NCBI RefSeq assembly: GCF_033153115.1
Contig: NW_026889807.1
Span: forward strand, 6,696,001-6,760,000
DNA: 64,000 nt
DNA from: Saccostrea echinata
Lineage: Eukaryota
Direction of reading: 5' to 3'
Shown: piece by piece, positions 1 through 64,000 of the stretch
Layout of the letters: each line of letters begins with the position of its first letter
Numbering within the stretch: position 1 is the first letter of the stretch
Program-made: the position numbers and the translations under genes
Notes under the pieces: generated by a model
The model's input: the letters and a program-made list of their open reading frames with translations, nothing else
Database searches by the model: none
What the model was told of the DNA's origin: nothing

Positions 1-29
1 ACTGAAGGCGTGTCGGACAGAAAGTATTA

Positions 30-110
30 TAAAACGTAAATATAAGTAAGGATGGTTCAGTATCGGAAGTTAGTGTGCAATATGTAAACTACAACTAACT
101 GCAAAATTAA
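30..110 (+). promoter_or_regulatory. Conserved proximal promoter of copy 1 (ETS core CGGAAGT 64-70)
   Basis: Block TAAGGATGGTTC..TCGGAAGT..TATGTAAACT is shared with 5800-5880 and 53421-53500. Confidence 0.6.
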
Positions 111-488
111 ACAAACTGTAAAATTTTCAATGAACAACGTTTAGCAACATTTAAAAACTGAGAATGGTCAGGGTGAAGTTTGTGTTGCTTGTTCTTATTC
201 ATGGTTTTACTGAAGGTAAGAAGATACAAGTCTGCCTAAAATGTTAAAAAAGAAAATAAATCTTCTTGTGAAAAACTATACATGTACATATTTTCGGCGG
301 TGAACATGTGTGCCTTCCATCACTGAACATAGTTATGTGAATGTAATTGGTGTGTACATCACACAGAGTTATTTTGTCACATAGACATATTTTATTACGC
401 ACAGTAGCAACTGCAATAAAATACAAGTTGCACTTCGAAGAGGGAGAATTGATGCAATCAACACGTTTGATTTAAATTATCTAAAAAT

Positions 489-492
<4 letters not shown>

Positions 493-537
<45 letters not shown>
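493..537. repeat. (CT)n microsatellite
   Basis: Direct reading. Confidence 0.95.
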
Positions 538-540
<3 letters not shown>

Positions 541-849
541 ATATTTTCAGCTAATATTTTTATCAACAAATTATGCTAATTCTTGCAGCATATATAGTAG
601 CCAATTTGTACAAATAAGGTAGACTTTGTCGCTCTATCTGCAAAGAGAAAAAAATACTCATCTCAGTACATATAGTGTCGCCGTTTTCAACATATGCAGA
701 TGGATGTCACTTAAATGTTTGTCATCAAAGTGGATATAATTATTTTAGTGCATAGCGATATTGATCACTTTAAAGATTTTTGCCAAAATACAACTTCGAA
801 AATGATATCAGTATTAAATTCTGGCCATAAGTGTAAAAAAAAAAATTGT

Positions 850-1706
850 GAATTTTAACCCCACTTCCCATTTGTCAGCAATGCTTCTTTCAAAGTATGA
901 ATGGCCTACTGCAAAAAATGTAAGAGGACTTCAGAAAACTAGTTTGTTGTTTAAAAAAAAAACTAGAACCGTCATTTTCTTGTACCCCATCCTCCCCCCC
1001 CCCCCCCCGATGAGAATACACCTCAATGTACAGTTATAGGACACCAGCAATCATATTTCAAAAGACAATTTAGCTACTGCAAAATATATAAGAGGAGATC
1101 AGGGAACCGGCTTTTTGTAGAAAAAAATTCTACCTCGAATTGCCGGTCCCAAGGTTGAAAAAAAAAAAAAGATAATCCAAAACCTTTGGAACATATACAG
1201 GACACTCTCAATTCAATTCCAAAATATGGATGGGCTACTACAAAAAATGTAGGAGGAGTTCAAGGAACCAGGTTTTTGTAAGAAAAACGTCTCTTTTTAA
1301 CCCCATTTGCTTCCCATGTGAAAATGAAAAATTGAAAAAAAAATAATGCAAGTACCGGGGACCACCAATTATATTCCAATAGATTTGTTGACTTTGTTTA
1401 TTCAACGCCCCTACGAGAATTTTTCACTCATATTGAAACGCCAACACTTGCCGTTGTAGGGCTGCAGATTTAGAGCTGTACTCGGCACTTAGGGCCTTTG
1501 AGCAATGAAGGATCTTTTTCGGGCTAGCACCCACTGCGACTCGGGACTTATGTGTTTATGGCACTGTTTCATCCAAAGGAACAGATGTTTAAACTGTAGA
1601 TATATTTTTAGAAAGAAGATGTGTTACAGACGGACGGACAGCTGGACGGACGGACCAGATAACAACAATATACTTGAACGTTCTGTAGAAAGTGTGGGTA
1701 TAATTA
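850..1706 (-). mobile_element. Helentron/HINE-type non-autonomous repeat with internal tandem units; SINE fragment nested at ~1385-1555
   Basis: GACG microsatellite near the end, terminal GGGTATAATT, internal repeats (GGCTACT.CAAAAAATGTA.GAGGA). It is an inverted relative of 2757-3410. Left boundary approximate. Confidence 0.55.
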
Positions 1707-1911
1707 AAATTACTATCAAACCTACATGTATATAATTGTTTGTTTTTCTTTCTCTAGCACTTAACCCAGACGTGTGACAAGCATAGTGATTGTGTACTTT
1801 CAAATTTCACATGCTGTACCGGAACTATATGGTGCTGTCCTCCTGGTTATGTCTGTACAGGAACCTCTAGTTGCTTAAGGGGAACTATAGGTCTAGAAGA
1901 GTTTTAAGATT

Positions 1912-1942
<31 letters not shown>

Positions 1943-2035
1943 CCTTATCTTACGTTATTGTTTTTTTTTTAATTTTGTGTGTGTGTGTGTGTGCATGTGT
2001 TTAAATTTTGTTTTCTTTAGGTTGAAATACTTCAA

Positions 2036-2248
2036 TACTGTGAAAGCACAAATTTTCATGGGGGTTTAATTTTCGTTGTTTTCGAGGTATGAAGAGACCC
2101 ATGAATTTATGTTTACCACAAAATGTAATGTTTGACATTCATTACTATTCAACAATTCTTCATCCACGAAATCAAATCCCCATGAACCCATATTTTTTCA
2201 TCAAACCACAAAAAAATTGACCCCACGAAAAAATGTGATTTTACTGTA
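2036..2248. mobile_element. Tc1/mariner-type MITE
   Basis: TA-flanked imperfect TIRs TACTGTGAAAGCACAAATTTTCATGGGG / CCCCACGAAAAAATGTGATTTTACTGTA. Confidence 0.65.
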
Positions 2249-2756
2249 TTTATCTCTCGTTTTGGAGTTCTTTAAATTATTACCTTCATATATACTCTTT
2301 AAGTTAATATTATCACCTAAAATGCATGTAAAAGTTTATCCATAGTAAACATTTCTATTTGAGTCGTTGAATTATTTCTTTGCATGTGTTTACTTTTCCT
2401 CGATGAGTTTGTTGCTTTGGAGACTCAAATATCAGTTGTATAACTGATTTTAATCTTAATTATATTTTATGTATAATGAGAATTTATAACATATAACTCA
2501 AACTTTTCTCTACCAAATTCTTTTCAATAGAAGAAACACTCGACATATTGTAAAAAAACAATACAGTTACTGTATTAAAAACAAGTCAAAATAACTTTGA
2601 CTTCATTGGAAATGTTAAACATTTAAGCTGATAATCATTCGAGTTACCCAATTAACCATAATTCCATTTTCTATTTTTACGTAAGCAGATCAAATATACA
2701 TGTATGTTAGTATTACAAAAGATGTTATTTCGGAAATCTGTACATTCAATATGTCA

Positions 2757-3410
2757 ATTATACCCGAACTTTCAAAAACAAAGTTCGTGTATACATGTAT
2801 TGTTATCTTGATCGCTCCGTTCGTCCGTCTGTCACACTTTCTTCTTCAAACTCTTCGAACATTTTGAAAAGTAACCAAACCATTTTTTGAAAGATGATTG
2901 GTAGTGTCATGTCATATAGACGTGCAACAAGATTAAAGAGTTTTCATTCTCATCCTGGGAACCATTTGAGGTTCAAAAACGTTTTCTACAAAGCCTGGTT
3001 CCTAGAACTTTTATTATATCTTACGAAATAGGCAAATCATCTTTTGGAAGATGTTTTTAGATGATGGTATGATGGAATGTTTTTAGATGTCCAATAATGC
3101 ACATTTTCGTTTTCCCCATGGGGAAATTGGGTGTTGAAAACTTTTTTTTTCCTAAAAAATAAACTCGTTCTCACAACTCCTCTCACATCTACTCAGTAAC
3201 CAAATCGTATTTTAGAAGATGATTGGTGATGCCTTGTATATATGCAATGAGGGTTTTTAATTTTTCTTTGGGGTCAATAAAGTGTCAAAATAGGCGTTTA
3301 TAAAAACGATTCTGCTTCCCAGAAATCCTCTTACATTTTTCGCAGTAGCCAACTCATCTTTTGAAATATGATTGATGGTATCCTGTATATGTGCAAGAAG
3401 GTTTCACAAT
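2757..3410 (+). mobile_element. Helentron/HINE-type repeat
   Basis: ATTATACCC start, GTCC/GTCT microsatellite, ~160-bp internal degenerate repeats. Confidence 0.55.
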
Positions 3411-3425
3411 TTATATTTATTTTTT

Positions 3426-3670
3426 GGCCCGTAAACATCGGCAGTGTCTGATCCTTCGTCAAGAGCCCGGCACAACGGGTCTTTCGGATGAGACCTTAAA
3501 AACCGAGGTACCGTGTTCCTGTACGTCTTGGCATAATAAAGAACCATCACTGCTCAAAGGCCCTGAATTCAGAGTATATCTGCATTTGAAGCTGTTCACC
3601 GTACTTGGTGACGTCTCTATATTAAAAGAAATTCTCGAATGGGACGTAAAACAACACAAATCAATCATTC
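3426..3670 (+). mobile_element. V-type SINE copy (degenerate head)
   Basis: CGGATGAGACCTTAAAAACCGAGG core and GAATGGGACGTAAAACAACAC 3' end are shared with 4119-4412 and 36677-36960. Confidence 0.7.
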
Positions 3671-4118
3671 TTTAAGAATTGTCTGTTATTACTATGCATT
3701 CTTTCTGCTCGTGAGTAAAGAGGAAAACTTTTAAAGAATTAAGGCAATTTCTTTGTCTGACGAAAGGCAGTTCCTGACAGGAAACAATTTCTTTAAATTG
3801 GAAATTACATTTCATCAATCTGGCAAAATTTTTGTAAAAAGAAATGCACCCCTGTTGTACTTGAAGTTTTATCATTTTCATTTTTTTTTAAATTATTAAT
3901 GTAAAAAGTTTTATGCACTGAGGACTCTTTCTTAACTTTTGGATGCGTAGTTTAATCAAACTGATCTTAGAAGTCCACCACCATGGGAAAAAAAACCTTT
4001 AGGTTTGGATTTTATGCCAGTGAACACTGTAGGATTTTTAAAATACTTAATATTACAACAATATTACCGGTCAGTTTGCAGCCGATATCTGAGTTCCATA
4101 AAGTGAAGTGTAAAGTAT

Positions 4119-4412
4119 GTATGTATGTTGTTTAGCGTCCCTCTCGAGAATTTTTCACTCATATGGAGACGCCACCACTTGCCGGTGGAGAGCTGCAAAT
4201 TTTGTCCTATACTCGGCACTTACGGCCATTGAGCAGTGAGGGATCTTTTTCGTGCCAGCACCTACTGCGACACGGGACCTCGGTTTATACGGTCTCATCC
4301 GAAAGACCTGTCTCCACGTCCCACAGTGGGATTCGAACCCGCGACGTAAGGATCAACTCCTTACTCCGCGACTCTAGAGCAGACGCTCTAACCACTGCGC
4401 CACGCGGGCGAC
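4119..4412 (-). mobile_element. tRNA-derived SINE (V-domain-like), full length
   Basis: Minus-strand head with A box TGGCGCAGTGG and B box GGTTCGAATCC; 14-bp TSD GAAGTGTAAAGTAT at 4105-4118 and 4413-4426. Confidence 0.9.
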
Positions 4413-5799
4413 GAAGTGTAAAGTATCCTTAAGTTTCTTTAAATCAACCCTATTGTATCTGTGATATATATTTTAAAAGAGATAAGATACAATATATGGT
4501 TATAGAATCTGCATAGGTGGCATCAGTGATAACATTTGAAGGGTGGAGATAATTAACATAGTAAAATATGTTTAACAGATATAGCACAGTCTCTTGAATT
4601 GCTAAAACATAGCTTGAATTAGCTTTAAGGCTTTTACAGGGCATTCCAAATGCATCGACCAAGCTACTTGAATGCAGTTTTCACAATCATGCTTTATAAT
4701 GAAATCACAAAGAGTCGTAAGTATGTACCCTTTTATATTTGTACAATATGGACTATCAAAAAAATCAAGTCAGCGATTAAACAGTGTTGTTTTTAAACAC
4801 ATTCTAGCAAAAATAATTCCATTGTTTGTGTAACTGTACACCACCTTGTGCGCTGTTGGGTATGGATAAGTATGATTACTTCACATTGTGCCGAATTATT
4901 ATTAATAATTAACTATGAATCAATTTGTTAACCAGAGTTGGCCTTCCTTCTAATCTAAATCACGAAATAACTGTTTTGTCACATTTAGTCCCAAAACTTC
5001 AAGAACTTTGATCGCAAATGCTCAGAAGGAAACACATTTTGAAAAGCTATTTTTTTTCATACAGATTTTCAAAATATTTCCTCATTGAAAATGAGCGCAT
5101 AACCAAACGCGACTTTTAATACTTTATATTGCTCATTTAAGAAAAAGCTGTCTCGATAAGTTATATCAAGCTACATAGCTAATTCACGACCCGTTCAACT
5201 CTTCATCATTCTGAAAAGATTTATGCAGCCATTCCTTTAAGGAATGAAGTGGTTATCGCTCACCACTTACAACACTACATTCTCGATATAATTATTAGCC
5301 CAAACCCTTTAATTTGCTAGCACTCAAGTTTTAAATTTTACTGACATCTTTTGTGTCAGCTTCATTTGAAAAGAAATTCTGATTTTCCTTTGGCCGAGTG
5401 TCTTTCGGGTTGATGATCACTTCTAAACTTACTTTTGTAATGATTATTGATGGTCAGATTCGATGGCTCTTCCGCGTCGCTTATCGATGGTAACACACTT
5501 TTTTTAAGTTGTGCAAACGATTATAGCCCAGTATTTTAACTAATAACAAGAGCCTTTATCTTATTCATGCATGTAAAGTGCAATATAATTTTCAAGATGT
5601 TAGGAATACATAATTACAATTTATACTGTTCCCGCACTTGCAAATGGTCTTGTTAAAAATTCAGTTTAATTGTGTTTGTTCCACAATCATCGAAATAACG
5701 ACAACAAATATAAAAATTTCTTTATACTTTTTTCCTTCAATGCAACGTTTTCTTCTCACTGAAAAGATTTGCAACTTAAAGTATAATAAATTTAGATAC

Positions 5800-5880
5800 A
5801 ATGACGCAAATAAAAATAAGGATAGTTCTGTGTCGGAAGTCAACTTACAATATATAAACTACCACTTACTGCGAATTAAT
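5800..5880 (+). promoter_or_regulatory. Conserved proximal promoter of copy 2 (CGGAAGT 5834-5840, TATATAAA-like element)
   Basis: Homologous to the upstream blocks of copies 1 and 3. Confidence 0.6.
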
Positions 5881-5920
5881 TATACTTTCAATGAACAGTG
5901 TTTACAAAGCTAGATTGGAC

Positions 5921-8900
5921 ATGTTAAGATATTCATTGCTTGTTCTTACATGTATATCTGGTATTACACTTGGTAAGTAGGTATACTTAAAATTCGAAAT
6001 GTTAAAAAAAATATTTAGGATTTTTCCCAGTTTTAAAATGATCTCTTAGAGAAAAAAAAATTAGAATTAGCCATCGGTTAAATTCAATCAAATTTAAGTT
6101 ATTATCTTAAGCGCAGTTACATATTTCCTAGCAATTTTTTTAAATAAACTTGTATTCATCAATATTTATGCACATTGAACGAAATGTGCATCTACTAGAG
6201 TATCATAGATAAACGTAGAATTCATTGGGTTTTACTTCCATAAATTTAGTCAAACTTTTCTGCACAAAAACAGTGATTGATTTTTTTTTTTCAAATTTCG
6301 AACCTTTTAGTCAATAAATTGTATCGTTTAAAAAAAATGTTCGTACGTAGAACATGCTTTTGTGTATCTAATCAGCTGGGAGCCATAAACTCCATATGTA
6401 AGAGATAAAAGTACATTCCTTTGCTAAATAAATAATGGAAGTTGACGATAGAGAAAAAGTTGATCACGCTCATCAAAAAGTCTAGTAAAAAGTCTAGTTG
6501 TTAGTTTTCCGTGAATATTTTTCTCTCTTGAAACATCCAAATATGACACACTGATGTGCCAGACTGTCGAGTGCAATGGAATATATTAAATCAACATGAC
6601 GTGGGAATGAAAATAAATATTTATCGGAATAATTGTTTGTAGGATCAGAATGGTTTTTACCAAAATAAGTTGCAGATGACTATATATTAGATATGCAAAT
6701 TAACGAATTTTATTTATTAATTTATTCATTCATTTTTTTTTTAAGAAGAAGAAGCAATTGCATATTATGTCAAAAAGTCGGGTCTTTAATTTATAATGGG
6801 GAATAGTTGTAAAAAGTCGTACGTTTTGATGCTACTAATTTGGGTAAAATTTTATGCTTTCAAATTTTTCTAAAAGTTTCTTGGGATTTTGAAGTATCTA
6901 CATCTGATTTACAACAGTTCTCAAATACGTTGTTGTAAAGTACTTCCAAAATTTCTCAACTAATGTTTTCGTGAGGAGTTCGAAGAGAATTTTTAAGAAC
7001 CTACTGTGTATCTTTCTTTGTAAGAATTTTATGAAGTTTGGTTTTTTAGTAGTTTGGAATACTTGATAGTTTGGACTGACATATGATTATGAAGACTTTC
7101 CTCCCTAGAATGGGAACTATGAATATAAATTGGATTACGAATTGTAGAATTAAATGCAAGCTCCTCGAAAATATAAATTAATACTGAACCTTACAAACGA
7201 AGTCAATTGTCAGCTGGGACCAGTATATATTGATCGTGTACTCTATCTACAATGTATTTCTTATTTCACTTTCTAATTATTGAATTGAAAATCCGCATTA
7301 ATATAGAACATTTCATATAAGTGCTTCAGGACTATTTCCTGTCGGGATTGACAACTTTTTAAGGAAGTTTCCTCAGATCCATCTGTAATACAATTATTTA
7401 CTGTTCAAGTCGTACAGGAAATCTGTACAGCACATAGGACAAAAGAAACATTTAATCTTGTAAAGGGCACTCCTTTAATATTAGCGATAAACAAAATCTT
7501 TCTTGGAAATAATCATGGTATACAGGTCCTTGCCCGTATTCCTTAAGAAAAATACGTAAATAATACATACCTTATTCTATGTCACACCCTGTATCAGCAC
7601 GAGGAACCAATATCAGCCAGAGGGCCGTTAGCCTAAAAAATATAATAAATATGCAGAATCTGACACATCTGCTTCATATTAAGATATTTTACTGGAAAAG
7701 AACGTTAATGGAAACGTAACAACAAAACTTTATGATACACATGATGACTCAACTTTTCTATCGACAACTTCCCTTATTTATGTAGCAATATACCCTTATC
7801 ACCTGTATATCGAGCTATGTCTACCAGTTGATTCCTTACGCAAGAGCATGCTCTATGTGCGAACAATTTCTAAAACGAGGTAAGTTACTGACAAACAAGT
7901 TGATGAAACAAGGATATCAACAGTCTCTTTTAAAGTCAGCATTTCACAAACTCTATGGTCGATACAATGATCTTGTCAGCAAATACAATCTACCATTAAA
8001 TCGATTGTTGACTGACGTTTTCCCATACAAATTGTTAGGCCATTATTTACACCCTGAATTGTCTACGGATTTTTTCCGTTTTCCCGATCATGACAAGGCG
8101 CACACGGCGGGTGTGACCCTTCGACAGGGGATGCTTACTCATCTATGGCACCTGATCCCACTTCAGATGTTTTTAGAGGTTCTTGTTTGCTCTGCTCCAA
8201 TTTTTTATTGTTTCAATGGACTTTTGAGCTAAAACAAATTTAAGATTTCCAGTACATGTTACAATCAGAATTAATACCATTTATTGTTGAGTGATTTGCA
8301 TGAATTCGTCATTTAAAAAAACTATAACAGCTAATTGTTTTTAATATTGCGATGTCGTCTGCTTAAAAAGCAGTCAATTTAGACCCTTAATACTGATTTC
8401 AACCAATGCAGTGGGGATTATGAACATGCTTCATATCAGAGCCTAGTGCAACATGTACGAGACTAATTTTTTTTTTTTTAAAAAAATCTCATCCCGAGGA
8501 CATGTAATTTTTACCTTTTAATACTAAGGTTTGACGAAGGAAACGGTCTTTTCTGCAGTTTGTATCATAAACGTTAAGGACTCGATAAGAGTTGAGCTCA
8601 ATCCTCTTCACACACTGACACACACCCTCACAGAGACACACAGACACACACATTATTTATTTTATATATATTTCTATAACATTAATATTTTATGTATGAT
8701 AAAATTATAAAATGACAAAATGATTTTTCGAGACACATATACATTGATTTCAATTTGACAACAGATCTTATTCAAAATTAGATTTCAACATTCATTGAAC
8801 TTCAATAAGAGGAGAAAGAACCCTTGTAAAATACAGAGGAACATTTGTATTGTTTTGTATACAACTGAATTTCCTGCCAGTCTCCTCAAAATCTTCCTAG

Positions 8901-11603
8901 ATCTGCGCCGAATACACTTTGTGTAAGCTGAGTTATGTCGATCATCTTGCGCAGAGTGTATACGGTGCCGATCTTAATAGCCTTTTTTTAATTTAATTGG
9001 ATTTTTTACTTCAGCATCCAACCCGGATGGGACTTGTACCAGTGACAGTGATTGTACAGACCCAAACTACAAATGTTGTACCGGAACTGTGTGGTGCTGC
9101 CCTCCTGGTTATATGTGTACCGGAGGCTCTTCTTGTCTCAGTATAGGGTATGAATCGTCCTTTTTTTTTTTTTTTTTTGCAAAAAAATGAATTCTATATC
9201 AATTTTTAAAAGATAACTCGAGGGTGAGGCTAGAATATGCAGGAATTTTTTAAAAATGCATTTTTGAATAGAAAATCTGTATTTGACCCAAAAATTAACT
9301 TAAATTTGAAATTTAATTGATCTTTGTTGTAGCTAAACATTTGCAATAGTAACACATTATACATACATGTATAACATTGTATCTGACATAAAGAGGGCTA
9401 GGATTCAGGGACTGTAAAGAGAAAAGACAGTTATATTATTCTAGGACATGAGATTGGCGTCTCTTTTTTATCAAGTTTAACCTTAAGAGTGGGGAAAAGT
9501 ATTATTTATTCAGTTAGCAATTACAAAGAGCACTTCATTTGAATACAGATAAAACAAGATGTTTTTGTTTTTGTAATTAATTGTCACTAAAACACTGTAA
9601 TTATCATACAGGAGTATGGTCATCTGATTTACATGCACTGTTCAATTAATAGTATATCCATAATATCTCGTAAAATGTATTTTATGATATTAGACTTGAT
9701 ACCAGAAAATAGGTGTGACTTTTTGTATGAAATCTCATGATTTGTGTGCGACAAAATGTAATGCAATCTATACAAAGTCTGGGTTCTCGATTGCTTTAAA
9801 TCCGATGCTTGTTGGTAAGTCAGATTAAATATTCATCATGACTCATTACGGCTATGAAGAAAAATTTCAATGACATTACAAAGCCTTGATAGGCTCGTTT
9901 TACTCCTTTTACGATGTTACTATTTCCAACGCTTCATCTGATATTGACGGAGAAACTCGTGATGATGTCTATCAAATGTTTTAAAAAAAATGATTTTTTA
10001 GGAGCTATGGTTGTTAGCGCTTAGTTCAATCCCCTAGACCGGAGAGCCAGTGTGTCCATCCTGTAGGTACTGTTTCCAGCTATTTATAGGCGCCGAATCC
10101 TTGCCCTTTGCAATTGCTACTAAAGCATTTCCAGGAGATGTGCCTTTGACTAATTTTGAGACGGTTGGCAATAACTCAAGGTTTAAAATGATACGATCTA
10201 GTGGCATAAGTATATCTCCTTAAGAACTAAACCAGAATTGTATCCCACTAAAAAATATGGGTTTTTTTTTCTAAATATTGTACAAATACAACGAAAAATG
10301 TTTTCAAATTGATAAAATTATCATTTTCTTTCGTTTTTATTTCAGCGTGATCATCGGTCCTATCGTCGTTGTAATTGCCATTATTGCGTGTGTCGTCATC
10401 GCTATCTTTTGTTACAGTAAGTATTTGTTGACTTGGTAATTTCAGTATCATGATTCATGTAATATCATTTGATAAGCATTTAAAATCAATCAGTTAGAAC
10501 GGAAGATGGCATTTCACTTTAGGACAACAAAGTTTTATTCGTTGAATTTTTGTGCACCTGAACGAAAGATTGAAGCCAATTTCTAAGAAGTGTCTGGTCT
10601 TTCTTTTCCCTGTTGTCTTCAAAAAGGATGATTGCATTTAACGCCAGGATTCGGTCTTTTTCGGACGCCATTGTTGTTTTTATATCTTAACCATATTTTA
10701 CTTCTGTTTATTCCTGAAAGAATCTTGCCGATTTGAAACCAAATTTGAACAATAAAATGAGTTTAGACTGTGGTAAAATGAAATAATTTGAAGTTCTTTT
10801 CCTCCATACTGCTTTCTAAATAGGGATAATTTACACTTTCCGGCCTTTTTTTTTATTTTTGACAGATGATCTGGAACTTTACATAATCTTTTAAAGTATC
10901 AAAAGGTCAAGACAATGATCGGTGCTAACAACAAAGTTGCCGACATTTTAAAATTCTTTTTGTCTATTTATCTTCGTACAGGTTACATACAATGCTTGAA
11001 GGTTGACAGAGAAAGAACCCCACTGTGTTTAGATTGTAATGAATGGTCAGATTTCAAAAAAGGAAAATTTTTATATTCAAAATTATCATGTTTTTCATTC
11101 ATTTTACATTGTCATATATTGTCAAAATGCAGTGGTAGAGCTTACTACAGTATTACTCCGATATTTAAGATTCAAATAGTAAAATTTCGATAATCTTTAT
11201 CTTTGGATTATGATAAGGGTTTCATTACAGTCATATTTATTTGTCAGAAAGAGCAATGAATATTCATGTAGCTAAAATGAATGTTATTTTATGAATGGGC
11301 CTATAAATTTCATAACTAGGTCTGGCGGTTTGGTTTTACTTCATATTTTATTGTATATACGAACATATGTGATGCTGATCAATATAATTAATATCAATGC
11401 CTACCGACCCTACACAAAATATTACTTGAATTCCTCTAGATCTGAAAAATAGGTTCTGAGAGCGCAAACTGAAATCATAGTGTGCGTCTCATAGTCATCT
11501 CTTTTTCAAATTGATAATGTTCTAAATTATAATTTTCTTAGGAAAGAGACAGCACACAGCAGGTGTTGTGTACAATCCTCATGGAGTAACACCTAAATTT
11601 TAA
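5921..11603 (+). CDS. Small type-I membrane protein with 8-Cys ectodomain (Shisa-like/CYYR1-like architecture), copy 2, 105 aa
   Basis: Exons 5921-5972, 9015-9147, 10346-10416 and 11542-11603 are all GT-AG with phases 1/2/1 and join in frame: MLRYSLLVLTCISGITLASNPDGTCTSDSDCTDPNYKCCTGTVWCCPPGYMCTGGSSCLSIGVIIGPIVVVIAIIACVVIAIFCYRKRQHTAGVVYNPHGVTPKF*. Paralogous exons occur elsewhere in the window. Confidence 0.85.
7655..8230 (+). mobile_element. Penelope-like retroelement 3' remnant (RT C-terminus plus 3' tail)
   Basis: Degenerate TKLYD..DDxNF.I.NFPYLCSNIP.SP.Y...QLI.YARACS motifs; tail CAGGGGATGCTTACTC...GGCACCTGATCCCAC recurs at ~45230. Confidence 0.65.
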
Positions 11604-11827
11604 CTCGATCAACATGGCCAGGAACTATTTTCCAGAATACCAGGTTACAGAAAACCACAGAATGAAGATCATTGACTAAACCCAAGAGCATGCGAACAGA
11701 GAGAGAGAGAGAGAGAGAGAGTAAACGTTTAAGCTTGCAATTGTGCATTTATCTTTTGTTACTGCAATTTTGCATTTAATTTTTTGTATCATCACTATCA
11801 CCCCCTGCAAGTATTTAGATCTTGTTT

Positions 11828-12411
11828 TTAAAGGGGCCTGGACACAGTTGCATTGTTTACAATTTAAAATTAATGTCTATTTTTATTTTAAAAAATAATT
11901 TCAGTTTAATGATTTGAACGTACATGAACATATTCTAAGAATTCAATGACAACGACATTCTTCATAACATCACGTCAAACACCTGTGATTGTAAACAGGG
12001 CAAGAGCTCTGTTATTGTTAGTGTTAACGTTTTACCGGGTGTGTTCATTTTGTTAAGTCAGCACACCTCACTGAACACGGACTGATAATACACATGAGTT
12101 GGTTTTGCTTTCTCGCATTTCTACTCTGAACTTTCTGGATTATAGTTTACATTTTTTTTCATTAATATACAACAAAGTTTCTACTTCTCTTAAGTATTAA
12201 GGATAAAGTTTACTTTGTGAAAGTGCAAGGACATATGTCAATCTAAAGCGTCCCGAAAATTGTAGTTTTAATAATTTCAAGATTAAAAAAATTTTCTTAA
12301 AACGCTTTAAATATATTTCGGTGTGAAATGCTCTAGCAACATATAAGTAATGATATTGTTTAGAAAATTCTAGAAAATATGAGCTTCAAATCTGTGTCCC
12401 AGCTCCTTTAA
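11828..12411. mobile_element. TTAA-flanked (Kolobok-type) MITE
   Basis: TTAA-AGGGGCCTGGACACAG ... CTGTGTCCCAGCTCCT-TTAA. Confidence 0.65.
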
Positions 12412-12966
12412 AAGCTTACATTACATGACTACTTATAAACATTGTATGTTCATATTTAATACCTGTACTGCATGACTGAATCTCCTTTGTAAAAAGAAAA
12501 TCTATAATAACAATAATTATTGTACTATAACCAAGCGGAGTAAGAATGCATGTTTTATTAATTTATTAGGTAAATGAAAAAGGAATTATGGCAGATCTCA
12601 AATATATTCAAATACAAATAATAAACTAGTAAACTTTGAAAATAATATCGATATACTCTTTCTGAAGACAAATATATTTTATTTCACTTCAAAAATAAGA
12701 AAATTTAACTTTACTCAGCCCAGAAGTAGAACTTTAATAGTTTAAAAACGGTCTTATCAGAAATATGAAAAAAAAATTATAATTAAGATTATTTTTGGAT
12801 TTCAAATAAATTGCGTACAAAAAAATTGACAAAAAATTTACCTTTCTAGTTGTGACAACGGGCAGCTGGTAAATTGTAAAGAGTTAAATTTCCAACACTG
12901 ATAGGAATGGACCAGTGCAACAATATTTATAGAAGAAAAACCGGTTAAATAAGATTTACACTGGGG

Positions 12967-15899
12967 CAGGTTGGAGAGAATACTCGAAATCGGGTATTAT
13001 CCGTGAAATCGCGTATAGTTCCTGAAATCGGGGTATCGTTGCATCGGGGGGGGGGGGGGGGGGGGGTCACGAATCTATTTTCATGAGTTGATTTTTTTTT
13101 TATCATTTACATATATACATATTTGCAGAATAGCATTCCTTTCATATATATCTTGTACATGTACATGTACCAGTACATATGCTTTACAAAAAGAGAATGA
13201 CAAATAAAGGTAATTTTAAAAAAAAATATTAAAATTTCCTTAGGATTCAACATGCCTCCTACGTTTTAGCAACGACAATGATGTTCTTAGCAACACAGCT
13301 TGTGAGAGAAAATAACTATTGATCGTTTAATTTTGCTGAGTCGGCAATATTTTACCATTTTTCGGCGATTTCGGGGGGTTGTTATTACTGATTACTAGGG
13401 AAAAATTCATTTTTCAATTATTTCTTGTCCGATCGCAACTACTCGGCCCATCTCAGACAAGCAAAAAAACGACTTCGAATGTGTTATGCATGTGTCCAAG
13501 GGACACCCCCTTTCAAAGTAATTTAAAAAATATATATAAAATTTCATTGCAGAGTTTGGTCTAAACGTCATTGAATGTTATATATTCATTGCATGATAAA
13601 GGGGGAAGATCTGTTCAACTAATAAAAATCATTTTCCCTATATTGCCCTTTTGAGTGAATAGAATTCTTCATATCTCCAATACATTCATGCAGTAATTGC
13701 TTATATACCAAACCAATACGAGGTTAAAATAGCACCCTATGATTTTCTACCACGTACGACAAGTATTGAAAATAGCTAAATATAATGATGAAAAGAATAG
13801 AAAAAAGACAGGGAGTTATGAAGTTTTATTTCCATGTCGCGTGACGTACTGTCTAGAAACAACGCGTTTTGTAAAATATTATAATGAGGTATAATAAAGC
13901 GATAACCGTAAACTATACTTCAAAAGGGAAAATCTACCCTGTCTATCCAATATTATAATAAAAAAAGGAAGTGGCTCCAATTTGTATGAAATTTTAATAT
14001 CCGATGAGGAATTACATTCGAAGTTCCATTTCAGTTTGTTCATAATTATTTACAAAATAAGATATGTGAAAACTTTAATATGAAATTCATATTTGAATAT
14101 TAGCTCTATATTGGGAATGTAAAATTAGCACATGAATCCGAATTGGACTTTTTATTTATATGACCCCCCCCCTCCCCCTCCCCCAAGCCAAAAAATCCTT
14201 TCAACATGACTTCTTGCTCTCAATTTCCACACAAACACATACAGGTAAAGTAACGTCGCTTGCATCGATCAAAATGCAAGCAATACATTGAATGTGTCTT
14301 TGAATGAAATTTTCCATGCTAAATTGACATTAATTAGTTTTCTTAAAAACTTAGCGCCTCCTCTTTTCTCGCGGGAATTGCAGGACTGCGCTGCATACAT
14401 ACATCATAGGGAGAACTGATGATTTTACTATATAATCTTTACTTTACCTATATATCAATACATATCTACGGAAGCCCATTTAGGACCTATCAAAAAATAT
14501 TTTTGAATTCGATATAACGAATTGTAAAATTTGTTATAACCAATTTAATTCGTTATAACAGTTTCTTTGAATTCGTTATAACGAATTTAATCTGTTATGA
14601 TAAATTTGTTGAATTCGTTATAACGAATTGAAAAATTCGAATTCTAATTTTAACGAATTAAATTCGTTAAAATGTATTCTTTAATTTGTTATAACGAATT
14701 AAATTTGTTAGAACGAATTCGACAAATCGTTATATCGAATTCATATATATTTTTCTACAGGCCCTGATTGTTGAATTTGATTAAACGAATTTAATTCCTT
14801 GTAACAAATTTTAGAATTCGTTCAAACGAATTCAATTTGTTATAGCAAATTTTAGAATTCGTTTAAACGAATTTAATTTGTTATAACAAATTTCAGAATT
14901 TGTTTTAACGAATTTAATTCGTTATAACCAATTTTTGAATTCGTTATAATGAATTCAACAAATTTGTTATAACAGATTAAATTCGTTATAACGAATTCAA
15001 ATAAACTGTTATAACGAATTAAATTTGTTATAACAAATTCAACAATTCGTTATATCGAATTCAAAAATATTTTTTAATAGGTCCTATATGGGCTTCCGTA
15101 CATATGACAGCGTTAGTCGTTAAATTTCTTCAAAGTTTTACATTTTCTGAATAATGCGCGAATTAGGAAATTAAGCTTGAGGAATAATTTATTGGGAAAT
15201 AAACACAAACGACATGTAGTTATTTGTTTTTAGAAATTAAACACTTTATATATTTTAAAAATCTATTTAAGTACATGTACATATTAAAATTTGTTTCATA
15301 TTATATCATTTTTCGACCTTTCCCATATGTTCCTTTTTTTTTTTTAAAACATTTATTTTATTTTCCCCTTACGATAACGTCGGCTTTCTATATCGATGAG
15401 AAATACTTACCAACTGAGGAATAATGTTAATTTAACGTGAAAGGGGCGCCATACTTTTCTAAGTAAAAATAACATAACACTGCGTTAGTCGTTAAATTTC
15501 TACAAAGTTTTACATTTTGTGAATAATACATGAGTTAGGAAATTAAGCTTGCGGAATAATATATTGGGAAATAAACACAAACAACATGTAATTTTTTATT
15601 TTTAGAAATTGTATTGAAAAATAATGACGCTACCGTGTCTTCTGTGCTACCCCAGCAGTGTTTGTCGTGTGATTTTAAACTTGTCAACAGCCACATAAAT
15701 TGGATTCAATAAAAATAAATCCCCAAGATACTGATGTACATGTAACAGTAACTGACATTATGCGCCGTTGTTTAAATTTTTTGCTGTTACAGAAAGTTGC
15801 ACGGGATACCCGATTTCGCGGATTCAACGATACCCTGATATCGGGGACTATACGCGATTTGACGGATAATACCCGATTTCGAGTATTCTCTCCAGCCTG
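12967..15899. mobile_element. Non-autonomous TIR DNA transposon, CAGG termini, probable 5-bp TSD
   Basis: ~80-bp TIR CAGGTTGGAGAGAATACTCGAAATCGGGTATTATCCG / CGGATAATACCCGATTTCGAGTATTCTCTCCAGCCTG; flanks TGGGG/TGGGA. Internal ~130-bp direct repeat at ~15110 and ~15483. Confidence 0.8.
14469..15098. mobile_element. TA-flanked MITE filled with palindromic TTCGTTATAACGAA satellite units
   Basis: TIR CGGAAGCCCAT.TAGGACCTAT / ATAGGTCCTATATGGGCTTCCG, TA on both sides, ~20-22-bp internal units. Confidence 0.85.
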
Positions 15900-16299
15900 T
15901 GGGATACAGACTTGCTGGCCAATGAAATTTTATGAGTAGAATTCATGAATGAAAGAAATAACCTCGAATAGACTACTAGCAAATATGGCATATGGTAAAT
16001 AATGGTTCAGCTATTTCTTAAGAAAAAAAGTAGAGATAAATGTTTTTTAATAAATATCACTCTGCCACATACATGTACTCCCCAACTCTAAATTTAGCGT
16101 CTTGATAAATTAAAAATATATATTTAACCAATACACAATATTAACAAATAGACATACTCCCCAGAAAAAAAATACATATATACAATAATAATAACGAAAA
16201 GTTTTTACACAAGTAATATTGTCATCTAGGAAACACATTTGGTGACATCACGGCAGTTTATAAGGTTTTCTGGCAGCCATTGTCCGATACAACACTTAG

Positions 16300-17140
16300 G
16301 AAATTTCCTGAAATTTTCCCAAAACAATATGCAGTAGAGCCCCATGAATCCTGGATTTTTTTTCTGCCGCGGGTTTCAAACATACACTTTATCATCAATA
16401 TTTAAATCAGGTTCGAATGCTTTACTGTCGTTGTTGGACTTTATGTATTCTGCCATCATGGATGTACGGACACTGCCTTTATCGAACGTATACTTTAGTC
16501 GGTCTGATCCATTCATCGGTAGACATCTGATCGACATCATCACTGTCTAAGGATCCAAGTAAGAAATCGATGGGTATTTTCGAATTACGTCCAAACATAA
16601 GATAAAATGGGCTGTATCCGGCTGATGAATTCTGTATAGAGTTGTACAAAAAAAGTAATTCTGGAAATTGTTTCGCCTAATGTCGCTTAAGTTCAGTTGT
16701 AAGAGCCTTTAATAAAGTTGTGCAGAGTTCTGTTAAATCTTTCACTGAGCGTTTCCCTCAGGATGATAAGGAGTGGTGTGAGATCGCGTAATTCCATACA
16801 TCTTACACAGTTCAGCAATGGCGTTTGCTTCAAAATTTCGGCCTTGATCTGGAACACCATACTTGTAGAACCATTCATTTGGAAGACTTTCGCAACAGTA
16901 TCCGCTTTCTGGTCCTTCGTCGCAACGGCTTGAGTAAATTTTGTAAAGACATCAGTCATCAGAAGGACGTTTTCTTTACCATGCCTGGTTCCAAAACGGT
17001 AAAGTCGATCGCGAGAATTTGCATGCGATGAGATAATTCATTGTAGTGCGTACAGCTGGTTGAGGCATCTTGGAAATTACACAACGTTCACAACGCTTAC
17101 AATAATCCTTCACAGAGTTGAAAATTCCAGGCAAATATAT
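16300..17140 (-). mobile_element. Gypsy LTR-retrotransposon integrase relic
   Basis: Minus-strand [50 protein letters not shown] and SPFYLMFGR motifs, with frameshifts. Confidence 0.85.
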
Positions 17141-17157
17141 AAATATAAACAATAAAT

Positions 17158-17464
17158 TAAATCAGTTATTATTATTTACAAATGATAATATCCTTTATGT
17201 GACGGAGATAAAGAAACTGTATTTGTTTTATTTGTTTTAATTTAATTTTGATGTGACATGATTGTATTTTGGTAATTGTTGTAATTTTGTTTGGTGTTTA
17301 CAAACTATTTATCTCGGGATCAATTGCCTATTTTTGATCGATGACACCATTGTCTTAATATACAGCCAATCAGCGTGGCTTCTCCCAATCACGTGACCAT
17401 TGTTTATTTATTTACCAGAGGAAAAAGCCACGCTAAATTGCAAGGGAAAATTTTGTCGAAAAAA
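17158..17464 (+). repeat. Split direct repeat A1
   Basis: 307 bp, nearly identical to 24055-24361 (two substitutions seen). Confidence 0.95.
17363..17398 (+). promoter_or_regulatory. Probable internal Pol II promoter in repeat A: two CCAAT boxes plus E-box TCACGTGA
   Basis: AGCCAATCAGCGTGGCTTCTCCCAATCACGTGACC. Confidence 0.55.
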
Positions 17465-17616
17465 AACGCATTTCCAGTTGGTTCTACGTAAATTATGTAG
17501 TGCTACAGTTTCCGTCCCTTGCTGTGATCATTTATTAACGTGAAGTGCCAGATATTTCACAACAGGAAAGGAGTTTCACTACATTTTTCAGTAAGTGACT
17601 TGAGTTTGTTTATGTA

Positions 17617-18279
17617 ATGGTGCGCGATCCGGTTTGGAGAGAACTGTGTCACAACATGGACGAGCCGAATTTACTCAGAATCTGTTTACTTGGACATTCT
17701 TTCGTGACTCGTTTACGGCGGTATATGGACTCACATCCTGATTTAGTGAATTTAAAGCTACACCATAGACTTTATAGTGTTTCAGTGCGGGCTCGTGGTG
17801 GTTTACGGATCTCTAGCATTGCTCGTTCCAGAGACTTGTTGACTTTTGATGTGTTGCCACACATATGCTTCATGCAGATTGGGGAGAATGACATTCTGTT
17901 GAATAGTGACGAAGTGATTGTGCGTGATATTTTATCATTAGCGTCTTATCTGCATTCGGGTGTGGGCATACGAACAGTCATTGTAGGCCAGCTTCTACGC
18001 CGCCAGCCTTGGGCTTCGTCTTCGGACTTCAACGATCGCATCGTCGCCATCAACGTTATGCTAAAAGAACAGTGTGCAGCTATGAACGGTGTACATTTCT
18101 GGCCTCATAGAGGCTTCTGGGAAGACTTGACATTCCTGTGCCATGACGGGGTACATCTCCGATGCCCTACCCCATCTCCTCTTGTTGTGACCGCCTCTCC
18201 TATGCATCGTTTTTGGCGAAGTGTTCGCTCAGCTATCTTACATCATAGACACATTTCAGGCCAGTATCATTCTGCTTAA
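17617..18279 (+). CDS. SGNH/GDSL-family hydrolase ORF of the Ngaro element (220 aa)
   Basis: Block I LLGHSF, block II RGG, block III QIGEND, block V DGVH; uninterrupted ORF. Confidence 0.85.
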   Translation: MVRDPVWRELCHNMDEPNLLRICLLGHSFVTRLRRYMDSHPDLVNLKLHHRLYSVSVRARGGLRISSIARSRDLLTFDVLPHICFMQIGENDILLNSDEVIVRDILSLASYLHSGVGIRTVIVGQLLRRQPWASSSDFNDRIVAINVMLKEQCAAMNGVHFWPHRGFWEDLTFLCHDGVHLRCPTPSPLVVTASPMHRFWRSVRSAILHHRHISGQYHSA

Positions 18280-18640
18280 GTCTGCTTGTCTGACCTTGTT
18301 TTTCAATTGCTTTACATATATATGACCATATTCTGTAACTAAGTACATTCAGGGATGTATTTCAATATAAATGTTCTATTTAAATAATGCACCTCCATAT
18401 TCTGAGACCATAACTATGGTCTACTTAAGTCATTGAGTGCATGCATCACATTCTGTCATAGGCTTTAATGTCAAATGCTTTATGTGTTTCATCAAACTTA
18501 CTGATGATTATTAGACATTCAGTTTGTTTTTTGTGGTCAATGAACAACATAAATACAGCTTACATAAACTTTATTGGAGTAGGCATTTATTAACTCCTAT
18601 ATGTTTGACTGGTTTATATACTTTGTAAGCAATTTCTCTT

Positions 18641-19150
18641 TGTATTGTGGGACCATACACATTACATAATGCTTACGGTTGATGTTGCGGGACCATACGC
18701 TTCATCTTGTATGAGTATATAATTGTATGTGCATTTTCTTTTGGTGCGGGACCATACCACCAAAGACATGCTCATTTGGTTGTTGTATTGTGGGACCATA
18801 CACCTTACACAACTGTTTTCATGACCGTACTCCAATTCGCAGTCTGTTGTTGTTTGATGTTGCGGGACCATACGCATTATCATTTTATGACTGTACATGA
18901 ATTGGTAGTTTGTTTTTGTTAGATGTTGTGGGAACATATGCAATATCATCATACTATGAAAGATATACTATATTACATTCCATATGCATTTTTCTTTAGT
19001 GCAGGATCATGTGCACCTTATCTGTACTATTTCAATATTTATTCTGGTGGTGATTCATCCACATAAGACACTACTGTTTACTCGACAGTATTTTTATACA
19101 CTCTATAAAATATGGTTATATATTCAACTGTTGCGGGACCACACACAACA
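18641..19150 (+). repeat. Array of 8 stem-loops with 8-nt GGACCATA-type loops
   Basis: Hairpins at 18641-18666, 18681-18706, 18737-18766, 18779-18813, 18855-18882, 18922-18947, 18999-19016 and 19129-19150. Stem sequences differ but stay paired. Confidence 0.85.
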
Positions 19151-19554
19151 TCCTTGTAATCATCATATGTACATACAATATATTTCACTAAGGTATGGCT
19201 TCAGGTCTTTGTAACCTTCTAATTTGTTTAACTAGCTGAAAATTTTAAATCTTAAAATTGGGTCAGACAAGCTTCAGATTCTCCTTTGGTGTTGTTCTGT
19301 TTTCAGCTACTTTTCAGGTATAATGATAAAAATTGTATAAAAATTTATACCTCATTCTTTAGCCATAATCTGTATTATGTAGCATTGAGGCTGTATATGT
19401 TTATTTTGTGTCCAAGGCTATATATATACATATACATGTGTATATAAATATTTATATATCTGTGTTTCTACTGAGCCCTTTGGGACATTTCAGTATCATT
19501 CAATGAATAATTATTAATTGTGTTCATTATGCTTTATTGTCCAGGTGTACAGCC

Positions 19555-20637
19555 ATGCCTCCAAAGAGGGGACAGAAGTCCTCAGGTGCTACAACAGCCA
19601 AAAAGCGAAGGGCAGTCCAACCGACAGAAGGAAGTCAAGCCATATCACTAGACCTGCCGCCTGTGGGACCACCTGCTCAAAACAATGGACTCACAAACAT
19701 TGACTATGACAAATTAGCTGTGGCAATTCTAAAGCACTCACAAGGGCACAATGGGCTAAACGTTCCAACTCAGGAGGCCCCTTCAGTGCCAGGACCTACG
19801 TCCCACTCAGCTGACACATCACCAAAACCTACAGCAGATCCACAACCACCTTCAGTTCCAGGTCCTTCATCTCTGCAACCAACAAACAGTGTGTCAAGTT
19901 CAACGCCATTGTTGGGGGATCTGTTAGATCAAGTTTTTGCAGGTGAGCCAGCAAGGGCAACTGATCTTCCTTACTCATCTACTATTGTTAGTGATGGCAT
20001 TCCCCTTTGGTCTTCAGTTTCTAGCAAACTTAAGACAAAAATTTGGAATAATGAATTCATTGACTTTCGATCCCTACAAAATACAAGGGAAGAACCTTTG
20101 AGTGTTTCGATTTCCACTGGGGTCATAAAATTGCACCAAAGTCCAAAATTCAAAAGCCCCATAAGTATTTCCCAATGGACAGATGCTTTCTTTTTGTTTG
20201 CAGCAGTGTACATTGAAAAGTACCCTGCTGAAGCCCCCAATCTTTTAAAGTATGGGCACATGGTAAGGGAAATTCAACAACTTCATGGGGACAATGCATT
20301 TCGTTCATATGATGAGCAGTTTCGAAAGTTAAAAGAAACTGTTAATGTACCTTGGCAGCAACCTATTCAGGAATTAAGGCTGAGGGCAGCCACACTCTCA
20401 AAAGCTTTCCCTCCCAAACAATCACAGAATAATCAAACCCAGCCCTTTCGCATCAAGTTTTGTTTTCAATACAACAGAGGGGAACGTTGTAGTAAAAACC
20501 CCTGTCCCTTTCGTCACATCTGCATGCAATGCAGAGGAAACCATCCCAAGTCCAAATGCACAGATTCTTCCAAGCCCAGTATGCAGAATTCACACTCAAG
20601 AACTCCCAACTCCAATCAAAGTAAAAAATCTGCTTGA
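19555..20637 (+). CDS. gag: Ngaro gag-like ORF1 with C-terminal CCCH and C-x2-C-x3-H-x4-C zinc fingers
   Basis: GCCATG start MPPKRGQK, Pro/Ser-rich linker, KIWNNEFIDF and W..AF..F motifs, CFQYNRGERCSKNPCPFRHICMQCRGNHPKSKC. Confidence 0.85.
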   Translation: MPPKRGQKSSGATTAKKRRAVQPTEGSQAISLDLPPVGPPAQNNGLTNIDYDKLAVAILKHSQGHNGLNVPTQEAPSVPGPTSHSADTSPKPTADPQPPSVPGPSSLQPTNSVSSSTPLLGDLLDQVFAGEPARATDLPYSSTIVSDGIPLWSSVSSKLKTKIWNNEFIDFRSLQNTREEPLSVSISTGVIKLHQSPKFKSPISISQWTDAFFLFAAVYIEKYPAEAPNLLKYGHMVREIQQLHGDNAFRSYDEQFRKLKETVNVPWQQPIQELRLRAATLSKAFPPKQSQNNQTQPFRIKFCFQYNRGERCSKNPCPFRHICMQCRGNHPKSKCTDSSKPSMQNSHSRTPNSNQSKKSA

Positions 20638-22177
20638 AATCCTGCAAGCTTATGACAAAGACAAACTTTTAGTTATCAAAAATGGATTCACCTATGGTTT
20701 TCACTTAGGTTGTAGTGGTATACCAAGCTCAAAAATATCTAGGAATCATAAAAGTGCACTTGAACATAGTTCTGTTATACAGGAATTCATTAATAGTGGT
20801 ATTGAATCAGGGAGAATAGCTGTACCCTTCCCCTCTACACCATTTTCCCAGTTTGTATCTTCTCCTTTAGGAGTTGTTCCTAAATCAGACCCTGGTAAAT
20901 TCCGAGTTATACACGATCTCTCTTTTCCAAAACATAATTCAGTCAACTTTATGATCCCTGAAGAAAATTCAAAAGTGAAATATGACTCTTTAGATGTTGT
21001 AACAGACCTACTTAGAAAATTTGGTCGCGGTGCATTGATGGCTAAGACAGACATTCAGGATGCTTTCCGCATAATTCCAATTCATCCTGATGATTACAAA
21101 CTCTTAGGATTTTCTTGGGACAGTAGGTTCTTCTATGATAAGTGTCTACCAATGGGTGCGAGTAGTTCGTATCAGATCTTTGAACGCCTTAGTAGTAGTT
21201 TGCAGTGGGCAATGTGTGAAAAATTTTCTGCTTCCGGAATGTCTCATATGTTAGACGATTTTTTCTTTATCGGGCCCAAGGGTTCTACTAAATGTCAAGC
21301 TGATCTTGAAAGATTCTTGTCTATTTGTGCAAAATCAGGCATACCCATCAAAGAGGAAAAAACAGTTTTTCCTACTACCGTATTAACCATATATGGGATT
21401 GAGATTGACTCGAATACATTGGTATGTCGTTTGCCTGAATCTAAACTAAACAAAGTCAGGGACAGTTTACAAGCAGCAAAACGTAGAAAGAAAATTACTT
21501 TACATAACCTACAATCTTTGATAGGATTGTTAAATTTCGCTTGTTTAGTTGTTGTTCCAGGTCGAACCTTTTTGCGTCGCCTCATTGATTTAACATGTGG
21601 GGTCTCCAACCCTAATCATTTCATCCGCCTAACTTGTGAGGCAAGAGCGGACTTGCATATGTGGTCACATTTTGTAGAATCTTATAATGGCAGGTCAGTT
21701 ATACTTCCTGATGTTTGGTCATCTTCCGATAAAGAATTGTTATTTACTGACGCATCAGGCTCATTGGGTTTTGCGGCAGTTTTGGGGACCAACTGGTTTG
21801 CATTAAGTTGGGAGGAAGTTCTAGATTTAGCACAATACCAGATAGCCATTAAAGAGTTGTTACCCATTGTGTTAGCACTGGAAATCTGGGGTCCTGCTTT
21901 AGCCAACAAAAAGCTCCTATTCATGACCGACAACATGGCCATAGTACATGCCATTAATAAACAGACTTGTAAAGACAAAATTCTCATGAATTTGATTCGC
22001 AGATTAGTTCTAACAGCACTTTCACACAACATCCTTTTCAAAGCTAAACATATTCCAGGCAAAACAAATACTCTGGCAGATCATCTTTCATGATTTAAAT
22101 TGCAGGAAGCCTTCCAGATAGCCCCTCATCTCAGTCCTGTACAGACAGAAGTTCCCAAGGACCTCTTAACAATTTGA
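20384..22177 (+). CDS. pol: Ngaro pol (RT + RNase H), no initiating AUG, one premature TGA at 22091-22093
   Basis: Frame is open from 20384: TPIK..NGF..NHKSA..GRIA.PF..SPLGVVPK..FRVIHDLS, KTDIQDAFR, LPMG, MLDDF, FTDASG, TDN. ADHLS* continues in frame as FKLQEAF..LLTI* to 22177. Confidence 0.88.
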
Positions 22178-23082
22178 ATCCAGTCTGCATGAAACTACTA
22201 GAATCTGCTCTCTCATCATCAACCTCAAAAGTTTATCGCCGAAGTTGGAATTTGCTCCTCAAATGGAAACCTGACATATCACTTCCAGTCTCAGTGACAG
22301 ATGTTTGTAACTTCATAGGCCATTTATTTCTTCAAAATTACTCACCCAGTACAATTTTTTCCCACATTTCAGCTATCAGTTTCATTCACAAGTTATGTAG
22401 TATCTCAGACCCTACTCAAGCCTTTGTGACCAAAAAAATTCTTAAAGGGTGTCAAGCTGTAGGCTCAAGGAGGGACACACGCCTGCCTATCACAGCAACT
22501 ATCTTACAGAAACTCATTGCAGCCTTAGAACACACTGTGTCTCAGTATTCACTCAGACTTCTTTTGCAAGCACTTTTCTTGGTAGCCTTTCATGCTTTTC
22601 TGAGATTAGGGGAAATAACAGCGAAATCAGTTAAAGCTACGAATTGTATTTTACAGAGGTCTGACATCACATTCAAACAGGAAAACGCTTTGTTAGAGGG
22701 AGTTCAAATAATTATGAGGGATTATAAAACGAATAAACACCATGCTCCAATAATCATTTTCCTTCAAGCATGTCCCAGTTCCTTATACTGTCCAGTTAAG
22801 GCGTTGCATAAGTATCTTGCCTTGTACAAACATACATCCGGGCCATTGTTCCAGACCATGGATGGCTTGCCAATTACATACTCGGTTGCTACTTCACATC
22901 TCAAAGCAGCAATTCAGTTTATTGGACTAAGTCCGGATCAATTTAAAGGTCACAGTTTCAGAATTGGGGCAGCAACACATGCAGCCTCACTTGGTTTTTC
23001 AGACAATGTCATTCAAAAACTGGGAAGGTGGAATTCCGATGCTTTTAAGCACTACATTCGTATTAAGTCCTTTCATCTATAA
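22174..23082 (+). CDS. Tyrosine recombinase (first ATG 22189)
   Basis: Catalytic motifs FLRLGE (R), YKTN (K), HSFRIG (H-x-x-R), GRW and HYIR (Y); intact. Confidence 0.93.
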   Translation: MNPVCMKLLESALSSSTSKVYRRSWNLLLKWKPDISLPVSVTDVCNFIGHLFLQNYSPSTIFSHISAISFIHKLCSISDPTQAFVTKKILKGCQAVGSRRDTRLPITATILQKLIAALEHTVSQYSLRLLLQALFLVAFHAFLRLGEITAKSVKATNCILQRSDITFKQENALLEGVQIIMRDYKTNKHHAPIIIFLQACPSSLYCPVKALHKYLALYKHTSGPLFQTMDGLPITYSVATSHLKAAIQFIGLSPDQFKGHSFRIGAATHAASLGFSDNVIQKLGRWNSDAFKHYIRIKSFHL

Positions 23083-23161
23083 GTAATTGACATGCTCAAA
23101 TTTTTAGTGCATACCCCGGTGTAGCCCCCCAAAACATACATATGTGTAAGAAAAACTTTTA

Positions 23162-23409
23162 GACAGGTCAGAAGTTTTCTGCTGTCACAAATAACCACAT
23201 AGACTTTGTAGGGCAGGACAGAAGTTATCTGCTGCCCTTTATCAAGCATTTGTATATAGGAGACAGGTCAGAAGTTTTCTGCTGTCTTTCAATCCCTGGT
23301 CAGATCCTGTTCCATACACATATTTTTGGGTACACGGCAGGTCAGAAGTTTTCTGCTGCCTGAAAGTTATTGTTTTCAACATGTCAGGTCAGAAGTCTTC
23401 TGCTGACAT
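23162..23409 (+). repeat. Array of 5 bulged hairpins, core CAG-GT-CAGAAGTTTTCTG-CTG
   Basis: Copies at 23162-23186, 23210-23238, 23259-23289, 23336-23360 and 23381-23409, with covarying outer stems. Confidence 0.88.
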
Positions 23410-23562
23410 AATTTTCTATCTCCCTATGTTTGTACATAACATTATTGGTAAAAACTTTTTTTTTAGGGCATATTGAACATAGCTATCTTGCTGGCCACCA
23501 CATGCTCTAATGTCAAATAACAAAATGTCTTCAATAGAACTATTTTTTATTAGCTAGTGTTG

Positions 23563-23566
<4 letters not shown>

Positions 23567-23630
<64 letters not shown>
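23567..23630. repeat. (TA)n microsatellite in the element 3' region
   Basis: Direct reading. Confidence 0.95.
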
Positions 23631-23634
<4 letters not shown>

Positions 23635-23761
23635 ATATTTATTTAATTTTTTGTTGTTATGACATATACTTTAACATGTATCATGAGCATTTGTCTCCTT
23701 TTTATTTTGCGCCTTGCCAAGTCGCCTTGGGTGGGTGGATCCAATTTGCAATTGGATTGTG

Positions 23762-24059
23762 GCGTTCATTTTGTTTTATCCCACCCTTTTTTGATGGCAC
23801 GCATATCAGTGCCTGCTTTATGGTATGTTTATTTTAAAGGGGGTCAGTTTGCATAATATGATGCCAAAGATTTTTGTGTTCTTAGAAGTTTTTCTAGTCT
23901 CTCTGACTCCCTTACTATGTGTATTTTTGTTTTGCGTCATTTACTTAAATAAATGACATTTTTTCACTTTCAACACTGTTGTTATTTTCTTCTATCCATC
24001 AAAAAACTAGCTCAGTTGACTTGGCTTCAGACTTGCAACAATAACAAAGGAACATAAAT
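23762..24059 (+). repeat. Split direct repeat B1
   Basis: 298 bp; matches 24450-24747 (one substitution seen). Confidence 0.95.
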
Positions 24060-24361
24060 CAGTTATTATTATTTACAAATGATAATATCCTTTATGTGAC
24101 GGAGATAAAGAAACTGTATTTGTTTTATTTGTTTTAATTTAATTTTGATGTGACATGATTGTATTTTGGTAATTGTTGTAATTTTGTTTGATGTTTACAA
24201 ACTATTTATCTCGGGATCAATTGCCTATTTTTAATCGATGACACCATTGTCTTAATATACAGCCAATCAGCGTGGCTTCTCCCAATCACGTGACCATTGT
24301 TTATTTATTTACCAGAGGAAAAAGCCACGCTAAATTGCAAGGGAAAATTTTGTCGAAAAAA
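24055..24361 (+). repeat. Split direct repeat A2
   Basis: Copy of A1, joined to B1 through TAAAT. Confidence 0.95.
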
Positions 24362-24449
24362 CCCTCCATCCATCCCCTTTCTTCCACCGTCTTTTTTTTT
24401 TTTTATTATTATTATTATTGTTATTCATGTATTAGAGATCATACTTTGC

Positions 24450-24747
24450 GCGTTCATTTTGTTTTATCCCACCCTTTTTTGATGGCACGCATATCAGTGC
24501 CTGCTTTATGGTATGTTTATTTTAAAGGGGGTCAGTTTGCATAATATGATGCCAAAGATTTTTGTGTTCTTAGAAGTTTTTCTAGTCTCTCTGACCCCCT
24601 TACTATGTGTATTTTTGTTTTGCGTCATTTACTTAAATAAATGACATTTTTTCACTTTCAACACTGTTGTTATTTTCTTCTATCCATCAAAAAACTAGCT
24701 CAGTTGACTTGGCTTCAGACTTGCAACAATAACAAAGGAACATAAAT
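24450..24747 (+). repeat. Split direct repeat B2
   Basis: Copy of B1; ends the element. Confidence 0.95.
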
Positions 24748-24870
24748 ATCTTTCTTTCTTTGTTAGTACGAGAATTAACGTCGCAGCTATTGCAGAAAAA
24801 AATTCTGCAACAGCTGTGACATTGATTCCCGTACTAACAACCAAAGAAAGCATTTTATTGTTTAAATATA
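24748..24870. mobile_element. Short palindromic non-autonomous element interrupted by the Ngaro insertion
   Basis: CTTTCTTT..TTGTTAGTACGAGAATT..TGCAGAA / TTCTGCA..CCCGTACTAACAACCAAAGAAAG. The missing left tip TAAACAATAAA lies at ~17146-17156. Confidence 0.6.
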
Positions 24871-24949
24871 ATAATTGCGACCTTTGTTAAGAATTTCTTT
24901 AATAATCCCAATTTTGTCCAACTTTCTAACTAATGTTCAACCACAGCTT

Positions 24950-26620
24950 TTGGAAATTTTTCTGATTTCAAATTTTGTTGGTTTATATCCTTCATCAAAA
25001 ATCTTCAGAAATGTTGCTGTTTGAATCAGCTGATTGAAGAGACTGCATATATCTCGTCGAGCTTAAGAAACGGATTAGTGTCGTAAACTTCATTTACAAT
25101 TACACTCGATGCACTTTGTTTCTGTAGATCCGAAGGCAGTTTTCTACAGTCGGAGAACTTCTCTGGTAGAATCTCTAAATCACTATGCCGCGATGCATCA
25201 TCAAGATCACTGAGACATTAAAGATCATCCGCAGTTTCGTGATGACGGCCTAGTCGGAGCTTCACATCAAAGTTAAACATCGCTAATTTCGAAAGCCATC
25301 GTTGTTAAATTGCACTGAGTTTTGATATTTTAAGATGACACAACGGGTTGTTATCAGTGAACACCGTGAATTTTGATCCTAGCTATTTATTAGTAGTCCT
25401 TGAACGTCTCTGTTATGGCCTTGGTTAACGACAGTAATTCCAACTTTCGAGAACTATAGTTTTGCATGTTCCTTTCACTTGGTCTTAAGGATCTGCTAGC
25501 GTAGGCGATGACATGTTAGTTTCCTTCTTTGACTTGCGATAGACCGACTCCTAAACCTAGCATACTAGCTTCTGTTTCAAGAAAAAATGCCTTTTGGAAA
25601 TCTGCATATCCTAAGATAGGAGAACTCACAAGGAGCTTTTTTAATTTAATAAACTCAGTGTCATCACACTGAGATTTTCATTTATTTCCAAACGGTTTCT
25701 TTGGATAAGGTGTAAATGGCGATGCTATATTACTAAATCCTTTCACAAAACGTCTGTAGTATCCAGCCCAAGGAATGACTTGAGTTTTTTCACATTTTTT
25801 TTTACAGTCGGTTTTTCAAAATTCTGCTCAGCACTGATTTTATTTCAGGGTAAGTTTTACATGTAATTCCCTCTGAAGATATAACATGTCCGAGATAATG
25901 AACTTCACTTTGACAAAAAAACATGCACTTTGACAATTTTTAGTTTTGAAGAAAAAATATTGCACTAACATTTTTAATTTTAATCCATTTTGCGGATGAT
26001 TCTAAACACATTTTCTGGTCGCTTCAATGTTCTGAAATATCTTCTGAAAATACAATAATATAATCCAAAACACTAGTAAAATGTTAAATATTTCATCCCT
26101 AAAGGTCTGTTTCATAACCCTTTGAAACGTTGCCGGGGCTTTTTACAATCCAAACGACATACGCAGATATTCATACAGAACCATGGGCATTGTTAATGCT
26201 GTTTTCTCGATATCATCTTCATGGACAGCTACTTGGTTATACCCACAGGGGAGATCAGTTGTCGAGAAAAATTTAGCACCGCATAGAGCGTCAAATGCTT
26301 CTTCTTATCTAGGTAGTGGATAGGCATCTTAGTGAGTTTTGCTATTTAGTTTAAGATAGTCCACACATAAGCGGACTGAATTATCTTTCCGACTAACACA
26401 ATCGATGATGCGTACGGACTGGTACTCTCCCTTAAAATATTATTGTTCATGTGATTTCACTTCCTTGCATTGTGATAGAGGTATTCGTGTAAAAGGTAAA
26501 GATAACGAACAGTGATTGATCTGTCTGTAGGGTTGCACTATTGGCTGATCGTCTGTTGTTCGAATAGTACGTTTTATGGCTGACGTATAGCCTGTGCCAT
26601 CATCGTTCTAAAAATGCAAA
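24950..26620 (-). mobile_element. Gypsy RT/RNase H relic (probably the same element as the integrase at 16300-17140)
   Basis: Minus-strand VRLCVDY..LN, DAYPLPR, GAKFFST.DL..GY.QV, KTA, APATFQR, SPILGYADF, IAYASRSL and TDNNPL motifs, with stops. Confidence 0.85.
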
Positions 26621-29600
26621 ATATGCAATTCAAGCATTTCCAAAATCAGACCCCATTTCCTATCACATATAACATTTCAGTAATTTATGATGAGAGAATG
26701 TAATTTCAAATATGTTTTCAAAACTTCAGAAGACGTTTTTGAATATATAGATTTTGTGCAAAATCTCCGGCCGTTCTACGGTAATGCCTTGGTTATATGA
26801 ATCCTCTTTTTTTCAGGTTTATTTCGTTACTGCCGTCGAAAGGATAATGTTTGTCTGAAGGCAGACCTTAGAGGCAACCTGGTTGTAATATGTTATAATA
26901 TCTGGTCCCTTGCACCCTCAAACAAGGCGGATCTATATTATATTCGGGTTTGTATAGTAGACTCATTTAACTAACACTCAAGTTTACTCGATCTGCGACT
27001 GGTTCTGTTTTCCCCTGTCTAAAATAAATATTATTAAAAAAGGTTATTTTATACTTCAAAACTTGTAAGGACATGAAGAATTCCAATGTCTTTTTGTTAA
27101 CTATTGATACAACTACATCATACATGTATTTTGTTACTGAAACATTTCTTTTCAATTTATTACTAATTGACTATATTTTATCGGCAGAATAAGAATTTAA
27201 AACTATTATTATTTCCAGTCAAATTTGTAATACTAGAGATACACATGAATGACAGATTTGATTCTTGCTTCATTTGATGACTATTCAACTTCAGCGAAAG
27301 TATCAAGTAGTGTATTGTTCCGAATAGCAAAGATAAAAATTAAAGAAATGAGAAATAATATCGTGATTAAAAGTCGAGTCTGATATGTATGAGGCTGATT
27401 AATGTCAACTCAGAACACCTCACATGTTATCCTCTTTATCCGGTAGATATTATTTTCTCTTTATGAACCTACTGTGTTGAATACCTTTTCTATTCTTTGC
27501 AAACAAAATAAATGTAGAGGCTAACTTTGTCAGCGACTGATTTTTCAGTGACTTATTATAAATGGAATTATCGTCTAAATGGTAATTCAATGGTCTCTCT
27601 GCCATAAGTCAAGTGCATCTGTAGTATAGTCCGATGCCTATTGATATTGTGACCGATCTTAGCTGCTGATCTGTAGTTCATGGATGGGATCAATGGATAT
27701 GGATAACCCAGATATCTCCAGTTAATTGTATATTTCTTGTGTATAAATTGCTGCCATCTCAAAACATGTCAAACTAAGTCCAAAACCTTTGCTTGCAGTC
27801 CCATGCCAAAATAGTCTTCATTCAAGATGTTAAAAGTATTTGATCAGCTTTATTTGTCCAAACGCGTAGACGAATTCCTCGATTTTCTTTCGCAAGAAGG
27901 TCTCCCGTGTTGGTATTTGTATTTCAATCGTTAATAATGATTGTTGTAGTGATAAAACTCGTCCTCGGCAAAAACCAAACTTGTGCCAAAAATCAGAGGG
28001 TGTATTTTATAATACAGCATTACATCTGATTCAATACTTTGAAAGACTCTATCATCGAACATTAAATATCAGATGAAGTATCAAAACTTGTAATTCGCAA
28101 AATATAAAAAAAAAAGTGCCGATATCAAAAATGTCAATTAACATGTTTTTCTTTTCACATTTTAAACTATGAACATTTTCTCTTAGTTCTTCAATGATGG
28201 CAGGGACATACTGGATACTGTCTGAAGTCATACGACTTTAGCCATAATGTGATTTTTTGTTTGTTTTTCCACTCCTTAAAATATAATTAAACCTTGCGAG
28301 GTTTTTTTCCAATTACGAAAATTACTTTAACAAAATAATTCACTGATGCAATCATGCATTTAAAATGAAAAATTATGTATCCTAAATTTATGGACGCTCA
28401 AAGTCCATTTTAAATTACATAAATGTGTGCATGTAAGGAGAGGAAAATAACACTTATACAAGATGCCCTTTGTTTTAGGAAAAAAGTATTTTTTTCTGAA
28501 TAAAAAAGCACAGGGTTACCTGTGTATCGCTGCCATCTCAAAATGTTAGTACATGTACATTGAAATGATGTTAAACTGAGCCCAAAATCTTTGCACACTG
28601 TCCCGAAAGCGAGATAGTTAGTCTTTCACTCAAGCAGATGTTAAATGTAAAAATATTTGATACCCTGTGTGTTGGTCACCGTTTTTAATCACCTCTGCAC
28701 TATTCATTTTCGATTTAATGATTTCTATTATTTTATAAGAACTATAACTTGCCCTTTTTTTTATCATATTTTCTTCATTAATGCCTTATCTAACATTCTT
28801 TATAAATGAAAATTTACAAAATTAAATCAATTATGATTATTTTAGTGAAAATAGAACTTTTCTTTTGTAAGACTCAATACGAGTAGTTTATTTCATAATG
28901 CAGCATAACAAATTATATCTTTTGAAGGATCCCATTGTCTAACATTTAAATACTAAATGTAACATAATAACTGGAGGATGAATAGAGGACTTTTTCAATA
29001 CTTTCAGGGCAGTATAACCGCAAAAAAAAATCTGGTGGAGACGAATTTCCTATTTACGCTATCTCTTTATGTAATTGTATAAGTTGCGATAACTTGTGTT
29101 AATTTTCATATGAGGATTATTAAAAGCCCTAATAAAATGTGAATATAACATGCAGTTATCTTGCTTATAGTCCATTAAACATTTTAACTTTAAGTAGGCG
29201 TAAATAATTTCTTGATAAATTTCTTTTAAGACTTTTCTAATAATTTTGATACAAAAAACAGTTAGCAGTCCAGAAAGGCAAGCTGGTTTGTCGTCATCGA
29301 AGTCAAACAGGTGCTTGTAAGTGACGCCAACGACCTACCAAAACCACTCCTTATATACGACATAACAAAATTTCAAGAAGACCCATGTGTTCATTAATCT
29401 AGTACAATCGGAAATGTAGCATGTTATTTCTTAGCTTAGGAAAAAATCCCATAAACCTGTTTCCTACGGAGACTCTCTAACCCCAGGGAAGAAATGAGGA
29501 ATTGTTGTTTTGCTTGGCTATGTTTTGACGTGAACCTGGAGTAAAATACACATGTCTGTACTGCTGTGATACACTGTACCTGACATCTGCCATGAGCCTT

Positions 29601-31068
29601 TCGTCTTGATAGGAGAAACATAGTAATCTATAGACAAATCGGTAAGAAAATAATAGCCTAACAACGTCAGGTTGTACTTGCAAACACGATCATTGAATTA
29701 ATCATAAAATTTATAAAATTTTGACATTAAACGATATGTTTGATACTCTTGTTGCATTAACTAATTTGTCAGTAGTCTCTGTTAACAAACATAAAATTTT
29801 GTTTTTGTGCAATCAATTTCTTTCTTGTGTAACACATCAAAATATGAAAAAAATTGTCAGACCAAGTTTTGCCTTTTGTTCGGAATTAAGTGGGATATTT
29901 TAAATCAAAGTTGACAGAAAATGAATATTGTAAATTGATTAAGCGTTGTCGATATATTTTAATGTCGAATTAAACGTGACAGCAACATACATCTTCTAAT
30001 CATGTAAAAGTCTTAGGATAAATTAATGAATTTTTGAATAGCAGTTTCGATCATGGAACAGTAAAGGATAGCAAGGTCTACATCTTATTCATACATATAA
30101 TACCCAATATCTGCTAGAAGTAGACTCAATATTGAAACGCAGCTATGTTAAGAATTCCCTCATAGACAACTGCTTCCTTAATAAAAATGGAAATCGGAAA
30201 TTTTCATATTTTGTGATTATACATCTACAAAATTACTAGCCTATTACTCTGCAAGGCAAAATGCCAGATACCGACACTTGTTTCTAAATTGCTAAAAAAA
30301 AATATATTTTTATATTTGACGACACAAGAGAATTAGTTAATCAAAAGACACATCATTTATATACTATGTGTTATTTGGTTGTTATAAGGTTAGAGAGTGT
30401 CAGCCAAACTTATAGATTGTACACTTCATTTCTCCCAAAATCAGAAATTCGTCATAACACATGACATGAACAAACCTTGATACTTTGAAAGAATACATTG
30501 GTTGTTATTTCCATTTTGGAAATATAAGTTAATTTCGCCAGTTTGTAAATGAGTCTTAATCATTCAACTGTTTCTTTTCACAATAGTAATTTAATGAAAA
30601 AGGCACTTTACACTTTCTACAGACATCTTTGAATTAAGCATTAAGTATTGTTCCTATAATTCAGTTTGAGCATCACAATTTCTGCATAGGACGCTCAGAA
30701 AATTGCATTTCGCTACTGGAGATAATGAACACGCAACAAAAATATTATTCTTATAATCAAAAGCCAGAAATGTGGGGTTCTTCATATTTGTATGTTTATA
30801 CTGAAAAAGTTTGTCCCCAGCCCTTGAATAACAAATCACCTCATCACCACATACAAAGGCCAACCGTTCGTGTATTTTCGACATTGTTCTTGTTGGTATG
30901 TGCTCTCCAGTTTTGTGATAATATTATAATTGACAAAGCAGGAGAAAAGGGCAAAGATCATTATAATTCTTTGAGATGCGATGGTGGTTCTGTTCTTCAC
31001 CAACACTAAAACATCAAATGCTTGCTTAAGGTCGACTTTCCAACACAAATAAGCGATATAGTATCACA

Positions 31069-31708
31069 TTTTTATGCCCCCGTATGAAGATTCGGGGGTA
31101 TATAGTTTTTGCCCTGTCCGTCCGTCCGTCTGTCTCTCTCTCTGTCTGTTTGTCCGCAAAACTTTAACCTTGCCCATAATTTATGATTGGTTGGAGCTAT
31201 GACTTTCATGTTTTACATATGTATACCTTGAGAAAAGACCTTTCTTTGGGTACCATCATATTTAACCTTTTGACCTTGGAATTTAATTTTTGCAAAATTT
31301 TATGAGACTATAACCTTGGCCATAAATTTTGAACAGTTGGTGCTTGGGGTTTCAAACTTCTCATATTCTTTGTGACAAGACCTTCCTTTGGATACCAACA
31401 ACTTCGACCTTTTGACATTGACCTTGGAGTTTGACCTATTTTGAAAAACTTTAACCTTGGTCAAACATATGAACGTTTGGTTCTAGGCCTTTCACATTTC
31501 ACGAACATGTGTATCACAAAAAAAACTTTACCTTCGCTATAACTTTTGAACAGTCGGAATTTCACAGCTATAATCCTCAAGACGAGACCTTTCTTTATGT
31601 ACCAACATTTCTGAGTTCTTGACCTGGAGTTTGATTTGCATTTGAGAAAGTTTAACTTTCGCCATAAGCTGCCATACAGGGGCATCAGTGTTTCACAAAC
31701 ACATCTTG
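31069..31708 (+). mobile_element. HINE/Helentron-type element inserted in the TRIM pseudogene
   Basis: TTTTATGCCCCC..GGGGGTATA hairpin, GTCC/GTCT microsatellite, ~160-bp AACTTTAACCTTG repeats, 3' GGGGCATCAGTGTTTCACAAACACATCTTG. Confidence 0.75.
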
Positions 31709-33162
31709 AATTCCATAGAATTAAAACATGAATTAAATGACCCGTCAACATTATGAAATATATCAATGTTCCGTAATTAAGCTAAGGCCAAAGTTTCATT
31801 ATCGAAAAAAAAACGCCCTGCTCTGCACAACAAGTTAGCTGAAACTTTAATTGTTTCTATGCACTAAGTGACCCAGAGTTTAACATGTTCCAAAAATGTT
31901 CGACGACTGTATTTTTTCCATATTTTCAAATATCTGAAATGAAGATATATGCAATGGCAAATTCCAGTTAGTTCCTGTCAATTTTGCAATGATTGTCACA
32001 TCATCAATGTTACCATGTTTGCAAATTTGTTTTAATATTGTCGTAAGATCATGTTTATAATCGTACTCCTCATCTTCAGGATTTCTAGTCTTGAATTGTT
32101 TAAACTGGTCTTTAATGTCCCTTCTAATTTCCAATGTAGAGAGAAATATTTGTTTTGGGAAACCTTTTTCTTTAACTACAGAAAGAAAAGCTTTTCCATT
32201 ATCGACTATCAGGAGTTATTGTTTTATCCAAAACATTATTTCATCTCTTGTTCTATATCTTCATGTTTTTTCAGGAAGGTCTTTGGAAATTGTTGCTCCA
32301 GTTCGTCGAGTTTAGTTTTAATGTTTGAAGATTTTCTTTTGAACACCTAGGAGCGTTATTGCTTTTTCTTTGTGTTTTAAAACTCCCTTTGTTATCTTTG
32401 ATATTGCAGAAAGAACATCTAAGTTAACTCTACGACTTGTCTTTGTATTTTTTCATCAACTTCATTGAATTCACAGTTTCCACGTGTTCACATTGTCTAT
32501 GCTGTGTTCTAACACATAAACAGCAGTAACGCTTTTCATGGTCCAAGAAACACACTTCAACACATTTACCTGCAAATGGCAGGGTTCATCTAATTCCGGA
32601 AATGTAAACTTTTCTTCACTGTAAAAACTGTGTTAAGAAACACTTCCATTACGTGTTTAGACCTAAAATATATGTTATATATAAGCGCGTTTAGATATAA
32701 CACGTGTTTAGATATAAGTGTTGAGAAATGAAACACTTTTATGTGAAGTACAGAGTTATCTTCCAGGAAATGACGCGTATATATTTGAACGTTAAATAGA
32801 GCGTTTATCGAAACAAAGAAAATCCCAATGTAAGCTAAAGAAGATGTATCAAGGAAGTGAATGATAACCAAAGTGATAACCATGAAGAGATTGTGAAATG
32901 CATTTGAAAGACATCTTACTACATGTACCACGATAAAAGATCTGTTCATTATTTTTATTTACATAAATTGACAACGATGAGCAATCTAAATAAACATGCA
33001 TTTACGCATGTAAATGTCGATAAGATTTCCTTCGGTTATTTTGCATTCATGAAAGCTAGAAAGGAGTGTACATAGAAGTTCATTTAAAAACCATCTATAT
33101 CGGTACATGTATCAATAAAATTTTGTAGTTAAGGGGACCGACTGTGGTTTTCATTGCGCAAT

Positions 33163-33371
33163 ACTGTAAACCAACCTTTATTTGCGTGCGAGGAATATTC
33201 ACGAGTTTCGCCACCTACTTATCTCGCTAATATTAATCGCCGCGAACCATTTATTTTGCTTTGTATCTGTAGAGAATGTTTCCTCAGTTGCGAAAATTAA
33301 TTGTCGCGGATTGATTTCAGACTGACGAATCGCGAATAAAACTTAACGCGAATAATAGTTGGTTTAAAGTA
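33163..33371. mobile_element. TA-flanked MITE
   Basis: TACTGTAAACCAAC..TATTTGCG / CGCGAATAATAGTTGGTTTAAAGTA. Confidence 0.65.
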
Positions 33372-34557
33372 CTTCGCGCAGCATAGTAAAATAAAGCGTA
33401 TTTACTATTCTGAAGTTACTATGATTTTTACATAATTTATACAAAATAAAAAAAAATAGGAAATCTCAAGTTAGAAAATCTAATTACGTTTTTAAATAAT
33501 AGATTTTTTTAAACGATTTTTAAATGATGGGTAGATAGACGTCGTAATAGTGTGTTTTTGACGTTATGAATAACCGAAGTTCTTTAAGATGGGTCATTAA
33601 TTATGCAAAAAAATAAAAAGTATAAAATAGATGCCCCTGAAATTTTAAACATAGGAAATCGAGAATCTCACAATCAATTTTATAATTTTTTTTAAATAAA
33701 TCTGTGGTATCCGTCATGTTTTGTAGTACTCCATAAAAACAGGAAAATATCATGAATTTTGACATTTTGAGATTCCCCCTCTGGAAACCAGACGGTAAAA
33801 TTTTATGTTTCTTGCATAAATTGTATAATATAATTTTACTCATCAAATAAAATAATTTGAGCAAAATGTCTATAGTAGCATTTGTATAATTTGCTCCGAA
33901 GTGCGAAAAAATAGTATTTTCCTATATAATCCTGTAGTAAATGTACCTGTACATGTATTTTGAGATGGTCCCTAAAAATAACCGGAAGGTAGATTTTCAC
34001 TAAACTTGTCATGTGTACTGAAGTCAATGTAAGGTACATATGGTATAAAATTAAAGAGTTTCTTTATTGTTGTTTTCACACTATAAAATCCCAGTCGGCT
34101 CCCTTAAATGAGTTTCACTAAATCTTGCACAATAATAGCTATCAAATAAATGTGAAATTTCAGCGAGGAGCATACTTTTACTATAATTTAAATCTTTCTT
34201 ACAGGATATGGTCCAGATCGAACTTAAAAGCAAAAACACGCGTATCAGAGTAACTGGTGTCATCTCCAAGTTGAAGAGCAATTGTTGATACATTATGGAG
34301 CATTTCTTACATTCTAGAGGAAACTGAATGTTGTGACGTCTACTGTTCGGTAATTTTAATACCCCAAAACATTCATATCTATTGGAAATGGATTACTTCC
34401 TGGCAGTAATGGATGGATACAAATTGTACACTGTTGCTAGTGAAGGACTTGCTGGAAGTTAATAAAATTGATTAACTTTTTGTAACTGACGTGAGGAAAA
34501 AAATCTTGCTAAGTTGATTAATATTAAGTTTAACTATTATAAAGATAAATATTCATA

Positions 34558-35626
34558 TACCGTATAACGGGTATTTTCTGCCGTTGTCCAATTTTTGCGG
34601 AATTTTGCGGATAGGACAAATCCGCAAAAATTACAATCGCAAAATATTTTTTTCAATATCCATTCAGATATTTTGTACATGCAATTATAATAAGTGGTGT
34701 GTATGTCTGATAGGGTTCTCATTAACGTAAGAACCTGCGCACTGGACACAGATATTTTGAACGTAAGGTTTTTAAAATCGATGCGTCCGCAGACTCATAA
34801 GTGGCCACATCCTCGTTAGCGAGAAAATTCGAGTGTCATCGAAATTCGAAGATTTTAGATGTCAGGATTTGTCCAAAACATATTGAATCAAAACCTTCCT
34901 AGCTGTAAATAATACCAATTAAATAAGTTGATACAAAAACATCTTTACTTGTACCTATTTCGCAATTATTAGTCCAAACTCCGATAGCTGCAAACAACAC
35001 ATGGTAGCTTTTCTTTTTTAAACATGTGTTTTATATTGAGACAATACTTATAATTACTGCTTGTATACACAATGTGGCTCGATTGTCTCGTGAATTTCAC
35101 CTAATGGATAAGACTGACAGGATTAGTCACGCCTCAATGCACATGACACCTGTGATTGTTAACCGTCAACTTTGGGGTACTTCATTATGCAACTGTTTGT
35201 TTTAGCTTAAAATATAAACACACAATTAATTTTGATGGCAGTTAACTAGAAAATGTATTTTAGAATATGGCTTGGATGCATTTATTATCATTATCTACAT
35301 ATATTTAAATACTGTTATTTTAATAGATCGCATAAAACGTCTGTTAGAATAAAGATTTGTATTGTTTGGGTGGACTGACACTGCATTAATTCATTTCAAT
35401 TGGTACTCGAAATATTTTTACAAAAACTAACTAAAAGATAGTACTTTAATTAAGCATGATAGCTTAATACCAGTTTTCATGCACCTTTGATCAATATGTC
35501 TTAATTTATTTATAAAACGTAAACATGACAGCATTCTGATAATTCATAAAGTTTAGTGCATGATCATACCCCGTAAATAAATTTTTGCGGTATAGTGCAA
35601 CCGCAGAAAATACCCGTTATACGGTA
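34558..35626. mobile_element. TA-flanked TIR element (~1.07 kb)
   Basis: TACCGTATAACGGGTATTTTCTGC / GCAGAAAATACCCGTTATACGGTA. Confidence 0.8.
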
Positions 35627-36676
35627 TATGTATGTATGTATATATATATATATATATATTAAAATTCTTTATAATAAATTCATGTTATTCATTGTTATTA
35701 TTGTCAGCCGTTTTTTTTCTTGTAAAATAGATACATTTGAGGTTAAAATGATTGCTTTCTGTATGCACTACCAGTGCAGTAATATACGCAGAATAAATTT
35801 CTAGGAAACTTAAATGTAGTTTTTCTTATAAAATATCTGTTCTCTTGTAATCGTTTATCGTGTAGACTATTGTTTTGAAACCAATGTGGAAGTAAACAGG
35901 TTAAGCAACTTAACACCTAAGCTTAATCTGTTTAGAAATGAGACGTGTTTAGAGCTAAACGCGTAAAAAAAGTGAACAAATTATGTGTTTAGGGAACAAA
36001 CAGGTATAGCAACTAAACATATGAAGTCTTAACGTGTTTAGAAATGAGTTATGTTTAGAATTAAACGTGTAAAAAAAAGATAAACAAATTTGGAGTTTAT
36101 TTTAGTTTTGTGTTTAGGATCTAAACACTGTTTTAACAGTGTTCTTCTCTTCAAAACCTAGTGCCGAGATTTTGTGTTTTTGAAGTGTACCAATAATTTG
36201 ATGAAGATGTTTACATGGATCACATACATCTTCTGCACAGTCACTGCACCGACTCCGCCTTAATTTTTTTGTCAACCCGTAAACAAATTGCACAGGATTT
36301 ATCCTCAATTTTTCACCACTTAAACTTGTCAGTGAGTTGACCAAAATGTTGGTTAGAAAATGTTTAACCCATTCATTCACAACAATCCCTGATTCTGATC
36401 GACCCGTTACACGACGACAGACAGGACATTCAAAGTCAACTTCTCTGGATCTTTCCCCATGCATGGGGGCTCTAGATATAAAAGTCTGCAGGCATTTTTT
36501 CCCAAAAAGTATGAGAACAAGGCACACGTTTTGGTCTGATGATCTCTTCCAAACAAATCGGACAACTATAAATAGTTGGATTTACTTTGAGTATACCCTC
36601 CACCATTATGAATTTCACAATTTTGATGAATGAAATCAGGGTAATTTCGGTTTGGAGAATGATGAACAAAAAATAG

Positions 36677-50109: not shown

Positions 50110-51085
50110 CTAGGCGGTCAGGGTTGGAGCTCCTTGCTCTTGTTGTGCTACTCTTGCGTAACTCTGAGTCACTTGGGCGGATTCAGGAGGTGCGATGTAT
50201 TTAACTCCATTTATGAAGAGAGTGTCTCGAACTAGCTTTACACGTTTGTGGTCGAGTTTTGCTTGGCGCACGACTGGATACAGTTTTTTTCTCCTATTCT
50301 CGATCTCTTGGGGAAATTGTTCGTTCACCTACACATTCGTTCCATGTAATCTTCTGGCTGCGTTTTGACGGATGTACTCCCTATCCTTATAGTAGGTAAA
50401 TTTGGCTACTATATTTCTAGGCCACTCGCTGAATTCATTTGCTCTGCCCATTCTGTGCACTCGCTCGAAAGGAATGTCATAATCAAGCCTGAATCTCCGA
50501 CGCATTAGGTTCTGAATCACAGCCTCTGTATCCTCATCCTGGTCCTCTGGGATCCCTGAGAATACCAAGTTATCCCGCATTGATCTGGCTTTGAGATCCG
50601 TCACAGATTCTTCTAGTCTTTCCTTGGCTTCTTTTAACGCTTGGACATCTGATGTCAATTTTTCTTCTAATGTTTTCTGAGTAACTGTATACTCGTCCAG
50701 GTTTTTCTTGACATAATCAACGGTCTTTTTATTTTTGTCTGCTGTTTCTTTCACCGAGTCAAACACATTACCTAATGCGCTCACATTAGTTTCAAGCTGT
50801 CCAAAATCATTTCTAATCTTTTTCACATCAGTGTCAAACTTTGAAGAGGATGATTTAAGTTCACTTATTGATGTCTGTATAGTCTCTAATGAGGTCATTC
50901 TTTTTTCAATTTTACACAATCGTGTCTCAAACCTTTCATTTTTTTACTTCAATATTCGATAGTTTTGAATCCATCTGAGTAACTAATGTATGAATGGTTG
51001 ACAGTGAGATTTCGCCCTCATTAGATTGCCCAAAAAGTACAGTACGGCTCTGTGCCAGGATCTCTGAAGTTTCAGTCGCAGACAT
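50110..51085 (-). pseudogene. LINE ORF1 (coiled coil + RRM-like), disrupted
   Basis: MSATETSEIL.., coiled coil, ARSMRDNLVFSGIPE, RVHRMG..PRNIVAKF, NEQFP; frameshift near 50945 and stop at 50329. Confidence 0.8.
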
Positions 51086-53420
51086 TGCAAATAATGAGTA
51101 TAATACTGTAGTCCAATACTCTAATGTAATATTAAAAGAGTAATAAGATGTCGACGCAGAATAAATCAGCAGTTCATAACTATTGTCATTAAGAAACGTG
51201 AGTTGTTCTCATGGGTTCTTACACTCGTTCTACGGGAAAACACCACATAATCATCAAAATCACCATTTCGGAGCATTAAAATACAATGCAATACAATGAC
51301 ATCTTATATCATTCTTTACGATCTATTGCAATTAAACTATACAAATCGGTTTCATCAGAATAAAGTAAACATGTAATGAGCTTTTTTTTTTTTGTTTGTC
51401 ATAATGGGGCCTCCATACCCGTAACCATGCAGGTAAAAATCATCTTCTTCTGTAAATCGACAAACCTATTTCAACATGGGTTGAAATTTATTACAAGCAC
51501 TAATTTGTGCACATGTGTGAGAGAGATTAAGAGTAAGGCTTTGTTCAATACTACCGCAATCACTGGTTGCTATGTTAAAAATGTAACTTCCGCTTTAAAA
51601 AGTGTGTTCGCATTATTAAACGCATCGGCAGAAAATTAAATAAAATTCATAACATGTAAGGATGCCAATTATTGTCCATTTTTATTCCCATCATAACTTG
51701 CGCTTTAAACAGCAAGTATGTTATTTGATGAAATCGAGGACAGCTAAGGCTGAAAATATAGCGGAATCTCACTATAATAGTGATATACCACAATTATAGC
51801 GGAATTTACGCTTCCCCCCAACCTGTAAACATGCTTCGAGCATTGAAAATTAATGTTCAGCTACACAGTGGGTGTTGCATGTAACATCCAACTTATGTAT
51901 TTTTATTTTAGCACGTGCTTGTTTATGATCATTTCAATCACAATACAATGGAGGAAAGGGGGGGGGGATACGGCAACTACTGTTCTTATGTCGATTGCAC
52001 GACGATTCATAAGTCAAACTCTCAAAATATTTGTTTCCACTAGATAGTGTTAAATATGTTTATTGAAGTTTTCCTTTTACGGACTGTAAAATACTTGCAT
52101 TCAGCGTATACACAGACAGGTTTTGTTCTCTAGCTAGAAAAAATGTGCCTTACTTTATATATTTGTAAATAGTGACCCCGCGAGATTCACATTCAAAATA
52201 TACGAAGAACAAGTGTAAGGATAAAGCATGTATCTCAATTACCCAACAAATTTAGTGTCGATGACTGATATTATCCTTTTTTGATCAGCATTTGTAATAC
52301 GTCCCCTTGGTACTGCAAATTACCTGCGCACATGCAAACTTAAAAGTTTTTGGCTAGCAAATTTACGGTTACTTTCTTATTGAATACTATTAGTTTTACA
52401 CTTACTCAGTTTGGATGACTTTTATATTGCATTATCTTTATTTATACATTTAAATACATTATTTTTGCATCGTATTTAGTTTGTTCTACAACATTTACAA
52501 ACCATAAACATTACAAGTAGATGTAATCATATGAGAATTCAAATTAATAATTATCTTGGTTCATGCGAGGTATATACCTACTTTCTATTACTGTATAAGC
52601 AGAATTTTTACCTAGTGTTCAATTTTAGCATTATTGGCGAGAGTATTGAGATCGCTAAAATTGCATATTGCTAACAATTCATTGAACACTGGGGAGGAAA
52701 GGCTATTTCGCAAGATACGGGTATTGTAAAATCGCTTGAGAACTTCTCACTAAAATTATAAACCGATTATTACGGCTAAATCACTAAATTTGCCTCTTGC
52801 CTTTTACATAGTTCGTATGGGCTTTAAAGAATAAAACTCTGAAGGTTCTTATTTTGTTGTCTAACGTGTACATAAATGTACAAAAAGTGACAGTAACTTA
52901 GATCTTAAAATACCAAGACTCTAGAGAGCCTTACAGTTATTTCTAAAATATAATAAATACCTAGCTTTTCTAAATTACCTTACTGGATCTCTCCGGTAAG
53001 CTCGGAAAACAACCTCGGATATTTCTTACGAGCTTGCCAGAAAGGCCTGCAATTGCTACAAAACAGTACCACACTGGAATATTTTTGTGCTCATTGTTTC
53101 TACTGATCTCTTATTTTCACTCGAAATTATGCTTAAAGCACAGTTAAATGTGAAGCTCACTCCAGATTCATCATTCTGAATTCGCACGCATCCACAACAC
53201 TACACCCACTGCACCACTGTGCCTTCCTAATTCATCGATTTAACGAATCAAACTAATAGTTCAGATATATATCTACTTCAGTGTCTTATGACTTTTACTA
53301 AAGCTCTATGTCGTCTAACTCTTTAAAAGATTAGCGTATAAGAATTTTTCTTTCCTTTTTTTTATCTTTCAGTGCAACGTTTTTATCTCCTTACTTAAGA
53401 AAAGTCGGACAAATAATACC

Positions 53421-53500
53421 ATAAAACGTAAATTAAAGTAAGGATGGTTCTGTATCGGAAGTCAATGTACAGTATGTAAACTGACTGCAAAATAATTAAA
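53421..53500 (+). promoter_or_regulatory. Conserved proximal promoter of copy 3 (CGGAAGT 53456-53462)
   Basis: Homologous to 30-110 and 5800-5880. Confidence 0.6.
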
Positions 53501-53542
53501 CTTCCCTGAAAACTTTCACTGAACAACATTTGAAAACTAAGA

Positions 53543-56500
53543 ATGGGCATGTTGAAGATAATGTTGTTTGTTCTAGTTTTTGGTTTCATTATCGGTAAGT
53601 ATAGATAATTAGGTAAGTTGATAAATATGTTAATAAAAAAGGAATCCTCTGTCTAAGGATTTTTTTTTTCATTAATCTCTTCAAGAAGAAATTTTATATG
53701 CGCGTACATTAAATTCGGTCAAAACTTAGCAACGTAGGAATATTATAATGATGTAACAAGGTTGAATGCATAAATAGGTGTACATGCAAATTAATTAATT
53801 AAATTATCTGCATAAAACGGAATGTGCTTCAATTTCCCATTCAAATTACGATTTTTATGTTTTTATAAAAAGTCCTCCATTAGAATCATGCATTAAAATG
53901 AAAGATCTATTATTTCATCTTCATTACTGAAATACAGATTTTATTTTTATGCTTATAGATGTATATATATATATACATGTATGGTGGCATATTTATTACA
54001 TGTACTTATAAGAAATGAAGAGAATTACATGTCACAGGTGGTCATTTGAGGTCGATGCTTTGGAAAAAGCAAGGAGAAAAGTTATTATATTAAGAAATCA
54101 GCGCGTAAATAAAATATATGAAAGAGAGAGGCAAACGCAGATGGAAAATTTTTTTAAAGATTCACAAACAACCAAATGAATCTCATACCCACACGTATGT
54201 GGGTTGAAATGTATATCATGCAGGACATAGACATTTACATTGTGACACATTGTCTTATAAAACAATTGGTCTCCCTTTTTTTACAATAAGTCAATATATT
54301 GTATGGATGTCGACCAAAATGAAATGCAATCTTAACAATGGACAGGAAGAAAAATCAAAGACAGTTGTATTAGAAAAATAGTAAAGCTATTCTAATTTAA
54401 ACGTATTTACGTAATTTAAAAATGCAGAGGTATTTCATTTGTGGTTACAAAGCAAAATTCGAAATGACAATTCAATTCAATGCATTGAAGAAATTAAATT
54501 ATAATATAAGTTGTACGACAGTCGGGTTTTTATCCTGCAGGGATTGGGTTTCCTCCAGCTGGAGTATAATTAACAGACTGTTTCAGTCGTACATGTACAG
54601 GATAAGCCGGCCGGTATATGTGTCGGTCAAATGAAACGTTTAAACATTGGGAAGGGAACTTCTTGTTTATCCCAGTGATAAGCAACTTCCTGCTTTTAAA
54701 GTAATCATGACATAAAAATCACAGGCACTTGTTTCGTGTACAGGGCACCCCTACTTATTCTTACCACAAGCTACCTAACTCAATTTCACCCCCCCCCCCT
54801 CCACTTTAAACTCGTATTTTATTAATTTATCAATCATTAACCTACTTTAAAAAGACATCAAGGCTTCGAAATACTTTTTTTTTCAAATGAATCGTTCCTG
54901 AGGTCCTTCGTCGAACCACTCATTTATTCCATGCATTTTAAGACATCAACTTCCGGTTAGGGTTAAAATGTACGAAAAAAACAGAGACTTCAGAATGAAA
55001 TTTAAAGCTCCAAAGTCTCTTGTTTTACCCAACATTATAAGCCAATATATCCCGTGTAAAATCTTAAAATGGATATGATTCCTGGCCTTATGAGCTGAGA
55101 GACACAATGATAATAATTTCTGGAAGATACTAGTATAAAAAAGGACCACACAACCACACTCCGACCGCAGTCGAACTCACATGTCTTCAAACGCTAACAT
55201 TGGTCATCAAACTGTAGTACATATACACTATAATCAATATTTCTAAGTCCCCAGGCAAGTCTTTGCTTAACAGTGTTTTTATATTAAATTATTTTGACAA
55301 AATAAATTAATAAGTCTGTAGGATAAAAGGTAACAAAAAAATTTTTTTCGCTCAAGCAAATTTATCACAAAATGCAGAAACATTTAGGAACTCTAGAATT
55401 TAAAATTCACAGCATTCAATGCTGCATTTATCCACCATTCAAACGAATTAATAGCCATTCTCTGTAAGCATTTAAACTCTTATATAGGGAGTGTGGCACG
55501 CTAGGTCTTAGATTTTTATGAAACTTGGCACACATTCCTATATTGATGCATGAAACTAAAATTCATAATAAAATGGTTGCTATGGTCAATGGTTACCATG
55601 GCAACCAACATACATTTTTCATGGCCTAAAAAATGCTAAATTTTGATGAAAAATGACCATTTTTGACAAATTAAAAGTCTTTAATACAACAAGATATTTA
55701 CATGATTTCATCTTTTTGCCAAAATACATCATTTTTATAGTTCTTTAGATAATTTTTAGTATTTGAGTAACTTTACATAATAGAAAAAATATCGCCCGTT
55801 TTTAGGTAGGATTTTTCTGGGGAAAAATTGTAGATTTTAGGCTCTTTTGAAAAGCCTGGTATAAAATTTTGCGGACATTTGGGAAAAAATAAATACATTG
55901 GTTTGAAAGTCCATATATAGTTCTAATATAAACTGCAAAGAAACACTTGGTATTCATATTTTGTTTTCATGTTACCATGGTTACAAACTTATGCTTTTTT
56001 AAAGAATTCCAGACAAGGGCAATAGGTATCTACAATCAGTTTCCATATAAATACCTGAGTATTTTAAAATGGATTAAAACCAAATTTAGTTATGTGGTAC
56101 ACAATAGCAAAAACAAAAAGAAAAATCAATTTTCATGACCAAAGGTCAAGGTCAAAATGGCTCGATTTAGATGGAAATTTAAGGAAACTAAGCACATTTT
56201 TTTTCTGTGTCCTAACTAATACTTTTGTTTTAAACAGCATGAATAAACAAAATTACAGTTCTGGGGACAATAACTACATGTTGCATCACATGAATTGGTA
56301 AATAAGGACAGAAGGTCAAAGTTCAAGGTCACAATGGTATATAAAAATTGCCTTTTTGTCCCCCGCTTTCACTGAAAGTGGGGGATATTGATTTGGGTCT
56401 GTCTGACCGTCCATCCGTCCGTCAGCCTGTCTTTCTGTAACACTCTCGTTTCGGCCCGATGTCTCAAGAAGCCTTTGAGCCTTTGCAATGAAATTTTGCA

Positions 56501-59500
56501 TAAAAAATCCCTGTGGCCTAGGAAAGACTCCCATTGATTTTAAGGCCAAAGGTCAAGGTCATGAATTCATAAATTCTGTTTAAACACTTTATTTCTGTGG
56601 GATATCTCTAGAAGCATTCGAGCTTTTGCATTGAAATTTTAAAGCACAACTCCCTATGAACTAAAAAAAAGACCCATATTGATTTCGAGGTCAAAAGGTC
56701 AAAGGCCAATGTCAAAAATTTATAATTTCTGTTTGTGTGTAAAACTTTCATTTCTGAACGATATCTCAAGAAGCTTTTAAGCTTTTGCAATGAAATTTTA
56801 TAACGTAACTCCCTATGGTCCCGCCCACTCCTCTTAAAGTGTCCAGTCCCCCCACCCCCACCAACCCTCTAGATCCGTACTCGCTCTTCTTTTTTTCTTA
56901 AGCAGGGGACACAGATTCTCTAAATTAGCTTGTTAGTACAGCATTTATACTTGGATATTGTGAAAGCGTATCCTGTTTTATACACAATTTATTTTACTGA
57001 AACTGGTAAATAAATTACATTCTCACCTTTAGCTTAATGCATAATGTGAAAATGCCATGAGAATGTTTTTTAAGGTCATTTATTAATGAAAATGTAGCCA
57101 AGTCAAAATATTGAAAGCCTATACACTTACCATATTAAGTGACTTGTATGTAGAGAATTGTGCTACATGCATGTAAAAACACTCTTTTGTTGTTTTTTTT
57201 AGACTAAGTCCTTGTTCTAAAATGTACATTTTTGACCCTATTCAACAGCCCGCACTTTTCCAGTGACAGTCAAATTAATTGTTTTCCTGTGACTTTTTTC
57301 AGAGAAGTTGACAGAAAAAGCCTAAAACCATTTTACTTTGCAATATTATTCTTAAAAACTTGAAAATTTAGAGACATTGATGATAAATATTTCAACCCAA
57401 ATATGCATGGGCTTACACATAATAGATCTGCTATTTCCCAAAATTTAATCAATAATAATCTGTTGTAAAAATCTGCTGGACCTGTTCGGATAATCTGTTT
57501 TTGTGCTTTCTTGAATTTATGTCGGTTGCTAAATTTGAGTTGGTTGGTAAGCTTGATGGAATTGTATACCTTATGGTGTGTAATGTAAACATATTTTCTA
57601 AAGTTTACTCCTTGAAAATGTTGAAAATAAATAATCTGTCCCTGCCTTCTTCCTACAGTTTTCATTTTTTTTTTGGTATATATTAAAGGAAGTGATTCTT
57701 CATAAACGATTAACCCCACCCCGCCCCCATTCCCAAGGTATAGATTTATTTTTTGTTTAATTTTATGACTTTTTTTCTTTTGATAGAAAAGGGGGGGGTT
57801 GTCAGAAATTTATTTAAGTTTTCAATGTTGATAGAATACAGCTAGACAGATTTAATATTAATTTTACTGCTACAAGGTTCAGTCTAAATGTACCTTAGTC
57901 TAGAGAAATGATAAACCGTTAACTTTAAATATGATTCAGACAATTTGTATTTCTATGCAACCCCCCCCCCCCAAAAAAAAAAAAAAAAATTGAAAGTATA
58001 ATTTTGACTGGTCGACAGGAATCAAACAAATCATTTTTATCATTGGCCTTAACAATATTTTGATTCTTTTTTTTTATTGGGTAAAGACCTTTCCCTTAAA
58101 GAAAATTCTTGCTTCAACAACATTATCAATTTCTTTGTAAATGTTTTCAAAGTCATTGAATAAAAAAATCAAAATCTGAAATATACACACATAACTTTTC
58201 TCTCTTTTTTGTGATACAGATAAAGGCAAACAGTAGGAGGAATTAAAAAGATTGAGTTTTCTGTTACATCCCTCACTAAAAACTGTTTTTAGGTGCGGCA
58301 TTTTTTTTCTACATGTATAGCCTTTAAATAGAGATAAAATATACTTTTTCGTTCTTTAATTTTAGGATGGGGGTGTAAAGAGCGTTTTTTTTTTAATTCC
58401 CTAGTCAGATTATTTATTTCATGGTAGTGAAGGACTGATTATTTATTTCCAAGATGATCCAGGACAGATTACTAATATTCTGTTTCACCTTAAAAAAAGT
58501 CTGAATAGCCAAAAAAAAAAAAGGAATACGCCCAAACTCTATTTCGTGGGAAGGGGGGGGGGGGGTCAGGCATTTGTTTTGGTAATATTTTTTCAACCCA
58601 TAGTATAATAATAATACTTATTATACTATGGGTTACTATGGGTTAAAAAAAATTACACGTATTACCGAAACAAGTGCCTGTGGGTGGTGGTTGGGGTTGT
58701 AGCACTTATCAATTTATTTTATTTTCAACATTTTCGAGAACAGATTATTAGTTTCAAAAATCTGTCACCCCCCCCCCCCCCATCCCCAAAATCAAATGGT
58801 CCTCCCTTTAATGACAGGCATAAACTTACATCACATCATTCAATATAAACTTGATATACTTGTACTTTGTTGTTGCCAAGCCAATTTTTTTTATCCAAAT
58901 ATCAACCTCCAGTTTTGTACGAACATGTAAATGTAGCTTGACTTTAATTATTTAGGTAAAATCAAAAGCCTTCTTCTCTCACATTATAATTCAGTTTTGT
59001 TTTGTTTTTTTTTTTTTTCACATTCGTTTTAAAAAGAAACACTGGCTTTCCAGGCTGTTATTCATAGTAATATATGATGGACACTCTGACTGAGACACTG
59101 TACTTCTTCTTACAACCAATTCAATATAATTCTGATATCTTAAGTTTTTTGAAACTCCTAAGACCTTGAGGCATAGGCTTCAATATCATGAATGTGTACA
59201 GAGCTGATTTCTTGTACCATGTGGCCTTGTACATTTCGCCATTGTTAATGTCTATTACTCTTTTGCATCCAGGAAATAAACAAAGAGATTAAAATTTGTA
59301 TGCACATTAAATAAACAGAAAAAAACACTTGATTTTACTTGAAATCTAGGATGTATGTTGACAGTGTAAACAACTTCCAGTCAGTTTTGTCCAAAGATTT
59401 TTTTTTTATCTCTCACACTAAAGAGCTCAGCATTATCAAAGGGAGATAATTCAATTTTTAAATGAATGTCTGCTATTTTAATCATAGATTTCTCATATTT

Positions 59501-62500
59501 ATAGACTGAATACCAACAATGTTTTTAAATGCCTTTTAAAATCAGATGTCATACTTTTTATTTCTGTGAGTAACATGAATTGAAGTAGCCGCATTTCATT
59601 GAATAACATTCCCAAAATTGCATTTTTTCAGAAAAAATCAACTTTAGACACCGTTTCCATGGTAACTACTCAACATTCATATGATCTAACAATATTTTTT
59701 GGAGTAGTTTATGAGGTGGTAAATTCTAGCCAAATTTGAAAAAAATCTGTGACTATGCGTGCCGCAAAAGTTTAAGTGGTTACAGAGAATGGCTATTAAC
59801 AGCAAGGCATCTGCTCCTCAAAAAGTTCACACAATTAAAGAAAAAATCTTTATTGAAGATTACTCCGTGTGTTGACTAGGTCTCCCTCTAGTTCCGCTAG
59901 ATTCTGTGGCTGGAAAAGTTGTTTCATTCACCTGTCTATTTTATCTCATACATGCTCTCTAGGGTTGAGGTTTGGATGACAAAGGGGCAAACCGAAATTT
60001 TCTGTGCCTTGCGACAATATTAAGCCTAAAGTACATAACTTCTCCTTGCATACGTTCCACACGCCCCCAGTTTGTTCCGTACAGTTTTTGGTCATTGAAG
60101 AAACAGACTTCCATGAATTTTCAAAGAGTGCCGTGTAGTTGCACTTGAGTTAGGTTCCTTCCACAAAAGTAATTCTTATGAAGTAGTCCTGTTGAAGAAG
60201 TGTCGTTACACTACGTCTTGGCCATGGACGAATTTCTACACTTCCGGTTCAAGTGAATTTCTGGATAAGCCCTAGGATGCTTTTGTAGTCTCTGTGAAAA
60301 TTCTAGCGACTTCTTATAATTGTAAGGAATACAAGTAAGCTATGTTTGATCTTTCGGACGATATTTCTAAATGTTGTAAACAAAATAAACACATATAGTG
60401 AAAGAAAACGAACCTCTGGTGAACTACACCCAGCTTGGACCATGTCAGCTTTTCTTGCACGTTCTTGTGTGGACATGCACCAAATTTTATTCAATCTTTT
60501 TATGTTTTTCGTAAACAACGAAAGATAATGAACACATGGAAGCAAAGAATTTTGAAAAATGGAACTCGCACGTCATGCTTTTCAACAAAAACGGTCACGA
60601 TAGAGTAACAAGAAGTCTGTGAGCGAATGCTCACTAGTAATACCCCCGCTCTGATGTGAATATACACTCTTACATCGACGTCGAAATCATACAAAAATGA
60701 ATTCCACCATTTGGCATGCCTAAACAAAGACTGTGCTAAGATTTCAAACATCTGCTCTGAGCAGTTGCTCAGAGCAGAAATTTGGTACGGACAGACAAAA
60801 GGATAAACAGGAAGTTGACATCGGATTCGAACAAAAATGAATCCCACCATATGGCAGGCCTACACAAAGATTGTGCTAAAGATTTTAAGCACTTGCGCTG
60901 AGTAGTTACTGCGAAAACTGTACGGAAATTTGTTGCAGACAGACGCGCAGATAAACAGGAAGTTGACATCGGATTCGAACAAAAATGATTCCCATTATAT
61001 AGCAAGCCTAAACAAAGATTGTGCTAAAATTTCAAGCATCTGCGCTAAGTAGTTTCTGAGAAAACTGTGAGGAAAATTTGTTACGGACAGACGCACAGAT
61101 AAACAGGAAGTTGATTTGGGTTCGAACAAAAATAGATCCCACCATATGGCAGACCTAAACAAAGATTGTGGTAAAATTTCAAGCATCTGCGCTAAGTAGT
61201 TGCTATGGATAAACAGGAAGTTGACATCGGATTCAAACAAAAATGAATCCCACCATATGACATGCCTAAACAAAGACTGAGCTAAAATTTCATCATCTGC
61301 GCTAAGTATTTGCTGAGAAAACTGTGACTAAAATTTGTTACGAACAGACGTACGGATAACAGGAAGTTGACATCGAATTCGAACAAAAATGAATCCCACC
61401 ATATGGTATGCCTAATGTGTGCTAAAATTTCAATCATTTGTGATGAGTAGTTGCTGAGAAAACTGCGACGAAAATTTGTTACGGACAGACACACAAAGAT
61501 AAAACAGTATAACCCCCTCTCCTTCGGAGCGGGGGTATAATTACATTCGATTACAATTTTTTTGCCCTGACAGGTAAGCATTTTAAATTGCAGTCAAAAT
61601 TTAAAGCTACTTAAAAATTGACGTAAGGGTTTTTAAATTTTTTAAATAAGAAAAATGGGGACTTAGAATTTTTGACAAGTATATTATAATACTTATATAT
61701 TTCACCCGTTAAAAAATTATAAAAATTATTTTAGAAAATGATACAAGTACATTGATTTCAATTTTACAATGGATCATCAGCTCTCGATGAAATTCAAAAA
61801 AGGGATAATATAAAATTCAGAGGTTTGTATTGCTTCGAATACTAGCCTTGAAGTTCCCAAGAACTTGAACTCCACTTAAAGCTTGGAAGTAATTAAAGCA
61901 TGCAAATAATTATGTAATATTCGGTTTCCTTTCTTCAGCACTGAGCTCGGCTGAGGCTTGCTATAGTGACAGTGAATGTCCTTCAAACTATAAATGCTGT
62001 ACCGGAACTACATGGTGTTGTCAGTATGGGTACATCTGTACTGGAACGTCTACATGTCTCAGTGTTGGGTAAGGACAAGTCTGAATTTATGGAAACTAAG
62101 TTTTACATACATACATACATGTACAGATGTATATAGTGTTATCATGTTGTAAATTTTGAATTTACTAGGGGGAGATAAATGCAAAATTTACAACATGTTG
62201 TAAATTTTGCATTTACCTCCCCCTAGTAAATTCAAAATTTACAACATGATAGTGTAATGAATGTATTCCATCACAATTAAAAGAAAAAACTTTTGGGCGG
62301 TTTGCTTAGATGGGGGCTAAAATGTGTGTACACGCTTGCTAGGAGAATTTTAAAACATTGGGCAACCCAAATGATTTACTTTGAGTATCAAATTTTCTTA
62401 GAGACTGACGTTAAAACCACTAGACCACACAACTCATGACATTGTTTCTGTTATGATCTTTGATTAACTGGACTTCAAAGACTTCTCGGAAAGATAAATG

Positions 62501-63058
62501 TTGTGTCATAAAAGTTAAAGTGTATTTTTTAAGGTATAATACTCCTTGCTCCATGTTTTGTTAACTGAAAAAGGTATACATACAGTGTATTTTTTACGCT
62601 TATACTTTAGGATAAAAAGTGGATGGAAGACATGCTTATATAGGAAGCAATGTGTTGTAGTATGAAGACATTATATCTTTTTGCCCTCTATTGTGTGTTC
62701 ATGCTATTTCATAGACAAATAATTTGTGACAGCAACTAGCAAATTGTGGAGATTTTGCATAAAATATACTTTAATGTTAACTGAAATATGAAAGAAAATT
62801 TTGTCACGATTAAGATTTAATTTTTCAATTTCTTATTTAACAGACAACGTTAACAGACAACTCTTGGCATATTCGCCATCTTCATTGAATTTTGTTATTT
62901 TATACAAATACGCAGAGAAAAAGATTTCAAATTTGTAAAACGGATATTGATAAAACTGTCCTTTTTATTTTTATTTTGTAACAGTGTGATCGTCGGTCCA
63001 GTTATTGTGATTGTGGTGGCCATTATCGCATGTATCGCCGCCGCCATCTTTTGTTTAA
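53543..63058 (+). CDS. Cys-rich membrane-protein paralogue copy 3 (last exon unresolved)
   Basis: Exons 53543-53594, 61939-62068 and 62985-63058 (GT-AG, phases 1/2/1): MGMLKIMLFVLVFGFIIALSSAEACYSDSECPSNYKCCTGTTWCCQYGYICTGTSTCLSVGVIVGPVIVIVVAIIACIAAAIFCL... Confidence 0.8.
55452..59795. mobile_element. Academ-like non-autonomous DNA transposon in intron 1 of copy 3
   Basis: TAGCCATTCTCTGTAA / TTACAGAGAATGGCTA termini, TTAA on both sides, subterminal CCATGG(C/T)AAC motifs; HINE-like repeat nested at ~56351-56820. Confidence 0.75.
59840..60480 (-). mobile_element. Tc1-type transposase relic
   Basis: Minus-strand MSTQERARKADMVQAGCS, KFT*TGSVEIRP..QQDYFIR and PNLNPREHV*D (cf. SPDLNPIEHLWD); internally deleted. 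Confidence 0.7.
60608..61541 (-). mobile_element. HINE/Helentron-type element with ~148-bp tandem repeats
   Basis: Subterminal IR ATACCCCCGCTC / GAGCGGGGGTAT; unit ACAGGAAGTTGACATCGGATTCGAACAAAAATGAATCCCACCAT at ~60805, 60953, 61101, 61211 and 61357. Confidence 0.8.
62140..62251. repeat. 112-bp loopless palindrome with GTGT flanks (probable MITE)
   Basis: TATCATGTTGTAAATTTTGAATTTACTAGGGGG.. is mirrored around ACAACATGTTGT with one mismatch; GTGT at 62136-62139 and 62252-62255. Confidence 0.85.
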
Positions 63059-64000
63059 GTAAGTTTTTGCTGCCTTGTAGAGATAAATGAGATTTATCAA
63101 TTTATAATTGGTATCCAATAGATCTATAGAAATTTTTAATAAAAGATTGTATTTTATTTTATGGCAAGAAAGTTTTACTTGTTAAATTTTTATTCAATTC
63201 ATGTCAGCTTTTTCTTATAAAAAGTGCTCGGTGTTTCTTTTTCCTGTCTCTTCAGAAATGTTTAAGGAAGCCTGTTCCACAGCCAGAAACAATAACTTAA
63301 AATTGTCATCATTTTTAATATCTCAAAAATGAACTTGAAATTTAAATTCTTTTCGTGCAATATTTTTCATTTCATGAATCTTATGATGATCCAAGTCTTT
63401 GAAACGCTCGTGTAAAAAGTAGATATTTACACCTTATAAAAGGACAATTAAATATATTTTAAAGAAAACAAATGTCCTCTAAACTCGTCTTAATGCCAAT
63501 GCCAATTAAATAAAATTGAAAGTGATCTGTGATAATTTGAATGATACACAAAGTATTATACATAACGAACTGAAGTTAATAAAAGAAGTGAAATTCCGCT
63601 TAAGTATCAGAAACATGTTATGCATTTTTTTTTCAGATGCCCGGGTACAAAAAGTTTTCTTATCCAAATTTACATTTGTATCTCTTTAAATTAGAAAACG
63701 CATAATTGATGGTTTTATTTACGGTTCCTGAAAATATACTAGAAGTATTAATCATAATGATGAACTTTAAAGAAAATGACATTTTTTTCACAAGATGTCT
63801 ACAATATAATCCTGGAAAGATGATAGAGGCTATAAATTTATAAGTCACTTGACTTAATTTATCGAGTGTCCGGTCGATTTTGACACGACTCATAATTACT
63901 TTGTGAATTCAGTGGCATTTTTGCGAGCATTTTTTAATAACTTAACCGCTGATTATCAAATCCTGAGGGACATACTACCTTAAGGGACATTAAGTGTTTG

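Follow-up and report, generated by a model that had tools for sequence, protein, structure and literature searches.

Eight hairpins with one octaloop in a Ngaro retrotransposon of Saccostrea echinata: a probable RNA signal in an unusual spliced lineage

The Ngaro type of tyrosine-recombinase (YR) retrotransposon is recognised by a plan of split repeats that runs A1-ORFs-B1-A2-B2 (PMC9210276, PMC8547959, PMC3783388). An N6-adenine methyltransferase domain has been found in DIRS-like and PAT-like elements; how elements of the DIRS order replicate is described as poorly understood, and no primer has been identified (PMC7192593). Packaging of RNA has been proposed as a role of the CH-box that YR elements carry (PMC6681497). 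The function of the SGNH proteins of DIRS-order elements has been called unproven (PMC9210276), and the esterase of ZfL2-1 ORF1p binds phospholipids and not oligo-(A) RNA (PMC3905857). Signals by which an element knows its own RNA are described from other groups. For example, Gag picks unspliced over spliced retroviral RNA (PMC5035971), the Gag of RSV meets unspliced RNA in the nucleus (PMC7157774), and LINE proteins recognise the loop of their own hairpin, not that of a relative (PMC4176376). The titles, abstract openings and passages of the Ngaro/DIRS literature that were searched describe no RNA arrays or spliced recombinase expression. Likewise, a literature text search for the loop word described below gave no paper related by title among the matches listed.

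A complete Ngaro-type element lies on the plus strand of the window, by which is meant the whole 64-kb stretch of DNA that was analysed (Table 1). Its parts follow the order A1-SGNH-spacer-gag-RT/RH-YR-B1-A2-B2, with the gag-like, reverse transcriptase (RT)/RNase H and tyrosine recombinase ORFs in Ngaro order, and TAAAT is present at the left end, at the B1/A2 junction and at the right end. The near-identity of A1 with A2 and of B1 with B2 implies that the element is recent; no second copy is present within the window. For an N6-adenine methyltransferase, no Dam match at E 0.01 was found in the four ORFs. Over 176 aa the RT matches, at 43% identity, a newt protein model in which RT is followed by SGNH. 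The RT frame stops shortly past RNase H in this element as well as in its distant relative L001 (see below), the stop in the window (22091-22093) being in frame and 27 codons short of the tail end in relatives. Since the frame is +1 to gag and no Met precedes the conserved LPTP in the window or in L001, a frameshift or a further splice would be needed for its expression. The motifs read in the recombinase are RLGE, HSFRIG and YIR.

Table 1. Positions of the element and its parts in the window; a slash in a splice site marks the exon-intron boundary.
Feature	Position	Strand	Remarks
Complete Ngaro-type tyrosine-recombinase retrotransposon	17158..24747	+	split direct repeats, ORFs
Repeat A1	17158..17464	+	99.3% to A2 (305/307 nt, 2 differences)
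Candidate donor TCA/GTAAGT	17588..17596	+	first intron base 17591; predicted; 5' of SGNH start
SGNH esterase-like ORF	17656..18279	+	207 aa; intact catalytic motifs; precedes gag
Candidate weak GC-type donor CAG/GCCAGT	18257..18265	+	first base 18260; predicted; end of SGNH ORF
Short perfect inverted repeat	18405..18422	+	loop-like word and its complement; self-folding, z -3.96
Hairpin 1	18641..18666	+	loop GGACCAUA from 18650; U-U mismatch
Hairpin 2	18681..18706	+	loop GGACCAUA from 18690; 2x2 U loop
Hairpin 3	18740..18764	+	loop GGACCAUA from 18749; bulged C
Hairpin 4	18784..18809	+	loop GGACCAUA from 18793; 2x2 pyrimidine loop
Hairpin 5	18855..18882	+	loop GGACCAUA from 18865; U-U mismatch
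Hairpin 6	18922..18947	+	loop GGAACAUA from 18931; weak in context
Hairpin 7	18999..19016	+	loop GGAUCAUG from 19004; weak in context; overlaps best-scoring acceptor-like site (AG end 19004)
Hairpin 8	19129..19150	+	loop GGACCACA from 19136; C-A mismatch; weak in context
Donor-like site AAG/GTATGG (19193)	19190..19198	+	best-scoring donor; would make array exonic if used
Candidate acceptor TTGTCCAG/G	19522..19545	+	last intron base 19544; 10 nt before gag ATG
gag-like ORF	19555..20637	+	360 aa; basic NLS-like N-terminus, helical core, CCCH and CCHC zinc fingers
Splice donor CAG/GTGAGC (19943)	19940..19948	+	gives 454-aa Gag(1-130)-YR fusion
RT/RNase H frame	20384..22093	+	Pfam RVT_1 E 5.4e-10, RT_RNaseH E 0.0019; +1 to gag
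Splice acceptor TTGCAG/GAAG	22094..22109	+	last intron base 22105; fronts recombinase
Tyrosine recombinase frame	22099..23082	+	R...HxxR...Y; Pfam Phage_integrase E 8.1e-07
Second array, five hairpins	23159..23409	+	CAG-GW(bulge)-CAGA[AGUYW]UCUG-CUG; covarying outer stems
Repeat B1	23762..24059	+	99.7% to B2 (297/298 nt)
Repeat A2	24055..24361	+	split direct repeat with A1
Repeat B2	24450..24747	+	88-nt unique spacer parts A2 and B2

Some further observations concern the ends of the element and the rest of the window. Where B1 begins there is a GGGTGGG...CCCACCC stem (23729-23786), and a similar one occurs towards the 3' end of L001 (6286-6347; 15/17 nt match, E 0.26; fold z -1.25 and -1.56). 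The G-rich arm of the stem at B1 could also pair with a pyrimidine run just past A2 (24362-24376). A 56-nt inverted repeat (82%) directly at the right end (24742-24858) yields sub-threshold miRNA-like Rfam matches; it may be a small MITE or the site into which the element inserted. The word at the SGNH end (18251-18272) comes back at 19485-19501, some 55 nt upstream of the gag acceptor, with the middle 5 bases missing; within the window ACATTTCAG has 4 occurrences and CAGTATCATTC has 2. Rfam, searched at E up to 5 over 17000-25000, gave 17 matches that are all below the gathering score, and a U6 identity for the region of hairpin 7, suggested by a weak minus-strand match (22 of 44 bits), was discarded. 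The scan for bacterial promoters and terminators stayed at chance level and is not relevant here. Left of the element, a short minus-strand frame (16693-17037) looks by eye like a DDE-integrase fragment and has no Pfam match. Elsewhere the minus strand carries a 773-aa RING/B-box (TRIM-like) ORF (40086-42407) and a broken non-LTR retrotransposon with a coiled-coil ORF upstream (46471-50943; RVT_1 E 8.7e-29), and satellite-like tandem arrays are seen at 14499-15061 and 60691-61314 (period 21-42, partly palindromic; periods 148 and 111).

The protein encoded in front of gag belongs to a large family (3192 clusters at 50% identity, E up to 0.001). Among 37 sequences, G13-H14-S15, G76/N78 and D164-G165-H167 are invariant, and so are the basic residues R19, R116 and H151. 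It has no Pfam match; its structure model (pLDDT 93.8) leads to a fold search topped by SGNH hydrolases (best E 1.2e-07), and the single PDB sequence match is 4C1B, the ZfL2-1 ORF1p esterase, at E 0.4. The order SGNH before gag is also seen in a Mytilus gene model. Longer SGNH forms account for 2 matches among the 8000 candidates scored, and SGNH and Gag stand in one protein in 2/259, both of them gene-model joins. As for Gag, the finger residues C303, C312, C317, H321, C323, H330 and C335 are invariant in 21 sequences, none of which (0/21) has a Pfam match. The best fold match of its model (pLDDT 62.9) is to unrelated helical proteins (Z 6.0, rmsd 4.1, 79 aligned); by this model a capsid fold is neither found nor excluded, and a match so weak is no evidence of a new fold. 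The atlas neighbours of Gag are unnamed proteins of fungi and molluscs, and a RefSeq protein of Saccostrea echinata is 99% identical over its N-terminus.

A scan of a genome collection yielded one locus (L001) from 113 candidate stretches. This contig, 6415 nt long, is catalogued under a bacterial genome bin and is most likely contaminating animal DNA. Its order is SGNH, a spacer of 1033 nt, gag, RT/RH and YR, with reading-frame offsets as in the window, and its SGNH, gag, RT/RH and YR products are 32, 30, 49 and 44% identical to those of the window. A blastn comparison of its non-coding parts with the window produced nothing beyond short matches (E no better than 0.2). A near-perfect hairpin of about 19 pairs (-19.5 kcal/mol) is seen in its spacer at 800-847, ending at a strong donor-like site (842).

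Splicing to the recombinase is recorded in the proteins of relatives. The join of donor 19943 to acceptor 22105 gives a junction peptide that matches P0105 at 20/20 and P0116 at 17/20 positions, while the join of an alternative donor (ATG/GTAAGG at 20263) to the same acceptor, which links a longer Gag to the RT tail, gives the junction of P0094 and P0095 at 20/20. The spliced joins of these four database proteins (P0105, P0094 and P0095 are RefSeq models) are hence reproduced at canonical sites of the window. P0116 is a Gag-YR protein of 470 aa, and since its longest contig, 2433 nt, is too short for 470 codons together with a 2163-nt intron, it would have come from a spliced molecule. L001 has an acceptor of the same kind (TTTCAG/GAAGCC), which with the matching donor gives an in-frame Gag-YR fusion of 445 aa. 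To judge from these sequences, the Ngaro family of this element does express its recombinase in relatives as a spliced Gag fusion, and donor 19943 explains the near-invariant Gly130 of Gag.

A second intron, predicted from candidate sites, would span the region between the SGNH gene and gag. By a home-made matrix, donor 17591 ranks third among the donors scored in 17158-19700, and 19544 fourth among the acceptors; the GC-type donor 18260, beside which lies an alternative GT donor at 18264, falls outside the 14 best-scoring donors. Against an intron over the octaloop array described below, the best-scoring donor (19193) is downstream of that array and the best-scoring acceptor (19004) falls inside hairpin 7. 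Among SGNH homologues, C-termini of the types RPV (15/58) and GQ (8/58) read the same donor-site bases in two frames, such endings being a minority (29/145) in a wider set. In L001 the donor at the SGNH end (CAG/GTAATT) is the best-scoring one, and the gag acceptor (TTTCAG/A) lies one base before the gag ATG. The upstream translations FRLIM and FPGLTM, from the only two of 19 database Gag homologues that are translated upstream of the start, fit YAG/R before gag, so that YAG/R stands just before gag in the window, in L001 and in both homologues with upstream translation. If the donor at the SGNH end is spliced to the gag acceptor, the two elements show the same out-of-frame overlap (236 and 224 aa), a coincidence with a chance of one in three. 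Moreover, 35 ATGs lie between the SGNH stop and the gag start, which makes it implausible that ribosomes scan from the full-length RNA to gag. Either join, 17591 or 18260 to 19544, removes all eight hairpins described next, and the spacer bearing them is probably removed from the messages that make protein.

The octaloop array occupies 510 nt (18641-19150) of this 1.3-kb spacer, which reaches from the SGNH gene to the probable splice acceptor before gag; it begins 360 nt past the SGNH stop, leaves 400 nt up to gag and is 5.6 kb away from the 3' end of the element. All eight hairpins that the earlier note had listed are present, and each folds on its own with the 8-nt loop open. The pattern GGA-N-CA-Y-R has 8 matches in the spacer (18280-19545), and 8/8 close a hairpin of -4 kcal/mol or better. 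Dinucleotide shuffles of the spacer (2000) held on average 0.21 matches, with a maximum of 3, and 0.004 hairpins, with a maximum of 1, a comparison that overstates significance since the pattern was derived from the same data. Outside the element, none of 17 matches forms the hairpin (both strands, 56,300 nt). Two motif-blind tests of the spacer differ in outcome: 6 hairpins share a 5-mer against a mean of 3.6 and a maximum of 5 in 25 shuffles, whereas the 4-mer test gave 9 hairpins, below the shuffle maximum of 11. Pairwise identity among the copies is 0.88 in the loop, 0.64 in the 5' stem and 0.46 in the 3' stem, and it drops to 0.39 and 0.30 in the flanks, against a background of 0.29; the spacers are no more alike than background. 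Loop positions G1, G2, A3, C5 and A6 and, in the 5' arm, U-7, U-4 and G-3 are invariant; the base directly after the GGA varies (C in 6, A, U), whereas the next C and A are constant. Hairpins 1/4 and 2/5 are 93% identical over 28-30 nt. A covariance model of the eight hairpins found no ninth copy in the window or L001 (70,415 nt), its next match scoring 13.5 bits against 30-42 for the members. Loop-loop kissing between octaloops reaches -5.1 kcal/mol at best, with a mismatch, and is unpersuasive.

The stems vary in a manner that suggests selection on pairing. In an ungapped alignment of the eight rows, compared with 500 shuffles, the covariation score is 0.433 against 0.227 +/- 0.048 (reached in 0/500) and 14 stem cells are changed on both sides (0/500), while the 6 pairs with two-sided change (35/500) and the 11 further pair types (76/500) are not significant; since the copies are related, these figures are not probabilities. 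The earlier note had read compensatory changes as structural selection, and that reading stands on the score and the two-sided cells but not on the other two counts. In local context, hairpins 1-5 keep the loop open with a probability of 0.79-0.94 against a background mean of 0.06, and hairpins 6-8 are weak (0.33, 0.10, 0.21). In a global fold the closing pair has a probability of 0.04-0.08 for hairpins 6-8, and hairpins 2 and 4 fall to 0.31 and 0.39. With regard to strand, the genes lie on plus, the RNA energy prefers plus in 6/8 hairpins (7 and 8 are more stable on minus), and the array region has a folding z of -1.76 on plus and -0.51 on minus; hence the array most likely acts as plus-strand RNA, as had been proposed. 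The G-U pairs that had been adduced for the same strand carry little weight, as the 71 stem cells hold 4 of them on plus, and 3 A-C cells become G-U on minus. The proposal that an upstream complement of the loop acts as a switch fared differently in its two halves. The complement does lie in an inverted repeat of its own, which folds (Table 1). However, 6/7 of its bases (TATGGTC) pair with their own arm at 0.82-1.0 in the global fold, and none pairs with an array loop above 0.03, pseudoknots being outside the model. Although the word would pair with a free loop at -10.5 kcal/mol, compared with -7.4 kcal/mol in its own stem, the switch is not supported. Taken together, the array is very probably a selected RNA structure of the element. 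The earlier interpretation had seen this repeated, selected structure and missed the context that decides its meaning, namely the Ngaro element, its splicing and a second array.

This second array stands 3' of the recombinase gene. Its covariation is 0.217 against 0.082 (10/500 shuffles), with 6 two-sided cells (3/500). L001 likewise has five hairpins in its 3' region, of the type CG-YA-CAGCU[4 nt]GGCUG-CG, within 5445-6240. The two 3' arrays share a shape, with a 2-nt 5' bulge and a CAG...CUG upper stem; alignment of their sequences failed, both the sequence and the loops being different. In the spacer of L001 no octaloop array was detected: 0/2 pattern matches fold, the covariance model has no match, and a motif-blind loop test found nothing above shuffles, though this test is weak and missed the 3' array of L001 itself. 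Hairpin arrays thus recur in this group with family-specific loops, and the 5' array is seen in 1/2 elements.

The reading that we favour, at a probability of roughly 40%, is that the array is a multivalent cis tag on the unspliced genomic RNA, read by the zinc-finger Gag of the element. The element would make one full-length RNA from A1 to B2 together with spliced RNAs. Splicing to the acceptor before gag would give the Gag/RT message, and a second splice the NLS-bearing Gag(1-130)-recombinase fusion. As the splice from 17591 or 18260 would remove the array, the unspliced RNA alone would keep the octaloops, and this RNA would be both the SGNH message and the sole template that regenerates a complete element. 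Both terminal repeats would be present on spliced as well as unspliced RNAs, yet a copy of a spliced RNA would be without SGNH or RT; a mark confined to the intron would solve this. Eight stems could present one open loop to many copies of one protein. The likeliest candidate is the nuclear Gag that the element itself encodes, with its CCCH/CCHC fingers, in parallel to the selection of unspliced RNA by retroviral Gag; bound Gag may hold the intron in, export the RNA and/or select it for reverse transcription. The family-specific loops fit a cognate reader, as for the LINE stem-loops. Against a Gag tag, the fusion to the recombinase is enough to account for the basic N-terminus of Gag, and L001, having the same layout without the octaloops, implies that the tag is not universal. 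The array-bearing element is also a sample of one.

The position of the array would serve equally well if the reader were an oyster RNA-binding protein, which is possible, though unlikely. Such a protein might act in export, in intron retention, against NMD, or as an m6A writer or reader at GGAC; starting 360 nt past the SGNH stop, the array might then resemble a CTE and let an intron-bearing SGNH message with a 6-kb 3' tail be exported and survive. The earlier note had pointed to the m6A consensus DRACH, and the word does occur in 7/8 loops; however, the C needed after the methylated A is the loop position that varies, whereas C5 and A6 do not, and DRACH occurs 26 times in the spacer, so that the m6A link is doubtful. 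The gamma-CTE word AAGACA (PMC7551171) occurs twice in the array region, but outside the repeated loops. Moreover, a host reader would be expected to impose one motif across relatives, and L001 is without octaloops.

A more doubtful reading has the reverse transcriptase of the element bind its own hairpins, in the manner of the proteins of L2 LINEs. Mobility of UnaL2 depends on the GGAUA loop, the U-U mismatch and the bulged C of its hairpin (PMC1636434). The octaloops also start with GGA, 7/71 of their stem cells are U-U, and hairpin 3 has a bulged C. But LINE hairpins are single and lie at the 3' end, where synthesis starts, while the octaloops are eight and 5.6 kb away; for that role the 3' array, being present in both elements, is the better candidate.

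If transcription began at an internal promoter, or if donor 19193 were used, the array would instead be exonic and could control the translation of gag or the localisation of the RNA. This donor is the best in the region and could be joined to acceptors at 19306, 19317 or 19544; the many upstream ATGs of the spacer, and the 400 nt between the array and gag, make such a leader function improbable.

Comparably improbable is the absence of any RNA signal, the array then consisting either of decayed local duplications of a small inverted repeat or of hairpins in single-stranded cDNA. The cDNA of DIRS-1 is single-stranded (PMC7192593), the near-identity within the pairs 1/4 and 2/5 betrays related copies, the G-U asymmetry is nil, and the last two hairpins are stabler on the minus strand. 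However, identity at background just outside the stems is not expected of longer duplicated units that decay neutrally, the stems change on both sides, and folded as DNA, the hairpins have little stability (-1.7 to -5.0 kcal/mol). The smallest probability falls to autoregulation, in which the SGNH protein would bind the array as a 3' segment of the message that encodes it, in a manner resembling the OSK-like RNA binding of Oskar: the array does lie directly 3' of the SGNH gene, and the protein has the invariant basic residues named above.

A bolder extension of the Gag tag, unlikely as a whole, is that bivalve Ngaro elements run a programme like that of a complex retrovirus. Gag, RT and the NLS-Gag-recombinase would be made first, from spliced RNAs, and the octaloops would then gate the full-length RNA: nuclear Gag would load on the intronic loops, block a deliberately weak donor and so release the full-length RNA, which would be the genome and also the message for a membrane-binding SGNH protein (matrix- or envelope-like). 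Donor 18264 might additionally allow an SGNH-Gag fusion, 566 aa in frame. The loops of the 5' and 3' arrays would be fast-evolving self-recognition codes that differ between families.

With RNA targets that are short, repeated and mutable, and with splice coordinates that are exact, the element makes three questions accessible to simple assays: how a YR element expresses its recombinase, here by way of a spliced Gag fusion, how the RNA to be copied is chosen, and when the SGNH protein is made. The size of the SGNH family implies that the layout may be widespread. If array and Gag are cognate, a natural eight-fold loop array with a small zinc-finger reader would be available as an RNA tag of the MS2 kind.

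The loops of CsrB and RsmZ follow the pattern CA-N-GGA-N-G, and the MS2/R17 operator is an ANYA tetraloop with a bulged A two pairs below. The arrays of both kinds likewise present many hairpins with one short loop, and this is the likeness the earlier note had in mind. As to the first, 0/8 octaloops fit the pattern (its one match, at 18350, lies outside the array), there is no Rfam match and the host is an animal, so that membership was rejected. The ANYA loop is resembled by the octaloop core A-N-C-A in 8/8 cases if G1 pairs with R8 and G2 with Y7; this tetraloop reading is compatible with the variation (position 7 is U or C), yet the energy model does not favour the closure (G2-Y7 pairing 0.01 or less) and no bulged A is present, for which reasons the operator was rejected as well. 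The array moreover belongs to an animal retroelement and acts, if at all, in cis rather than as a free small RNA, with the GGA at the edge of the loop.

Among Ngaro-like elements of the order DIRS, Xenopus DIRS-53_XT likewise has split repeats, gag, RT/RH, YR and an SGNH ORF (PMC9210276), and the absence of a methyltransferase match is a further point in common with this group. In the amphibian Ngaro elements, SGNH comes after YR, whereas in the window and L001 it stands before gag and is followed by a spacer of 1.0-1.3 kb. The passages on Ngaro that were searched make no mention of this order and spacer, of a spliced Gag-YR fusion or of two hairpin arrays. By analogy, the retroviral psi and the Rev/Rec response elements are structured cis elements through which an element-coded nuclear protein distinguishes unspliced from spliced RNA, as the array is proposed to do (PMC5035971, PMC7157774, PMC7551171). 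They form one compact folded domain, in contrast to eight small hairpins spread over 510 nt behind an extra ORF, and the array, for which Gag is the putative binder, has no sequence match in Rfam. The 3' stem-loops of L2-clade LINEs (UnaL2, ZfL2-1, ZfL2-2) share with the octaloop hairpins a loop that starts with GGA, a U-U mismatch or bulged C, and a loop specific to the element (PMC1636434, PMC4176376). The L2 LINE, however, has a single 3'-terminal loop of five bases that serves ORF2p in target-primed synthesis, whereas the YR element carries eight octaloops in its interior.

Follow-up and report, generated by a model that had tools for sequence, protein, structure and literature searches.

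A frame-bound UUU_CGN motif in the gag-pol overlap of Ngaro retrotransposons from Saccostrea echinata and related elements suggests PA-X-type +1 ribosomal frameshifting

The 64,000 nt of Saccostrea echinata DNA analyzed here (hereafter the window) contain a Ngaro tyrosine-recombinase retrotransposon, whose features are collected in Table 1. In the available parts of two descriptions, the Ngaro superfamily of the order DIRS is defined by gag, reverse transcriptase/RNase H (RT/RH) and tyrosine recombinase (YR) genes, by split direct repeats in the arrangement A1..B1-A2-B2 and by the lack of a methyltransferase domain (PMC9210276; PMC3266345). The window element presents the same ORFs in the order gag, RT/RNase H, YR and the same repeats A1...B1 A2 B2, with 95 nt between A2 and B2. 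A Dam methyltransferase match was detected neither in its pol nor elsewhere in the window, which is not among the eight Dam hits. Gag, for which no Pfam match was obtained, was called by its position and its zinc finger. Conserved pol sequence begins at ~20603, and the window copy of pol carries an in-frame TGA at 22091, 28 codons before the pol end of copy L002. Short-repeat arrays are present before gag (18639-19152, GCGGGACCATAC-like units) and behind YR (23147-23405, five copies of CAGGTCAGAAGTTTTCTGCTG-like units). The ORF between A1 and gag is putatively SGNH-hydrolase-like by its motifs; a hydrolase-like ORF is placed after YR in the Ngaro descriptions, as far as their available parts go, whereas it precedes gag here. 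Relatives of the element were not found among viral contigs.

Table 1. Features of the Ngaro element in the window (positions refer to the window).
Feature	Position	Strand	Remarks
Split direct repeat A1	17158..17457	+	99% identical to A2
226-aa ORF	17599..18279	+	Inside the element, between A1 and gag; no Pfam hit
gag	19555..20637 (ORF from 19507)	+	360 aa; zinc finger region of the CCCH/CCHC type at the C-terminus
GT..AG intron, 2163 nt	19943..22105	+	Joint 19942 -> 22106 (aligned at 19936 to 22100, cut +6) in contigs from two studies (X1, X2, X5)
pol frame (RT, RNase H)	20384..22093	+	+1 relative to gag; RVT_1 and RT_RNaseH Pfam matches
Site 1, CCC_UUU_CGC	20443..20451	+	Gag frame; predicted +1 shift site; QPFR context, before the finger
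Acceptor-like stretch TTTTCAATACAACAG	20457..20477	+	Would put the 19942 donor in frame with pol; joint unseen
Site 2, CCC_UUU_CGU_C	20506..20515	+	Gag frame, inside the CCCH finger; unconserved
Tyrosine recombinase (YR) frame	22099..23082	+	Phage_integrase match; same frame as gag
Split direct repeat B1	23762..24059	+	100% identical to B2
Split direct repeat A2	24055..24354	+	99% identical to A1
Split direct repeat B2	24450..24747	+	100% identical to B1

The original prediction held that pol, open in the +1 frame long before its conserved sequence starts, has no AUG of its own and may be reached by a slip at one of two motifs in the gag frame. The frames and the letters of both motifs are as it described, and the first pol-frame ATG (20951), which it had placed inside the RT domain, indeed lies downstream of the invariant RT motifs SPxGxVxK and RxIHDLSxP in the pol alignment. 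One model for this prediction is the PA-X gene of influenza A virus, in which tRNA-Phe leaves UUU and re-pairs with UUC in +1 while CGU occupies the A site (Firth 2012, PMC3498833). As had been claimed, a UUU to UUC slip leads into the pol frame at site 1 as well as at site 2; a -2 shift was rejected, as CCC_UUU would allow no re-pairing. The window element alone is weak evidence for the motif, because TTT_CGN also occurs outside the overlap in its own gag: all five Phe-Arg pairs are encoded by TTT_CGN, three of these outside the overlap. A further argument, the persistence of CG-containing Arg codons in a CpG-poor ORF, was correct in its premise (CpG observed/expected of 0.25 in gag vs 0.78 in the whole window) but is weak, given these three pairs and 7 CGN codons among the 17 Arg codons. 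The case for a shift site therefore rests on the relatives of the element. Among these, the motif type of site 1 is conserved in 52 of 62 families from the source genome and a metagenome taken together, while TTT_CGN at the site-2 position inside the finger is found in the window family only (1 of 60). Of the two proposed shift sites, site 2 was thus rejected as a conserved one; it may possibly provide a second chance to shift.

In the 923-Mb source genome, 150 of 815 candidates were scored, and the best 30 together with 60 of the other 120, hand-picked for distinctness, were used and grouped into 41 families at 75% pol identity. Four families without a usable copy and six with an upstream ORF of less than 200 codons were left out of the counts; all six of the latter carry the motif. 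Of the 31 families whose upstream ORF is long, 30 have pol in +1 relative to gag; the copy that represents the remaining one is broken, and its relatives L040-L042 show +1 with AGT_TTT_CGT. Within the overlap, the pentamer TTTCG, which is the most widespread gag-frame 5-mer, is in phase with gag in 26 of the 30 families, in the pol frame in none and in the third frame in one, counts that overstate independence as the families are related by descent. Shuffling of the overlap codons (2000 runs) yielded a mean of 2.4 and a maximum of 7 families. Codon choice points the same way: TTT_CGN encodes 30 of the 37 Phe-Arg pairs of the overlap vs 11 of 33 in the rest of gag (Fisher p 8e-5) and 18 of 61 in pol, and the other Phe codons of the overlap prefer TTC (58:38) and the other Arg codons AGR. 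Stop counts behind the motif are circular; for a blind test, the final TTTCG in the gag frame was picked with no regard to the pol frame, which proved to be open from there in 26 of the 30 families, with 1.8 expected. The four misses are L075, in which the motif is present with a stop behind it and whose relative L079 is open, the L047 family, with CCC_TTT_CAG instead of TTT_CGN, and L069 and L085, with a +1 overlap and no usable UUU_C site. The non-motif representatives L039 and L075 are broken copies whose relatives have the motif. In the sister families L069, L074 and L085, which share the +1 overlap without a UUU_C site, gag ends in CAC TAA or TTC TAA, and L069 has no pol-frame ATG before the RT. 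The finger region of gag and pol lie in one frame in L028, L078 and L082, apparently owing to single-base indels in decayed copies.

The same pattern was obtained with an independent set of elements that are 36-51% identical in pol. A metagenome scan confirmed at least 309 relatives (24 of 64 parts scanned), of which 80 were analyzed; they form 56 families, 35 of them usable, with pol in +1 in 32, in frame in two and in -1 in one. TTTCG is located in the gag frame in 26 of the 32 +1 families, in the pol frame in none and in the third frame in three (codon shuffles: mean 5.0, maximum 12), and Phe-Arg pairs are TTT_CGN in 28 of 41 cases inside the overlap and 12 of 34 outside. The retention of TTT_CGN, rather than TTC or AGR, across Ngaro gags had been put forward as the check on the prediction, and it is observed in both sets (26/30 and 26/32). 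Exceptions are L164 and L168 (TTT_CAG), L165 (TTT_CCN) and L200, L201 and L216, which have a +1 overlap without a usable UUU_C site; together with the L047 family, four exceptions keep UUU_C with another A-site codon. In both sets combined, the phase of the motif relative to the codons of gag is 52:0:4 (gag:pol:third frame).

This phase bears on a further reading, in which the motif acts as a nucleic-acid signal with no part in decoding, such as one for packaging or protein binding, or marks slippage during transcription. The motif is short, is conserved as a string of nucleotides and at times sits in longer T runs (TTT_TTT_CGT in PAT-like elements, see below), which would suit such a signal; a non-coding signal would have no need, however, to keep to the gag frame. 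For polymerase slippage, three T are too few, and a one-base deletion at the site does not appear among the indel rows listed. We regard this as the least probable of the explanations considered.

The position of the motif within gag is variable. It precedes the finger in 36 families, follows it in 14 (4 from the source genome, 10 from the metagenome) and lies within it in one, as labeled by a regular expression that wrongly sets L182 to 'after' and under which L202 and L203 lie at the finger. In a tree of 61 pol sequences, which took in no named reference elements, well-supported branches force at least five changes of the 'before' state and at least seven of the 'after' state. The motif is found both before and after the finger and is therefore not a structural peptide. 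For the same reason, the loss of the zinc fingers, which the original prediction expected of a fusion made at the first site and which would apply to the window family and most others, is not the purpose of the shift, as the motif follows the finger in 14 families. The distance to the start of pol likewise varies from 26 to 83 codons, amid unconserved sequence. A signal that moves while its frame and its codons stay constant fits a putative recoding site, not a peptide. Regarding its immediate context, most families have CCC, CCU or AAU in the E site and few have TCC (1/26 source-genome and 2/26 metagenome families), the A-site codon is CGU in 18-22 of 26 source-genome and 18 of 26 metagenome families, and the next base is often G. 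CCC and CAG codons are favored upstream of the motif, with CAG two codons before it in 14 of 26 families; this CAG was considered as a splice acceptor and rejected, since it would be in the wrong frame with the phase-1 donor described below and no such joint was seen. A 3' stimulatory RNA structure was not detected in any of four folded 100-nt stretches (z of -0.6, 1.8, 0.2 and 0.5).

An alternative combines two elements: pol might be self-initiated from an upstream AUG, a near-cognate codon or by internal entry, and TTT_CGN might reflect a protein constraint acting in two frames (FR in Gag, F-V/A in Pol). The favored CCC and CAG codons would agree with such a constraint, but the shifting position relative to finger and pol start amid unconserved sequence disagrees with it, as does the conserved upstream YDExFR pair, for which synonymous codons are used freely. 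As to initiation, at least one ATG of the pol frame does occur in the overlap of 21 of the 26 motif-bearing families of the source genome, and in the L004 family one lies right behind the stop; the claim that pol has no AUG is hence true of the window element and does not hold in general. The density of these ATG codons is, however, that expected by chance (0.025 per codon in the pol frame vs 0.024 in the third frame), and none precedes the conserved start in 5 of 26 source-genome and 7 of 32 metagenome families, including that of the window. This alternative is considered very unlikely.

Evidence at the level of RNA was sought in five public contig sets that contain the element. These are assembled contigs that are only guessed to be RNA, as none is recorded as such, and their depth was not used; their GT..AG joints suggest that they derive from RNA. 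One X1 contig spans 19914-22129 without a joint and thus covers the overlap unspliced. Once the intron listed in Table 1 is removed, the whole of pol is missing and the first 129 codons of gag are linked in frame, at codon 130, to YR, so the joints support a Gag-YR fusion at the RNA level. The phase-1 donor is kept in the nine nearest families and the YR acceptor context in six of the seven examined, namely those with an intact 3' part. In L010, L013, L016 and L021, the YR frame has no ATG near its start. In a second family (L239), an X2 contig runs unbroken from a spliced leader through gag, pol and YR; a joint from the gag donor to YR is not listed among its contigs, and the contigs of two runs of one sample stop where the donor is predicted, a hint at most. 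Other joints, from 17590 and ~18259, reach an acceptor at 19545, ten bases upstream of the gag ATG. The latter uses a GC donor (AG|GCCAGT), a donor type also seen in L239 at 2087; a fusion of the upstream ORF to gag through the 18259 -> 19545 joint was rejected because the gag frame is not entered. Contigs of sample S1 skip 70 nt (22314-22383) with the non-canonical ends CA..TC, which probably represents a deleted genomic copy.

Since splicing from 19942 does occur, pol could also be expressed from a minor spliced RNA that joins this donor to an acceptor in the overlap (e.g., 20477/20478) and encodes an N-terminal part of Gag fused to Pol, with the motif being incidental. An acceptor-like site in the right phase is present in the window element and in five of the nine nearest families. 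The original prediction named a spliced pol mRNA supplying an AUG as a competing outcome, but a joint into the pol frame was not found in the contigs of either family, with the proviso that assembly drops rare forms and a minor spliced pol RNA could be missed. Moreover, the site at 20477 falls on the codons for the C-F-x-Y/F-N-R-G of the finger, the excess of acceptor-like sites in the pol phase over phase 0 is slight (21 vs 15 and 28 vs 25), and a G|GTRAG donor is absent from gag in 16 of the 30 source-genome families, most of which have the motif. Splicing would also leave the tie of the pentamer to the gag frame unexplained. This route is judged improbable, if somewhat less so than the two preceding alternatives.

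The frame-specific conservation across families supports the PA-X-type reading, and we put at roughly 85% the probability that programmed +1 frameshifting, in the window element at site 1, yields the Ngaro RT in the form of a Gag-Pol fusion. Ribosomes would read gag from the ATG at 19555 and stall when UUU is paired with tRNA-Phe and a CGN codon occupies the A site. A small fraction would re-pair on UUC and enter the pol frame behind residue 298 of Gag, ahead of the zinc finger, with a predicted junction of ...QTQPF followed by ASSFVF... in the pol frame. Most ribosomes would complete the 360-aa Gag, resulting in a low Pol:Gag ratio, and the recombinase would likely be made from a second, spliced RNA lacking pol. 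Here, the slip itself and its rate are what we infer from the comparison of sequences.

The proposed site can be compared with several known systems. It resembles the UCC_UUU_CGU of influenza A PA-X in its UUU_C in the P site, CGN in the A site, direction of +1 and location inside an ORF overlap. It differs in its E-site codon, which is only rarely UCC and is CCC at site 1, in its product, a retroelement polymerase instead of an accessory protein, and in that the Ngaro slip is deduced from sequence comparison. According to the available part of the PA-X study, the UCC is stimulatory and not required, the change to UUC_AGA abolishes the shift, an E-site CCC lowers it without eliminating it, and the roles of the A-site and E-site codons in the mechanism are uncertain (PMC3498833). 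UCC also lies outside the consensus UUU_CGN of amalgaviruses, in a work, available in part, that quotes a shift rate of 1-2% for the influenza site (PMC5052127). In these viruses, UUU_CGN links ORF1 to the RdRp, a fusion of a structural protein to a polymerase made at a low rate and with few exceptions, and the evidence is comparative, of the same kind as for Ngaro (Nibert 2016, PMC5052127). Amalgaviruses are dsRNA viruses of plants, whereas Ngaro elements are genomic retrotransposons. The yeast retrotransposons Ty1 and Ty3 shift at the heptamers CUU_AGG_C and GCG_AGU_U. They share with the Ngaro elements a +1 shift between gag and pol (Atkins 2016, PMC5009743) and differ in these heptamers and in being LTR elements with a DDE integrase. 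In its available part, the same review covers 51 animal retroelements, just two of which have pol in +1, and makes no mention of DIRS or Ngaro (PMC5009743), and no gag-pol shift site for Ngaro is given in the available parts of PMC9210276 and PMC3266345. Frameshifting has been suggested for YR by Poulter and Butler (2015), as quoted in part of PMC13003380, in contrast to the window element, where YR is spliced to gag. A UUU_CG site in elements of the DIRS order was not found in the literature searched, which also covered the available parts of PMC3783388, PMC8547959, PMC6681497, PMC7192593, PMC9341512 and bioRxiv 10.1101/2022.06.16.496473, with Poulter and Butler (2015) outside its scope. A known recoding motif is thus present, as a real and strongly conserved signal, in an element class for which the searched literature holds no description of it.

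Two other groups of the DIRS order were included from the same genome. Using Dam-domain hits as seeds, 50 PAT-like and 50 DIRS1-like loci were collected, labels that we assume from these hits and from features of gag. The PAT-like elements (L099-L114), with a CCHC gag and a methyltransferase, form 24 families, eight of them usable, of which seven are in +1 and one in -1. Five of the seven +1 families have TTT_CGT (shuffle mean 0.7, maximum 4), in some cases inside longer T runs such as TTT_TTT_CGT. The DIRS1-like elements (L137-L151, L261-L276) mostly mirror this pattern: 15 of 19 usable families (26 in total) are in -1, and 14 of these 15 have an X_XXY_YYZ slippery heptamer (shuffle mean 4.5, maximum 10), either T_TTT_TTA (five families) or of the A_AAA_AAC type, with the gag tail 'FLG' encoding the site. 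Of the four families in +1, at least one is a broken copy of a -1 family. It seems fairly probable that the DIRS order as a whole follows a common, as yet undescribed grammar of expression, in which Ngaro and PAT-like elements would use +1 UUU_CGN, DIRS1-like elements -1 heptamers (U_UUU_UUA, A_AAA_AAC) and one Ngaro clade a retrovirus-like gag splice for YR, the site having been lost and rebuilt elsewhere several times.

If this order-wide reading is true, YR retrotransposons would outnumber every other known group that uses the PA-X motif in animal genomes, and their sites would amount to a natural library of motif variants. The motif is known from few viruses and genes, and dozens of diverged natural sites would be added, showing which positions are fixed (UUU_CG), which are preferred (CGU followed by G, a C-rich E site) and which are free. 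The UUU_CAG and UUU_CCN variants (L047, L049, L056, L164, L168 and L165) would be useful for addressing the role of the A-site codon. The AUG-poor pol frame of a whole superfamily would be given an exact and testable site. Annotation would be corrected as well, since Pol would in truth be fused to Gag and an ORF opened at its first ATG would not represent it. Shifting in +1 between gag and pol, earlier thought to be rare, is predicted to be common in animal genomes.
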